From an uncultured Chloroflexia bacterium (GTDB lineage Bacteria; Chloroflexota; Limnocylindria; Limnocylindrales; CSP1-4): a DNA stretch of 64,000 nucleotides. The stretch covers positions 2,208,001-2,272,000 of the forward strand of contig OY970218.1 in the NCBI GenBank assembly GCA_963713975.1, given 5' to 3'. Below, piece by piece: positions 1 to 64,000 of the stretch. Each line of letters starts with the position of its first letter. The stretch's first letter is position 1. The translations under genes and the position numbers were made by a program. The notes beneath the pieces were generated by a model. That model ran no database searches. It had not been told where the DNA came from and worked only from the letters and a program-made list of their open reading frames with translations.

Positions 1-53
1 GCACCGAGACCGTGGCTGGGGGCGTCGTCGTGACCCGTGGGCATGGCTTCCAA
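1..53 (-). CDS. 5' end of a gene running off the window (possibly a MarR-regulated transporter)
   Basis: AAAGGA SD then TTG GAA GCC ATG CCC just after the MarR stop; frame stays open to the window edge; product is a guess from context. Confidence 0.35.
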   Translation of the reverse strand, partial: MEAMPTGHDDAPSHGLG

Positions 54-67
54 GAAGGTTCCTTTCG

Positions 68-640
68 TCAGGCGCCGACGGGGATGTCGCCGGGGGACGT
101 GGCCTTGGCCGCGGGGCTGTTCGCGCGATCGTGGTCACAGGTGGTCGGGGCGGCATAGCGGTCCGGGTCGCTGGCGATCTCTGCCTCGACGGCGGTCCGC
201 AGCTCCGCCGTTGCGGCTGCAAGTTGTTCCAGCGCCACGGTGGACATCCGCTCCAGGGCGGCCCGGATGATGTCGCTTCGCGTGAATTCGGCCTCGTCCA
301 CGAGGGCAAGGCCGGTGGCCGTCGGTCGCACCAGCACGATCCGCCGGTCGTCCGGGACGCGGACCCGCTCGACGAGCCCGCGTTCCTCCATCCGGTCGAC
401 GATCCCGGTCGCGCTGGACATCGAGGCGTCCAGGATCTCGGCCAGGCGGCCCATCGGCATCGCGTCGTGGTGACGGAGCAGCGTTAGGACATGGAAATGG
501 GTCATGCTGATCCCGAGCCGCAGAAGGCGCTGGGACCCCACGCAGCGGAGCGACCCGACCGCATGGCCGAGGCCGGCGATCGCGTCCTCCGCGGCCCGGA
601 GGCGGGCGTCCTCCACGCTGGAGGTGATAGTGGTTCGCAT
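68..640 (-). CDS. MarR family transcriptional regulator
   Basis: wHTH signature LAEILDASMSSATGIVDRMEERGLVERVRVPDDRRIVLVRPT. Confidence 0.92.
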   Translation of the reverse strand: MRTTITSSVEDARLRAAEDAIAGLGHAVGSLRCVGSQRLLRLGISMTHFHVLTLLRHHDAMPMGRLAEILDASMSSATGIVDRMEERGLVERVRVPDDRRIVLVRPTATGLALVDEAEFTRSDIIRAALERMSTVALEQLAAATAELRTAVEAEIASDPDRYAAPTTCDHDRANSPAAKATSPGDIPVGA

Positions 641-649
641 GGAGTAAAG

Positions 650-678
650 TATTTACGCCAAGTGAATAGTCCTGTCAA
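650..678 (-). promoter_or_regulatory. marR promoter with overlapping inverted-repeat operator
   Basis: TTGACA on - strand (678-673); TATTTAC-N5-GTGAATA inverted repeat at 650-668 in an AT-rich patch. Confidence 0.55.
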
Positions 679-711
679 GCAGGACTGTTTGCCCGATACG
701 GAGGATCGCTG

Positions 712-1677
712 GTGCGCATCGCCCTGATGATCGAGCCCCAGATGGGCCTTACCTACGACGAACAGCTGGCGATCGCCCGACGCGCCGAGGCTGCGGGCTT
801 CGAGACCCTGTTCCGGTCCGACCACTACGAGAGCTTCCCGGGTGAGTCCGGCGGGCACACCACCGATGCCTGGGCGGTGCTGGCCGGCCTGGCCAGGGAC
901 ACCGCGACGATCGGCCTGGGCGTCCTGGTGTCGCCGGTCACGTTCCGGACACCCGGCAACCTCGCCAAGGTCGTGGCGACAGTCGACGAGATGAGCGGCG
1001 GGCGCATCGAGGTGGGCCTCGGGGCCGGCTGGCACGCGGACGAGCACCGGCGTCACGGGTTCCCGTTCCCGGAGATCGGGGAGCGGGCAGAGCAGCTGGA
1101 GGAGACGCTCGAGATCCTGCACGGCCTGTGGGACGAGCCCGACGGCTGGTCCTTCACGGGCAGCCACTACGCGGTCGAGGACGCCCTCTTCTACCCCAAG
1201 CCGGGTGCATTGCCGGGACGGGATGGGCGACGCCCCAACATCCTCGTGGGCGGACAGGGCACGCCGCGCTCGTTCCGGATCGCCGCCCGGTACGCGGACG
1301 AGTTCAACCTCTCCTCCACCAGCCCAGATGGCGCGGCCGCCAAGTTCGCCCAGCTCGACGACGCGGTGCGGACCATCGGGCGTGAGCCCGGATCGCTCGT
1401 CCACTCGGTGATGGCGGGCGTCCTCATCGGCCGTGACGCGGACGAGGTCGCGCGCAGGCAGCGCGACCTGATGGCGGTGTTCGGGAGCGACGACGCGGAA
1501 TCGGAGGCATGGATCGAGACCCGTCGCCCGCGCTGGGTGCTGGGCACGCCCGAGGAGGCGCGCGAGGTGGTCCGCCGGTTCGCCGAGATTGGCGCCGAGC
1601 GGATCATGCTGCAGGACTTCCTGCCCCGTGACCTCGACATGATCGACCTCGCGGCCGAGGCGCTGCTCGGTGCCTGA
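712..1677 (+). CDS. LLM-class (probably F420-dependent) oxidoreductase
   Basis: FRSDHY, DAWAVLAGLA, SPVTFR.PG.LAK, SGGR.E.GLGAGW motifs; GGAGG SD. Confidence 0.9.
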   Translation: MRIALMIEPQMGLTYDEQLAIARRAEAAGFETLFRSDHYESFPGESGGHTTDAWAVLAGLARDTATIGLGVLVSPVTFRTPGNLAKVVATVDEMSGGRIEVGLGAGWHADEHRRHGFPFPEIGERAEQLEETLEILHGLWDEPDGWSFTGSHYAVEDALFYPKPGALPGRDGRRPNILVGGQGTPRSFRIAARYADEFNLSSTSPDGAAAKFAQLDDAVRTIGREPGSLVHSVMAGVLIGRDADEVARRQRDLMAVFGSDDAESEAWIETRRPRWVLGTPEEAREVVRRFAEIGAERIMLQDFLPRDLDMIDLAAEALLGA

Positions 1678-1716
1678 TGGCCCGGGATCAGCCCTCGGAC
1701 GGGCAGGGTGCGGGGA

Positions 1717-2955
1717 TCAGCCCTCGGCTGCGTCCGCCAACTCGGCCGCTCGCAGGTAGACCGGGTCGTCGCGGCGGATCGGGTCGGGGTTCGTGCCGCA
1801 GGCTTGTGCGATCGCGAGCGTGACCAGCTGGATCGGGCCCGCGGCCCCCAGGAGCGAGGCTGGAGCGTTGGGCATGGTCGGGTGCTCCGGAACCACGATC
1901 CGGCCGGCCGGCGTGAGGTCGGCCGGGATACGGGACGCCGCGTCAGCACCCAGGATCGCCGCGCAGCGGACGCCCGTCGCCGCGGCGGCCGCGAGGGCCT
2001 GGCGGGCGCGGCGGGTCCGTGCATCGGGTTCGCCACGCTCCAGCAGGACCAGCACCAGTGCGGTGCCGCTACCGGTCGCCGGCAGGTGCCCGTGCAGGAA
2101 CGTCTCCAGGTCCCGCATCGCCGATGGCACCCAGGCCGCCTCCTCCACCTTGAGCGTCAACTCCCGGGCGGTGACGCGGTCGGCACCGGACCCCACGACC
2201 AGAAGGTTCGCGGCGGAGGACACGACGGCACCGATCTGCTCGCCGGGACGCATGCCGTCCGCTGCGGCCGCATGTGCCGCCTCGATCCCATGCGCCAGCC
2301 GGTCTCGGAGCCGATCGGGATTGGGCGTGCCGCCGGCCAGGATGCCGGCCGTGACGGTGGCCGCCGCGAGCGGTGAGGTGTAGCCCACCGTGTGGCACCA
2401 GCTGCGGTCCATCTCGACCGTGGCCAGCACGATATCGGCGGCCGCCGCGGCAGGTGCCCCGGCACTGGCCGTGACGAGGGCCGTGCGGGCTCCACGTGCC
2501 CGGGCCGCCTCGAGTGCAGCGATCGTCGCGGCCGTGCCGCCCTCGTGGCTGATCCCGATCACGAGGCCGCGGTCCGGCGCGTCCAGCGCCAGCTCGAACG
2601 CCTGGACGGACACGGGCCCCCACCCGGGCAGCCCCGCCGCCCGCCATCCGTCACGCAGGATCGCGGCCGTGCCCATCGCGCCGTGCTCGGAGGTGCCGCA
2701 GCCCGTGACGATGACCGGGTCGCCGGCCGCAGCAGCCTCGCGTATGGCCGCGGCGAGGGCGGCCGCGGAACCATCGGCGGCCAGCGCCGCGCCGATCCGC
2801 GCCGCCAGCGCCGGTTGCGCGGCGATCATCTCGGCCATGGCCCACGGTGGCCCGGCGCGGAGGGCGGGCATCGGGAGGTAGTCCCAGGGTTCGGGTGCCC
2901 CGGTCAGGGGCGCGTCGGGGTCGAAGGAGCCGAGGGTCGCGCGCAGATCGTCCAT
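1717..2955 (-). CDS. SIS-domain sugar isomerase (GlmS/FrlB-like)
   Basis: TGCGTSEH, ISHEGGT, ELTLKVEE and ETFLHGH motifs of tandem SIS domains. Confidence 0.85.
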   Translation of the reverse strand: MDDLRATLGSFDPDAPLTGAPEPWDYLPMPALRAGPPWAMAEMIAAQPALAARIGAALAADGSAAALAAAIREAAAAGDPVIVTGCGTSEHGAMGTAAILRDGWRAAGLPGWGPVSVQAFELALDAPDRGLVIGISHEGGTAATIAALEAARARGARTALVTASAGAPAAAAADIVLATVEMDRSWCHTVGYTSPLAAATVTAGILAGGTPNPDRLRDRLAHGIEAAHAAAADGMRPGEQIGAVVSSAANLLVVGSGADRVTARELTLKVEEAAWVPSAMRDLETFLHGHLPATGSGTALVLVLLERGEPDARTRRARQALAAAAATGVRCAAILGADAASRIPADLTPAGRIVVPEHPTMPNAPASLLGAAGPIQLVTLAIAQACGTNPDPIRRDDPVYLRAAELADAAEG

Positions 2956-3036
2956 CGGGCGATGGTAGGGGAGGGAGGACGGGTGATCGTCGGCTGTCCC
3001 GCCGGGCGGCCGTACCGGTTCTGCCGGGCGCGGCCG

Positions 3037-3588
3037 TCAGTCCGCGTCGCGACCGCGCGCCAGCAGGTCGGCGGGCGGGGGCCCGATCCGCCCGATGCGC
3101 CGGGCCGGCCCGTACCGGAACCAGGCACGGCCCAGCAGGGCATCGATCGGCACGGGACCGTAACGGCGGGAGTCGTTGGCTGCGCCGTGGCCCGCCGCCG
3201 CGAGACCCTCGTCGGTGGCGTCGCCCAGGAGCCACGCCTCATCCTCGGCGAGCTGGAGCCAGCCGTCCGCGAACGGCACCCAGTCATCCGGCCGGGCGGC
3301 GACACGCTTGATCGCCAGCACGTCCGTGAACGGCTCGCGGAAGACCACCACGCTCCCGCGGCGCGGCCAGCGTGCGACGGTCGGGTCAACCAGGAGCCAG
3401 TCGCCGGGCTCGATCGAGGGCCCCATGGAGCCTTCGACGACGGTGACCCGCCACAGGCCCCTGAGCCCACGTGGGCCGCCGCCAGCCCGCGCGCGGCCGC
3501 GGGTCACACGCCCGCGATCGCCACCCGCCGGCGTCTGGCCAGGATGCGACGAGGCCCCGTCGTGGGACGGGGCCTCGGGGTCAGGCAT
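3037..3588 (-). CDS. sodX: S26-family peptidase, NiSOD maturation protease
   Basis: GSMGPSIEPGD, IKRV and NDSRRYGPV motifs; immediately downstream of sodN. Confidence 0.85.
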   Translation of the reverse strand: MPDPEAPSHDGASSHPGQTPAGGDRGRVTRGRARAGGGPRGLRGLWRVTVVEGSMGPSIEPGDWLLVDPTVARWPRRGSVVVFREPFTDVLAIKRVAARPDDWVPFADGWLQLAEDEAWLLGDATDEGLAAAGHGAANDSRRYGPVPIDALLGRAWFRYGPARRIGRIGPPPADLLARGRDAD

Positions 3589-3598
3589 GCCGGCAGGA

Positions 3599-4030
3599 TC
3601 AGCCGGGGCGTCCGGCCACGCGGGTCTTGCCCTCGCCGCCGGTCACCTTCCAGGCCGCGTCGACCTCGTCGATGAGGTTGAGCAGCAACTTCGCGTCGGC
3701 GAGATCGGTCGACGCCTTGACCTTGCTGACCTGCTTGTTCGCGTTCCAGAAGAGCTCGTGCAGGTTCGGCACGGCCTCAAGGTGCTCCGGCTTGAAGTAG
3801 TCGTGCCACAGGACGTCGAGGTGGTGCTTCACGAGGTCCGCGCGCTGCTCCTTGATCGCGATCGCGCGAACGCGGAACGCCGGATCCTCGTTGGCCGCGT
3901 ACTTCTCGACGATTCGGTAGCAGGACTCCGCCTCGATGCGAGCCTGCTCCGGGTCGTAGACGCCGCACGGGAGGTCGCAGTGCGCGTGCACCACGGTCCG
4001 CGGGGCGACGATGCGGGTGAGGATGGACAT
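3599..4030 (-). CDS. sodN: Nickel superoxide dismutase precursor
   Basis: Ni-hook HCDLPCGVY after a short propeptide, plus VKHHLDVLWHDYFKP; GGAGG SD before the ATG at 4030. Confidence 0.97.
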   Translation of the reverse strand: MSILTRIVAPRTVVHAHCDLPCGVYDPEQARIEAESCYRIVEKYAANEDPAFRVRAIAIKEQRADLVKHHLDVLWHDYFKPEHLEAVPNLHELFWNANKQVSKVKASTDLADAKLLLNLIDEVDAAWKVTGGEGKTRVAGRPG

Positions 4031-4143
4031 GTGTGGACCTCCGGGCAGTGGTCGACGCGGCGTTCCGTGGTGGTGCGGAGCCCTGGCGCCTCTGCTCGAA
4101 GTGTCCGGGTGCGGTACGAGGACTGTCAAACGTCCCCGCTGGC

Positions 4144-4173
4144 CTTGTGCGTCAAGGACGGTTGGTAAGTCCT
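4144..4173 (+). repeat. Left TIR of element A
   Basis: CTTGTGCGTCAAGGACGGTTGGTAAGTCCT, exact reverse complement of 6879-6908. Confidence 0.95.
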
Positions 4174-4219
4174 GCCCCGTCCGTGCCATAGAACCTGTCG
4201 CAGCGGTCGGGCACGCTCC

Positions 4220-6163
4220 GTGTCGATGGACGTGGCGAGCACAGGACTGGGCAGGACGGGACGACCGAGGCTCGTCGTCGCCAACCGCCCGACGGCGTGC
4301 TCGAAGGGACACAAGGGCAGCATCACGCTGTGGGGTAGGCGCGACTGGACGAGCGCGCCCTACCGCCGCCAGCGGTTCCGGTGCGTGCCCGCCGACGGCT
4401 CGGGTCCGCACACGTTCTCGCTCGGACGCCGCCGCCCGAGTGACGCGCACGGAGCGGGCGAGGAGTGCCTGACCTGCGACGTGAAGCCGGGCGTCGCCCA
4501 GGGGCCGATCTCGCCGCCGGACCACCTCCACACGGCGGTCGAGATCGCGCGCCTGCTCCAGCTTGTCGCGGAGGGGACCTCGCTGCGGAAGGCCAGCCGC
4601 ACGATCCGGCTCGAAGCACACCGCTACGTCGAGGATGCCCACGGGTTCCGGCACACGAGCCGCCAGCACACGCTCGCCGCCCGCTACCTGGACCTGTTCG
4701 GCACCGCGATCGATAAGCATCTCGCGCCGACCCGGTGCCCCCGGATCCTGATCCTCGATTCCAAGCCGCTCAACCTGCGGGCCTACGGCGCGGACGACCT
4801 CGACCCGGCGTGGAACCGCGAGGAGCGCGGCGGCGCGGTCCTGATCGCGGTCGGCGGCGACGACCCCAAGCAGGCGATGCTGCCGTGGCGGATCGGACTC
4901 GCCCCCGACGAGACAGGGCGCTCGTGGTTCGACTTCCTCGACGAGATCGACCCGGACGGCCCCGGACCCGAGTGGGTGATCGCGGACGGCGCGGGCGCGA
5001 TCGCCAACGCCGTGCAGCGAAGGTGGCCCAATGCCAACTTCTACTCGTGCGAGTTCCACCTGCGCAGGCTGATCAAGGAGCACGCGCGCAGCGACGGCAT
5101 CGACCCCGAGCACGCTGGCCACGCTGACCTCTTCCGCAAGGCCCAGTGGTCGAACCACAACTGGGACGCACTCCGGGCGTTCGCCGTCGCACGGCAGGCG
5201 GTCGCGCTCGACGGCTGGTGCCGCACCAACGACGCGCTGATCCGCCAGCAGGTCGGGCTCCACCGCCAGTTCTTCGGGTTCCCCCGCAGCAACGCCGCCG
5301 CCGAGCGGATCCTCGACTGGATCGACCGCCGGTTCGGGAAGCGCCGGCGCTACTCGCTCCGCAACGCAGGCCGACTCCAGCTCGTGCTCGCGCTCGTCCG
5401 CGCCTACCACGCGGGCCAGGCCGACCTCGCCACCTTCGCCGGCATCGTCAAGGCGACGATGCGCGACCTGCGGCCCGACCAGCACTTCGCCTGGACCTCA
5501 CGGCACGACCCCCGCGGCTCGCTGTGCTCGATCGGCCAGCTCATCGTCGATGCCCACGACCGGGCCGCGAAGGGCAAGGCGACCTACGACGCGGCGGCGA
5601 AGGCGCGCTCGGTAATCGCCAATGTCGCCGCTCTCAACGCGTCGCTCGCGGAGATCGGCCTGCCGCCGATGGAGGCGACCGTCGCGCCCGGTCGCGCGAC
5701 GGCCTCGGTCAAGGTGAAGGGCAAGATGCTGACCGACTTCCCGCTCGTCCTGCGCGACTGGGACAGCGTGGCGAACAACCGACTCGCGTCGTCGGTGAAG
5801 GCGGGTTCGGGCTACAAGGCGCACTGGAAGTGCCACAGGTGCGGGCACACCTGGGAGGCCGAGGTCGCCCAGCGCACGGCGCGCCAGACGCGCTGCCAGC
5901 GGTGCTCGACCGAGCGGGCCGACGGCCTCAACGCGCTCGCGTCCATCCGGCCAGACCTCGTGCGCGAGTGGGACACGGCGGCGAACGCGCCGCTGCGCCC
6001 GGACAGGATCAAGGCGACCTACGATAAGGCGGTGCGCTGGATCTGCCCCGACGACCCCGAGCACCCCGGCTACAAGATGTCGCCCTTCACGCGGGCGAAG
6101 CTGCCGGTCGGCTGCCCCCTGTGCCGGCGACTGGCGAGGAATCGGCTCAAACGCGCTGCCTGA
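4220..6163 (+). CDS. Mutator/IS256-like DDE transposase with C-terminal zinc-ribbon repeats
   Basis: ILILDSK (D1), WVIADGAGAIANAV (D2), CEFH (CxxH), RSNAAAER (E); C-terminal WKCHRCGH..RCQRC and PDLVREWD..WIC..CPLC (DUF4379-like); exact start uncertain. Confidence 0.8.
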   Translation: MSMDVASTGLGRTGRPRLVVANRPTACSKGHKGSITLWGRRDWTSAPYRRQRFRCVPADGSGPHTFSLGRRRPSDAHGAGEECLTCDVKPGVAQGPISPPDHLHTAVEIARLLQLVAEGTSLRKASRTIRLEAHRYVEDAHGFRHTSRQHTLAARYLDLFGTAIDKHLAPTRCPRILILDSKPLNLRAYGADDLDPAWNREERGGAVLIAVGGDDPKQAMLPWRIGLAPDETGRSWFDFLDEIDPDGPGPEWVIADGAGAIANAVQRRWPNANFYSCEFHLRRLIKEHARSDGIDPEHAGHADLFRKAQWSNHNWDALRAFAVARQAVALDGWCRTNDALIRQQVGLHRQFFGFPRSNAAAERILDWIDRRFGKRRRYSLRNAGRLQLVLALVRAYHAGQADLATFAGIVKATMRDLRPDQHFAWTSRHDPRGSLCSIGQLIVDAHDRAAKGKATYDAAAKARSVIANVAALNASLAEIGLPPMEATVAPGRATASVKVKGKMLTDFPLVLRDWDSVANNRLASSVKAGSGYKAHWKCHRCGHTWEAEVAQRTARQTRCQRCSTERADGLNALASIRPDLVREWDTAANAPLRPDRIKATYDKAVRWICPDDPEHPGYKMSPFTRAKLPVGCPLCRRLARNRLKRAA

Positions 6164-6818
6164 TCCGGGCGCGCGCACCGAGCCGTGCGAACACCGCTCC
6201 GAACGTGACAACGAATGACAGGACGAGGGCGATGGCGGGCTGCGGCCCTCCACTGTCCGGCTGTTGGGGAGTGGTCGCAGTGTCAGGAACCGGACTTCGC
6301 TCCACCAGTGCGACGATCTCGGACAGGGCCGTTGCCCTCCGGGCCGCCGCCGGCCAGAACGCCCGGTCGCGGCCCGACTGAAGGGCCTCCGCAGCGAAGG
6401 ACCAGGCAACCCCTTCCCGACGCCAGATGAGGATCTGCCCGAACAGGCTCGGGTTCTCGACGAGATCAAGCCGGTCGAGCGCGATAAAGACCCGATCGCC
6501 CTCTCGCAGGCCCGCAGGCCGGAGGAAGCTACAGCCGACATCCCACCCGTTGAGTCGCAACTCGTCCCGGACGCGGCCACGGTATGTCTTCTCGACGGTG
6601 AGTTCGACGTGCCAGTCGAACGGTGCCGAGTCGGCCATCGGCGGATCCACTGTCCGGGAGACCTCGGCGACTGTCGCTATGAAGGCGACCTTGACCGGAA
6701 TGCGATCGTCGCGGCTCGGCGGAGGGGGCCAGCACTCGGCGCGAACCGGCGTGATGGCGAAGAGCAGGAGCGCGACGGCGCAGCCCCCAGAACCGATGAT
6801 GCTCCGGCGCGACGGCAC
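6147..6818 (-). CDS. Secreted, C-terminally anchored protein (passenger of element A)
   Basis: GGGAGG SD before GTG at 6818; signal peptide ending VRA-EC; PDTAT motif followed by a TM helix and basic tail. Confidence 0.75.
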   Translation of the reverse strand: MPSRRSIIGSGGCAVALLLFAITPVRAECWPPPPSRDDRIPVKVAFIATVAEVSRTVDPPMADSAPFDWHVELTVEKTYRGRVRDELRLNGWDVGCSFLRPAGLREGDRVFIALDRLDLVENPSLFGQILIWRREGVAWSFAAEALQSGRDRAFWPAAARRATALSEIVALVERSPVPDTATTPQQPDSGGPQPAIALVLSFVVTFGAVFARLGARARIRQRV

Positions 6819-6878
6819 CAAGATCCTCCCTGCGATCGATCGCTCGTGAGACGCTACGGGTCTGCGCCGGGTGACGCA

Positions 6879-6908
6879 AGGACTTACCAACCGTCCTTGA
6901 CGCACAAG
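6879..6908 (-). repeat. Right TIR of element A
   Basis: AGGACTTACCAACCGTCCTTGACGCACAAG. Confidence 0.95.
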
Positions 6909-6950
6909 CCGCTGGCGCGATCGTCCGTCCGCTCTCGGTGGACGAGCCGG

Positions 6951-7511
6951 CTAGCGAGCCACGCGGTAGCGCAGGTAGACGACTCTCGAGCTGAACGTGT
7001 GCGTCTCGAGGAGGTCGAGATCGACCCGGCGCTCGTCCCGTGGAAAGTACGGGATGCCACCGCCAAGCAGCACGGGGTGGACCCGCGGCCGGTACTCGTC
7101 GATCAGGCCCAACGCCGCCGCCTAGACGGCGAGCGTAGCGCCGCCGATCGCGATGTCGCCATCGCCCGGCTCGGCTCTCAGCCGCTCGATCTCCTCCGCC
7201 AGGCCGCCGGTCGCCAGCCGGGCATTGCCCTCGACCGCCGACAACGTCCTGGAGAACACGACCTTTGGGAGGGGGTTCCACAGCGCGGCCCACTCGCGCT
7301 CCGCGTCGTCCAGGGATGGGTTGTGGTCGTCTTCCCAGTACAGCATCGTCTCGTACAGCCGACGTCCCATCAGGTGGACGGAGACCTCTCGGAGTTCGTC
7401 GATGAAGGAGCGGAAGACTTCACCGTCGGGCACCGTCCAGTCGAAGCCGCCGTCCGGCCCGACGATGTAGCCGTCCAGCGAGACGCCTATCGAATAGGTC
7501 ACGCTGCGCAT
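6951..7511 (-). pseudogene. DHFR/RibD-C family protein with internal amber stop
   Basis: SLDGYI..PDG and MGRRLYE motifs; TAG at 7122-7124, then in-frame GLIDEYRPRVHPVLLGGGIPYF...VYLRY to the stop at 6951. Confidence 0.85.
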
Positions 7512-7657
7512 CAGGAGTCCTCCTCAGCATCGGGTTCGAGAGTATGACCGCCCGACGCCGCAGGACGCATCGCGGGCTCCCGGTCATGGGCGATGGGCGC
7601 CGACTGCGACGGTGATCATCGCCGACCGCACGGCGCCGGGCGGGTATCATCGCCGCG

Positions 7658-8932
7658 ATGAGCGATCGAGGGCTCCCCCCCGAGGGCGCACCGGCCTGTC
7701 CGTTCGTCGCGTTCGAGGACGACCGCGACGGCCGGGCCACGGCTCCCGACCATCGGCACCGCTGCTTCGCGGAGGCGAAGCCCGCCCCCCGCGCGCTGGC
7801 CCACCAGGAGGCCTACTGCCTCTCGTCGGCGTTTCCGGTGTGCCCCACGTTCCAGGACTGGGCCCGACGCGAGGCAGCCGCCGCGCGGCCCACAGCCGCG
7901 GCGCCGGTCGCAGCCGTCGTGGCCGCTCCGCGTGACGAGCCGCGCGACGACTACCCGCCGGTCGACCCGGTGCCGCCGGCGCAGGTCGAGCCGCCCCGTG
8001 CCGCTCCCGTGGCGTCATCGGCGATCGTCCCGCCCCGTCGCAACCCGCCACGGGACTGGGCCGCACCGCCGCCATGGGCAGGAGACGAGGCGCCAGCTGC
8101 GGACGTGCCGAACGTGGCAGCCTATCCGCCCTCCTACGAGCCCGGCGCCGTGCCGGTGCAGGCCGCCGACCCCGACGACTGGGGCAGTGCCTCGCGCGGC
8201 CTCGCGGGCAGTGCCGCCGATCGCCTCGCGGGTCCGGACCCCGATCTGCCGGTCGCCTATCCGGCCGACGACCCGGACGGCGATCCCGACGCCTGGGCCG
8301 CCGGGGCCGCGGCGGCCGGCGGGTACGCGGCCTCGAGCTCGGCCACCCGCGACACTCCTCCGCCCCGCCGTGCCCAGCCTTCGCGCCGGGACCAGCGCAG
8401 GTCTGCCGGGTCTGCGTCCCGCAGCGAGGACGCGAAGACCCCGTCGCAGGATCCGTCGGAGCTGTTTGGCCCCGCTTGGGAGCGTCCCCAGCGCTACGAC
8501 GCCTACCCCTCGCTGCGCACCCGCATCGGCCTGCCGCCGATGCGCGGGATCCCGAGGTTGGGGATCTACGCCCTGATCCTGGCCACGGCGGCGCTGTTCC
8601 TGTTCTTCGTCGGGCCGTCGCTCCTGGGGATCAGCCAGGGCGACCAGGGTGCTGCAGGCGCATCCCCGACGCCCGCCGCCTCCGCCGACGCGACGGACTC
8701 GCCGCTCCCGACGGAGCCCCCGGCGCCCACGGCCCAGGTCTATATCGTCGTCAAGGGCGACACGATGTCGAAGATCGCCAAGAAGAACGGCGTGACGGTC
8801 GAGGAGCTCCTGGCCGCCAACAAGCAGATCAAGAACCCGAACAAGATCAAGATCGGGGATGAGATCACGATCCCGGTGCCCGTCCAGGACGACACCGGTG
8901 ACGGGACGGTGGAGGACTCGCCGGTTCCCTGA
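7658..8932 (+). CDS. Membrane-anchored LysM domain protein
   Basis: C-terminal YIVVKGDTMSKIAKKNGVTVEELLAANKQIKNPNKIKIGDEITIP; one TM helix; Pro/Ala-rich linker. Confidence 0.88.
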   Translation: MSDRGLPPEGAPACPFVAFEDDRDGRATAPDHRHRCFAEAKPAPRALAHQEAYCLSSAFPVCPTFQDWARREAAAARPTAAAPVAAVVAAPRDEPRDDYPPVDPVPPAQVEPPRAAPVASSAIVPPRRNPPRDWAAPPPWAGDEAPAADVPNVAAYPPSYEPGAVPVQAADPDDWGSASRGLAGSAADRLAGPDPDLPVAYPADDPDGDPDAWAAGAAAAGGYAASSSATRDTPPPRRAQPSRRDQRRSAGSASRSEDAKTPSQDPSELFGPAWERPQRYDAYPSLRTRIGLPPMRGIPRLGIYALILATAALFLFFVGPSLLGISQGDQGAAGASPTPAASADATDSPLPTEPPAPTAQVYIVVKGDTMSKIAKKNGVTVEELLAANKQIKNPNKIKIGDEITIPVPVQDDTGDGTVEDSPVP

Positions 8933-8982
8933 CGAGCGCGGCCGCGAGCGGGTGTCCCGGTGCCCTCAGCCCGGGGGGATCG

Positions 8983-9318
8983 TCAGCGCGAGAACGGGGT
9001 CAGGTTGATCGAGGTGATCTTGCCCGCCTCGACCCGGAACTGGGCGTCGAGGTGCTGGCTGGGGGCGCCCGGACGGATCACGACCAGGTCCGCCTGGTAG
9101 GTGTTCCCCATGTCGCGGACGTCGCCCGGGATCATCTTGAGCCCCTTGTCCGCGCGCAGGAACCAGCCGCCGACCTGCTCGACACCGCGCAGGGTTCGAG
9201 CGTTGTCACCGACGTGGATGCGCATCTCCGTGCGCTCGTCCATCAGGGTCACGGCGCCCGCGACGTCACCCGCGTTGAGGCGCTCGAAGAAGATCTCCAT
9301 GGTGTCGGTGGCTCCCAT
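8983..9318 (-). CDS. NTF2/SnoaL-like protein
   Basis: FFERLNAGDVAGAVTLM..LRG...FRVEAGKITSI pattern. Confidence 0.7.
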   Translation of the reverse strand: MGATDTMEIFFERLNAGDVAGAVTLMDERTEMRIHVGDNARTLRGVEQVGGWFLRADKGLKMIPGDVRDMGNTYQADLVVIRPGAPSQHLDAQFRVEAGKITSINLTPFSR

Positions 9319-9342
9319 GGCCTCGAGTGTACCCCGCGGGCC

Positions 9343-11034
9343 TCAGAAGCCGCCGCCCGAGCCCCCGCCGCCCCCGCCGGACCCGCCACCCGAGAACCCT
9401 CCGCCCGACCCGGACGACGAGGGCGAGTTACCGATGGTCCCCAGCGCCGCCATCATCCCGCCGAAGTTGGGGATGGGCGACGAGCTCATCATCCCCGGCG
9501 CCCAGCCGCCGCCGGAATCCGACCCACCCCAGGTGCCACTCGAGCTGCTCCAGTACCACATCGGCAGGTAGGCGCCGCCCGAGCGCCCCGACGTGAGGTC
9601 CTCGACCGACCGCTGCAGGACGCCCTCGACCTCCTCCTGGAGCCCCAGGGCAACGCCCCAGACGACCGCGTCGTCGGGGTCCTCGATCAACGGGATCGCG
9701 GACGCGGTCACGACCTCGCCCATCGAGCGAGACATCGCCATCGTCTTCTCGAGCGTGCGCCGGTAGGCCTCGAGCATCGCGCGGATGACGGCTCCGTCCT
9801 TCGTGCGCGCCGGCATCGCGCTCGAGATCACGAACAGCGCCACGGCCGAGACGATCAGCGCCAGGCCCACGAGGACGAAGCCGCTCGACGGCAGGTTGGC
9901 ACCCGCCACGAGGCTCGCGATTCCTGCCGCCAGCACCAGCACGGCACGGATGACCCAGCGGCCGGTCACCTTTCCGGGAGGCTCCCGGAACCAGCCCTGG
10001 GCCACGAGGTGTGCCTCCAGGGCGGAGTTGAACCGGCCCACGTCCGATCCCAGCTCCAGGATCTCCTTGGGGGCGATGTAGCCCGGACCGCCGCCGATGT
10101 CCCGGAGACGTTCGAGCAGGAACGTGGTGGCCGGATCCATCAGTCGGCGGCGGACCCGCTCGAGGCGCGCCTGCTCGACCGGATCCGGCGGAGCGGCGTC
10201 GATCGTGTGGATCCCGATGTCCGGATCCCCGCCGAACAGCGATTCGTTCGGCTCCGCGCGGAAGCCGATCCGGCCACGGGCCGCGAGGTCCAGGCTCGCT
10301 GCGGTCAAGGCGCGCCGGGTGACGCTTCCGTCACGGACCGCAGCGCCGGCGGCCGGGGTGAGGCCGGGCGGTGGGGCAGGCATGTGGATGGATGGGTCGT
10401 CGAGGTAGACGGGATCCCGTCCGGATCGGTACCAGCTGTGCAGCGCCAGGCCGACGACGACGAGCAGGATGATCGGCGCCAGGACCAGGCCCAGCACGGC
10501 ATTGAGGACCCGGGAGCCAGAGACCCCCGAGATCTTGTCCATCGCGGCCAGCAGGGCCCCGTTCATGTCGCAGTCGCGCAGCTTGGGCAGCATGTCGTTC
10601 TCGAAGATCCGCTGGCGGTCGTCGTTCGACAGCCAGGTCTCCCGGAAGCCGGGTCCGGCGTAGAGCTGCACCTGGCCATGGCACGGGTCAGCCTGTCCGA
10701 GGTCGAACAGGATCACGAGGCCATCGTCGACGCCTGCCCGGCCCACGCCCCACTGGTCCAGGAGAGCCTGGGCGCGCGACTCAGCAGCCGAGGTGCCCTC
10801 GCCGTCCGGGACGAGCTGCGTGTACACGACGATCTCGGCGCCGGTGTCCGCCTCGAACGTGTCGATGGCGGCCTCGACGCGGGCGATGGTCTCGGCATCG
10901 AGCACCCCGGCCGTGTCGTAGACGGCCTGGTCGTTGACAGGGTCCGGGAATGGCGGGCCGGCCGCGGCGGCGATGGCAGGCAGGAGCCCGATTGCCGCGA
11001 CGGCGGCGGCGAGCGCGAGACGGAGGGACCGCAT
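9343..11034 (-). CDS. TPM-domain / DUF2207-like membrane protein
   Basis: Signal peptide; VYDTAGVL..WGVGRAGVDDG; TM helices; terminal GGGFSGGGSGGGGGG. Confidence 0.85.
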   Translation of the reverse strand: MRSLRLALAAAVAAIGLLPAIAAAAGPPFPDPVNDQAVYDTAGVLDAETIARVEAAIDTFEADTGAEIVVYTQLVPDGEGTSAAESRAQALLDQWGVGRAGVDDGLVILFDLGQADPCHGQVQLYAGPGFRETWLSNDDRQRIFENDMLPKLRDCDMNGALLAAMDKISGVSGSRVLNAVLGLVLAPIILLVVVGLALHSWYRSGRDPVYLDDPSIHMPAPPPGLTPAAGAAVRDGSVTRRALTAASLDLAARGRIGFRAEPNESLFGGDPDIGIHTIDAAPPDPVEQARLERVRRRLMDPATTFLLERLRDIGGGPGYIAPKEILELGSDVGRFNSALEAHLVAQGWFREPPGKVTGRWVIRAVLVLAAGIASLVAGANLPSSGFVLVGLALIVSAVALFVISSAMPARTKDGAVIRAMLEAYRRTLEKTMAMSRSMGEVVTASAIPLIEDPDDAVVWGVALGLQEEVEGVLQRSVEDLTSGRSGGAYLPMWYWSSSSGTWGGSDSGGGWAPGMMSSSPIPNFGGMMAALGTIGNSPSSSGSGGGFSGGGSGGGGGGSGGGF

Positions 11035-11060
11035 CAGCGCATCCTACCCGCCCCGGCGGC

Positions 11061-13019
11061 TCAGGTTGGGGCCGGGTGGCGGTCGCGGATCCGCCGGACC
11101 ACGCCGGCCGCCTGCTCGTAGCGCCCGAAGCTGGGCATGAGGTAGGTGCCCGCAACCTCGTCCTCGATGGCCGCCAGGAGGGCGTCGGCCATCTCGATCC
11201 CGGCCTCGGTCCCGGCCGCGCCGGCATCCCGCATCCGGTTCCGTGCAGCTTCCGGGATCGTGATCCCCGGGACCTCGTTGTGGAGGAACTCGGCATGGCG
11301 GGACGACACCAGGGGCAGGATCCCGAGCAGGACCGGGACGGGGAAGCCCCGCGGACCGAAGCGCCGCCGGGACTCCCCGAGCATGGCCTCCACCTGGGCC
11401 ACGTCGTACAGCGGCTGGGTCATCACGAGGTGTGCTCCGGCCTCGAGCTTGCGCTCCAGGCGATCCCATTCCGTGGCTGCATCGTGGGCCGTGGGGTCCA
11501 GGGCGGCCGCGATCGTGAACGAGGCCGCCTGGCCGACGGGGGAGCCGGCCTGGTCCTCGCCGCGGTTGAGGCGGTTGAGGATCTCGATCAGGCCGATGGA
11601 GTCCACGTCCCAGACGCCGGTGCCCGTGGGGTAGTCGCCGACACGCGGCGGATCCCCCGTGAGCGCGAGGATGTTGGTCACGCCCAGGGCGTGGGCGCCC
11701 AGCAGCTCGGACTCCAGGGCCATGAGATTCCGGTCCCGGGTCGTGACGTGGACGACACATTCGAGGTCCAACTGCTGCTGGATACCGAACGCGACCGCCA
11801 TCGCGCCCATGCGCACCCGCGCCATCGCGGAGTCCGAGATGTTGACGGCGTCGGTGCCGGCCTCCTGGAGCAGCCGCGCGGCATCGATCGTGCGCTCGAT
11901 GCGGATGCTGCGCGGAGGGTCGATCTCCACGGAGATGACGAAGCGACCGTCGGCAAGTGCCCGCGCCAGCCGCGACGCCGGCATCGCGGCGGCGGGCTCC
12001 GGCACGGTGCCCAGGGCCGACTCCACGGCGGCCGAGCGCGGCGCGGGGATCACGGTGGCCGGTCCGCTGCCGGTGCCGGCGGTGCTGTCTGCCCTCGCGG
12101 CCGTGCGACGGTCGTCGGCCGTGGTCACGGCGTCGAGGGCGGCGCGCATCGCGGCCACGTGCTCCGGCGTGGTTCCGCAGCAGCCTCCGATGATCCGGGC
12201 ACCCGCGTCGAGCAGGCGCGGGACGATCTGGCCAAAGTAGGCGGGCTCGGCGGCGTAGACGAACCTGCCCTCGAGACGTTGCGGCAGGCCGGCATTGGGC
12301 ATGATCGAGCGGGCGGGGTCACCGGCGGCCGCGGCACCGAAGTCGTCCAGGGCGTCGATGCAGGCGAGCGGGCCAGAGCCGCAGTTGACGCCGATCGCGT
12401 CAACCTGCGCCATCGCGAGCGCGGCGGCGGCCACGGCCGGCGCGGTCCCGTCCGAGAGCGCGAGGTCCTCGCCGAAGGTCATGGACGCGATGATCGGGAC
12501 GTCGGCCGCCGTGCGCGCCTCGTCGATCGCCAGCAGCAGGTGGTTCAGGTCGAAGAACGTCTCGAGGACCAGCATGTCGGCGCCACCCTCGAGCAAGCCT
12601 TCGATCTGCTCCCGGTAGACGGCGCGGACCGTGGCCTCGTCGAGGTGCCGCAGCTCCCGGGTGGGCGGGCCCAGCGGTCCGACGCTGCCACCGACCCAGG
12701 CGTCACGCCCGCTCACGTCACGGGCCTCGCGAGCCAGCTGGGCCGCGCGCCGGTTGAGGCGGCCGGCCTCCGCGGCCAGCCCGAAGCCGTCCAGGCGGGT
12801 GCGAGTGGCGCCGAAGGTCAGCGTCTCGACGAGGTCCGCACCCGCATCGAGGTACTCGCGGTGGATCGTGCCCACGAGGTCGGGACGCGTGGCTGCCAGC
12901 TCGTCCAGGCAGGCGCGCTGCGGGATGCCACGCGAGAACAGGAGCGTGCCCATCCCGCCGTCGGCGAGGAGCGGGCGATCGGCGAGGCGGGCGGCGAAGC
13001 GGGCGCGGGGCTGGCTCAT
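11061..13019 (-). CDS. Bifunctional homocysteine S-methyltransferase / methylenetetrahydrofolate reductase (YitJ-like)
   Basis: LADGGMGT, GVNC, PNAGLP and IGGCCGTTPEH, followed by MTHFR motifs RDRN, ALTGDPP and MTQPLY. Confidence 0.93.
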   Translation of the reverse strand: MSQPRARFAARLADRPLLADGGMGTLLFSRGIPQRACLDELAATRPDLVGTIHREYLDAGADLVETLTFGATRTRLDGFGLAAEAGRLNRRAAQLAREARDVSGRDAWVGGSVGPLGPPTRELRHLDEATVRAVYREQIEGLLEGGADMLVLETFFDLNHLLLAIDEARTAADVPIIASMTFGEDLALSDGTAPAVAAAALAMAQVDAIGVNCGSGPLACIDALDDFGAAAAGDPARSIMPNAGLPQRLEGRFVYAAEPAYFGQIVPRLLDAGARIIGGCCGTTPEHVAAMRAALDAVTTADDRRTAARADSTAGTGSGPATVIPAPRSAAVESALGTVPEPAAAMPASRLARALADGRFVISVEIDPPRSIRIERTIDAARLLQEAGTDAVNISDSAMARVRMGAMAVAFGIQQQLDLECVVHVTTRDRNLMALESELLGAHALGVTNILALTGDPPRVGDYPTGTGVWDVDSIGLIEILNRLNRGEDQAGSPVGQAASFTIAAALDPTAHDAATEWDRLERKLEAGAHLVMTQPLYDVAQVEAMLGESRRRFGPRGFPVPVLLGILPLVSSRHAEFLHNEVPGITIPEAARNRMRDAGAAGTEAGIEMADALLAAIEDEVAGTYLMPSFGRYEQAAGVVRRIRDRHPAPT

Positions 13020-13031
13020 GACGCGGACAGC

Positions 13032-14312
13032 CTAGCGGAGGGAGGGGCGCCCACGCCGTCGTCCGAGGATGAGCCGCCCATCCGGCTCGAGCAGCACCTG
13101 CGGCGCAGCGGGGCGACCGTTGTAGGTCGAGGCCATCGACGCGGCATAGGCCCCGGTCCCGGCGATCGCGAGGAGATCGCCCCGGCGCAGCGCCGGGAGG
13201 TCGTGGCGGCCGAGCGTGTCGGTGCTCTCGCAGATCGGGCCGTCGACACGGGTCGGTACGAGGGAGAACGTGGGTGCCCCGCCGTTGAAGACGGCCGGCA
13301 GCCCGAGCGTGGTCAACGCGACGATCCGGTGCTCCGCCCCGTAGAGGGCCGGCCGGATCAGCTCCGTCATGCCCGCGTCGATCACGACCACCCGCTCGGC
13401 GTCGCCGCGCTCCCGCACGTGGAGCACCGAGGCGACGATCCACCCGGCCGATGCAACGAGGAACCGGCCCGGTTCCACGGCCAGGCGCGCGGGCCGGCGC
13501 TCGTGCGGGATCGCCTCCAGGAGGCCCGCCGCCTCACGGGCGAACCTGGCGGGCGTGGGGACGGTGCCCGGGTCACCGACCGGGAAGCCGCCGCCGACGT
13601 CCAGCGTGTCGAAGGCGGGCTGGCCGGCTCCCAGCAGGGCGCACAGGGCCAACCCGCGCCGGGCGGCGTCACGCCATGCGTCCACGGCGCCGAGCTGGGA
13701 CCCGACGTGGAGGTGGATGCCGCGCGCCACCACCGCCCCGCCTGGCACCAGCGACGCGGCGGCCGCGGTGAGCTCCGTCTCCGTCATGCCGAACTTGGAC
13801 GAGCTCCGGCCCACGGCCAGACCCGCCTGGGTCTCCGGGTTCACGTCCGGGTTCAGGCGCAGCAGCACCTCGAGCGCCGGTCGGTCGGGTCGTCCGAGGC
13901 CCGCACGGGCCGCCATTGCTCCGAGCGCGTCAAGCTCCTCGGGGCTCTCGACCGCTATCCACCGCAGCGGATCCCCGGAGGCCGCGGCACGCACGGCAGC
14001 CCGAAGGTCGGCTGTGGACTTGCCGATCCCCTCCAGCGTGATCCGCTCGTTGGGGATGCCTGCCGCCTTCGCGGCCGCCCACTCGCCGGTGGACACTGCA
14101 TTGGCGTCCAGCCCCAACGAGCCGAGCCGCCCCACGATCGCCGGCACATCGTTGGCCTTGAGCGAGAACGCGCGCAGCCAGGGGTCCGGGAACGCGGCCT
14201 GCAACTCCCGGGCAGCGGCCTCGAGCGCGGCGACTGACGTGACGTGGACCGGCGTCCCGAACCGGCGGGCCGCCCGCAGCAGCGCCTCCCCGTGGACCTC
14301 CGTGCCGTCCAC
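13032..14312 (-). CDS. lysA: Diaminopimelate decarboxylase
   Basis: SLKAN, SKFG, HLHVGSQ, DVGGG, EPGR, GPICESTD, GAY..SMASTYN; GTG start at 14312 inferred. Confidence 0.9.
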   Translation of the reverse strand: MDGTEVHGEALLRAARRFGTPVHVTSVAALEAAARELQAAFPDPWLRAFSLKANDVPAIVGRLGSLGLDANAVSTGEWAAAKAAGIPNERITLEGIGKSTADLRAAVRAAASGDPLRWIAVESPEELDALGAMAARAGLGRPDRPALEVLLRLNPDVNPETQAGLAVGRSSSKFGMTETELTAAAASLVPGGAVVARGIHLHVGSQLGAVDAWRDAARRGLALCALLGAGQPAFDTLDVGGGFPVGDPGTVPTPARFAREAAGLLEAIPHERRPARLAVEPGRFLVASAGWIVASVLHVRERGDAERVVVIDAGMTELIRPALYGAEHRIVALTTLGLPAVFNGGAPTFSLVPTRVDGPICESTDTLGRHDLPALRRGDLLAIAGTGAYAASMASTYNGRPAAPQVLLEPDGRLILGRRRGRPSLR

Positions 14313-14317
14313 GCGAA

Positions 14318-14713
14318 TCAGTCGCGGACTGCCAGCCCGACCACCGCCGTGATCAGCGAGAGCACCGCCGAGGCCACCACGGCCCCGACGAGCGTGTCCG
14401 CCGTGAACCCCTCGGCCGGCCAGCCGCCCACCGTGAAGTCCAGCCCCGCGAAGCTCTGGGCCACCCACGCGATCCCCAGGAGCAGGGCGGCATTGATCAC
14501 GAAGCCGGACAGGCCCATCGTCATCAGCGAGATGGGGAACGAGAGGATCTTGACCAGCGGCTTGATGACGGCGTTCACGACGCCCACCCCGACCGCCAGC
14601 AGGACCAGCTGCGGCGTGTCGCCCACGAACTGGATCATCGACTCCGGCAGGATCTGCAGCAGGAGCACGAACGCGATCGCGCCCGCGGCCACCGCGGTGA
14701 TGAAGCCCTTCAC
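14318..14713 (-). CDS. Four-TM membrane protein (phage holin_4_2 / YvlD-like)
   Basis: GVVNAVIKPLVKILSFPISLMTMGLSGFVINA signature. Confidence 0.85.
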   Translation of the reverse strand: MKGFITAVAAGAIAFVLLLQILPESMIQFVGDTPQLVLLAVGVGVVNAVIKPLVKILSFPISLMTMGLSGFVINAALLLGIAWVAQSFAGLDFTVGGWPAEGFTADTLVGAVVASAVLSLITAVVGLAVRD

Positions 14714-14714
14714 G

Positions 14715-16361
14715 TCAGTCCTCCGAGCGATGGACGATGCGGCCGCCGATGACGGTCAGGCGCACGCCCGTTCCGATGATGGTAGAGGGACCCGTTGCGA
14801 GGAGGTCCCGGTCAAGGACCACCAGGTCTGCGTCCAGCCCCGGGACCACCCGTCCACGCCGGTGCTCGGCGTAGGCCGCGAAGGCGCCCCCGGCCGTGTA
14901 CGCCTCCAGCGCGTCCGCGAGCGGCAGGCGCTCGGCCGGCAGCCAGCCACCCTCGGGCAGTCCGTCCACGGTCTGGCGGTTGACGGCATTGTTGAGGGCG
15001 ATGAACGGGTCGTAGGGGACCACGGGCCAGTCCGACCCGAAGGCGAGGTGCCCGCCGGCGCGACGGATCGAGGTCCATGCCCAGGCCCGGCTCGCCCGCT
15101 CGGGTCCGATGTTCCCGGCCCAGACCGAGATCTGGTTGGGGCTCGGGTCGCCATGGTAGGGCTGCATGGAGGCCATGACGCCCAGCGAGGCGAAGCGGCC
15201 GATATCGGCGGGATCGATGGTCTCGATGTGCTCCACCCGGTGGCGTCGGGCGTGGGTCCCGGGTGCCGCGCCGTCGCCGTGCGGGTCGCCCGTCCAGGGT
15301 CCGTTGACCGTCGCGGCATGCTCGAAGGCGTCGAGCGCCAGGCGCACGCCCCTGTCGCCGATCGCATGGAGCTCGACCTGCCAGCCGCGGCGGTCGGCCT
15401 CCGTGACGAACGCGTCCAGGACCTCCGGCTCCCACACCGGCAGGCCGCGACTCGTGTCGTCCTCGTAGGGCGCCAGCATCGAGGCGGTCCTGGCCTCGAT
15501 CACGCCGTCCACGAAGCCCTTGAGGATCCCCGCATCGAGGCGGTCGCCGCCCCGGAGCGGGAACGCGGCGGCCTCGTAGGCGTCCAGCCTGTCGCGCCAT
15601 TCGGCCAGGGTCTGTCCGGGCTCCATGATCAGGGCGCCGCGAAAGCGCAGGTCGAGCTCTCCGTCGTCGCGAACACGCCCCCAGAACGCGAGCTCGTCGG
15701 GCGTCAGCCAGGCGTCCTGGGCCGCCGTCAGGCCCAGCACATGCATCCCGGCCTGGGCGCGACGGACCGAGGCGCGGTCATCGTCCTCGGTGGGGACTGG
15801 AATGTGGCGCTCGACGAGGAGCTGGGCGTCCTCCTTGAGGGCGCCGGTCGGCTCGCCGTCCAGGTCCCGGACGATGACGCCGTTGGGCGGGTCGGGGGTG
15901 GTCCGGTCGATGCCGGCGATCCGCAGGGCCGCCGAGTTTGCCCACCCGCTGTGGCCGTCATAGCAGCCCATGTAGGCCGGGCGATCCGGGACCGCAGCGT
16001 CCAGCTGGGCCGCCGTCGGCAGGCCACCGGGGAACGGGGCGTAGAGCCAGCCACGCCCGAGGACCCACGGCAGGTCCGGGTTGGCGGCCGCGTGCTCCCG
16101 GATGCGCTGCCCGATGGCCTCCAGGCTCTGCAGCGGGTAGAGCTGGGCATCGGCCAACTGGCGCGCGCCGCTCCGGACATGGATGTGGGCGTCGTCGAAC
16201 CCCGGCATGACGAGGCTACCGCGGGCATCGACGATCTCTCCGGCGGTGCCGGTCTCCTCCTGCCGGCCCACGGCCAGGATCCGCCCACCGCGGGCCCTGA
16301 CGGTGTCCGCCCCTTCGGCGCCGAGGACGCGCCCGTTGATGATCGTCAATTCGGTCGTCAT
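14715..16361 (-). CDS. Amidohydrolase (YtcJ-like)
   Basis: PGFDDAHIH, DGHSGWANS, HAIGDR, RVEH and FGSDWPV motifs. Confidence 0.92.
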   Translation of the reverse strand: MTTELTIINGRVLGAEGADTVRARGGRILAVGRQEETGTAGEIVDARGSLVMPGFDDAHIHVRSGARQLADAQLYPLQSLEAIGQRIREHAAANPDLPWVLGRGWLYAPFPGGLPTAAQLDAAVPDRPAYMGCYDGHSGWANSAALRIAGIDRTTPDPPNGVIVRDLDGEPTGALKEDAQLLVERHIPVPTEDDDRASVRRAQAGMHVLGLTAAQDAWLTPDELAFWGRVRDDGELDLRFRGALIMEPGQTLAEWRDRLDAYEAAAFPLRGGDRLDAGILKGFVDGVIEARTASMLAPYEDDTSRGLPVWEPEVLDAFVTEADRRGWQVELHAIGDRGVRLALDAFEHAATVNGPWTGDPHGDGAAPGTHARRHRVEHIETIDPADIGRFASLGVMASMQPYHGDPSPNQISVWAGNIGPERASRAWAWTSIRRAGGHLAFGSDWPVVPYDPFIALNNAVNRQTVDGLPEGGWLPAERLPLADALEAYTAGGAFAAYAEHRRGRVVPGLDADLVVLDRDLLATGPSTIIGTGVRLTVIGGRIVHRSED

Positions 16362-16412
16362 GGCGTGATCGTACGCGACCGGATCGGCGGTGCAGGGGCG
16401 CGTCACCGGCGC

Positions 16413-16460
16413 TGAAGTCTCGCGTCAGTAGGGGTTTACCGAACGCACCACTCGGGACCT
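16413..16460 (+). repeat. Left TIR of element B
   Basis: TGAAGTCTCGCGTCAGTAGGGGTTTACCGAACGCACCACTCGGGACCT, exact reverse complement of 18725-18772. Confidence 0.95.
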
Positions 16461-16568
16461 TCGTGCCTCCAGGTGTCCCCTGTGGGGACAGCTTCGAGCG
16501 GCCGCGTAGCATGACGAGCCGCTGACGCGTCCACCACGACACTGGCGAGCCACACGAAGGGGGCGCAC

Positions 16569-17182
16569 TTGGACACGAACCGCTCCGATCCTTGGCGCCG
16601 CTTCATCACCGGCGTCCTCGCAAGTGCCGTCGCCTTTGGCGCGATCGCGGTCAGCCCGCTTCCTGTTGCGGCCGAGTGTGATGGCCCCGTCCCATCGTTC
16701 CGAGACGCCCTCGCCACCGCCAAGCGCGTGGTCATCGGAGATGTGATCGCCGTGCGCGACGGCGGCCTCGCCCGGGCTGCGACTAACAATGGATGGTCGA
16801 GCCGCTTCACGCTCCGAGTCCGTTACACCCCCGTCGGCGACGCCGGGCGAACGATGGAGATCAACGATCTGCCGACGCAGCCCTGCGCAGGCGTCATCCA
16901 GGCTCGCGAAGGCGATCGGATCGCGCTCGCGTTTGACGCCACCGACTTCAGCCCGGCGATCCAGGTCAACACGGTCGCCTGGATCCGAGGCACGCCGTGG
17001 GATCCGTCGGCGTTGAGAGGATCACCGTCGCCGAGGTCTTCCGGCTGCTCCGGCTGACGCCGCCCGACACGGCGACGCTCCCGGAGCCACCAGCGCAGGA
17101 GCTTCCCGTCGGCCTGATCGTCGCCCTGGCAGGATTGCTCGCCGGAAGCCTTGCCTGGCGTCGGCGCCTACTCGCGAAGTAG
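16569..17182 (+). pseudogene. Secreted anchored protein (passenger of element B), frameshifted near 17000
   Basis: Signal peptide ending VAA-EC in ORF 16569-17057; homology continues in ORF 16997-17182 (GVERITVAEVFRLL..PPDTAT, TM, RRR). Confidence 0.75.
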
Positions 17183-17237
17183 TGCGAGGCTCGCCCGGAG
17201 CTTCACCGTCCCTCTCGTGTGCGCGGTCAGCAAGGCG

Positions 17238-18683
17238 CTACGGGCGCGTTGACCCGATGGGCGGTCGTCGCGGGGGTCGCTGAAGTGCCTTCTGCCCAGT
17301 GGCGCGCTCCCGAGCTCGGCGCTTGTGCTGTCTGACAAGGGCCGCCGCTCGTATCGGCCCCCGCCTGACGTTGACGGCTCGGATGGCGTCGTAGAGCGAC
17401 GAGGAACCGTGATCGTCGAGCGAGCGCCGCGGAAGTCGAGGCCGGCCCTTGTTGCGTAGAAGGTCGCGGCGGATGATGTCGCGGACGCTCCGCTCGGTCG
17501 CAAGCCCGGCCATCTCGAGGCCCATGAGGTCGAACACGAGCTCGAGCCGGGCTCGGTTGCGGAACACGAGCCTGCGGTCCCCAAGCCGATGGACGACCTC
17601 GCGGAGAACGGTCTCGAGCCCGCCGATCGAGAGCGGCCGGTTCGGATCCCGGACCCGCCACTGGCGTTCCATGAGCCGGCGGTTCGAGCTCATCCAGGCG
17701 AGCGTCTGCCTCGCACCGGCGGCGTGCATGTCGGCCTCGAGCTGCTCCCACCGCGCCCGGTCGCCGATCGCTCCCGGCATCGCCCGCCAGAGCGCGCTCC
17801 TGCGGTCGAAGCCGTCGGCCGCGAGCCGATTCTCGGCGAGCATCCGCAGGTGGGCCTCGCAGACGTAGACCGTCGCCTTCGGCCACGCCGTCTTGATGGC
17901 TGACACGACCGCCTTGCCCTGGTCGCACACCACCCACGATGGCGCGTTCGGCCGTGACTTGAGCACCGCGAGCCACTCCACCGCGTCCCCGCCGCCGCGC
18001 GGAGAGAGCGCCGCAGCGCGGCCCGAGCCGCGCCCGTTCGGATACCCATACACGCCGAGGACGCTGACCGCGCCACGAAACGAGGTCTTCTCGCCGTCGT
18101 CGGCCACGTCCGTTACCACCACATCGAAGGTGGTCTCGTCGAGCGCGACACTGTCGGGCCAGGTCGGCGGGATCAGGGCGTCGCGGACGATCGTCCCGAA
18201 CATCGCGAGCTGGTCCGAGGCAAGCTGCCCGTGCGGACTCGCGCGAAGCATCCCCCACGAGGTCGGCGTGAGGCGGTCGGCGCTCTCGCGCGCATCACGG
18301 CTGGCGCGGCGCATGCTGATCCCCTGCGCGACCTGGACGACGGCGTGCGCGGCTTCCCGAACGGTGAAGGACTGGCGCCGTGTCGTCTGCGGCCCCTCGT
18401 GCCGGTCGAGCGTGTGCTCGCACTCCTCGCAGAAGTGCGGCGTGCCCGCGCCCGACGTGCGATGCCGGCGGGCGAGCCGCTCGATGAATGGGTGCGGCTT
18501 CTCGCCGTTCGCGTGGAGCGGCGGCCGCTTGCCCGTTCTCGGATCTATCCGGGGCACACAACGAAATCGCGGCCGCTCGTGGTGCTGGGTGCGCCCGTAG
18601 AAGCCGTCGAGCCACACGTCGCCCTGGTGCTTCGGGCACTCCGGTCGTCGGGCTGTCTGAAATCCTCGGCTTCGGCATCTCAC
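17238..18683 (-). CDS. Mutator/IS256-like DDE transposase
   Basis: VALDETT (D1), WVVCDQGKAVVSAI (D2), CEAH (CxxH), SIGGLE (E); N-terminal CPKH..RFRCVP..CEEC shared with the element A enzyme; the start must lie inside the TIR, so GTG 18683 is tentative. Confidence 0.8.
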   Translation of the reverse strand: MRCRSRGFQTARRPECPKHQGDVWLDGFYGRTQHHERPRFRCVPRIDPRTGKRPPLHANGEKPHPFIERLARRHRTSGAGTPHFCEECEHTLDRHEGPQTTRRQSFTVREAAHAVVQVAQGISMRRASRDARESADRLTPTSWGMLRASPHGQLASDQLAMFGTIVRDALIPPTWPDSVALDETTFDVVVTDVADDGEKTSFRGAVSVLGVYGYPNGRGSGRAAALSPRGGGDAVEWLAVLKSRPNAPSWVVCDQGKAVVSAIKTAWPKATVYVCEAHLRMLAENRLAADGFDRRSALWRAMPGAIGDRARWEQLEADMHAAGARQTLAWMSSNRRLMERQWRVRDPNRPLSIGGLETVLREVVHRLGDRRLVFRNRARLELVFDLMGLEMAGLATERSVRDIIRRDLLRNKGRPRLPRRSLDDHGSSSLYDAIRAVNVRRGPIRAAALVRQHKRRARERATGQKALQRPPRRPPIGSTRP

Positions 18684-18724
18684 TGGGGTTGTCGGCCATC
18701 CGAGTGTCAGGTCGGATGGCACAG

Positions 18725-18772
18725 AGGTCCCGAGTGGTGCGTTCGGTAAACCCCTACTGACGCGAGACTTCA
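18725..18772 (-). repeat. Right TIR of element B
   Basis: Reverse complement of 16413-16460. Confidence 0.95.
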
Positions 18773-19010
18773 ACCGGCGCGTCACCGGCGCGCCACCGTG
18801 GGTCACCGTGTGGCGTGCGCACGATATCTGGTTGCATGCGCCGGGGACGTGCGGGGGAAGCACGTACATTGCCATTTCGGGGCGGTGCCAGCGTGCTGTG
18901 CTGTCGTGACCATGTCCGGGACGCACGGCCGGGACAGATGACCACGGAAACCGTGCGTCGGACGCACGCCTGTCGCGCCGTGGCAGCGGACCCGCGGCCT
19001 GAACGACGCC

Positions 19011-22000
19011 CTACTTCGGCTTCCTGGACTTCGACTTCGCCTTGGCGCCGGACTTCTTCTCGTCGGACTTCGCCTTGGCGGCCTTCTTGCCCTTCGCCTT
19101 GTCGGCCTTCTTGCCGCGGTCGGCGTGGGGCACCCCAGGGGTTTCGGGCGCCGCCGGGAGCACGGGCACGGATGCCGTGGCCGGGTCGGGCTCCGGAGCA
19201 AGGGGCGGGTCCGTCGCGGGCTGCGGGCTGGCGGGGGCTCCGAGGGCCTCGCGCAACCTGTCCACCCGATAACCGGACGAATCCGCGGCCTCGGTGAGGG
19301 TTCGCTCCAGCACCGAGTGTCGGACCGGCCGACGGGACCGGTCCGCGCCGGCCGCCAGGATCCACTCCAGGCGGTCCGTCCAGGCGAGCAGCTCGTCCCA
19401 CGACTCGCGGTGGAACCACTCCACGCCATCCCAGGCGTTGATCCTGATGAACGGCCGCACTGCCGGGTGCGCCAGCCACGCATCCACGAGCCGCAGCGGC
19501 AACGTGGCTGCCGGCCCGCCGAGCGATGACGGCAGGGGCAGGTCGAGCAGGGTGCGCACACGCTCGGCCGCCCACCATGCGGCACCTTCGTCCAGGCCGC
19601 GTCCGCGCAGGGCATCGGCCACGACCGGCGCCAGCCGCAGCTCCTCGTACCAGGCCCGGCTCGTCGGCCCGGCGGCCGCACCCTCGGGCAGCGCTCCGAG
19701 CGGTGCGAGCAGTGCCCAGACCTGGAGCGCCGCCGCCTGGGAGCGGTCGTCGATCGCCTCGGCAAGGCCGAGCGCCGCCGAGTACCGCGTGACGATCAGG
19801 TCCACGACGGCGACCCGGTTGCCCGTGGTGCCCGTCGCCTCCGCGACGGCGTCCACCACCCGGACGGCCGCGTCCCGGTTGGCAATTCCATCGACGGCCG
19901 GCTCGTTGATCGCGGCCCGGACGGCGTCATGCGCGGGGCTGAGCTGCTGGTCGCGCAGGGCGTCCTCGAGCGACGGCACGCCCCGCTCGCCGAGCCGTCC
20001 GGCCAGGCGCCGCCAGACGCCGGCGGCGTCGTGCAGCTCGCGCAGCTGCCAGAACACCGCGGTCTCGTACGCGTGCAGGTTCACGTGCAGGCCCTGGTCG
20101 CGGATCTCCGCGACCGATCGCAGGTACTCCAGCGAAGTCCGCTGGTCGCGGAGCACGAGCCAGCGGTCGTCGGCCGGGCCATCGGCGATCCCCAGGCCGT
20201 CCGCGAGCGTGCGGCGCTCGAGCCGCTTGGTGCCGTCCTCGTCCTTGATCGCGAAGGCGGCGGAGTCCCGGATCCGGCCGGACGTCTCGCCGTAGCGGTT
20301 GTGGTACACGACCAGTGAGCGCGACGGGCCGTTCCCGTTGGAGTAGGCGAACACGTTCTCGTCGACGCCGCCCGCGTCGTGGGCCAGGTCGTAGAGCAGG
20401 AAGTCCCGGGCCTCGGCGAAGTCGCCGCGCCGGTGGAGCAGCGGCACGATCTCGCGTTCGTGGCGGGCGACCAGCCACTCGTCCGGTCCCTCGTCGAGGA
20501 ACGCCCGCCGGAACTCCATTCCGTACTTCTCGGTGAAGCCCTCGAACTGGCCGTGCCCGAACATGGGCAGGCCCGGCAGCGTCGCCAGCAAGGTCGCGAT
20601 GCCGACGTATTTGTCGCCCTTGCCGAACTGCTCGACCGCCGTCTTCTCATCCGGGTTGTTCATGAAGTTGACGTAGCGCTTGAGGATCTCCGGGTCGAAC
20701 TCCAGGGTCTCCTTGAGCACCTTCCGGTACCCGGCGTTGTCCTCGTCGCGGAGCATGTGCATGAAGGCGCTGTTGTAGACGCGGTGCATGCCCAGGGTCC
20801 GGACGAAGTAGCCCTCGAGCATCCAGAACGCCTCGGCCAGCAGCAGGGTGTCAGGCACCTCAATGGCAACCCGGTCCACGACCTCGCGCCAGAACTCCGC
20901 CGGCATCAGGCGGTCGAAGGCGGCCTGTGTCAGTGCATGCTCCGCCCGCGACGGGATGCCGTCGCCGGCACCCGGGAGCGGCCACCACAGGCGCTGGACA
21001 TGCCTGCGGGCCAGGACCATGGCGGCGTCGAACCGGATGACCGGGAACCGGCGGGCGACATCGAGGATCGTCCGGATGACCTGCTCGCGGACCTCGGACG
21101 AGATGAAGTCGAGCTGGGCCGTGTCGTTCCAGGGGAAGCTCGTGCCGTCGTTACCGTGGTAGATGTAGCGGGTCGTCCCGGTCTGGTGATCGTAGTGTTT
21201 GAACACCACCGCGGCGTCGGTCGCGTCCCAGTAGTGGTCCTCGAGGACGATCGAGGTGCGTCCGTCGGGTGACAGGTCGGGCCCGTTGAAGCCGTACGCG
21301 GGGTAGGGTGACTCGGGGACGGAGAGGAACCACTCCGGGTGATCGATGACCCAGTGGGAGTCGATCCCCATGTGGTTGGGGACCATGTCGCTGGCGAGGC
21401 GGATGCCGCGCTCTCCGGCGCGATCGCGCAGGTTTGTGTACGCCCACTCGCCGCCAAGGTCGTCGGCGATCCGGTAGTCGTCGAGCGAGTAGGCGGAGGC
21501 GACGGCGTCCGGGTTCCCGCGCCGGCGCTTGATCGTCTGCGACGCCGGCGAGCGCTGCCACAGGCCGATGAGCCAGAGCCCCGTGATGCCGCGACGCCGG
21601 AGGAGGTCCAGCTCCTCGTCGGGGATGGCGTCGAGGGTGCGGATGTCGCGCGCGTAGCGCTTGGACAGCTGGTCCAGCCAGACATAGGTGCTCTTGGCCA
21701 CGAGGACCAGGCGCGGCATCCAGTCCGCGTCGCTGCTGAAGCGCTCGACCTCACCCTCCATGCCGGTGAACTCCGGGGCCTCGACCGGCCCTGCCCCGCC
21801 GCCGCCGAACCGCCGGTGCATCCCACGCTCCTCCTCGGCCAGGACGCCGATGGCCAGGTCGAGGCGGTCCAGGAGGCCGCCGAGGTCGTCTCCGAGGATC
21901 GCCGACCAGTGCTCGCGCACGTACCGGAGCTGGCCGGTGAGCGACGTGGGGGCATGCCTCGCGGGTGCCCGCAGCAGGTCGAGGATCCCGGCCCGATTCG

Positions 22001-22558
22001 CCGCCGCGGCATCCACCGCGGGGATCGGCTCGCTCCCGGCGAAGAAGGATTCGAGCTCGACCAGGGCTGCCGCGTACTCGTCCGTCTGGGCGAGCGGCCG
22101 CTCGTCGAACAGCTCGCGGATCGGAGTCGCGGCGGGGTTCTCGTTGGCAAGGTGCGTCAGGAGCATCTCGCTGACGAGGCTGGCCCGGTCCTCGGGACCT
22201 GGCAGGCGCGTCGGGAACGCGTCGGCAAACCGCTCGAACGCCCGGTCGGCGTCCGGCCCGAGGCTCGTCCGGATGCTCGCTGCCGCACGCAGGCGGGCAT
22301 CGCTCGCGACCGTCGCCTCGTAGCGCTCGACGAGCAGGTGGGAGATCTCGTGGAGCAGGGTGAGGGCCGCAACGTCCCCGGCCTGGACCCATGCCGCACC
22401 GGTCGGACGGGCCGCATTCATCCTGGCCGCCACGACGCGTGACGTCGGGCCGTCGGCGAGGCCTGTGTCGCCACGCCGGCCGGTGGGCGCGGCATCCATG
22501 CCGTAGCGGGTGACTGCCTGGCCCGCGACGCGCAGCGCCGCGGCCTCCGCACGCTCGC

Positions 22559-22562
<4 letters not shown>
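19011..22562 (-). CDS. Large GH13 alpha-amylase family protein
   Basis: DMVPNH, IRFDAAM, LAEAFW and FMNNPDE catalytic regions; ATG overlaps the treS stop. Confidence 0.88.
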
Positions 22563-25956
<3,394 letters not shown>

Positions 25957-25957
<1 letters not shown>

Positions 25958-27999
25958 CAGGATTGTCCGCGGATATGCAGGACGCGGGCCGGGAGCACCG
26001 CCGGGTCGATCTCGAGCGGGATCCGGTCGCCGGTCCAGCGCTCGACCGTGCCGGTGATGAGATCCTCCACCTCGAAGGGCCGCTGCGGGTCCAGCCATAG
26101 CTCGCCCAGGTCCAGCCTCAGCGTTCCGCTTCGGACCGCGTGGGGGTCCAGGCTGACGATCGTGAGGATCCGGTCGGAGCGGTCCTCGGTGAACCGGGAC
26201 CAGGCAAGGAGCTGCTCGCCCTCGACCGCGTGGACAGCGAGGCCGGTGTTCGCCTGGAGCGCCGGGTGCGCCCGCCGGATCGCGTTGATCCGGCCGATCA
26301 GCGGGGCGATGCTGACGGGATCGTCGAGATCCCAGGTCCGCTGCTGGTACTTCTCGGAGTCCAGGTACTCCTCGCTGCCGGGCTCGCGCGGGGTGTTCTC
26401 GCACAGCTCGTAGCCCGGTCCGTAGATCCCGATGCTCGGCGAGGACATCGCGGCCAGCACGTAGCGGGCCTGGAACATCGGCCGGCCTCCCTCCTGGAGG
26501 GTGGCGTGGAGGATGTCGGGCGTGTTCGGCCAGAAGTTCGGCTTGAAGAAGTCCGACACCGGCGGGCGTGAGAGCTCGCGGAAGTACTCGCCCAGCTCGC
26601 GGGCCTGCGTCCGCCAGGTGAAGTAGGTGTAGGACTGGGTGAAGCCCACCTTGGCGAGCCGGTACATCACCTTGGGGCGCGTGAACGCCTCGGCCAGGAA
26701 CAGCACGTCCGGATGGTCCGCCTTGATCCGCGCGATGGCCCACTCCCAGAACGGGAAGGCCTTCGTGTGGGGGTTGTCGACCCGGAAGACCCGCACGCCC
26801 TGCGCGATCCAGTGCCGGAACACTCCCTCGAGCCAGGTCCACAGGCCGCGCCAGTCCTCGGACTCGAAGTCGAACGGGTAAATGTCCTGGTATTTCTTGG
26901 GCGGGTTCTCCGCGTACTGCACGGTGCCGTCGGGGCGCTGCCGGAACCAGGTCGGGTGCTCCTCCACGACCGGGTGGTCGGGCGAGGCCTGGAAGGCGAT
27001 GTCGAGCGCGATCGCGATGCCACGCACGTCCGCAGCCCGGACCAGCGCGCGGAAGTCCTCCAGCGTGCCGAGCTCCGGATGGACCGCGTCGTGGCCGCCC
27101 TCAGCGGAGCCGATCGCCCACGGGACGCCGGGATCGTGCGGCGTGCACTCGGTGCTGTTGTTGGGGCCCTTGCGGAACGTCCGGCCGATCGGATGGATCG
27201 GGGGCAGGTAGAGCACGTCGAAGCCCAGGTCGGCGACGTACGGCAGGCGCGCGATCACATCCCTGAACGTGCCGTGGCGGCCCGGGTCCGGCGACGCCGA
27301 TCGCGGGAACAGCTCGTACCAGGTGGAGAACCTGGCGAGGCGCGGCTCGACCAGCAGCTCCAGGACGGGCTCGTGGACGGTCTCGTGGGCGCGGTCCGGG
27401 TGGCGCTCGACCAGCCCGTCCAGGTCCTCGTCCAGTGCGCGACCCGCATCGCCGCCCGCCAGCCGGCCCGACCGCAGCTCGTTGGCCCACTCGACCAGTG
27501 ACCGTGCGTCCGCCGCCTCGCCGCTCGCCTCGGCCCGTGTGGCGGCGGCGTCCACGAGGGCGCCCCCGATCCGCAGGTCGACTGCCACGTCCTGGCCCGC
27601 GTCGAGCCGCTTGCGCAGGTCCCGCCGCCAGGTCGCCCAAGCGTCGACCCACGCGGCGACCGTGAACGCCTGGCGCCCGGGCCCGTCCGCCGGGAACGTC
27701 GCCCGCCAGCGATCATTGCCCAGCTCATCCATCGGCGTCTCGATCCACGGAGCCCCGGGTTCGGGTCGCCGCCGGAGCCGCACCCGCACGACGTCGTGAC
27801 CATCGGCGAACGCATCAGCCTCGACCACCACGGTGTCGCCGACGACGCGCTTCGCGGGGAACCTGCCGCCGTCCACCATCGGGCTGATCGCCTCGATCAC
27901 GGTGCGGCGGCGGCCGTCGACGGGCTTGTCCGGGCCCGGATGAGGAGCGCGTGCCTGATTGAGGATGGGGGTCTCCCTTGGATCGTCCGTGGAACGCAC
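25957..27999 (-). CDS. glgE: alpha-1,4-glucan:maltose-1-phosphate maltosyltransferase
   Basis: [38 protein letters not shown] and PNTPDIL motifs. Confidence 0.97.
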
Positions 28000-28098
28000 G
28001 GGGATGCGGGCCCTCGTCCGGCCCGCCGCGCCCCCTGACCCTAGGCCACGTTCGCGGAGGGTGTCAAACGTGGTCGCGGCAGGGGACGGGAGCAGGCG

Positions 28099-29859
28099 CT
28101 ACCCGACGATGACGGCCGCGCTCATGGGCGGCAGGTGGACGCCTCCGGGGCTGACGGCGACCTCGGCAGCGGAGGCTGCGGCCAGGCGCATGTCGCCCCG
28201 CCGGGCCGCGTCCGGCCAGGGCACCGTGACGGGATCCGGCCCGAGGTTGGCGATCACCGAAGCGCCGTCCCGGTCGAGGGCGATCCAGCCCTGGCCCGGC
28301 TCCCACCGGACTGCCGGTCGACGACCGTCGCGAAGTGCCGGGACCTCGTGGCGGAGCGCGATCAGCCTCCGATACCACTCGAGCATCGCGGCATGCGGTT
28401 CGTGCGTGGCCTCGGTCCAGACCAGGCGGGACCTCGCCAGCGTCGCCGGGTCCTGCGGGTCCGGGACCTGGTCGGGGGTCCAGCCGAACGCGGCGAACTC
28501 GCGCCGCCGCCCCTCGCTCACGGCCGCGGCAAGCGCCGGGTCCTCGTGGTCGGTGAAGTAGAGGAACGGCGTGGACGCCGCCCACTCCTCGCCCTGGAAC
28601 AGGAGTGGGACGAATGGTCCGCAGAGCACGATGGCCGCCGCGACCCGCGCGGCATCCTCGCCGGTGATGTGGGCCAGTCGCTCGCCGGCGGCCCGGTTGC
28701 CAACCTGGTCGTGGTTCTGGCTGAACGCCACGAACCGCGCCGGGTCCAGCCCGTCTGCCGCGCGCCCGTGGCGGCGGTCGCGGTGTGCGGAGTGGCGGCC
28801 CGCGTAGACGTAGACGTCGGTCATGGCGCGCACGATGTCCGGGAGACCGACGAAGTCCTCGTAGTAGCCGCTGCGTTCGCCGGTCAGGGTCACGTGGATC
28901 GCGTGGTGGAGGTCGTCGCTCCAGGTCGCGTCCAGCCCGTAGCCGCCGATCGCCGGCGAGCGGACCAGGCGGGGATCGTTGAGGTCGCTCTCGGCGATCA
29001 GGACGAGGTCTCGTCCGGTGGCCAGCGAGAGCGAGCGGACCTCGTCCGCCGTCTGCTCCAGGAGGTGCGTGGCGGCGGTGTCGACGAAGGCGTGGACGGC
29101 GTCGATCCGCAACCCGTCGACGTGGTAGTCGCGCAGCCAGCCGAGGGCGTTGTCGATGAAGAACCGGCGGACCTCGTCGCTGCCCGGGCCGTCCAGGTTG
29201 ACCGCGGCCCCCCAGGGCGTGCGGTAGCGGTCTGTCTGGTACGGGCCGAAGGCGCCCGTGTAGTTCCCGTCGGGGCCGAAGTGGTTGTAGACGACGTCGA
29301 GCAGCACAGCGAGGCCCCGCCCGTGGCATGCGTCCACGAGCCGCTTCAGCCCATCCGGCCCGCCGTAGGGCTCATGCGGTGCGAACAGCGCGACGCCGTC
29401 GTAGCCCCATCCGTGGACACCCGGGAACGCGTTGACCGGCATCAGCTCCACGTGGGTGACGCCGAGGCCGACGAGGTGGCCGAGGCGGGCGACGACGCCG
29501 TCGAACGTACCCTCCGGGCTGAACGTGCCCGGGTGCAGCTCGTAGATCACGGCGTCCGCGAGGGGTCCGGGTCGCCATGCGTCATCGGTCCACGGGAACG
29601 TTCCGTGGTCCACGATCCGGGACGGGCCGTGGATGCCCTCCGGCTGCCAGGCGGAGCGGGGATCGGGGATTGGTGCCCCGCTGTCGAGGGCGAAGCGGTA
29701 GTCCGTCCCGGTGGTGACATCGGGCCACCGGCCGGACCACCAGCCGCCCCCGCTCGCCGTCATCGGGCGCCGGTCGCCCCCACCGGTGTCGGTCCCGACG
29801 ACGATATTGACGGCGCTCGCCCCGGGCGCCCAGACCCGTACCTCGTGGGCGTTCGTCAC
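28099..29859 (-). CDS. treZ: Malto-oligosyltrehalose trehalohydrolase
   Basis: VWAPGA, WGYDG, DVVYNHFGPDGNY, RIDAVHA, QNHDQVGNR; GTG overlaps the treY stop. Confidence 0.95.
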   Translation of the reverse strand: MTNAHEVRVWAPGASAVNIVVGTDTGGGDRRPMTASGGGWWSGRWPDVTTGTDYRFALDSGAPIPDPRSAWQPEGIHGPSRIVDHGTFPWTDDAWRPGPLADAVIYELHPGTFSPEGTFDGVVARLGHLVGLGVTHVELMPVNAFPGVHGWGYDGVALFAPHEPYGGPDGLKRLVDACHGRGLAVLLDVVYNHFGPDGNYTGAFGPYQTDRYRTPWGAAVNLDGPGSDEVRRFFIDNALGWLRDYHVDGLRIDAVHAFVDTAATHLLEQTADEVRSLSLATGRDLVLIAESDLNDPRLVRSPAIGGYGLDATWSDDLHHAIHVTLTGERSGYYEDFVGLPDIVRAMTDVYVYAGRHSAHRDRRHGRAADGLDPARFVAFSQNHDQVGNRAAGERLAHITGEDAARVAAAIVLCGPFVPLLFQGEEWAASTPFLYFTDHEDPALAAAVSEGRRREFAAFGWTPDQVPDPQDPATLARSRLVWTEATHEPHAAMLEWYRRLIALRHEVPALRDGRRPAVRWEPGQGWIALDRDGASVIANLGPDPVTVPWPDAARRGDMRLAAASAAEVAVSPGGVHLPPMSAAVIVG

Positions 29860-32609
29860 GCCGGGTTGTCCGTCGGGCGGACGAGGAGCGCCACGGGGAA
29901 CCGGTCCAGGAGCATCGCGATCGGGACGTCGCCGCCGCCGGTCAGTGCGCCATCGTCCGCCCGGCCACCCCCCAGAAGGTTCGTCCAGGTCCCGGCCGGG
30001 AGGGCCAGGTGCGTCGACCCCCATGTGTCCGCGTGGCCCCAGGCGGGGCCGCCCAGTCCGTGCACGAGGCGCGGCGCAACGACGACGAGGTCGTCGGCCC
30101 GCATGAGCGCGACCACGTGCCCGGCTCGGGGACCGGTCGCCTCGAGCGCCCGGTAGGCGGCTCGCCGGTCGAACAGCTCCGGTCGATCCCGACGCAGTCC
30201 CAGCGTGCGTGCGATCGTCCACAGCTTCGGCAGCCCCTCCTCCATCTCCTCCAGGACCGACTCCGGGGTGGCACTGCCGGCGCCGTCGAGGAGGCGTGCG
30301 CGCCGCTCGAAGTCGACCGGGCGGCGGTTGTCCGGATCCACGAGGCTGAGGTCCCACAGGTCCGTGCCCTGGTAGATGTCGGGAACCCCCGGCACGGTGA
30401 GCTTGAGCAGCGTCTGGGCGATCGAGCCCACCCGGCCCGCCGCCACCACGGGCACGAGGAAGGCCTCGAGGTCGGCGATGAACGCCGGGTCGGCGATTGC
30501 CGAGGCCGCGAACGAGGTCAGGGCCGTCTCATAGGCCTCGTCCGGCGCCCCCCACGACGTGTGGAGCTTCGCTTCGCGCACGGCCTTTGTGAGGTAGGCC
30601 TCGAGGCGCTCGCGATCGATGGGCCATGCCCCGACCAGCGTCTGGTACAGGAGGTACTCAGCATTCCGGTCCGGGAGCTCGCCGGTCCGGTACGTTGCGA
30701 GCATCCCGGACCAGCGCCAGACCGCCGCGGCCCACTCGGTCGGCATCTCGGACAGGACGTGGATCCGGGCACGGACGTCCTCCGCGCGCTTGGTGTCGTG
30801 GGTGCTGGTGGTGAGCATCGCGTCGGGCCAGGCGGCGTGCCGGCTCGCGTTCGCCGCGTGGAATGCGGCCGGGGACACGCCGAACCGTGCGGGATCTCCA
30901 CCCACCTCGTTGAGCGAGACCAGCCGGTGGTAGCGGTAGAACGCCGTGTCCTCGACGCCCTTGGCCATGACCGCCCCCGTCAGCTGCTGGAAGCGCATGA
31001 CCAGCTCGGACTCCTTCGGCCCGCGGACGCGAAGCGCCAGGATGTCCCCAACGAAGCGGAAGAGATCGGGATCGAGGGGCGGGTTCACATCGATCGCGGC
31101 GTCCACGACGTCCGCGAGAATCTCCTCATCCCCTGCGTCGATCATCCCCGCGTCCGCTCGCACGTACGTCCGGTAGCGGGGGAACGCCACGGCCAGCTCG
31201 CGCAGGACCTCGTGGCAGGCGTGGCGGGTGTGGTCCCGGTGGCGGCGATGCCCCTCGCAGATCTCGAGCAGCAGCCCGGTCAGCCGGTTGAGCTCGCTGC
31301 CAAGGTTCTCGCGCAGGACCACCTGCTTCGAGTCGCGGACCACGGCCGCGAGATCGTCGTCCAGCCCCGTGAACTCGCGGTACAGGGCGGTCATCGCGGC
31401 CTCGGCCGAGGCGTCCACGAACAGGCCGCCGATGAGGTTGAGGAACCCGTAGCCGGTGGTGCCGTCCACGGGCCAGTCGGCACGAAGCGTCTCGTGGCCC
31501 TCGAGGATCTTCTCGGCGACGATCCAGCCTCGCGGGCTCGCTTCCCGCAGCCGGCGGAAGTACGCGGCAGGGTCCCGCAGGCCATCCGGGTGGTCGACCC
31601 GGAGGCCGTCGATGACCCCGTCGCGGATCCAGCGCATCGGCACCAGGTGCGTGTCCGCGAAGACCTCCGGGTCCTCGACCCGGATCCCGATCAGCGTGGT
31701 CACGTCGAAGAAGCGCCGGTAGCCGAGGTCACGGCCGGCCGCCCGCCAGTGGGCGAGCCGGTAGTTCTGCGCCTCGAGGATCGCGTCGAGCGTGTCCGGG
31801 TCGGCGTTGGCGGCGTCCACCTCCGCGTCGAGTGCCCGGGCAAGCTCGGGCTGCTCGTGGGTCAGCCTTGCCAGCTGCGTCCTGAGCACCTCCTTGTCGC
31901 GATGACGCCGCTCGACGCTCTCGAGATCGACGGCCGTCGGCGACGGCAGCCTGCCCAGGGCGCCGCCGACGAACATCAGCTCGTCCAATTCGACCCGGCG
32001 ACCCGCCGCCATCACAAGATCGCCCAGGGCCCTCGGCGCAATCGGCACGCGATGATCGTGGTAGGCGACCGTGAACGATCCGCCGCGACGTTCGAGCCGC
32101 AGCTCGCCGGCCTCCAGGACGCGTCCGTAGTGGTCGCCGAGGATCGGCAGCAGGACCACGTCGCGCAGGTATGCCTCGGGTGGATCCCAGTCCACGTCGA
32201 AGTACTTCGCATAGCGGCTCGCCGGGCCGTTCTCGAGGACGTCCCACCACCAGGGGTTCTCCGGTCCCGAGATCGCGAGGTGGTTGGGCACGATGTCGAT
32301 GACCTGGCCGAGATGGTGGCGCTCGAGCGTCCGGCCGAGCTGCCGGTGGTCCAGGTCGTCGCCCAGCTCGGCGTTGATCCGGTGCGGATCGACGACGTCG
32401 TACCCGTGCTCGCTGCCGGGCGCCGCCTGGAGCACCGGCGAGCTGTAGAGGTGGCTCACCCCCAGCAGCTCGAGGTAGGGGGCGATCGCCGCCGCGGCGC
32501 GGAAGCCGAACGAGGGTCGAAGCTGGACCCGGTAGGTGGCCCTCGGGATGACCCGAGCCGCCTCAACCGCCTGCTCGTCCGGCGCGGGCCCCAGGCCGAA
32601 GGCCGTCAC
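29856..32609 (-). CDS. treY: Malto-oligosyltrehalose synthase
   Basis: PRATYRVQ, DIVPNH, YRRFFDV, GLRVDHPDGL, STHDTKRAED, SLVDPDNRRPVD. Confidence 0.96.
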   Translation of the reverse strand: MTAFGLGPAPDEQAVEAARVIPRATYRVQLRPSFGFRAAAAIAPYLELLGVSHLYSSPVLQAAPGSEHGYDVVDPHRINAELGDDLDHRQLGRTLERHHLGQVIDIVPNHLAISGPENPWWWDVLENGPASRYAKYFDVDWDPPEAYLRDVVLLPILGDHYGRVLEAGELRLERRGGSFTVAYHDHRVPIAPRALGDLVMAAGRRVELDELMFVGGALGRLPSPTAVDLESVERRHRDKEVLRTQLARLTHEQPELARALDAEVDAANADPDTLDAILEAQNYRLAHWRAAGRDLGYRRFFDVTTLIGIRVEDPEVFADTHLVPMRWIRDGVIDGLRVDHPDGLRDPAAYFRRLREASPRGWIVAEKILEGHETLRADWPVDGTTGYGFLNLIGGLFVDASAEAAMTALYREFTGLDDDLAAVVRDSKQVVLRENLGSELNRLTGLLLEICEGHRRHRDHTRHACHEVLRELAVAFPRYRTYVRADAGMIDAGDEEILADVVDAAIDVNPPLDPDLFRFVGDILALRVRGPKESELVMRFQQLTGAVMAKGVEDTAFYRYHRLVSLNEVGGDPARFGVSPAAFHAANASRHAAWPDAMLTTSTHDTKRAEDVRARIHVLSEMPTEWAAAVWRWSGMLATYRTGELPDRNAEYLLYQTLVGAWPIDRERLEAYLTKAVREAKLHTSWGAPDEAYETALTSFAASAIADPAFIADLEAFLVPVVAAGRVGSIAQTLLKLTVPGVPDIYQGTDLWDLSLVDPDNRRPVDFERRARLLDGAGSATPESVLEEMEEGLPKLWTIARTLGLRRDRPELFDRRAAYRALEATGPRAGHVVALMRADDLVVVAPRLVHGLGGPAWGHADTWGSTHLALPAGTWTNLLGGGRADDGALTGGGDVPIAMLLDRFPVALLVRPTDNPA

Positions 32610-33661
32610 CGGCCCACGTCGATGCGCTCGATGGCCCGGCGCAGCAGCTCCAGACCGGCCGGGTCGAACTCGTAGCTCCACTCCCGGATTCGCTCCGGGC
32701 GCTCGAACCGTGCCTCCAGCCCGAGCGCGATCGCCTCGCGCGAGAGGAGGATCAAGTCGGCCTCGCGGTCCACCTGGTCGAGCTCCGGCTCCGTGTGGGC
32801 GACGGCGGAGACGATCGTGACGCCGGATGCGCCGGCGAGCGCCAGGACCTCGGCGATGTTGTCGACGCCTCGCTGCGAGCCGCACACGACGCCCACGCGC
32901 GAGCCGGAAGGCAGCCCGGCGATCTCGTGGACCAGGGACATGTATCCGGGCCCGACGAGCATCGCCACCACCGGCACGCGTCCTGCGACGTACGCCTGCG
33001 CCTCGTCGGCATGGAACGTCGTGGTCGCGACCAGGTCGTAGTGGTAGCGGTCCAGGCGTTCCGGCAGCTCGTCCAGCAGCAGCGGGATCACCTCGACCCG
33101 CTCCGGGAAGGCCTCGCCGATCCGCTCTGCGTCCGCGTTGGCGTCCGCCGTCGTGCACTCCGCGAACAGGATCCGGACATGGGGTCCGGGCCGCTTGCGG
33201 TCCGCCGCGGCGCTGAACGTCGCCTGGGCTACCTCGTCCGGGGTGAACCCGAGCTGGGCTCCCCGACGGATGGTCTCGGCGACGATGCCGGCGAGCGCCT
33301 GGGAGCCGCGCCGGACCGGTGGGCGGTCGACGACGCGCGTACCCGCCCCGTGGCGGCCCACCACGTGACCTGCCTCGGCGAGGCGCCGGTAGACGGCACG
33401 GATCGTGTTGGGGTTGACCCGCAGCGCGGCGCCAAGCTCGCGCACCGGCGGCAGGCGGGTTCCCGGCTGGAGGCGGCCGGACTCGATCTGGTAGGCGAGC
33501 TGCCAGTAGATCTGGGTCGAGATCGGAACGTCGGAGTCACGCTCGATGTCGAGCTCGTGCCCTCCGGCAGGGGATGACGCCGAGGCGGATGGTCCGTCGA
33601 CGGGCCATTCGGCGGGCTGGAGGGGGCCGTTTCGGCTACTTGACACAGTGGAGTAGTCCAA
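32606..33661 (-). CDS. GntR family regulator with extended C-terminal domain
   Basis: PISTQI..GRLQPGTRLPPVRELGAALRVNPNTIRAVYRRL; stop overlaps the treY start; start codon uncertain. Confidence 0.85.
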   Translation of the reverse strand: MDYSTVSSSRNGPLQPAEWPVDGPSASASSPAGGHELDIERDSDVPISTQIYWQLAYQIESGRLQPGTRLPPVRELGAALRVNPNTIRAVYRRLAEAGHVVGRHGAGTRVVDRPPVRRGSQALAGIVAETIRRGAQLGFTPDEVAQATFSAAADRKRPGPHVRILFAECTTADANADAERIGEAFPERVEVIPLLLDELPERLDRYHYDLVATTTFHADEAQAYVAGRVPVVAMLVGPGYMSLVHEIAGLPSGSRVGVVCGSQRGVDNIAEVLALAGASGVTIVSAVAHTEPELDQVDREADLILLSREAIALGLEARFERPERIREWSYEFDPAGLELLRRAIERIDVGR

Positions 33662-33688
33662 ATATCTTGTTCTTGGCCTAATTGACTA
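33640..33688 (+). promoter_or_regulatory. Sigma70-type promoter with probable GntR operator repeats
   Basis: TTGACA(33640)-N17-TATCTT(33663); TAGTCCAA (33654) and TTGGCCTA (33673) form an inverted pair, plus TTGACTA (33682). Confidence 0.65.
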
Positions 33689-33725
33689 TACCAACCAACG
33701 GGCTCCGCCCAGAATCGAGCGCTCC

Positions 33726-33860
33726 ATGGAACTGATCCTTGTCACGGTGGTGATGGTGATCCTGGGCATGCTCGCGGTCACCGCAAACGAGCTTGGCGTG
33801 GACTCGCGGGACATGTCGGACGACCCGCACCGGCCTGACTATCCCGTAACGATCACCTGA
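33726..33860 (+). CDS. 44-aa single-TM small protein (not in the ORF track)
   Basis: MELILVTVVMVILGMLAVTANELGVDSRDMSDDPHRPDYPVTIT; lies between its own promoter and a hairpin. Confidence 0.7.
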   Translation: MELILVTVVMVILGMLAVTANELGVDSRDMSDDPHRPDYPVTIT

Positions 33861-33919
33861 TCCGCAACCTCACGCGCAACGGGCGCCGTACCTCCCCTCC
33901 ATTCCGGCGCCCATTCCTC

Positions 33920-33945
33920 CGGCCCCCGGCTCACGCCGGGGGCCG
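33920..33945. terminator. GC-rich hairpin between convergent genes
   Basis: CGGCCCCCGGC-TCAC-GCCGGGGGCCG, 11-bp stem. Confidence 0.65.
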
Positions 33946-34000
33946 TTGGTGTCTATGGGCACTGGAGCGGCAGCGGGACTCAGCGCGCCTCCGGCGCGCC

Positions 34001-36178
34001 TCAGCGCGCCGCCGCCTCCTCCGCGGCGTGATCCCTGGTCACCGTCACCGCATGGCGCAGCGAGAAGCGGCGCGACTCACCCGGGGCGATCGTGACCGGC
34101 CACGACACGAGGAGCGCGCTGCCCTGGTACACACGCTCGAACCCCGACTCCGAGTTGGAGATCGTCTCGATGGGACTCCACCAGGCGTCTGCCGCAGGCG
34201 TCGCGTTGGCGGCCACCTGGATCCCGACCCAGTCGTTGCCGAACCCGAAGCCGGCTGCCATCGGGGCCTGGCCTGACCCGTCGTGGGCTGAACGGCTGCC
34301 GGCCACGTCGTACCAGGCCGCCGGGTTGCCGCCGCCTCCGAGGAGGTGGAGGGACAGCTCCAGGCCCAGGCGCGTCTCCACGGGCTCGCTGCCCCGGTGC
34401 TCGATCACCAGCTCCATGCCCAGCTCCGGGTCCAGCCTGCCGCCGCCCAGCCGCGTGGTCCGCGTCACCGTGATGGGCTGACCCGCCACCATGCCCTCCC
34501 GCGTCAGCGTGATCGCCCCAGCCTCGCGGACCCGGACCGTGAACTCGCCGTCGCGGAAGTCGCCCAGCTCGGTGTCGGTCGCCGTGGCAAGCTCGTCGGG
34601 CGTCGTCAGCGGGGGCAGGAAGCGGACCAGTCCCGTGCGTCGCTCGTGATCGTCGTAGAACAGCCGTCCGGCAAGACCGGGCTCTCGGGCCGTGGCGATG
34701 TCGTGGATGGAGGCGATGCCACCGTGGGGGACGCCCGCGGCCCGATCCGCGCCCGCGGCCGCATCCGCGCCCGCGGCCGCATCCGCGCCCGCGCGCAGGG
34801 TCTCGTGGTAGGCCTCCGGGCGCCGTCGCATCACTGCCGCCAGCGCGTGGCGGGCAGCACGGATGTCCCAGCTGCCGATCGCGCCGCCCTCGGTCGGCTT
34901 GACCGTCACGATCTGTCCGCGCTCCTCCAGGATCGCCTCGGGCCGGCCGTCCATGTCAAGGTCCCGCATGTCGGCCACGCTCGGCCACCCGCGGAGCCCG
35001 TCCGCCGCGTCCTCGGCCGCTACCAGGTGCTCGTAGGTCGCGAGCCGCAAGTGGGAGATGTAGATCCCCCCGAACAGGCCGTGCCAGTAGCAGTCATTCG
35101 ACTGGCCGCGGTGCAGGTGGTCCTGGGCACGGGTCCGCTCCGGACCGTCCGACATCGCCGCGACCTTCCCGGAGGCTCGCAGCATCTGCTTGTGGAGGTC
35201 ATTGACCTCGCGGTACCTGACCTGGAAGTTGCGCCAGAACCCACCCCTCAGCCAGCGCGCCTGGGGCTCCTGCCTGGCCCGGGCATCCTGGATCACGTCG
35301 TGGAACACGACGGCCTCGGCCGGGGGCAGCGCCCACTCGCCCATCTCGGCGTACGAGGACGTGGGGAGATACACCCGCCCGATCGGCGCCTCCCGGTCCA
35401 GCCATTGCGACGGGGTCACGGTGGACAGCCAGGCAGCATTCTCGTCGAGCGCCTCGAAGAAGCGATCAACCCACCGGGCGTCGCCCCAGCAGTGCTCGTG
35501 TGTGGTCGGCCAGGCGCCGAACTTCTCGCCGTCGTCGCCCATCGTGCCCACCCGGCGGCCGTCCTCGGTCGCGTGCTCGCGCAGGTAGGCGATCACGTCC
35601 TCCACGGCGCCAAACGGGATTCGGTACCGCAGGCCCTGCTCGGTGCCGAAGACGGTGAGCAGGTGGCCCTGGTTCTCGGTGGTGTAGGCGCCCCAGAGGT
35701 TCGCCTCAGGGATCGAGGCCGCCCGGAAGTGCTGGTCATCCAGGACGGTCCACCGATACCCCGCCTGTACGAGCGCCGTGGGCAGGTCCGGCTCCCAGAC
35801 CCGCTCGGCAAGCCAAGCACCCTGGGGCCGTTGGCCCGTGATCCGCTCGAGCGTCGTCGCCATGCGCGTGAGCTGGTCCAGGCGATCCCGATCGGGAAGG
35901 GAGGCCAGTACGGGCTCGTACAGCCCGCCGCCGAGGAGCTCCACCTGTCCGCGGGCTGCCAGCGTGGCGAGCCGGGCAAGGAACTCGGGTCGCTCTGCAC
36001 CCAGCCACTCGAGGAGTGGTCCCGTGTAGTGGAGCGCCAGCCGGACGCCAGGGTGGCGCTCGAGCGCCTCGAGCATCGGGAGGTAGGCGCGATCGTAGAC
36101 GTCGGCGAACACCCAGCCGAAGTTGCCCACGGGCTGGTGGTTGTGGATGACAAGGGCCAGCGAGATGCGGGGTGCCAC
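34001..36178 (-). CDS. GH57 alpha-amylase / 4-alpha-glucanotransferase
   Basis: HNHQPVGNF, WLAERVWEP, DDGEKFG and QSNDCYWHGLFGG motifs. Confidence 0.93.
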   Translation of the reverse strand: MAPRISLALVIHNHQPVGNFGWVFADVYDRAYLPMLEALERHPGVRLALHYTGPLLEWLGAERPEFLARLATLAARGQVELLGGGLYEPVLASLPDRDRLDQLTRMATTLERITGQRPQGAWLAERVWEPDLPTALVQAGYRWTVLDDQHFRAASIPEANLWGAYTTENQGHLLTVFGTEQGLRYRIPFGAVEDVIAYLREHATEDGRRVGTMGDDGEKFGAWPTTHEHCWGDARWVDRFFEALDENAAWLSTVTPSQWLDREAPIGRVYLPTSSYAEMGEWALPPAEAVVFHDVIQDARARQEPQARWLRGGFWRNFQVRYREVNDLHKQMLRASGKVAAMSDGPERTRAQDHLHRGQSNDCYWHGLFGGIYISHLRLATYEHLVAAEDAADGLRGWPSVADMRDLDMDGRPEAILEERGQIVTVKPTEGGAIGSWDIRAARHALAAVMRRRPEAYHETLRAGADAAAGADAAAGADRAAGVPHGGIASIHDIATAREPGLAGRLFYDDHERRTGLVRFLPPLTTPDELATATDTELGDFRDGEFTVRVREAGAITLTREGMVAGQPITVTRTTRLGGGRLDPELGMELVIEHRGSEPVETRLGLELSLHLLGGGGNPAAWYDVAGSRSAHDGSGQAPMAAGFGFGNDWVGIQVAANATPAADAWWSPIETISNSESGFERVYQGSALLVSWPVTIAPGESRRFSLRHAVTVTRDHAAEEAAAR
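34733..34793. repeat. In-frame 18-bp tandem repeat (~3.4 copies)
   Basis: GCCCGCGGCCGCATCCGC units encoding AGADAA/AGADRA. Confidence 0.8.
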
Positions 36179-36232
36179 GATCCGGTCCTCAGGGTGGGGG
36201 GCGGGCGCCGGTTGACTGGCGGGTCCTGGAAC

Positions 36233-38419
36233 CTACTCCGTGCTGGCCTGCGGCGCAGGAGCGCCCACGCCGGCGGCCGGGAGATACAGCTCCTCCACGT
36301 ACTGGTGGAGCATCCGGGTGGTGGAGAAGCGCCAGATGATGCTCGCGATCGAGCTGCGCATGAGCTCCGCCCAGCGGGCCGGGAGTCCGTCCACATCGCG
36401 CTCGTAGTAGGCGGGAACGAGCTCCTGCTCAAGGATGCGGTACAGGTCCTGGGCATCGGACCAGTCCTGGGCACCTTCGTCCGGGTTCGTCTCGCGCCCG
36501 CCGATCGCCCAGCCGTTGTCCCCGGTGAAGCCCTCGTCCCACCAGCCGTCGAGGACGCTCACGTTGAGGACGCCGTTGACCCCGGCCTTCATGCCGGACG
36601 TGCCGGACGCCTCCAGGGGGCGTCGAGGGTTGTTGAGCCAGACATCCACGCCCTGCACGAGGAACCGCGCGATCCGGATGTCGTAGTCCTCGAGGATGAA
36701 CACCCGCCCCCGGAGCTTGGGGCTGCGTGACCGGCCGAAGATGTCCTGGATCACGCCCTGGCCCGGGCGATCCGCGGGGTGCGCCTTGCCGGCGAAGATG
36801 ACCTGGACGGGCCGGTCGGCGTCCCACAGGATCCGGGCGAGCCGGTCGAGGTCGCTGAACAGCAGGGTTGCGCGCTTGTAGGTCGCAAAGCGGCGCGCGA
36901 AGCCGATGGTCAGGATGCCCGGATCCAGGACCTCCTCGAGCTCCTCCAGGGTGGACGGTGCCTCGCCGTGCCGGGCGAACTGGCTGCGCAGGCGTCCTCG
37001 CGCGAAGATCGCGAGCTCCAGCTTCTGGCGCTGGTGCGCCTCCCACAGCTCGGCGGTGGGGAGCTGGGCCGTGCGCTCCCAGAAGCGGCGTTCGACGGGC
37101 TCGTCGTCCATGGTGTCGAGCGTCGCGTTCGCGTAGCGCTCCAGGGTGTCTCGCATCGGCTGGCCGACCCAGGTGGGCACGTGGACGCCGTTCGTGATCC
37201 CCAGGATCTCCTGGGGGGTGACGTCGTGCCAGATCTTGTTGGACACCTCGCCGTGGAGGTGGGACACCGCGTTGGCACCGTGGGTGAGGCGAAGCGAGAA
37301 CGCCGTCATGTCGAACTGCCCTGGATCACCCTCGACTCCGAGCCCGAGCGCAAGCAGCCGGTCGATGGGAACGCCCCCGGTGCCGGGTCGCCCGTCACCG
37401 CCGAACAGCGGGCTTGTGACTCGTCGCACGAGCTCCGTGTCGAACCGCTCGTTGCCGGCCGCCACCGGCGTGTGGACCGAGAACACGCTGTTGCGGCGGA
37501 CTCGCGACCAGGCGTCGTCGAGGGTCGCCCCTTCGGCCACGAGCTCCCGGGCCCGCTCGGCCAGCAGGAACGCCGAGTGCCCCTCGTTGAGATGCCAGAC
37601 CGCCGGATCCAGGCCGAGCTCACGCAGCGCACGCACGCCGCCGACGCCCAGCACCAGCTCCTGGTGGAGCCGCATCTCCCGGCCGCGCACGTACAGGATG
37701 TGCGTGATGTGCCGGTCCGAGTCGTCGTTGTCGGGAAGGTCCGTGTCCAGCAGGAGCACCGGCACCCGGCCCACCTGGGCCAGCCAGACGGCCGCGAACA
37801 GGTCCCGGCCGGGCAGCTGGATGCTCACCGTCAGCGGTTGACCCAGCTCGTCCAGGACCCGCAGGATCGGCAGCCGGCCCAGCTCGTAGTCGGGGTAGGC
37901 ATGCTCCTGGTGGCCGTCGGCGTCGATCGTCTGGCGGAAGAAGCCGCGGCGGTACATGAGGCCGACGCCCACCAGCGGGAGCGCCATGTCCGAGGCGGTC
38001 TTCATGTGGTCCCCGGCAAGCACGCCGAGACCCCCGGAGTAGATGCCCAGCGACTCGTGGAACCCGTATTCCGCGCAGAAGTATGCGATCGGCCCGTCCA
38101 GCTTCGTGCCGTGATGGCGCTGGAACCACTGGTCTGCGCCGTTGGCCATGTAGGCGTCGAAGTCGCGGAGGATGTCCTCGTACTCGGCCATGAACGCGGT
38201 GTTGTCCAGCAGCTGGGACCACGCGACCGGTCCGCTCAGGACGGGGATCGGGTTGCGATAGCGGGCCCACGCCCCCGCGTCAACGCGCGAGAACATGTTG
38301 CGGGCCCGGGGATGCCAGCTCCACCACATGTTGTAGGCGAGGCGTCGCAGGCCCTCGAGCTTCGGCGGCAGGGCGAACGGTGCGCCGGGCGCGGTCGGGA
38401 TGCGGAAATGGGGTTCCAT
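36233..38419 (-). CDS. glgP: alpha-glucan phosphorylase
   Basis: YSGGLGVLAGDH, HLNEGH, ITNGVH, GFARRFATYKR, EASGTSGMK; ATG at 38419. Confidence 0.96.
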   Translation of the reverse strand: MEPHFRIPTAPGAPFALPPKLEGLRRLAYNMWWSWHPRARNMFSRVDAGAWARYRNPIPVLSGPVAWSQLLDNTAFMAEYEDILRDFDAYMANGADQWFQRHHGTKLDGPIAYFCAEYGFHESLGIYSGGLGVLAGDHMKTASDMALPLVGVGLMYRRGFFRQTIDADGHQEHAYPDYELGRLPILRVLDELGQPLTVSIQLPGRDLFAAVWLAQVGRVPVLLLDTDLPDNDDSDRHITHILYVRGREMRLHQELVLGVGGVRALRELGLDPAVWHLNEGHSAFLLAERARELVAEGATLDDAWSRVRRNSVFSVHTPVAAGNERFDTELVRRVTSPLFGGDGRPGTGGVPIDRLLALGLGVEGDPGQFDMTAFSLRLTHGANAVSHLHGEVSNKIWHDVTPQEILGITNGVHVPTWVGQPMRDTLERYANATLDTMDDEPVERRFWERTAQLPTAELWEAHQRQKLELAIFARGRLRSQFARHGEAPSTLEELEEVLDPGILTIGFARRFATYKRATLLFSDLDRLARILWDADRPVQVIFAGKAHPADRPGQGVIQDIFGRSRSPKLRGRVFILEDYDIRIARFLVQGVDVWLNNPRRPLEASGTSGMKAGVNGVLNVSVLDGWWDEGFTGDNGWAIGGRETNPDEGAQDWSDAQDLYRILEQELVPAYYERDVDGLPARWAELMRSSIASIIWRFSTTRMLHQYVEELYLPAAGVGAPAPQASTE

Positions 38420-38578
38420 GAGTGGGAGATCATACGGGGCATCCCCCGGGCTCGCGAACCCGCCCGGTCTATGTGGCAGGCCTTGGACGACGGCGGCCCG
38501 GAGCATCCGTGCGACGGGCGTGCGAGAATCAGCCCCTCGTCCCGTCCCATCCGCGGCAGTCGCCGCCCGGAGGCCCCG

Positions 38579-38965
38579 ATGCCCAGGCAGTTCGTCGTCC
38601 AGGTCACAAACCAGCCCGGCCAGATGGCCAGTCTCGCAGAGCAGATGGCCGCGGCCAACGTGGACCTGCGGGCGATCGGCGGTGGCGGCCTCGGCGAGGT
38701 GGGCCACTTCATCATGACCACGGCCGACGACGATGCGGCCCGCAAGGTCCTCGAGGATGGTGGCTGGATGTTTCTGGAGGGGGAGTCGCTGCTGGCCGAG
38801 GTGGACGACCGCCCGGGCGGGATGGCCCGCATCGCGCGCGAGCTCGCCGACGCGGATGTGAACGTCCTGGGCCACCTGTTCATCGGTCGCTGGAGCGATC
38901 GCGCGACCTTCGCGTTCGTCGTGGACGACCCGGACAAGGCGCGCCCGATCCTGGAACGCCGCTAG
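38579..38965 (+). CDS. Tandem ACT domain protein
   Basis: NQPGQMASLAEQM..NV and DDRPGGMARIARELADADVNV; GGAGG SD. Confidence 0.85.
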   Translation: MPRQFVVQVTNQPGQMASLAEQMAAANVDLRAIGGGGLGEVGHFIMTTADDDAARKVLEDGGWMFLEGESLLAEVDDRPGGMARIARELADADVNVLGHLFIGRWSDRATFAFVVDDPDKARPILERR

Positions 38966-39002
38966 GAGTCCGGCGGGCGCAACCCGTCCAGGAGGCGTCG
39001 CG

Positions 39003-39893
39003 ATGAAGGTCGGGATCATCGTTCCCCAGGGCTGGACGGGCGAGTACGACGGCTGGGACGCGGCCCGAGCGTGGGCGCGCAGCGTCGCCATCGCCCATGA
39101 CGCGGAGATCCTGGGCTTCGACTCCCTGTGGATGTTCGACCACGTGCAGACGGAGCCCGTCCCCGTCGACGAGATCACCTTCGAGTCGTTCGTCGGCCTC
39201 AGTGCGCTTGCGGCAGAGACGGCCCGGGTGCGTCTCGGCCACCTGGTCATGTGTGCCGGCTACCGGAACCCGGCGCTTGTCGCCAAGATGATCTCGACCC
39301 TGGACGTGGTGTCGGGTGGGCGCGCGGAGCTCGGCCTGGGCGCGGGCTGGAAGGAGGACGAGTTCGTCGCCTACGGCTTCGGCTTCCCGCCGCTGCGGAC
39401 CCGGATGGAGAACCTCGAGGACACGCTCGAGATCGCGACCCGGATGCTTGGTGGGCAGCGCGCCACGTACGAGGGCCCGACCGCGCGCGTCCGCGACGCG
39501 ATCAACGTCCCGCGTGGCCTCCAGGAGCCGCGGATCCCGATCATGGTCGGCGGCAACGGGCCCAACCGGACCTGGCGCCTGGCCGCGCGCCACGCGGACG
39601 AGCTCAACCTCGACTGGTTCTCGCCGGAGGAGGTCATGGAGGCGCGGCCGGTCATCGACTCGCGTTGCGTGGAGATCGGCCGGGACCCGGCGACGCTCCG
39701 GCTCTCGGTCAACATCGGGCGGGACGACAGCGCTGTCGAAGGCGCTGCCCGCGTCGACCTGCTCAGGGGGTACGCCGACGCGGGCGTGGACCGGGTCATG
39801 ACGCTGCTCTCGGCGTCGGCGGACGATGACGGGGCACTGGAGCGGTTCGCCGAGGACTGCGTGGCGGCCGGCTGCGAGCTCGCGGGGGCCTGA
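39003..39893 (+). CDS. LLM-class (probably F420-dependent) oxidoreductase
   Basis: GFDSLWMFDH, YRNPALVAKM, SGGRAELGLGAGW motifs. Confidence 0.9.
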   Translation: MKVGIIVPQGWTGEYDGWDAARAWARSVAIAHDAEILGFDSLWMFDHVQTEPVPVDEITFESFVGLSALAAETARVRLGHLVMCAGYRNPALVAKMISTLDVVSGGRAELGLGAGWKEDEFVAYGFGFPPLRTRMENLEDTLEIATRMLGGQRATYEGPTARVRDAINVPRGLQEPRIPIMVGGNGPNRTWRLAARHADELNLDWFSPEEVMEARPVIDSRCVEIGRDPATLRLSVNIGRDDSAVEGAARVDLLRGYADAGVDRVMTLLSASADDDGALERFAEDCVAAGCELAGA

Positions 39894-40199
39894 GCCCGGC
39901 CGCGGTCGGCGCCCGGCAGCCCGGCCTCCGCGTACCGCACTGGCGGGCGCCCCCCGCATCCAGGTCCCCCGCACCCGCGTCCTGAGGACTGCCAGTCCTC
40001 TTTGCCCCGACTCGCGACGGCGCTCCGGGATTGGTAGTCCGGTTTCACGCCCCTACCGGCCTCGACGCACCCTGTTTCGGGCCGCCTTATGCGACTCCCA
40101 GTCCGTTCCCGGCGTCTCGCAACCGGTTTCCCGGGCCTGGCAGTCCTGCGAGGTCGCGATCGCGCCCCCCGCGACGTTGCGCCAGGGACGCCGGGTCCC

Positions 40200-40237
40200 T
40201 TGACATTCCACGATAGTACGTAATATATTACCTATCG
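40200..40237 (+). promoter_or_regulatory. Promoter with palindromic MarR-type operator
   Basis: TTGACA at 40200; perfect palindrome GTAATATATTAC at 40220-40231 flanked by CGATAG and CTATCG. Confidence 0.7.
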
Positions 40238-40251
40238 CGATAGACGACCTG

Positions 40252-40770
40252 ATGGACGACCCGATGGACGACGAACACCTCCAGGCTGCGTCGGACGCCT
40301 TCGGTGGCGTCTTCGTGGTCGTTGGCCACCTGACCCGGCTCACCGACGAGCGGCTGGCGGACTGGGGGCTGACCACCCGCCAGTGGCTGCTGCTGGCCGT
40401 GCTGACGCGGGGCTTCCCGGGCCGGGCGCCGTCCCTCACCCAGGCCGCGGCGGCGTACGGAAGCTCCAGGCAGAACGTGAAGCAGATCGCGATCGGGCTC
40501 GAGCGGCGCGGCTTCCTGCGCATGGTCCCCGACGCGCACGACGGACGGACCACGCGGCTCGCCGTGACCGGCAAGGTCGGCATCTTCGACGATCCGGACG
40601 GGCGTGCCCGCTCCCTGGACCTGCTCGCGACGGCGTTCGATGGCCTGACCCGCCACGAGGTGATCGCGCTGCAGGGTCTAGTCGGCCGCTGGCTGGCAGC
40701 CCTCACCGGTGCGACCGCCACCCGCACCGCCGACACGAATACGCGTCCCGGAAAGGCAGCTCACGCATGA
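40252..40770 (+). CDS. MarR family regulator
   Basis: GLTTRQWLLL..GSSRQNVKQIA..LERRGFL..D.R..RL..T..G. Confidence 0.88.
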   Translation: MDDPMDDEHLQAASDAFGGVFVVVGHLTRLTDERLADWGLTTRQWLLLAVLTRGFPGRAPSLTQAAAAYGSSRQNVKQIAIGLERRGFLRMVPDAHDGRTTRLAVTGKVGIFDDPDGRARSLDLLATAFDGLTRHEVIALQGLVGRWLAALTGATATRTADTNTRPGKAAHA

Positions 40771-41159
40771 TTCGGAGGCTCGGTGCCGTCATCCTGGCGG
40801 CCCACGGACTCATCCACCTGATCGGCTTCGTGGTCCCGTGGGGGCTCACGCAGGTCGACGGGTTCCCGTACCGCACCACCGCACTCGGCGGCGCAGTGAC
40901 CCTGGGCGAGCCCGGGGTTCGGCTGGTTGGCGTGCTCTGGCTGGCGCTCGCGATCGGGTTCGTCGTCGCCGGCATCGGCGCCTGGCGGGGTGATCCGTGG
41001 TGGGTGCCCCTCACGGCCGGGCTTGCCCTCGTCTCGATCGTGGTCTGCGCGTTGGGTCTCCCGGAGGCGGCCTTGGGCATGATGGTGAACGTGGGCATCC
41101 TCGCCGTGGTTGCCTGGGCCGCGATGGTCCGCCGGGACACGTCCCCGGCGCTCGGTTGA
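40767..41159 (+). CDS. Small membrane protein (HGLIHL motif)
   Basis: ATG overlaps the marR stop; about four hydrophobic helices. Confidence 0.75.
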   Translation: MIRRLGAVILAAHGLIHLIGFVVPWGLTQVDGFPYRTTALGGAVTLGEPGVRLVGVLWLALAIGFVVAGIGAWRGDPWWVPLTAGLALVSIVVCALGLPEAALGMMVNVGILAVVAWAAMVRRDTSPALG

Positions 41160-41188
41160 GCGGCATCACGGACGACGGAGGCAACGCG

Positions 41189-41983
41189 ATGGCGCAACGC
41201 TCGCTCGACCGGCGCTGGGAGGCCGCGGTGGCCGAAGAGCTCGCGGGCACCCAGCCCGCAACCGGCATGCCCCTGACCGAGGCCGATATCGCGGCCCTGC
41301 CGGCGCCTGTTCGACGCTACGTACGGGCATCGGGCGCCATCGGCCGCCCCCGATCGCGCAGCATGCGGCTCGACATGGACGCGGTCATGATCCGCAAGCC
41401 CGGCGGGCCGGGGATGGCCGCGACATCGAGTCAGGTCAATGTGTTCGACCGCCCAGCGCGCCTGTTCCTGATGAAGGCGCGGATGTTCGGGCTGCCGGTG
41501 CGGGCGCTCCACCTGTACCGCGGCGAGGACGCCACGTTCCAGGTCCGGGTCGCCTCCCTCGTCGACATGGTCAACGTGCGGGGCGAAGAGATCAGCTCGT
41601 CGGAGACGGTCACCGTCCTCAACGACATGTGTGCGTTCGCCCCAGGGGTGCTCACGGATCCGCGGCTGGCGTGGACGGGGCTCGACGATCGGTCGGTCGC
41701 CGTCACCTTCACCAACGGGAGCCGGCGGGTGACCGCCACGCTGGCGTTCAACGACCGCGACGAGCTGGTGGACTTCTGGTCCGACGATCGTCCGGAGGGC
41801 GGCGACGGGAACTTCGTCGCGGCCCGCTGGAACACGCCGCTGTCGGACTACCGCGTGATCGACGGCCTGCGGCTGCCCACCCGCGGGAGCGCCGTGTATG
41901 CCCGGCCGGACGGGCCGTTCACGTACGGCGAGTTCACCCTGCGCTCCATCGTCTACGACGTGACGGCGCCCGCTCTCTGGTAG
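41189..41983 (+). CDS. DUF6544-like protein
   Basis: LTEADIAALPAPVRRY, RLFLM, FWSDDR and WNTP motifs; GGAGG SD. Confidence 0.7.
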   Translation: MAQRSLDRRWEAAVAEELAGTQPATGMPLTEADIAALPAPVRRYVRASGAIGRPRSRSMRLDMDAVMIRKPGGPGMAATSSQVNVFDRPARLFLMKARMFGLPVRALHLYRGEDATFQVRVASLVDMVNVRGEEISSSETVTVLNDMCAFAPGVLTDPRLAWTGLDDRSVAVTFTNGSRRVTATLAFNDRDELVDFWSDDRPEGGDGNFVAARWNTPLSDYRVIDGLRLPTRGSAVYARPDGPFTYGEFTLRSIVYDVTAPALW

Positions 41984-42043
41984 CGGCAGCGGGCCCGACG
42001 TTGCTTCTGATGTATATGCCATGGGCAGAGGTATACTCCAGCG

Positions 42044-42256
42044 ATGAAGCGACTGCAGATCTACATCGAGGAAGAGTTGGACGACGCGCTGGCCTCCCGG
42101 GCTCGTCGCGCGCACACGTCCAAGGCGGCCCTGATCCGTGATGCCGTCCGCCGCTCGATCGGCGAGCCGGAACCCACGGTCGATCCGTTCCACGACTGGA
42201 TCGGAGGCAGCGATGCTGAGCCGGGATCCGTCGATGATGTCGTCTACGGCTCGTGA
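42044..42256 (+). CDS. RHH/CopG-type antitoxin (VapB-like)
   Basis: MKRLQIYIEEELDDALASRARRAHTSKAALIRDAV; coupled to a PIN gene. Confidence 0.85.
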   Translation: MKRLQIYIEEELDDALASRARRAHTSKAALIRDAVRRSIGEPEPTVDPFHDWIGGSDAEPGSVDDVVYGS

Positions 42257-42645
42257 GATTCGTCGACACCTCCTATTGGGTGGCGCTCCGGCTGCGGCGT
42301 GATGCCAACCACGAGGCCGCGGACCGCCTGTGGTCGCCCGGCAAGGCGCTCCTGACGACAAACCACGTCGTCGGCGAGACGTGGACGTTCCTGCGCCGTC
42401 GTGATGGGCACGCGTCGGCCGTCGCATTCCTCGACGCGGTCGAATCCGCGGACTGGCTCGCCGTTGTGCACGTCGACGAGGGGATCGAGCGTGAGGCGCG
42501 GGCCTGGCTCCGACGTCACGACGAGCGGGTCTACTCGTTCGTCGATGCCACGAGCTTCGTCGTCATGCGCCGGGAGCGGCTCGGGGAGGCATTGGCATTC
42601 GACGGCGACTTCAGCTCGGCTGGCTTCGTCGAGGTGCGACCCTAG
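42253..42645 (+). CDS. vapC: PIN-domain toxin (VapC family)
   Basis: FVDTS, E, SFVDATSFVVM and AFDGDF acidic PIN motifs. Confidence 0.9.
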   Translation: MRFVDTSYWVALRLRRDANHEAADRLWSPGKALLTTNHVVGETWTFLRRRDGHASAVAFLDAVESADWLAVVHVDEGIEREARAWLRRHDERVYSFVDATSFVVMRRERLGEALAFDGDFSSAGFVEVRP

Positions 42646-42696
42646 CCCCGAGCGTCGCGCGGACCTGCCGCGGCTAAGGGTCGCCTCGCCCGTACG

Positions 42697-44541
42697 TCAC
42701 GGCCGATCGGGCAGAAAGATCGCCCCGTCGTTGGGGTCGAAGACGATGTCCCCGCCCGTGCCACCGCTCCAGGTCAGGTACTCCGAGCCCGTCCAGATGC
42801 CGGCCGTGGACTCGCGTCCGCTGGAGTCCTGGAAGGGAGGTGCACGATGGGGTGCCTGGGGCAGTTGGAGACATCGGTCAGTCGCGGGATCGTAGGTCGC
42901 GGCGATCCCGAGGACCCGGGTGCCGGTCCACACGCCGTCGTCCGCGACGCGCGGGCAGGCCGTGACCTTGCGCCAGGCCCCGCTCAGCGGGTCGATCGCC
43001 CTCCCGGCCTCGAGAAAGTACACCGCGTCCGCCCCATCGACGGCGAGGATCCCCGCCTCCAGTGGCGCCAACGGGATCACGTTGCGATCCATCTCGGTCC
43101 ATGCGAGCGTGCCGGGGTCGAACACGGCTGCCCGGACCGGGGTCGAACCATCACCGGGCTCCACGACCACCAGCCGATCCCTCGCGACGGCCCAGGTCGG
43201 CGAGTGGAGCTCGATCGGCGGAGAGGGCGCCTCAGTCCACCGGTCGGTGGCGGGGTCGTAGGCCGCTGAGCCGGCGTCGGTGACGGCGACCAGCCGGCCG
43301 TTGATCATCCGCGCGAACGACACGGCCGAGGCCTGCAACGGCGCGGTGGGCAAGCGGCGCCAGTCGTCGGTCATGGGGTTGTACGCGGCGCCGTCGTGGC
43401 GCGCGGCCCCATCTGGTCTCTGTCCGCCCCAGACCAGGACCTCGGAGCCCGACCACTCGACCGAGGGGTTGAGCCGACCCTCGATGGGAGCCGGCGACGT
43501 CCGCCGCCAGGCATCGTTCTCCACGCCGTAGGCGAGCCCGTACCGGACCAGGTTGGGTTCGAACACGGTGTGCTGGGCGTCAGACTCGGCACCGCCCCAG
43601 ACGAACGCCTCGCTGCCGGTCCAGGTCATGCCGTGACCCCTCCGCCCGCCGGTCGGCGCGATCGTCTGCCGCCAGGCCCCGCGGTAGACGAAGTCGGGAG
43701 GGTCGACCTCACGGTACGAGGACACGACGAACTGCTCCCGGCACCAGGTGGGGTCAGGAGCGAAGCAGTTGGGCCAATCCTCGTCGAAGCGGCCCGTCAC
43801 CTCGACCCAGACACCGTCGGGCAAGCGCTGTCCCGCCGATGCGACAGGCAGCGGAAGCGCAGTCAGGAAATCGGGCGACCCGTCGGCCGAGAGCCATCGG
43901 GTGAGCCGCGAGACGTGGTACTCGCTGGCGATGACCGGGCCGAACGTCAGCTCGCGGTCACCGAAACAGACGAGCCGCTCGAAGGGCTGGAGCTGCGCGA
44001 CGTCAAGGATCGACGCAACCCTGTCCGGGCATGTCGGCTGGTACGGCGTGGATGCAGCCGCAAGGCCGTCCGAGGACACGGTCGCGAACGTCGTGTCGGG
44101 CGTGAGGCCGTGCTCGAGATTGCCCCAGTGCTGGATGACCACCTGTTCCGTGCCGTCCGGAAGGGTGCGTTCCTCAGCGACGTAGACGAGCTGCCCGGCG
44201 AGGCCCGGCGCGAAGTCCTCGGTGAGGCGCCGGATCTCTCCGGCCGTCAGCGGCTGCCCCGCCCACTCACTCGCTGCCGCCGTCCCCCTTGGTTGTGCGA
44301 GGGGCGCAGCCGATGGCGCCGTCACATTGTCGAGAGCGAGCGGCGCGCGCCCGACCGTGATCGCCGCGGTCACGATCACGACCGCGGCGGCGGCGGCGGC
44401 GAGGAACCGGATGCGCAACGAGGGACGCCGCGCACGATCGGGAAGGGCGATCGACACCGCCAGGTCGGGGGGTACCGGGGGCAGCCGACCGTAGTGCGTG
44501 CGGAGGCGTTCCTCGAGGTTCTCGTCTGGCTCGTTGGTCAC
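42697..44541 (-). CDS. Putative anti-sigma factor with extracytoplasmic Kelch-like repeats
   Basis: LEERLR N-terminus; one TM helix; repeated WTGSE..VWGG and AYNP/AYDP..W; coupled to an ECF sigma gene. Confidence 0.75.
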   Translation of the reverse strand: MTNEPDENLEERLRTHYGRLPPVPPDLAVSIALPDRARRPSLRIRFLAAAAAAVVIVTAAITVGRAPLALDNVTAPSAAPLAQPRGTAAASEWAGQPLTAGEIRRLTEDFAPGLAGQLVYVAEERTLPDGTEQVVIQHWGNLEHGLTPDTTFATVSSDGLAAASTPYQPTCPDRVASILDVAQLQPFERLVCFGDRELTFGPVIASEYHVSRLTRWLSADGSPDFLTALPLPVASAGQRLPDGVWVEVTGRFDEDWPNCFAPDPTWCREQFVVSSYREVDPPDFVYRGAWRQTIAPTGGRRGHGMTWTGSEAFVWGGAESDAQHTVFEPNLVRYGLAYGVENDAWRRTSPAPIEGRLNPSVEWSGSEVLVWGGQRPDGAARHDGAAYNPMTDDWRRLPTAPLQASAVSFARMINGRLVAVTDAGSAAYDPATDRWTEAPSPPIELHSPTWAVARDRLVVVEPGDGSTPVRAAVFDPGTLAWTEMDRNVIPLAPLEAGILAVDGADAVYFLEAGRAIDPLSGAWRKVTACPRVADDGVWTGTRVLGIAATYDPATDRCLQLPQAPHRAPPFQDSSGRESTAGIWTGSEYLTWSGGTGGDIVFDPNDGAIFLPDRP

Positions 44542-45080
44542 GGCGCGATCCGTCCTGGGCGCGGCACGCCTGATCCGGGCCCTTCGAGCGCGGTGCGCAG
44601 GCGCGCGAGCGCAGATGCGAGACGGGACTTCACCGTGCCGACCGGGATCCCGATGGCGTCCGCGACGGCCTCGTGCGTCAGGTCGGCTCCGTAGTGCAGG
44701 GCGAGCACGGTTCGGTGCTCGACCGACAGCCGGGCGAGCGCGGCGGCGAGGTCAACGTCGCGCTCAACCCACGGGCGTGGGTCGAGCGACAGCGGCTCGA
44801 ACGGCAGGGGCTGGATCTCGTGCACGCGGGCGCCCCGACGGCGCCCGACGTCGCGGCAGCGGTTGACGACGATCCGGCGGAGCCAGGGTTCGAACCGCTC
44901 GGGATCGCGGAGCCTGGGCAGCTCGGACCAAGCCCGGACGAAGGCGTCCTGGGTCACGTCGCGGCCGTCCTCGGGACCAACGATCGACGCGGCGAGCCGG
45001 TACACCCAACCCTCGTTGTGTTTGACGAGTCGAGCAAAGGCATCCCGATCCCCATTCCGTGCACGGACGACGAGGTCCAG
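44538..45080 (-). CDS. ECF sigma-70 factor
   Basis: LVVRARNGDRDAFARLV, DVTQDAF, WLRRIVVNRCRD, GIPVGTVKSRL; start tentatively CTG at 45080. Confidence 0.88.
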   Translation of the reverse strand: MDLVVRARNGDRDAFARLVKHNEGWVYRLAASIVGPEDGRDVTQDAFVRAWSELPRLRDPERFEPWLRRIVVNRCRDVGRRRGARVHEIQPLPFEPLSLDPRPWVERDVDLAAALARLSVEHRTVLALHYGADLTHEAVADAIGIPVGTVKSRLASALARLRTALEGPGSGVPRPGRIAP

Positions 45081-45322
45081 CTGGCCGATCCTCCCTTGCT
45101 ATCCTTGACGCACGAACTGCTGAGATCGTTCGGCTGCTCAGCAAAGCACACGGGGACGTCTGGGGAGGCTCCTAGCGTGCCGCGCGGTGGCGATGCGGGA
45201 CTCTGGGGTCGGACGGGCGCGGAGTGCCGGCTTCTCTCTTGCTTCGGGGCATCGCGCCGGACCCAGGTCGCCGTCATCGCGGAACGAGGCCAGCTGCTCG
45301 ACCTGCCTCAGCACCGCAAGGG

Positions 45323-45367
45323 CCAGGGTTCTCCCCAATGGCCGCCCGCCGCGCCGACGCGTACGGT
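45323..45367 (+). promoter_or_regulatory. Putative NarL-type box plus -10 (copy 1)
   Basis: CCAGGGTTCTCCCCAAT-N22-TACGGT upstream of the large secreted gene. Confidence 0.65.
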
Positions 45368-45550
45368 TGAGCTCGTGATGGGGAACACGGGACCTCGCCG
45401 GCGGGGGGGGCCGGCGAGGCGCTCCTTGGTCACACTGGCAATCGCGTCGGAATCGAGCCATTCGGCCCCTCTCGCGCCCAGCGTGAGCCCGAAACTGTCT
45501 GGGTACAGATGAGCCGCGCGTCGGCCATCCAGCAGCAGGGGGTCCGCACT

Positions 45551-48500
45551 GTGCTCCGTCGCCTTCTGCCGGTCGCCACGGCGGCCTTGCTGATCGCAAC
45601 GCTCGTGCCCGTCACCGCAGGCCCGGTCGCGGCCACCGACCTGGCGGCCCCCATCCTGCTCCAGCCGGCCCCCGGCGCGTCGGTCAACGACACCGGCGTG
45701 CACTTCAGGTGGACTCGGGTTTCGGGCGCCGTCTCGTACCGGCTGCACGTGTGGTCGGTCGCCGAGGGCGAGGGGTTCGACCTCGTCGAGACCACAGCGA
45801 ACGACGACTTCGTCGCGTTTGCCTCGATCCCGACCGCGCTCCTCAACTGGTCGGTGACGTCCATCGATGCCCAGGGCAACGACGGGCAGACGGCCGCATC
45901 GACCTTTGCACCGGCAGATCCTGCCCCTGCCCTTCTGGGTCCGGTTGACGGCACGGTGGTCACGTATCCTGACGCGGGACCACAGTTGCGGGCGTGGTCT
46001 CGCCAGGCTCCGCCCTACTACTACTTCTACGACACCGATGTGGCCGGGCAGGGCGATCCGATGCCGGACCTCGGGGGCACCAGCGCCGAGCCGCGTCTCG
46101 AGCCCGGCACGTATCGGTGGACCGCGGGATATCCGGATCAGCATCACGACCATCCGGTGGCCGCCCCCGTGCGGACGCTGACCGTCGAGTGGCCCGAAGC
46201 GACCCCGCAGCTCCTGGAGCCGGCGGACGGCGCATCGGTCGTGGCGGGCGATACGGCGGTGCTCCGTTGGGGTTCCGTTCCGGGGGCGGTCGCCTACGAG
46301 GTCCAGTTCGATCGCGGCTCGGGGTTCGACGGCCAGCCCGTCATCGGGACGCCGATCCCGGCGTTCGTCCTCTCGGACTTGTGGACCGCGCAGACGCTCC
46401 GCTGGCGGGTCCGCCCGACGCAGACGCCCGCGGGGTTCCTGTGGCCGGTCCGCGGGCCGTGGTCCGAGGCGCGAACGATCACCGTCTCGGCGCAGGGCGA
46501 GATCACGGGGTTGTCGCCCGTCGATGGCGCCGCCGTCGCGAGCTGGCCCGTGTTCCGGTGGGATCCACTGGCGAACGCAAGCGCGTACGAGGTCCAGTTC
46601 GCGATCGACCCGGTCACGGGGCCGACCCAGAGCCGCGTGATCAATACCCCGGCGTTCACCCTCAAGGCCAACGGTGATTGGCTGGCACAGCTCGCAGCAG
46701 GCGAGACCTGGTGGCGGGTCCGGGCGGTCCCGGTCCTCTCCGTCGGGATCGCGAGCGAGTGGTCCTCGTGGCGCCACGTGACCGTCGAGTCGGCGGACGG
46801 CGTGCTGGGAGCGCCGGTTGCCGCAACCGGGATCGGCGCGGCCGCCTGTCCTGAAGGGGACGCGTGCGAGCCCCTGACCGGCTGGCCCATCCTCCGATGG
46901 GAGCCCGTTCGCGGCGCCGCCCTCTACCGGGTGTTCCTCCGCCATCCGCTCACGGCATCAGCGTACGGATACGTCGATGTCGCCGGCGCGGAGCTGGTCG
47001 CCGGACCCCTCGCAAGCCAGGCGTCCGACCCCGGCACGTCGAGGGCGCTGTGGTCGGTGGTCGCCTGCCCGTCATTGGTCGACTGCCCGACCGAGCCCGT
47101 CGGCGCGGTCTATCGCGTGGAGCGCAGCCTGCCCGCTCCGATCCCGGTGAATCCGGGTGACGACGCAACCGTTTACCATGCGGGCCAGGTGCTCACGTGG
47201 CTGCCCGTGCCGTCGGACCTTGCGAGTGGGCCCGATGAGGTTCTGCCGGCCCTCACGACGTGCCTGGAGACCGCCCGAACGCGCGATGGCGGCTCCACGA
47301 CCACGGCCACCAGGTGCTCGACGGCCACGAGCACGATCGTGGACCTCACCGATGATGCCGGCGTCGTCGAGTGGCGCGTCCGCGCCGAGGCCGGCACGAC
47401 GTTCCTGGCCGAACCCGGTGCCTGGTCGGCGCGCCGCTCGTTCCGCCACGCGCCGCCCACGCCGGTCCTGGATTCGCCCGTCGAGGGTGCGACCGTCACC
47501 GGCGCCCCCGTGCTCCGGTGGCACGCGGCACCCTCCGAGGTGCAGTACGGCGTCGACGTCATTCGCGAGGACGTGCATGACGCGTTCGGGTGGAACCTCG
47601 CCATGCGGTACGGGCCCGGTGGTGCCACCTCCATCCAGACCACGACGCCGCTCGCGCCAGGCGCCTATCTCTGGCGGGTGACATCCGGGGACAACGTGGC
47701 GACGGTCGGGCACTTCACTGTCGAGGGCACGACGGAGCTCCCTCTCATCGAACCGGCCGCCGGCGCCATCGTCCCGGCCGACGACGTCGACCTTTCGTGG
47801 ACCGAGGTTCCGTGGGCGAGGTTCTATACCGTGGCGATCGGGTCGACGCCCGACTTCTGGGGCATCGACGCCGTCTGGTGGGGCACGAGCCCGCTGCCGT
47901 CGCTGGCCGTGCCGGTACGCCTACCGGAGGGGCCGCTCTACTGGCGGGTGTGTCCGATGCTCGATGGGCTGAATGCCTCGGACTGCAGTGCGACCAACCA
48001 GCTGGCCGTGGGCGCCTCCGAGGTGCGGGCAATGACGGTCACGTCGGCGCTATCCGCGCGCGATCTCGCCATCCCGACATCGCACGGCCTGCTGGTGCAG
48101 CTCCGCCTCAATGCGACGATGTCAAGCACGGGCCGGGTCCCGCTGCGCGTGCGCTGGACGTCGTCCGACGTCGGCTCGGGCGTCGATGCCCAGGAGATCC
48201 AGGTCAAGCAGGACGACGGCTCGTGGCAGCCGGCAGCCAGTGGCCGCCTGACGGGAACCGCCTCCTACCTCGACCTCAACCTGGCCGCGGGGCACCGCTA
48301 CGACCTGCGCGTGCGGGCGACAGACCTCGCCGGCAACATCGGGGACTGGGCGTCCGCCCGCATCAGCCTTCGGCTCCGCCAGGAGACCTCGTCGGCCTGG
48401 AGATGGTCCGGCAGCTGGTCCCGGGTTCGCTCGACCGCCGCTTCGGGCGGGGCCTTCCGCCGCTCGACGGATCGAGGGGCGACCGCGAAGATGACCTTCA

Positions 48501-48736
48501 CGGCGAGGTCGGTCGCCCTGATCGCGCCTCGCTCGACCAGTCGGGGCAAGGCCGAGGTGTGGATCGACGGGACGAAGGCCACGACGATCCGACTGAACGC
48601 CAACCCAACTGGTGCCCGACGCGTGGTCTTCACCCGGAGTTGGGGCTCCGCTGGGAGCCACCGCATCAAGGTCGTGGTGCTTGGAGCACCCGCCGGCTCT
48701 CGCGTCGACCTGGATGCGATTGTCCTGGTGGAATGA
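45551..48736 (+). CDS. Large secreted protein with repeated Ig/FN3-like domains
   Basis: Signal peptide; repeated P.L..P.DGA.V...P.LRW..V.GA..Y.V and WRVRA...WS units. Confidence 0.8.
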   Translation: MLRRLLPVATAALLIATLVPVTAGPVAATDLAAPILLQPAPGASVNDTGVHFRWTRVSGAVSYRLHVWSVAEGEGFDLVETTANDDFVAFASIPTALLNWSVTSIDAQGNDGQTAASTFAPADPAPALLGPVDGTVVTYPDAGPQLRAWSRQAPPYYYFYDTDVAGQGDPMPDLGGTSAEPRLEPGTYRWTAGYPDQHHDHPVAAPVRTLTVEWPEATPQLLEPADGASVVAGDTAVLRWGSVPGAVAYEVQFDRGSGFDGQPVIGTPIPAFVLSDLWTAQTLRWRVRPTQTPAGFLWPVRGPWSEARTITVSAQGEITGLSPVDGAAVASWPVFRWDPLANASAYEVQFAIDPVTGPTQSRVINTPAFTLKANGDWLAQLAAGETWWRVRAVPVLSVGIASEWSSWRHVTVESADGVLGAPVAATGIGAAACPEGDACEPLTGWPILRWEPVRGAALYRVFLRHPLTASAYGYVDVAGAELVAGPLASQASDPGTSRALWSVVACPSLVDCPTEPVGAVYRVERSLPAPIPVNPGDDATVYHAGQVLTWLPVPSDLASGPDEVLPALTTCLETARTRDGGSTTTATRCSTATSTIVDLTDDAGVVEWRVRAEAGTTFLAEPGAWSARRSFRHAPPTPVLDSPVEGATVTGAPVLRWHAAPSEVQYGVDVIREDVHDAFGWNLAMRYGPGGATSIQTTTPLAPGAYLWRVTSGDNVATVGHFTVEGTTELPLIEPAAGAIVPADDVDLSWTEVPWARFYTVAIGSTPDFWGIDAVWWGTSPLPSLAVPVRLPEGPLYWRVCPMLDGLNASDCSATNQLAVGASEVRAMTVTSALSARDLAIPTSHGLLVQLRLNATMSSTGRVPLRVRWTSSDVGSGVDAQEIQVKQDDGSWQPAASGRLTGTASYLDLNLAAGHRYDLRVRATDLAGNIGDWASARISLRLRQETSSAWRWSGSWSRVRSTAASGGAFRRSTDRGATAKMTFTARSVALIAPRSTSRGKAEVWIDGTKATTIRLNANPTGARRVVFTRSWGSAGSHRIKVVVLGAPAGSRVDLDAIVLVE

Positions 48737-48739
48737 ACC

Positions 48740-48993
48740 CGCCGCCGACGGCCCAGCGCTTTGTAGATGCTCAGCCGCTGTCGGGCCTTCCCGGCGCCAC
48801 CCCCAGAAGGTCGCCCTCCGTCCCGCCGTCGGCGAGCCACATATGGGCGTAGGTGTGGCGGAACTGGTGAGGTGCAGGTTGGTGAGCCCGGCCACGGCGT
48901 GAGATAGGTCTTGATCGTGGCCGGGCTGCGGTCTACGGCGCGCAGGCTCAGGCGCCAGCTGTCGATGGCCGACCGGAGGTAGAGGTCCGGCAC
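48740..48993 (-). pseudogene. Internally deleted tyrosine integrase relic
   Basis: 48902-48977 matches the integrase 5' part (62640-62717) and 48808-48899 matches the HQFRHTYAH region (61947-62039); ~600 bp missing between them. Confidence 0.85.
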
Positions 48994-49024
48994 CCGGCCC
49001 CGCGCGTGGTACGGTTCCGGCCAC

Positions 49025-49063
49025 GCGGGAGTAGCTCAGCTGGCAGAGCGGCAGCCTTCCAAG
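49025..49063 (+). repeat. Duplicated 5' half of tRNA-Gly (left att site)
   Basis: 39 bp identical to 62906-62944, ending just past the anticodon loop. Confidence 0.92.
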
Positions 49064-49270
49064 TCTCCCGTTCCCGAGCGCTGTGCTCTGATCTCAGGAT
49101 TCCCCGTTCGCTGGCCCTGGTTCCGGGCGAATTTGGCGGTCTGGCCCACAGCGTGATAACAGGCCTTCAGCGCATAACGCGTTTTCGTCGCACAAGAGTC
49201 TGCGGGCGCCCATGACGATCTGGAGGGCTTGACAGGTCACCCTTGACGGTGCGCCCCGGACGGACCTCCG

Positions 49271-49930
49271 TTACTGTCCCGTGTTGGGCAGTCGAGGCGT
49301 GGGCGGGCGTGCTGTGGATCGGCCAGACCGTCGAAGCACGAGGGCCATGGCACCCAGTGCCCCCGTGATGAGAAACAAGAAGCCCGGCCACGGACCCTCC
49401 CGTGAGACGCGCTGGGCGCGCGCCGGAAATGCGTCCGTCGCCGGAAGCTCCGCGAGGGCGCGCACGCGGTTCTCCGACAGCTTCTGAACGCCCGGCATGA
49501 AGAACCGGTCCGGGCGACCCTCCACCCAGGCGACAGCGACGACTCGGTCGATCGATGCTCCTGGCTGGCCGGAGAACGCGAACGCCAGGACATCCCCGAC
49601 CTGCGCGTACAGTTCCGACTCGTCGCAGACCTTCATGACGTCTGCGAAGCGCGTCCCAGTCTCGACCCTGAAGCTCGCCGGGGCGTCACCACGCAGGACG
49701 TCGATCACGTCCACGCGGAACGTGGTCGTCTGCCCGTTGATCGGCATCACAAGGCTTTCGGCGACCCGGCCGAGGAGGATGGTCCCGGCCGCGGGCGCCA
49801 ACCTGGTGAACGCCGGCCAGCGGTCCGTCCTGGTGCACTCCGCATAGACGCCTGCGGTAGCGACCTGCGACGCAAGAGTCGCCAGGAGCATCGCCACGAC
49901 CCATCGAACCAGCCGACGCGGGTGCGTCAT
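49271..49930 (-). CDS. Secreted anchored protein, homolog of the IS passengers
   Basis: Signal peptide ending VYA-EC; LPATD then a TM helix then RRSGR; GGAGGGAG SD. Confidence 0.78.
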   Translation of the reverse strand: MTHPRRLVRWVVAMLLATLASQVATAGVYAECTRTDRWPAFTRLAPAAGTILLGRVAESLVMPINGQTTTFRVDVIDVLRGDAPASFRVETGTRFADVMKVCDESELYAQVGDVLAFAFSGQPGASIDRVVAVAWVEGRPDRFFMPGVQKLSENRVRALAELPATDAFPARAQRVSREGPWPGFLFLITGALGAMALVLRRSGRSTARPPTPRLPNTGQ

Positions 49931-49964
49931 GGATCTCCCTCCAGGGTGGTGCGTGGCCGGATGC

Positions 49965-51320
49965 CTACAGGCCACAGGTCGAGTCCGTGCACAGGGTGAT
50001 GGGCTCCCCGTACGAGCTCAACTTGGAGAACACCCACCCCATCGGCGAGTACCAGGCGCTGCCACCCGGCGGATTGGCGCTTGTTGAGTCGCTGTGGATC
50101 CCCCATGCCAGGGTCACGCCGCCGCTGGTCGTGAAGTACGGGGCTCCGCTGTCTCCCGGGCTGGCGTCGAAGTTGTCGACCCACTGGTGCTCGATGGCTG
50201 TGCCGTCGACGTCCTTGACCCTGTCTTCCAGCGTGAGGTTCCCGCACCAGAACCCGGTCGTCCTCCCCGATCGACAGAGATAGTCGCCCACGTTCTGGCT
50301 TGATGTCGTGACATAGCCCCCGACGGTGCGGATGTCATTCTCGCTCACGCCGAAGAGGAGATTGTCAGGGCCACTCGGGGCGGACATCGCGATCAGGCCG
50401 GCGTCAGCGTTGGACAAATTCCCATAGGTCTCCGTCCTCCCTGTTCCGATGTCGGTCCCGCTGTGGCGCCACATGCTGTTGAGCCCGCCGGTCGCGAGGG
50501 CCAGGCAATGACCGGCGGTCAGCATCCGATAGGTAGAGGTGCCCTGCCTGCGCACGACGAAGCCGGACGTGCAGATCGAGCTCGTATTGACCTGCTCGTA
50601 GATCTTGATGCCACCCTTCATGGGCCAGCAGTCGATGCGCGACAGGCACGCATCAAGGTGTGCATCGATTTCCTCCTCGACCGTCCCGACAGGACCGTAG
50701 CGGGATTGAAGCTCCGTGTCGGCCACCTCTGTCAGGCCGTTGACCCCCACCAGCACCTGGTTGTTGCGGATATCCAGACCCGCGCTCTGGATGTCGATGC
50801 CTGCTCTCGCGAGCTCGCCCCGCTCTCCCCAGATCGTGTGCTTCAACTGTTCCAGCTCGGCTCGAGCGTGACCGACTTCGACAAGGTCGTAGTCGACGCC
50901 GGGCGGCATGCGTTCCGCAAGGTCCGCCACCCAAGCTTGACGATCCTGGCCCGCGACCATGAAGACGGGCATTCCTCCGCGTTGCTGGTCCATGTAGACG
51001 CCCGCATACCCGTCGAGGTGGCTCGCGTATTCGATCACGGGATCAACCGCCAACTGGATCGCGATGCGTCGACCGATCTCCGCTGCCTCGGCCTCGGAGA
51101 GCGGGACGCCGTACTGGAGATCAGGGAAGGTCGAGTGGTCGGCGAAGGTCCCCCGAACAAAGTCCTCGTCCGACCGGAACCCCGCGGTCTCGCGGAACAC
51201 GATCGCCTGACCGACATCCGCCGCGGAAACTACGGTGTTAGCCAGTGCGCTGGATGGGGTACCGAACGACAGCGCCAAAGCCAGCAGGACGCCCAGCGGG
51301 CCCAAACGACCTTTCGGCAT
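49965..51320 (-). CDS. Secreted S1 (chymotrypsin-like) serine protease with propeptide
   Basis: CTSGF, TAGHC, DAG, SGRTTG and PGDSGAP catalytic motifs; signal peptide. Confidence 0.92.
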   Translation of the reverse strand: MPKGRLGPLGVLLALALSFGTPSSALANTVVSAADVGQAIVFRETAGFRSDEDFVRGTFADHSTFPDLQYGVPLSEAEAAEIGRRIAIQLAVDPVIEYASHLDGYAGVYMDQQRGGMPVFMVAGQDRQAWVADLAERMPPGVDYDLVEVGHARAELEQLKHTIWGERGELARAGIDIQSAGLDIRNNQVLVGVNGLTEVADTELQSRYGPVGTVEEEIDAHLDACLSRIDCWPMKGGIKIYEQVNTSSICTSGFVVRRQGTSTYRMLTAGHCLALATGGLNSMWRHSGTDIGTGRTETYGNLSNADAGLIAMSAPSGPDNLLFGVSENDIRTVGGYVTTSSQNVGDYLCRSGRTTGFWCGNLTLEDRVKDVDGTAIEHQWVDNFDASPGDSGAPYFTTSGGVTLAWGIHSDSTSANPPGGSAWYSPMGWVFSKLSSYGEPITLCTDSTCGL

Positions 51321-51411
51321 GACCTCATCCCTCTTTCCTGGTCCGGACCTTTCGTGACGATGACGATCAGCTCGGCTCGCGTTCGTGTCGGCACGTCGGG
51401 TGGTCCCGGCT

Positions 51412-51456
51412 ACCGTACGGCCCCCTGCTGCGCTCGGCCATTGGGGATTCGCCTAC
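51412..51456 (-). promoter_or_regulatory. Putative NarL-type box plus -10 (copy 2)
   Basis: On - strand GTAGGCGAATCCCCAAT-N22-TACGGT upstream of the protease. Confidence 0.65.
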
Positions 51457-51499
51457 TGGGCGAGCCCGCCGGGATGTGCGACGGTCGTGCTCGCGTCGG

Positions 51500-52123
51500 T
51501 CAACGCCGCGGCCGCGGTTCGGGTGGGATGTCGAGCCAGCCCTCCCGCTCAACCCGCAGGGCGAGCTCGGTCCGGCTCAGCGCGCCGGCACGCGTGAAGA
51601 GGTGCGACAGGTGCACCTCGACTGTCTTGCGTGAGAGACCGAGGTCGGACGCGATCTCGTCGTTGGTCTGCCCGCGCAGCAGGCCCGCCAGGACCTGCCG
51701 CTCGCGGTCGGTCAGCGGCGCCCAGGCCGCGCCGCCGGGGTCCGCCGGGTAGACCCAGCCGCCCGCATGCACCCGGCGGACCGCGTCCACGATGGCGTCG
51801 GTGCGGGTCGTCTTCAGCAGGTAGCCGCCCGCCCCGTGCCGCTGGGCCGCCGCCTGGTACAGCGGGTGGTCGTACTGGGACAGCATCAGGAAGCGAGGAC
51901 CTGCCAGCGTGGCGCGCGCCTCGGCGAGGAGCTCGAGCCCGGAGCCGTCGGGCAGCCGGACGTCGCACACGACGATGTCGAACCGTGTTTCCGCCAGCAG
52001 CTTGCGGGCCTCCCCCAGGGTGTGCGCCGCCAGGACCGGACCGAATCCGTGTTCGGCCCGCAGACGCCCCTCCAGCCGCTCGGTCACGAGCGGGTGGTCG
52101 TCGACGATGAGGATGGCGATCAC
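51500..52123 (-). CDS. NarL/LuxR family response regulator
   Basis: IVDDH, CDVRLPDGSG, YLLK; HTH LTDRERQVL..GQTNDEIASDLGLSRKTVEVH; GTG overlaps the kinase stop. Confidence 0.93.
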   Translation of the reverse strand: MIAILIVDDHPLVTERLEGRLRAEHGFGPVLAAHTLGEARKLLAETRFDIVVCDVRLPDGSGLELLAEARATLAGPRFLMLSQYDHPLYQAAAQRHGAGGYLLKTTRTDAIVDAVRRVHAGGWVYPADPGGAAWAPLTDRERQVLAGLLRGQTNDEIASDLGLSRKTVEVHLSHLFTRAGALSRTELALRVEREGWLDIPPEPRPRR

Positions 52124-53730
52124 GGCCGGCTCCAGTCCAGGGTCACAAGCGTGCCCGTCGGGGATGCGGCCCCGACCGCCAACGCCGCACCGACCGACGT
52201 CGCACGCTGGTGCATCGTCGCCATCCCGAGCCTGCCAGCGCGGCGGGCCGCCCACAGGTCGTCCTGCCGGATGCCGCAGCCATCGTCCTCGATCTCCAGA
52301 CGCAGCCGGTCGGGCCTGACGTCCGCACGGACGGTGATGCGGCTGGCCGAGGCATGGCTGATGACGTTGCCAACGGCCTCCTGCGCGATCCGGAAGGCGG
52401 CCAATTCCACGTCGGCGGGCGGACGCTCGTGCCTGGTGAGCCCGGTAGTGTGGGTGATGTCCCCGGCGATCGCGACATCCGCGTCGAGGCGGATCCGCGT
52501 CTGATCGACGAGCCAACCGAGCGCGGCATCCAGGCCGAGGTCGTCGAGCACAGGCGGCCGCAGCGCCGCGCTGACCGCACGCAACTCCAGCCCCGCCTCC
52601 TCGAGCAGCGTGATCGCGTCGTCGGCCGACCCGCCGTCACGCAGGCCGGCCACGGCGGCCGCCAGGACCTGGACCGGGCCGTCGTGGATCTCGGCCGCGA
52701 GCCGCGCCCGCTCCTCCTCGGTGGCGGCCAGCGCGGCCCGGTCCCGTACGCCGTCCGTCACCAGGTGCTCGACAATCGAGGCCAGGCGGGCGCGCACGAG
52801 CACATAGGCGGCGCCAGCGACCATAGCCGCCGCAACGGCCATCGGGACCGGCACGGCCGCGAGTGCGACCAGCGTCACCGTCCCGGCGCCGATCATGACC
52901 GCAGCCAGGACATCGAGGGCGCGCGGCGGGTTCCGGGTCGCCGTGTCCGCCGCCCAGCGGCGCCACGGAGCGGCCACGGCGAACGCGGTCACCAACGCGG
53001 CCACGGTCGTGGCCACGCGTGCGGCATCCGCCACCTGATAGACCGGCAGGGCCGCAAACCTGGCGGCCGTCCAAGCGATCGCCCCGGCAGCGGCCGCAGC
53101 CGGGACGACGGGCCAGAACCGGTACCGGGCAGCACCGACCACAAGCCACGCCGCGCCGACGAGCGGGATCGCGGCGAGCAGGGCCGTGGATGCTATCGGG
53201 GTGTTCGTCGCCGCTACCGGAACGGCAGCGACGAACGCCGCAGCGAGTGCGGCCGCGACCGCGAGCTCCCGGCGCAGTGGCAGCAGGCCCACGGCAGCAA
53301 GACAGAGGAGCAGGGCGGCAAGGGCCACGGGCACGGTCTGGCGCAGGACCTGCCGCTGCCCGGGGCCGCCGGTCGCCAGGATCGTGTCCGGAGCCGGCGT
53401 GACCTCCACCCGCCAGAGCAGCGGGGAGTCGCCGTTGAGAAACGCGACGAGCGCCTGGCCCTGGCGGAGACCGGTGTTCCAGGCCTGCCCGCCAGGCAGC
53501 ACCCAGCCGACCTCGAGGCCCAGCGGCTCCACCTGCACGTCACGGAGCGGGACGCCATCCCCCGCCATCGTGAGCGCCCACAGCGTGCTCACCCCGGCCA
53601 GTCCCACCGCCGCTGGCGCCAGCCACCGGCCCGACCGGCGCCCCGTGGTCCCGGGCGGGCGCCCACGAGGCAACTCACCAACCCCAGCATAGGGATTCCC
53701 CCAATCGCCTCGCACCTGCCGCTCCCTCAT
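52120..53730 (-). CDS. Polytopic HisKA_3 sensor kinase with N-terminal PDZ-like loop
   Basis: ERARLAAEIHDGPVQ, RIAQEAVGNVISHA, DDGCG, GRLGM; LEVGWVLPGGQAWNTGLRQG after TM1; about six further TMs; start uncertain. Confidence 0.88.
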   Translation of the reverse strand: MRERQVRGDWGNPYAGVGELPRGRPPGTTGRRSGRWLAPAAVGLAGVSTLWALTMAGDGVPLRDVQVEPLGLEVGWVLPGGQAWNTGLRQGQALVAFLNGDSPLLWRVEVTPAPDTILATGGPGQRQVLRQTVPVALAALLLCLAAVGLLPLRRELAVAAALAAAFVAAVPVAATNTPIASTALLAAIPLVGAAWLVVGAARYRFWPVVPAAAAAGAIAWTAARFAALPVYQVADAARVATTVAALVTAFAVAAPWRRWAADTATRNPPRALDVLAAVMIGAGTVTLVALAAVPVPMAVAAAMVAGAAYVLVRARLASIVEHLVTDGVRDRAALAATEEERARLAAEIHDGPVQVLAAAVAGLRDGGSADDAITLLEEAGLELRAVSAALRPPVLDDLGLDAALGWLVDQTRIRLDADVAIAGDITHTTGLTRHERPPADVELAAFRIAQEAVGNVISHASASRITVRADVRPDRLRLEIEDDGCGIRQDDLWAARRAGRLGMATMHQRATSVGAALAVGAASPTGTLVTLDWSRP

Positions 53731-53733
53731 CGT
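53689..53733 (+). promoter_or_regulatory. Putative NarL-type box plus -10 (copy 3)
   Basis: ATAGGGATTCCCCCAAT-N22-CATCGT upstream of 53769. Confidence 0.65.
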
Positions 53734-53768
53734 GACCGCACGACCACCACCAGCCAGAGGGACCTACG

Positions 53769-54293
53769 ATGCAGCCTCGTACCAGCATGCTCGCACTTCT
53801 GGCCGCAGCCGTGCTGGCCGTCTTCGCGGTCGCGACCGGGACAGCGACCACGCGAGCCACCTCGACGCCGGCGCCGGTCGCCGACCTCGCCGGCGTGCTG
53901 ATCCCGATCGGCGAGGTCGCGGCCCACTATTGCCACGATCTCGACTACCCCCGCATCCACTGCTTCGCCCAGCCCGAGGAGCTCGAGTCCGCCGTCAGCG
54001 CGACCCAGACGTCGCGCACTCTTCAGGTCGCCGCGGGTGCGCAGTACATGAAGCTCTTCGACCTCGCGGGCTACACGGGCACGTACATCATCCTGTCGCT
54101 TGACTACAACGACCTCAGCACCATCGGCTGGAACGACCGGGCGAGCTCATACATCGGTGTCAACAACCTCGCCTTCGGCCTGTGGACGGCCTGGTACATG
54201 ACCGGGAGCGGGATCGTGGGCTGCTGCAACCAGCGGGCGTCCTCGCTCTCGTCCACCTTCGACAACCAGATCAGCTCGACGCAGTTGCGGTAG
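53769..54293 (+). CDS. Secreted beta/gamma-crystallin-like / peptidase inhibitor I36-like protein
   Basis: Signal peptide; paired LF...YTG..DL..GWNDRASS and W..YMTG..L..FDNQISS motifs. Confidence 0.75.
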   Translation: MQPRTSMLALLAAAVLAVFAVATGTATTRATSTPAPVADLAGVLIPIGEVAAHYCHDLDYPRIHCFAQPEELESAVSATQTSRTLQVAAGAQYMKLFDLAGYTGTYIILSLDYNDLSTIGWNDRASSYIGVNNLAFGLWTAWYMTGSGIVGCCNQRASSLSSTFDNQISSTQLR

Positions 54294-54294
54294 G

Positions 54295-54696
54295 TCAGCA
54301 GGCGGGCGGCGGCGGCGAGGAGCCCGCCGGGTCGCCGGGCGGTGTCACGAACACGACCGCGAGGCCGGGCTCGAGCACCACATCCACGATGACGCCCTCC
54401 GGGACCGCGGTCACGACATCGGCGACCGCCGACCTGTCCTCGAGCGTGCGGACGACCCGCCAGTGCACCGCGAAGCCCGCCGATACCAGTGCCTTCTCGG
54501 CATCCCCCGGCGACAGGCGGGCCACGGCCGCGCAGTCCACGGGGGGCGCCGTTGGGGCCGAGGCGGCGCTCGGCGTCAGCATCACCGGGGTTGCGGCTAG
54601 CGAGCAGGCTGTCAGAAGCACTGTCGTGGTGAGCATGACGAGGATCCGACCCAATGAGCGCAGTGTGTTGGAAGGGTGACGGAGCCAGCGGGTCAT
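54295..54696 (-). CDS. Putative lipoprotein
   Basis: Hydrophobic stretch with lipobox-like LTAC. Confidence 0.55.
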   Translation of the reverse strand: MTRWLRHPSNTLRSLGRILVMLTTTVLLTACSLAATPVMLTPSAASAPTAPPVDCAAVARLSPGDAEKALVSAGFAVHWRVVRTLEDRSAVADVVTAVPEGVIVDVVLEPGLAVVFVTPPGDPAGSSPPPPAC

Positions 54697-54936
54697 GTGT
54701 CCGGAATCTACTCTAGGCGGTTCCTGCCCGGTTCCTTAGCTTATTCACTTCCCTGTCGGGCGCGCCAAACCACCCCGCCTCTTCCCGCGGTCGCCCCTGC
54801 TCCATGTCGATCCCCGCCCTATCGGCGGCGGCCTGATGTCGGACACGCTGCCACCGCAGGTGACGGTTGCACAAGCGAGTTGTGTGCAGTCCGCGTCTGG
54901 TCGTGCCAGGGCAGACACGCCCTGCAGTCGACGCCT

Positions 54937-55003
54937 ATAGGGTTCTCCCCATCCGGGGATAGGGGACTCCCCAATTGCACACCACGGACGACGCGACGAG
55001 ACT
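54937..55003 (+). promoter_or_regulatory. Tandem NarL-type boxes plus -10 (copies 4 and 5)
   Basis: ATAGGGTTCTCCCCAT (54937) and ATAGGGGACTCCCCAAT (54959) 22 bp apart, then N22-GAGACT. Confidence 0.7.
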
Positions 55004-55158
55004 CGCGATGGCTGTCCTAGGTGGGCACAACCTGATCATCCCAGCCGAGACGGACTCCCTCCCATGACCCCGCCATCGGGCGTCGGCACACAGGAAACGA
55101 CCGTCTGCAGCCGGCGCGGCCAACAGATACCGAGCCGCCACACGAAGGGAGCGCCAGC

Positions 55159-56001
55159 ATGAGACGTCATCGGTCGGTGTCTGTTCGCCTGCTCGCCGTC
55201 GTCGCCTCGGCCGTGCTGGTCTCCCAGAGTGCCGGAGCGACTCTCGCAGCAGGTCCGGCGGTCTCGCCGTCGCCTATCGCGACTGACTACCAATGGGCGT
55301 TCTGGGCGGACGGCCTCGCTCCACTCGCCAACGCCAAGCAGTGGGTGCTGCAGGGAACCAAACAGCCGTCTGGCGCGTGCGCCTATGACTATCCGACAGG
55401 CCCAACGGAGGTGCCCGCCGCCGGATGGGAGGCACGCAGCGTCGCCATCGACGTCGCGAACTGCGCGAAGCTTATTGAGGAGGGGCAGCCAACGGCATTC
55501 GCTGTCACCGAGAGAGGGCCGGGCACGTCCGAAGCTCTGACGGAGGGCAGCAGCGGAGTCGCGAGGACCCAGTCCGACGCCGCCGCAGCGACGAGCACGC
55601 GAAGCGCCTGGCAGAAGGTGACCTGGTACGACATCGTCAACCTGTGGCTCAACTACGACGTGACGCAGGTCACTTGGTCCTACAACGGGTCGTCGGTGAG
55701 CGCCGGATCCGTCCAAGGGTTCGTCGGCTGGCGCAGCGGCTCAGGCTGGGGCCTCGTCTACGCGCATCACGCCGGGTCCTACGGTGCCGGGAACTCATAC
55801 TATCTCGGCAACACGTGGAGCAAGATGGGCAACCCGATCTTCTGCCCTACGCCGCCGATCGTCTACACCGTGTATTCCTTCAATAAGGTGTGGGGGCATC
55901 CGAACGGGACGGCGACGCGCAGCCAGTCGAGCGACAGCATCGACGAGTGCCTGCCCTTCCACTTCGACATCCAGTCCGCGTACGGCACCTGGCCGGGATG
56001 A
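55159..56001 (+). CDS. Secreted protein of unknown function
   Basis: GAAGGGAG SD; signal peptide; two Cys pairs; aromatic/Gly/Ser-rich C-terminal half. Confidence 0.8.
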   Translation: MRRHRSVSVRLLAVVASAVLVSQSAGATLAAGPAVSPSPIATDYQWAFWADGLAPLANAKQWVLQGTKQPSGACAYDYPTGPTEVPAAGWEARSVAIDVANCAKLIEEGQPTAFAVTERGPGTSEALTEGSSGVARTQSDAAAATSTRSAWQKVTWYDIVNLWLNYDVTQVTWSYNGSSVSAGSVQGFVGWRSGSGWGLVYAHHAGSYGAGNSYYLGNTWSKMGNPIFCPTPPIVYTVYSFNKVWGHPNGTATRSQSSDSIDECLPFHFDIQSAYGTWPG

Positions 56002-56023
56002 GGTCGGCGGAGGGCCCGCGCCG

Positions 56024-56361
56024 GTGAGTCGTGCCCTGGTCCTCGGGCTGGTCGCAGGCGCGGTTGCCCCGCCCTCGTCTTCGTAGTCCTGCCCGTCATT
56101 GGGGTCCTGGCTGTCGGAGGGCTGCTCGTGGCCACGGCGCGAGGCCCTCGGCGATGGACGCTGAACGGAGCCCTGACTGGGCTTGGGGGCGTCTGGACCA
56201 TCCTCGCGGCCAAGGGGTTGGCCGATTGCGCCCCTACGGGTGACTGGTGTGGTCAGACGCCGTTGGTCCCCTTCATGGTGCTCGCGTTCGTCACGCTGGC
56301 ATGCGGCATCGCCTCGACCGTGGTGTCGCTTCGGCGATCCCGAACTCCGGACGGCCGGTAA
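56024..56361 (+). pseudogene. Small multi-TM membrane protein, frameshifted near 56070
   Basis: GGAGG SD then GTG MSRALVLGLVAGAVA; hydrophobic frame continues after a shift as ALVFVVLPVIGVLAVGG into ORF 56128-56361. Confidence 0.55.
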
Positions 56362-56531
56362 GGCCTTCGAGCGCACCGGCAGCCACCGGCGACAATGCGC
56401 CTTCCACTGGTGGCGTGGCCCATCGGACAGGCGCATGGGCGCGGCCTCCACGCCTCGAGTCGGAACGTCGTGCCGGCACCACGCCACTTGGTCAGCGTGC
56501 GCGCCCGCACGGGAGGCGTGAACAGGGCGCA

Positions 56532-57808
56532 CTACGCGCCCAGGAGCGCGAGCGGGACAACGCCGACGCCGTCCGGTCGCCGGTAGGCCGCCGGGCCGGT
56601 CGAGAGGATGACGGTGTGGAGCATCGCGTCGCCGGCGATCTCGCGGAGCCGTCGCAGCTGCCGAGCGTCATCGTCCCCGACCGCTCGGGCCGACTTCACC
56701 TCGATCGCCACGAACCGCCCGTCGTCCCGTCCGACGATGAGGTCCACCTCGCGCTCGCCACGCTGGGTGCGGTAGTGGTACACGCTGGCCTCGGCAGCCT
56801 GGGCGAAGACGCGAACGCACAGCGTGGCGAGCGACTCGAACAGCGCGCCAAGGAGCAGGTCCGGGTGCCGGATGCCCGGCGTCGCGGGGCCCGCAGCGGC
56901 GATCGCGGATGCGCCCACCCCCCAGGAGGCGCGCGGCGAAGGCGGGATCGGCGAGCTGGTGCTTCGGCGCCGCGGTGAGCCGGGCGAGGCCGGGCCGCGA
57001 CGGGAGCCAGCCGGGCACGGGCTCCACGAGCCAGAGCCGCTCGAGCACGTCGAAGTAGCGCTGGACGGTGGACTTGCCCGGCATCTCGCCCGCCGCCCCA
57101 GCGGTGGCGTCCCGGATCTTCTCGAGCGAGGCCGTCGTGGAGACGGCGGCGGCGTGCGCAGCGAGCCAGCGGTGGAGGGCCACGTGGTTCCGCAGGCGCT
57201 CCCCGCCAAGCTCGGTGTAGTCGTGGTCGATGACCTGGCCGAGGTGCGAGTCCAGCAGGGCTCTCGCCGTCCGGGCCGGCACGTCGGATGCCCGGGAGAC
57301 CCGACGCGGCGATCTCGGATGCGTAGTCCGACGCCCGCAGCGCGGTCTCGCCAGCAAGCGGCGGGCGGGACCCGGACAGCAGGGCGGCGAGGCTGACCGT
57401 GGGCGGCTGGACGCCGCGCTCAGCGAGGGCCATCGGCCGCATCCGCACCGACACGATCCGGCCCGTCCCGGGATGCGCCGGCCGGGCCCGCGGCACGGCC
57501 GAGCCGGTCAGGATGAAGCTGCCGGGCTCCGCGCCACGGTCGACGGCGGTACGCACCGCGTCCCAGACGTCCGGCACCAGCTGCCACTCGTCGATGAGGA
57601 CCGGCCGAGGGCCAGCCAGGGCGGCGGCCGGGTCCGCCTCCGTGGCGATGCGCGTGGCACGGTCGGCGAGGTCGTGCACGGTGCGGGCTCGCTCGGCCGC
57701 GGTCCGCGTCTTGCCGACGGCCCGGGGGCCCTCGAGGGCGACGGCCGCCGCGCCGGCGAGGTGGTCGTCCAGCTCGTCATCGACCAGCTGCCGCAGGTAT
57801 GGCCGCAT
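56532..57808 (-). pseudogene. AAA_14/DUF4143 ATP-binding protein with two frameshifts
   Basis: GPRAVGKT, LIDEWQ and ILTGS in the first frame; APKHQLADP in the second; GALFESL, REVDLIV and AIEVK in the third. Confidence 0.85.
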
Positions 57809-57863
57809 GGCGGATCCTCCAGGGCTGCCGAGGCGCGCATGTACGGCACGCGTCTGGCAGCCG

Positions 57864-57930
57864 TCTACGGGACCGTTACGCGATGTTCAACAGGACCGTC
57901 TCGCGCCCATCAGCGGGACCATCCCGCGAG
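57864..57930. repeat. Three degenerate 23-bp direct repeats
   Basis: TCTACGGGACCGTTACGCG (57864), TCAACAGGACCGTCTCGCG (57887), TCAGCGGGACCATCCCGCG (57910). Confidence 0.65.
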
Positions 57931-58512
57931 TGCGTGGGGGGTGGTGTGGCAGCAACCGCCGGGTGCAGGAGGCGCTGGCCGATCACCCTGGCCTCGGCGC
58001 GATCGGGACCCTCACGATAATGGTGGCATCCGCAGGTTCAGAACCCATTCGGGTTGGCGAATGCGACTTCGACGGCGACCGTACGCAACAGCCGTACACA
58101 TGCCCCCGCTCCGAGGGTCTTGTCCGCCGTAGTCTCGGGGCAGCGGTGACAGGCGAGGCGCCGGTCGTCGCGGGATCGTCCCCCGTGGGGCCGGCGGCGT
58201 GCGCTGCGGCCCGGCGGCACGGGGCCGCGGCTGGAGCCCCTCCGGCAGCCTCTGGGACCGCCCGTGACGCCGGCCACCCGCCCCCAGACCGCCCGCGTCA
58301 GGCCCAGGCGTCCGAAACACGGGTGCCCCAGGGCCCACTATGAGGTCGCCCACCATGCTGATGTCGTCCGCTCCCCACCACGCCACGTCATCCCAGCCCA
58401 TCCGGTCCCGCGTCCCTGACCCTCACCGGGTCCGCGACGGGGGCATCGGGTCCGGATCCCTGCCCCGGGTTCCGTGCGCGGGAACGCCCCCGGAGCCGCG
58501 GGACCCCACACC

Positions 58513-59412
58513 ATGATCGGGACGTTCCGTCCGGCTCCCCATCCCGTCAGGCGTCGGGTGCTCGATCCCGGGTTCCTGGGCATCCGCGACCGCGCGGTCC
58601 TCGAGCTCCTCCATCGCGCCGACGTCGCCACCACCGGCCAGCTCGTCACCCTCGTCTACCGCCGCCGGCAGACGGCGCAGGAGCATCTCGTCGCGCTGTA
58701 CCGCGCGGGCTGGATCGAGCGCGCCGTCCTGCCACCGACAACCCGGGGTGGTGCCCCACTCGCGTTCCGGCTCTCCGCCCGAGCCCGTCGCCGCCTGGGT
58801 CTCGGTCCCCTCACGCGCGGACGCGCGGGCACGCAACTGCGCCACTCGCTCAACGTCACCGAGACCGTCGCCACCCTGGTCCGCATGGATCCAGCGGGCA
58901 CGATGTCCCACCCCGTCCGTGCCTGGCTCCCCGAGCGCGCCGCCGCCAAGGTCGGGCTGCGCGACGTGTTCCCCGACAGCATCGTCGCACTCGCCTTGCC
59001 CACGGGCTCGGCCGTCCTGTGCCTCGAGATCGACCAGGCCACCGAGCACGCCCCGGTCATCCGCGCCAAGCTCGCTCGCTACGAGCCGGCGCTGCGCAAC
59101 CGCCATGGCTGGGGCGTCCTGTTCGTCGTCGAGTCGCCGGTCCGCGCCGCCTATCTCGCGCGGGTGGGGCGCGAGACCGAGTGCGCCCATCGCCTCATCG
59201 GCAAGGCCTGGGTCACGGTCCTCGGCGACCTCGCGGCCGAGGGTCCTTCCGCCACGCTGCGCCAGATCACCCCGGGCGGCGGACGGACCACCCTCGCCGC
59301 GGTCCTGCACGACCCTCGGCCACGCAGATGCTCGACACCCGTCGGGAGCGACGCGTGGATCGAGCTGCTCGCCTTTGGCGGCGCGGAGGACACGGCCGAG
59401 GCGCTCGCGTGA
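58513..59412 (+). CDS. Replication-relaxation family protein
   Basis: RDRAVLELL..ATTGQL, LRHSLNV, PD, LEIDQATE and KLARY motifs. Confidence 0.8.
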   Translation: MIGTFRPAPHPVRRRVLDPGFLGIRDRAVLELLHRADVATTGQLVTLVYRRRQTAQEHLVALYRAGWIERAVLPPTTRGGAPLAFRLSARARRRLGLGPLTRGRAGTQLRHSLNVTETVATLVRMDPAGTMSHPVRAWLPERAAAKVGLRDVFPDSIVALALPTGSAVLCLEIDQATEHAPVIRAKLARYEPALRNRHGWGVLFVVESPVRAAYLARVGRETECAHRLIGKAWVTVLGDLAAEGPSATLRQITPGGGRTTLAAVLHDPRPRRCSTPVGSDAWIELLAFGGAEDTAEALA

Positions 59413-59627
59413 CGGGGGTTGACCCGGCACCCGCGCCGCCGGAACTGCGAGCCAGGGGTCTCGCCGCAGCCCCGGTCGCCCTCAACCCGAGCGTCGTCCG
59501 GACGACCGTTGGCGGCGTCCTCGTGGACCCCGCGACCCGCCCCTGCCCGGTTCCGGTCGGCTCTGACGTCTGGCTGCGGATGCTGGGCACCGGGCGCGTC
59601 GAGGTTGACGCGGAGGCCCTGTGGTGA
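59409..59627 (+). CDS. Small protein similar to the C-terminus of the upstream relaxase-like protein
   Basis: GTG overlaps the upstream stop; RTT...VL.DP..R.C..PVGSD.W...L..G..E..AEAL is shared. Confidence 0.55.
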   Translation: MTGVDPAPAPPELRARGLAAAPVALNPSVVRTTVGGVLVDPATRPCPVPVGSDVWLRMLGTGRVEVDAEALW

Positions 59628-59884
59628 GGCGCGAGTCGCTCACCCCGTCCGAGCGGGTTATGCGCGCCCGGATGGCCGCGTACACGCTCCATGCCCGCCA
59701 CGACCCGCGCGAGACGACGAAGGCGGCGCGGCGCGCCTTCAACCAGCGCTTCCTCGACGAGGTCGACCCCGAGCGCTGTCTCCCAGGGCCGGAGCGTCTC
59801 CGCCGCGCCGACGCCGCGAGGCGGGCATACTTCACGCGGCTGGCCTACCTGTCGGCGCGGAAGCGGCGAAGAGCCAGCGGGTGA
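59621..59884 (+). CDS. Small basic mobile-element protein
   Basis: RFLDEVDPE..LP..ER.RRADAARRAYFTRLA, a pattern I recognise from integrative-element hypotheticals. Confidence 0.7.
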   Translation: MVRRESLTPSERVMRARMAAYTLHARHDPRETTKAARRAFNQRFLDEVDPERCLPGPERLRRADAARRAYFTRLAYLSARKRRRASG

Positions 59885-59897
59885 TCCGCAACTTGAT

Positions 59898-60734
59898 TTA
59901 CGGTTCGGCGGGGGAGAGACGCCGCAGGAGCTGCTCGACGCGGGCGAAGGCCAACGCCTGGACCCGATCGGCCTCCGGGCTTCCCAGCGGCACCCTCCGG
60001 TACATGGCGACACTCGCCGGTCCGATCGCGTCGATCGAGGTGAACTTGTCCGCGAGGATGCGCACGGCCTTCATCACGGGGTCGACGGCTGCCATGGCGG
60101 CGATCCCGGCGGCCACCTCGCCGATGCCGATGTGGCTCAAGAGATAGTCGATGTCGTACGCGTCCTTCGGCTTGTCGCGCTGGCCCATCGCGAGCGCCTT
60201 CAGGATCACGAGCGCCGACGGTGTCGCGACACGGACGGAGACCCGATTCTGGCGCCCGTCCGGCAGCAGACCTGCGATCTCCTGATCGACGAAGGCGGTG
60301 CGGACGAGCTCGGCGCCCTCCGTCCGCCGCGCCAGCGGCTCGCCGCCGATCCGTTCGTGGCGATGGCCAGCCCCGCCCCGGGGCGTGACTGGGGCGAGCA
60401 GGTCAACCTCGACATCGATCGTCCGCTCGTCGAAACGGACCGACCGCAGCCACCGGAAGGGCTGGTCAAGCTGGGTGTAGCCGCGATCGCGGAGGAGCTC
60501 GGCGATCGTCCGATAGGCATCGTCGGGGACGCCGATCGGGTCGACCACCAGGTCGACATCAAGCGTACCGGCGTAGGGATCGTCCGGCTGGTCTCCGGTG
60601 AGCAGTGGGGGAGCGCTGCCGCCGACGATCGTCATCGCGTCGGCGAAGCCCGCCAGGATCGTCCAGAGCTCGAGCAAGACGCGCTGCGCCGCTACGACCG
60701 ACGCCGGGTCGTCGCGGGGATCTACCGCGGCCAC
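59898..60734 (-). CDS. Nucleotidyltransferase-fold toxin (AbiEii-like)
   Basis: IVGGSA, TLDVDL, LK and KDAYDI motifs; start overlaps the antitoxin 3' end. Confidence 0.75.
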   Translation of the reverse strand: MAAVDPRDDPASVVAAQRVLLELWTILAGFADAMTIVGGSAPPLLTGDQPDDPYAGTLDVDLVVDPIGVPDDAYRTIAELLRDRGYTQLDQPFRWLRSVRFDERTIDVEVDLLAPVTPRGGAGHRHERIGGEPLARRTEGAELVRTAFVDQEIAGLLPDGRQNRVSVRVATPSALVILKALAMGQRDKPKDAYDIDYLLSHIGIGEVAAGIAAMAAVDPVMKAVRILADKFTSIDAIGPASVAMYRRVPLGSPEADRVQALAFARVEQLLRRLSPAEP

Positions 60735-61768
60735 AGCTCGCCTCGTTCGCGCATGAAGGCGGCCGCCTCGGCGGAGGCACCGCCTCGCCGGACGAGATCC
60801 ACGTACAGCTGCGGCCGACTCGCGAGCATCAGGCCGTCGCGTTCGAAGCTGCCGTCGAGGGCGCCGCCGTCTGTCGGCCGGATCAGGATGACATTCCCGC
60901 CGCGCGCGACCGGTGTGAGCTGGAGGGCTTCGTCCCATGGTGCGAAATCGGTGACGTACAGCTCCACGCGGGCGAACCGAGTGAACGGCGCGAGCCGATC
61001 CGCGGCGGCCTCAGCCGTGATCGCATAGCGCGGCGGATCGTCCAGCGCGCGGATGGCCCTCAGGATCGCCTCCGGGCCGCCGATGATCGCGACATGCTCC
61101 AGGATGGCATCACCGGGCGCGGGAGCCGCCGCCCAGGCCTTCAGCAGGGCGTCGCGATCGCTGAGGCGGCTCGCTCCCCGCGCTCGATCGAGGTACGCGT
61201 TGCGCGCCAGCGTCTTGAAGGTCCGGCTCACGAAGCCCTGCGTGAGGCCCGTGCGGGCGGCCATGTCGGCGAGGGTCCATGAGCGATCGGGCTGGATCAG
61301 CAGCCAGCGCACGACTCGGAGGGCGGCGCCTGAGAAGGGGTCGGCGACGTACCGCGTGCCCGGCGCATCGGCGTCGCGGCGCGTCGGCCGGCGGCCCAGG
61401 CGCTCGATGAACAGGCTCCCGAGCACGATCCGACAGTCGCCGTCGGGCTCGATCCAGCTGATGCCTGCGTCTTGGAGGATCTCGCGAGCGCGCGCGCCGA
61501 GGACGGGCGCGACGAGGATGGCCGCACCGCATCGCTGGAGCCAGGGAACGAGCCGCGCGACCACGGCGGGCTCGGCCCGAGCCTGGAACTCCACGCACGC
61601 CGTCGACCGTTCACCCGAGGGCGCGGTCAGATCGAGATAGGCGTCGGTCCTGGCGTCCGCAGATCCATCGCCCGATCGCACGGCCATCGCCCAACCCGGC
61701 GGAAGGATGGCCCCAACAGCCTGTTCGAAGGCTTGTGCAAGCGCGGGATTGAGTTGCAGTTCTACCAT
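60722..61768 (-). CDS. AbiEi-like type IV antitoxin / regulator
   Basis: Central HTH LADMAARTGLTQGFVSRTFKTL; LLKAW, GNV and QLYVDL..G..EAA. Confidence 0.75.
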   Translation of the reverse strand: MVELQLNPALAQAFEQAVGAILPPGWAMAVRSGDGSADARTDAYLDLTAPSGERSTACVEFQARAEPAVVARLVPWLQRCGAAILVAPVLGARAREILQDAGISWIEPDGDCRIVLGSLFIERLGRRPTRRDADAPGTRYVADPFSGAALRVVRWLLIQPDRSWTLADMAARTGLTQGFVSRTFKTLARNAYLDRARGASRLSDRDALLKAWAAAPAPGDAILEHVAIIGGPEAILRAIRALDDPPRYAITAEAAADRLAPFTRFARVELYVTDFAPWDEALQLTPVARGGNVILIRPTDGGALDGSFERDGLMLASRPQLYVDLVRRGGASAEAAAFMRERGELWPR

Positions 61769-61831
61769 TGCTGGCTACTGTACCACAGCGGTATATATAG
61801 GTACTCCAGTAGATGTCCAGTCCTGACGACG

Positions 61832-62779
61832 CTAGATCCGATCTCCCGGGCTCCGCTTCCGGTATGCCTCACGTGCCCGCTCGTCGGCCGCCGAGGCGCC
61901 GTAGCGGCTGAGCATCTGGCGGCTCTTCCAGCCGGCGAGGCGCATGAGGTCGCCCTCCGTGCCGCCGTCGGCGAGCCACATGTGGGCATAGGTGTGGCGG
62001 AACTGGTGGGGGTGGAGGCTGGGCAGCCCGGCCACGGCGCCGCGGCGCCTGAGCACCTGGAGGACGCCGCTGTCGGTCAGGACCCCGCGGGCGCCCAGCC
62101 ATAGCTCGTCGCGGCCGGCCTGCGAGTGCGACGCGCGGGCCCGCAGGTAGCGATCGATCGCCTGGGCGGTCTTGCTCCCGAACGGGCAGGCCCGGGGACG
62201 GCGGCCCTTGCCCAGCACGATCGCCACCCCCTCGTCAAGATCGACGTCCGCCAGGCGCAGGCCCGTGATCTCGCCCCGGCGCATGCCGGTGTCGAGCAGC
62301 ATCCGGACCAGGGCGGTGTCTCGCCGGGCTTCGAAGCCCGTCCCGGCGCAGGCGTCGAGGATGGCCTTGATCTGCTCCGGTCGCAGGATCGGCGGCGGTT
62401 CCTCGGGCACGATCGGCGGGGTCATCCTGGCCATCGGTGACTCGCGGACCTCGTCCTCCGAGACGGCCCACTTCCAGAACGCCTGCAGGCAGCGGTAGGC
62501 GAGTGAGACGGTCGCGGGTCGTGCCCCGCCGTCCTGGAGGGCAACGAGGAAGGCCTCGATGTGCTCGCGCCGGAGCCCCTCGAGCGAGGCGGGCATGCCG
62601 CGCTCGGCGAGGAACGCATCGAACCGGGTGGCCGCGTCGAGATAGGTCTTGATGGTGGCCGGGCTGCGGTTCGCAGCGCGCAGGCTCAGGCGCCAGCTGT
62701 CGATGGCGGACCGGAGCCCGAGGCGTGGCGGCCCGGCCGCCTCCGTTATAGTGGTCCTGGTGCTCGTCGGTCTGACCAC
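61832..62779 (-). CDS. Tyrosine recombinase / integrase
   Basis: [27 protein letters not shown] catalytic residues; adjacent to tRNA. Confidence 0.95.
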
Positions 62780-62905
62780 GGGTTCTGCGTCCTCAGCGTA
62801 ATATTGCGCTCATCGGGAACTCGAAACTGGTGAGAGTTATACGCTGCGAGAGCGCTGTGGTCAAGCCGGAATACAGTTAGACGCTGTAGTGGAGCACGAA
62901 ACCGA

Positions 62906-62981
62906 GCGGGAGTAGCTCAGCTGGCAGAGCGGCAGCCTTCCAAGCTGCATGTCGCGGGTTCGATCCCCGTCTCCCGCTCCA
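62906..62981 (+). tRNA. tRNA-Gly (anticodon TCC)
   Basis: 76-nt cloverleaf; acceptor GCGGGAG/CTCCCGC; anticodon loop CTTCCAA; GGTTCGA T-loop; encoded CCA. Confidence 0.97.
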
Positions 62982-63075
62982 ACCCCTTTCCCGATGACGC
63001 CCGATGACGCCCGAGCGCGCCCGCGGAGTCGGCGGACCGACTAGCCTTGTGCGAGTCGCAGGGAGGAAGGTCGTC

Positions 63076-64000
63076 ATGCCGCTGCCCGACCGGGTCGCGC
63101 TGTTCACGAACGAGTACCCGCCGTACGTCTACGGCGGCGCGGGCGTCCACGTCGAGTACCTGAGCCGCGAGCTCGCGAAGCTGGTGCCGGTCGAGGTCCG
63201 CTGCTTTGGTGACCAGAACGTGGACGAGCCCAATCTCCGCGTGAAGGGCTACGGGCCCTGGGACGAGGCGGCCCAAGACACCGACCCGCGCTTCCGCGGC
63301 GCCCTTGACGCCTTCCAGCGCAACCTCGCGATGGCCAAGGACACCCTCACCGCGGACGTGGTTCACACCCACACCTGGTACGCCGACATGGCCGGGCTCC
63401 TGGCCAAGCGCCTATGGGGCATCCCGCTCGTCGTGACGACGCACTCGCTGGAGCCCCTGCGCCCGTGGAAGGTCGAGCAGCTGGGCAATGCCTACCACCT
63501 GTCGAGCTGGATGGAGCACACGACGATCCTCGACGCCGACGCGATCATCGCGGTCTCGCAGGAGACGAGGGCCGATGTCCTGCGCTTCTTCCCGGTGGAC
63601 CCCGATCGGCTCCACGTCATCCACAACGGGATCGACCTGCACCAGTACCGCCCTGACCCGGGCACGGGCTTCCTCGAGCAGTACGGCGTCGATCCCGACC
63701 GTCCGTTCGTGCTGTTCGTCGGCCGGATCACCCGCCAGAAGGGGATCATCCACCTCGTCAACGCGATCCCCGACATCGACCCGTCGCTGCAGGTGGTGCT
63801 GTGCGCGGGAGCGCCGGACACGGCCGAGATCGGGGCCGAGATGGCGCAGCGGGTCGCCGAGGTCAGCACGGGCCGCGCCGATGTGATCTGGGTTCGCGAG
63901 ATGGTCCCGCGGGAGGCGGCGATCCAGCTCTACTCGCACGCGGCGGTGTTCTGCTGCCCGTCCGTGTACGAGCCGTTCGGGATCATCAACCTCGAGGCGA
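63076..64000 (+). CDS. glgA: GT4 glycogen synthase / maltose-1-phosphate synthase (GlgA/GlgM type), 3'-partial
   Basis: EYPPYVYGGAGVHVEYL, HTHTWY, HSLEPLRPWK, FVGRITRQKG, CPSVYEPFGIINLEA; GGAGG SD. Confidence 0.93.
   Translation, partial: MPLPDRVALFTNEYPPYVYGGAGVHVEYLSRELAKLVPVEVRCFGDQNVDEPNLRVKGYGPWDEAAQDTDPRFRGALDAFQRNLAMAKDTLTADVVHTHTWYADMAGLLAKRLWGIPLVVTTHSLEPLRPWKVEQLGNAYHLSSWMEHTTILDADAIIAVSQETRADVLRFFPVDPDRLHVIHNGIDLHQYRPDPGTGFLEQYGVDPDRPFVLFVGRITRQKGIIHLVNAIPDIDPSLQVVLCAGAPDTAEIGAEMAQRVAEVSTGRADVIWVREMVPREAAIQLYSHAAVFCCPSVYEPFGIINLEA

Follow-up and report, generated by a model that had tools for sequence, protein, structure and literature searches.

The window, by which we mean the whole 64,000-nucleotide stretch analysed, contains a secreted beta/gamma-crystallin gene divergent from genes that are annotated, from sequence, as a ComP-like sensor kinase and a NarL-type response regulator, with further secreted-protein genes and palindromic boxes nearby (Table 1). 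Of the gene identities proposed in a preliminary description of this DNA, the S1 protease (alpha-lytic protease, E 6e-10) and the crystallin fold were borne out, while the Ig/fn3 matches in the 45509 product were weak and below the Pfam cut-offs. Signal peptides were judged by eye, and the kinase start codon is uncertain (the frame is open to 53730; the TTG at 53673 was used). Rfam matches were to tRNA only.

The module lies here on a tRNA-Gly island, a point absent from the preliminary description. The 45509 gene is found to the left of the attachment-site copy, beside the decayed integrase. Mobility, as read from such features, is shown for the window locus only; elsewhere it is suggested by patchiness and by a few relaxase, integrase and partial-tRNA matches. 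No general tRNA enrichment was seen, any tRNA-like match occurring in 9 of 43 long loci versus 36 of 200 random windows.

Table 1. Features of the window (promoter elements and transcription starts are predicted)
Feature	Position	Strand	Remarks
Box 45323-45338, -35 45339-45344, -10 TACGGT 45362-45367	45323..45367	+	start ~45374; 29.1 bits, rank 1
Secreted repeat protein, 1075 aa, weak Ig/fn3 matches; cargo	45509..48736	+	
Decayed integrase copy	48763..48978	-	matches parts of the 61832-62779 integrase region at 81-92% nucleotide identity
Left attachment site	49025..49063	+	exact 39-bp copy of tRNA-Gly(TCC) 5' part
Secreted protein with C-terminal membrane anchor, behind protease	49271..49930	-	no Pfam match
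Secreted S1 protease, pro-region, alpha-lytic-like; cargo	49965..51320	-	His, Asp, Ser motifs present
Box 51456-51441, -35 51440-51435, -10 TACGGT 51417-51412	51412..51456	-	protease promoter; start ~51405
Same palindrome as 51456(-), opposite reading; -10-like GACGGT 51480-51485	51441..51485	+	19.2 bits, rank 3
NarL/LuxR-type response regulator, receiver and GerE HTH	51500..52123	-	Asp54 invariant
ComP-like sensor kinase	52120..53673	-	TM1, extracytoplasmic PDZ-like domain, 6-7 more TM helices, HisKA_3, HATPase
Degenerate second box at 23-bp position	53666..53681	-	5.8 bits; no -10 match here; kinase-directed in relatives
Box 53689-53704, -35 53705-53710, -10 CATCGT 53728-53733	53689..53733	+	start ~53740; 25.3 bits, rank 2
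Core secreted crystallin protein, 174 aa	53769..54293	+	signal peptide, small domain, linker, beta/gamma-crystallin domain
Upstream helper box, 22 bp before proximal box	54937..54952	+	18.0 bits
Box 54959-54974, -35 TTGCAC, -10 GAGACT 54998-55003	54959..55003	+	start ~55010; 13.9 bits
Secreted cysteine-containing protein, 280 aa, no known family; cargo	55159..56001	+	
Replication-relaxation family protein of island	58474..59412	+	
Tyrosine integrase of island	61832..62779	-	
tRNA-Gly(TCC)	62906..62981	+	first 39 bp = right attachment site

Box structure and occurrence in the genome

The preliminary description had placed five box sequences at 45323, 51456 (minus strand), 53689, 54937 and 54959, with a hexamer 22 nt past each proximal box. 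All five were found there, and TACGGT, TACGGT, CATCGT and GAGACT, respectively, follow at that distance. In the predicted arrangement a -35 element adjoins a 16-bp palindrome, nnAGGG-N4-CCCnnn, and is followed by a 17-nt spacer and a -10; the last T of the 17-mer originally quoted is the first base of the -35, and the left half of the palindrome is better conserved than the right. By its sequence this arrangement is that of a class II activator site, and the boxes look like real activator sites. The form TAnnnT occurs at -12/-13 in 61 of 674 ATG genes of the organism, marking it as the -10 used there. A sigma-70 consensus scan of 45000-56500 returned 0 promoters, as expected for weak activator-dependent -35 elements.

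The strict pattern AGGNNNNYCCCCAAT matched four times in the window (100 shuffles: mean 0.03, none reaching 4), a test that is post hoc by itself because the pattern was built from the sites. It also had only four matches in the whole 3,624,741-bp genome, all inside 45325-54975 (<10 kb); the genome-wide check proposed in the preliminary description thus came out as rarity, 4 matches in 3.62 Mb, and not as a motif common at random positions. With leave-one-out matrices, 14, 7, 6 and 2 of 7.25 million positions scored at or above the held-out site. A non-circular test was made with a box model trained on 52 sites from other genomes, which at 13 bits or more gave 19 matches in the genome; the 45323 box ranked first, 53689 second and 54959 fifteenth. 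The 51456(-) box scored 10.6 bits under this model, because of a C inside GGG. Its opposite reading (51441..51485) is a possible antisense promoter into the 3' end of the regulator gene. The 54937 box lacks a -10 whichever way it is read, and as a promoter of the lipoprotein gene 54295-54696 it was rejected (score -10.5).

The module and its boxes in relatives

The three-gene switch is patchy within one family of uncultured bacteria, in Limnocylindria (Chloroflexota). The kinase gene lay within 3 kb of the crystallin gene in 67 of 78 crystallin loci and the regulator gene within 4 kb in 64 of 78. The kinase sensor was detected in 57 of 62 genomes with the crystallin, an overlap that is partly by construction because the sensor model was built from crystallin-adjacent kinases of the same genomes. 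The sensor occurred without the crystallin in 8 of 65 genomes, five of these being weak partial matches; the 80 generic kinase-domain matches of a whole-kinase scan of the genome collection were left out. Metagenome loci, scanned with a single crystallin member as query (the alignment had no sufficiently conserved stretch), also carried the kinase in 7 of 11 cases, and the other four have <360 bases upstream. These counts (67/78 loci, 57/62 genomes) amount to the stable linkage to kinase and regulator that marks a secreted accessory protein, and the crystallin-kinase linkage is kept across 15 genera at ~30% kinase identity. No fourth gene recurred, the next commonest being an ABC ATPase (16/69 loci). 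The 53769 gene, which the preliminary description counted as one target among several, is a predicted target, but as the conserved core partner of the kinase and not as one more cargo gene. A literature search over open papers found no description of the module or of a crystallin-kinase role.

When 72 upstream regions from relatives were searched de novo by EM, the same box was recovered in ~92% (log-likelihood 280 vs 56-62 in 3 shuffled sets). The nAnnnT element kept the same spacing in 58 of the 104 box matches, and no other of the 23 offsets had more than 8. Around homologous kinase/regulator loci, where the preliminary description had advised looking, 122 sites of at least 16 bits (up to 52 of them training sites) were found in 80 module loci, compared with 9-25 for shifted spacers. 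Of the 122 sites, 57 are preceded by a second box 22-23 bp away, and no other distance has more than 2. The conserved layout is divergent, with two palindromes 22-23 bp apart between the crystallin gene on one side and the kinase and regulator genes on the other; the kinase-directed box, missed in the preliminary description, is also present in relatives. The promoter that would go with it is unusual: none of 23 has a start codon at the predicted transcript start and the window's copy has no -10, so that positive feedback on the receptor is no more than possible. Two box-driven second regulators (L164, L172) start exactly at the predicted transcription start.

These results support in silico the proposed NarL-type activator site, which borders on the -35 and has the -10 at a constant distance, and the 51500-52123 regulator as its most likely reader, as the box travels with the kinase/regulator family. 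Box flanks shift in a clade with a different recognition helix, a result that amounts to 2 changes on a tree. It is very improbable that another factor reads the boxes, either a LuxR-type regulator elsewhere or the adjacent ECF sigma (44538-45005). The GGG-N4-CCC core is common to PAS-LuxR operators (excerpts of PMC9774167), and two box-like matches, at 826858 and 1665868 of the genome, are close to other regulator-query matches; neither of the two has a -10 at the right spacing, however, 14 further kinase-regulator loci from the same genus had 0 boxes, and the hexamer is that of the housekeeping -10. With ECF matches in only 5 of 78 loci and no recurrence in the module, the ECF sigma was discarded as a reader. 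PAS-LuxR (PimM) operators resemble the box as 16-bp palindromes with this core at the -35 region (excerpts of PMC9774167), whereas the module regulator has a receiver domain and no PAS, and the operator flanks differ.

The regulon had been described as all-secreted. That holds for the four targets here but not as a general rule: some boxes in relatives stand ahead of genes for nucleases, DUF3892/DUF2188 proteins and second response regulators, and a crude rule scored 19 of 58 box sites as secreted versus 46 of 300 in the background. The exchangeable cargo includes alpha-lytic-like S1 proteases (7/69 loci), RHS toxins (one carrying Tox-REase-7), a lactococcin-972-like bacteriocin, Amidase_6 and nucleases, and the switch appears to turn on such secreted and competition genes.

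The crystallin protein, kinase and regulator

The crystallin protein has a small N-terminal domain with invariant Cys55 and Cys65, joined by an unconserved Ala/Ser/Thr-rich linker to the crystallin domain. In the predicted structure (pLDDT 90; Foldseek E 7.6e-6) the latter shows the two-Greek-key crystallin fold, residues 92-174 superposing on Ciona crystallin (Z 16.2, rmsd 1.4, 81 aligned) and on Protein S (Z 14.4, rmsd 1.3, 80 aligned). Beta/gamma-crystallins bind calcium through the motif N/D-N/D-x-x-S/T-S, and when patterns made for this analysis were used to search for putative motifs of this type, each of two sites had a match in 49 of 54 members. The window protein scored 13.8 bits for Inhibitor_I36 (PF03995) against a cut-off of 21.1. 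The extra domain with its invariant Cys pair and the fixed linkage to a kinase set the protein apart from microbial beta/gamma-crystallins and Inhibitor_I36 proteins. To our knowledge, many bacterial beta/gamma-crystallins have no assigned function.

The regulator matched Response_reg (E 4.8e-19) and GerE (E 4e-17), which places it in the NarL/LuxR type, and D9, H10 and D54 were invariant in 41 of 41 regulators. PDZ_6 was found in 15 of 54 kinase members and HisKA_3 in 37 of 54; the window kinase has no Pfam PDZ match of its own, and PDZ proteins were the top matches in a profile search (best E 0.003). The modelled topology is ComP-like, with a PDZ between TM1 and TM2 and multiple TM helices; the fold search of the whole kinase covered residues 309-517 only. 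ComA, the partner of ComP, is itself a NarL-type regulator. ComP has its PDZ between TM1 and TM2; this domain is the proposed binding site of ComX, whose recognition mechanism is described as unclear (excerpts of PMC9620489). The module shares with ComQXPA a PDZ kinase with further TM helices and a cytoplasmic kinase part, together with secreted output (same excerpts), and also a NarL-type regulator, but its kinase has ~517 aa and 7-8 TM compared with 763 aa and 10 TM in ComP, its partner is a 174-aa folded protein, the layout is divergent and the operator is different. Neither a recurrent ComQ isoprenyl transferase nor a short ComX-like neighbour was found among 679 called ORFs of at least 50 aa in 69 loci.

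Role of the secreted crystallin protein

A regulon of this kind is very likely present, and it is just as likely that the phosphorylated regulator dimer binds the palindrome and recruits RNA polymerase with the housekeeping sigma, a second dimer occupying the helper box. The first dimer would be centred near -43.5. We estimate at about 0.65-0.7 the probability that the kinase takes its extracytoplasmic input from the secreted crystallin protein, sensed by the PDZ-like and membrane part of the kinase. Crystallin-domain distances track those of the PDZ part (partial r 0.25) and the TM part (partial r 0.28) of the kinase (0/999 permutations, with the cytoplasmic kinase and receiver signal removed) and do not track the regulator HTH (partial r -0.08); the correlations are modest, ignore relatedness and could be produced by gene linkage. 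Complex prediction with the kinase sensor (residues 11-310) and the mature crystallin protein gave 0.32, 0.00 and 0.01 in three runs, controls not being folded, which weighs neither way on binding.

An activating autoinducer is the most likely sign of this input, though at somewhat short of even odds. Basal secretion would build up with cell density until the kinase phosphorylates the regulator, which would then raise expression of crystallin, proteases, bacteriocins, RHS toxins and other conflict genes, in a ComQXPA/Blp-like loop with a folded Sec-exported protein replacing the modified peptide. The switch may therefore use a folded protein as a cell-to-cell signal. The fullest version is tentative and rather unlikely as a whole: the crystallin as a quorum-sensing pheromone for a dedicated pair of PDZ kinase and regulator, in a cassette that moves between genomes, recruits weapons through one 16-bp box and may, on induction, switch its operon from the full kinase-regulator transcript to a start inside the kinase gene. 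Counting against the autoinducer reading, the protein is ~40% conserved, as is the kinase core, and is not hypervariable like peptide pherotypes.

An alternative that we consider unlikely is that the crystallin acts as an accessory sensor with an inhibitory effect, as do CpxP, ExoR and reduced HbpS. It would hold the kinase off until linker proteolysis, titration or a calcium/redox change brings relief; regulator-driven induction would be negative feedback, and the cassette would sense competitors' proteases or envelope damage. A divergent, regulator-induced layout is equally that of cpxP/cpxRA, where the CpxR-induced cpxP product inhibits (excerpts of PMC6737893); proteolysis lifts ExoR inhibition of ExoS (excerpts of PMC4550343) and unmodified HbpS inhibits SenS (excerpts of PMC4991794). 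The unconserved linker, the Cys pair, the two calcium-type motifs and the weak I36 protease-inhibitor matches (E 0.01 or better in 30 of 54 members) would suit such a role. Against it, two genomes (G020, 89% complete; G015, 86% complete) have kinase-regulator pairs with good boxes and no detectable crystallin gene and would be permanently on, the cargo resembles public goods and weapons and not envelope repair, and the kinase has a ComP-like PDZ instead of a CpxA/ExoS-type domain. All three systems, in the parts described, likewise combine genes for a secreted protein, a kinase and a regulator, but their accessories are Spy-like, Sel1-repeat or haem-binding proteins, and the module regulon is local, exchangeable and conflict-like.

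That the crystallin is a founding effector only, such as an antimicrobial or protease inhibitor, or a surface protein that binds calcium, seems about as unlikely. The kinase PDZ would then sense some peptide or an exposed C-terminus, and the interlocked boxes, 22-23 bp apart, could keep the linkage through the kinase promoter without protein contact. Fold-search ranks 26-29 were antifungal, killer-toxin-like and antimicrobial proteins (Z 5-7, from the model), so that the fold is common to such effectors, and other I36/crystallin proteins serve as ordinary cargo (L171, L180, L189). Other cargo, however, is freely exchanged, as is the S1 protease, while this crystallin stays across the genera and its domain co-varies with the kinase sensor part.

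If the crystallin is the kinase ligand, as we favour, it would be a folded-protein autoinducer and give bacterial beta/gamma-crystallins a signalling role. The analysis defines a complete signalling cassette (partner protein, kinase, regulator, operator and predicted start sites) and opens a way to a PDZ sensor of the ComP type for which there is a candidate protein partner. Blp/gallocin-type loci similarly hold inducer, kinase, regulator and bacteriocin cargo together, with a motif that directly precedes the -35 and is nearly confined to the locus, and a second regulator in some loci (excerpts of PMC8545106). They differ in that Blp uses LytTR on short repeats and the module pairs an inverted repeat with a LuxR-type HTH; neither a short inducing peptide nor a recurring exporter of peptides was found in the module loci, where the ABC genes are plain ABC_tran/ABC-2 (16/69). 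Even on the other readings, the box offers a precise means of finding new bacteriocin-like proteins, and secreted conflict proteins of other kinds, in these genomes. The 55159 protein has one homolog beside another module (L173).

Box and promoter architecture

The preliminary description had reported five boxes and four −10 hexamers (nAnnnT) lying 22 nt past the proximal boxes, and all of these coordinates proved exact in the window (see table). The strict box pattern had 4 matches in the whole 3.62-Mb genome, all inside 10 kb, and the 4 matches in the window compare with 0.03 expected. Because this pattern had been drawn from those same sites, the box was tested outside the window's genome. 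Blind EM across the relatives' upstream regions (72 of them; 4 weak or partial homologs and duplicates had been removed) brought back the box in about 92%, well beyond what shuffled sets gave. The motif recurred near homologous kinase and regulator genes: a relatives-only model yielded 122 sites (up to 52 of them its own training sites) in 80 loci carrying the crystallin-kinase-regulator module, versus 9-25 sites with shifted spacers; kinase-regulator loci of other kinds, 14 in number, had none. With this model, the window sites ranked 1, 2 and 15 among 19 genome hits, and the protease box scored 10.6, below threshold.

The 22-nt spacing to nAnnnT also held in relatives, being present in 58/104 core-scored hits (28/51 toward the crystallin gene, 30/53 toward the kinase), with no more than 8 at any other offset. 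TAnnnT peaked at −12/−13, ahead of 61/674 ATG starts in the genome's first 1.5 Mb, and is on this pattern the predicted housekeeping −10 of the window's genome. The unit therefore consists of a 16-bp palindrome, a weak −35, 17 nt and the −10. Predicted transcript starts in the window lie near 45374(+), 51405(−), 53740(+) and 55010(+), with a possible antisense start at 51492(+). The weak −35 opens with a conserved T, which belongs to the model, and TTG was present in 40/122 sites. A second box was located 22-23 bp upstream in 57/122 sites, which accounts for the 54937/54959 pair and the back-to-back boxes of the divergent gap. The box core resembles the PAS-LuxR operator in the available text of PMC9774167, suggesting an ordinary LuxR-type DNA-binding mode, and two second regulators began exactly at the predicted transcript start. 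Box flanks shifted in a clade with a differing recognition helix, with only 2 changes on a tree. The sequence data point to activation of the box promoters by the linked regulator (probability about 0.9); reading of the boxes by some other factor is highly improbable.

In relatives, the kinase-directed −10 overlapped the kinase's first codons (e.g., loci L151, L163, L169 and L023), so that transcription, once induced, would start within the kinase gene, downstream of its likely start codon. Among 23 such sites, many of which had trained the model, 22 were in one phase, 11 had ATG or GTG at +1 or +4, and 9 had TTG at −23; a start codon at the predicted kinase transcript start was found in 0/23. 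Speculatively, the box's left half, which also looks like a −10, could be a basal kinase promoter, and the bound regulator might switch output to a regulator-only message. The window's kinase-directed site was degenerate.

Taken in the other direction, the protease box looks like a promoter running back into the regulator. A back-pointing site was present within 1 kb in 4/45 relatives, and antisense sites were seen at two relatives' loci, L177 and L158; no clear ORF lay behind the window's site or these two. Negative feedback is a possible role.

Positions of boxes, genes and minor features (window coordinates unless a locus, L, of a relative or the genome is named)
Feature	Position (strand)	Observation
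Proximal boxes	45323(+), 51456(−), 53689(+), 54959(+)	
Helper box	54937(+)	
ECF sigma and Kelch genes	42697-45005(−)	Divergent from the 45323 box; sigma N-terminus looks short; Kelch protein membrane-anchored
GC hairpin	45391-45417 (approximate)	Strong; 10-bp stem, G-run loop; leader of 45509, just past predicted start; no Rfam match
Possible back-facing promoter	51441-51485(+)	Box and −10
Antisense sites in relatives	L177 6341(+); L158 169(+)	Box and −10 into the regulator's 3′ end
Lipoprotein gene	54295-54696(−)	Small, predicted; convergent with crystallin gene; no own box, no Pfam match
AAA_14 ATPase gene	56532-57808(−)	In two pieces; island passenger
Two-gene pair	59898-61594(−)	Island passenger; first product looks like a nucleotidyltransferase
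tRNA-Gly and repeat	62906; 49025	First 39 bp of the tRNA repeated exactly at 49025
Small secreted cysteine-containing proteins	L155 10506-10799; L021 5233-5541	Behind boxes; also in L157, L167, L171, L197
Inverted repeat pairs	16428(+)/18757(−); genome 3369966/3372295	Longer repeat with weak box-like start; 2329 bases apart

Distribution of the three-gene core

The crystallin protein (53769-54293) was matched in 62/401 family genomes and 15/49 genera. A total of 78 loci were compared, comprising 74 regions (77/79 non-self crystallin matches), the other two matches and two further loci. A kinase match was located ≤3 kb from the crystallin gene in 67/78 and a regulator match ≤4 kb in 64/78; the kinase lay upstream on the opposite strand for 67 crystallin gene copies, and contig edges and partial homologs were among the 11 loci without a kinase match. 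The kinase was visible in 7/11 metagenome loci, the remaining four having <360 bases upstream. Clustering of 679 called ORFs (≥50 aa; the caller was crude and misses some genes) in 69 loci gave three common genes only, followed by an ABC ATPase (16 loci), a luciferase-like protein (10) and an S1 protease (7). The module is real and conserved.

A kinase sensor-half model matched 65 of the same 401 genomes, 57 in common with the crystallin protein, an overlap partly by construction since the model was built from module kinases. The crystallin protein alone was found in 5 genomes and the sensor alone in 8, of which 5 were weak PDZ-part matches; the informative part is the scarcity of sensors without a partner. 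Two relatives' genomes, G020 (89% complete) and G015 (86% complete), carried kinase, regulator and boxes and had no crystallin match. Sensors without a detected crystallin gene (L021 in G020, L025 in G015, and in G354, G134 and G268) are candidate eavesdropping or decayed cassettes.

When 401 genomes were drawn from across the phylum, the full-length crystallin protein was found only in its own family (7 genomes including the window's), and the crystallin part alone in 2 others. Among Atlas clusters, those closest to the 174-aa protein were mostly Chloroflexota where the phylum was known. According to the available text of PMC13212565, Limnocylindraceae have a median genome of 1.3 Mb, and the sister family CSP1-4 has larger, GC-rich genomes.

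Seven loci (L161, L164, L172, L238, L240, L241 and L243) carried a second full-length response regulator convergent with the first. Six of these second regulators have a box of their own, and those of L164 and L172 are leaderless; they are possibly modulators or anti-activators. L181 (G190) and L188 (G317) were expanded, with several S1 proteases and boxes, and two crystallin genes in L181.

Module proteins and a possible signaling role

The crystallin partner begins with a signal peptide (by eye), followed by a small domain in which Cys55 and Cys65 are invariant, a linker that is rich in Ala/Ser/Thr but not conserved, and the beta/gamma-crystallin domain (model pLDDT 90; fold comparison across 81 residues, Z 16.2 and rmsd 1.4). 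Its I36 label is weak. Two weak matches spanning the whole length, one to Nitrollin (Z 11.4, rmsd 3.8, 107 aligned) and one to a chain of an umbrella-toxin particle (Z 5.0, rmsd 5.1, 100 aligned), reached over the N-terminal domain. The regulator comprises a receiver and a GerE HTH. NCBIfam gave no above-cut-off match among the matches listed. In the kinase, a single TM helix is followed by an extracytoplasmic PDZ-like domain, six to seven further TM helices, HisKA_3 and HATPase, the topology of ComP as described in the available text of PMC9620489.

The crystallin protein probably feeds into the kinase, because it alone persists as the cargo turns over completely, and because its crystallin domain co-varies with two parts of the kinase, PDZ (partial r 0.25) and TM (0.28), and not with the HTH; the 41 triplets were uncorrected for relatedness, and gene linkage could also produce this correlation. 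That it is cargo only is rather unlikely. A sensor resembling ComP, cargo resembling weapons and receptors that lack a partner favor the crystallin protein as autoinducer, a tentative reading at somewhat below even odds, with a parallel in Blp-type loci as described in the available text of PMC8545106. By analogy with CpxP, ExoR or HbpS, it may instead inhibit the kinase. The divergent layout with its self-induction, and a linker that looks cleavable, fit inhibition equally well (available parts of PMC6737893, PMC4550343 and PMC4991794); this reading is somewhat less likely than the autoinducer. With the crystallin protein as putative autoinducer, the module would work like a three-component or quorum-sensing cassette, differing from ComQXPA and from Blp, whose defining genes did not recur among the called ORFs (≥50 aa). 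No description of the module was found in the literature searched, most subscription journals and supplements lying outside its coverage.

Cargo, island and neighboring genes

The regulon had been proposed to be all-secreted. All four window targets look exported; with relatives included, 'secreted and conflict genes' is the better fit. Cargo behind the relatives' boxes included S1 proteases, two RHS proteins (one carrying Tox-REase-7, the other part of an operon), a lactococcin-972-like protein, a BNR-repeat protein, an Amidase_6 protein and further crystallin/I36 proteins. Boxes also lay ahead of second regulators, DUF3892 and DUF2188 proteins, a fusion of trypsin and nuclease, and a protein of the PLD family. 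Pfam matched 14 of 32 cargo proteins scanned. A crude signal-peptide rule flagged 19/58 sites versus 46/300 in the background, with 7 of the 58 facing kinases and several calls wrong in both directions. Among the small cysteine-containing proteins, candidates for new bacteriocins, one was lactococcin-972-like and the others had no Pfam match.

The interval between the tRNA-Gly and its partial repeat holds the module together with an integrase and a gene of the relaxase family. The large repeat protein 45509 and its own box, left of the 49025 copy and next to a decayed version of that integrase, are therefore probably on an older island. No general tRNA enrichment was seen at other module loci. 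By eye, the 59898-61594 pair resembles a type IV toxin-antitoxin pair, and the inverted repeat pairs resemble the termini of a repeated mobile element. Kelch proteins also adjoined the modules of L181, L188 and L195.
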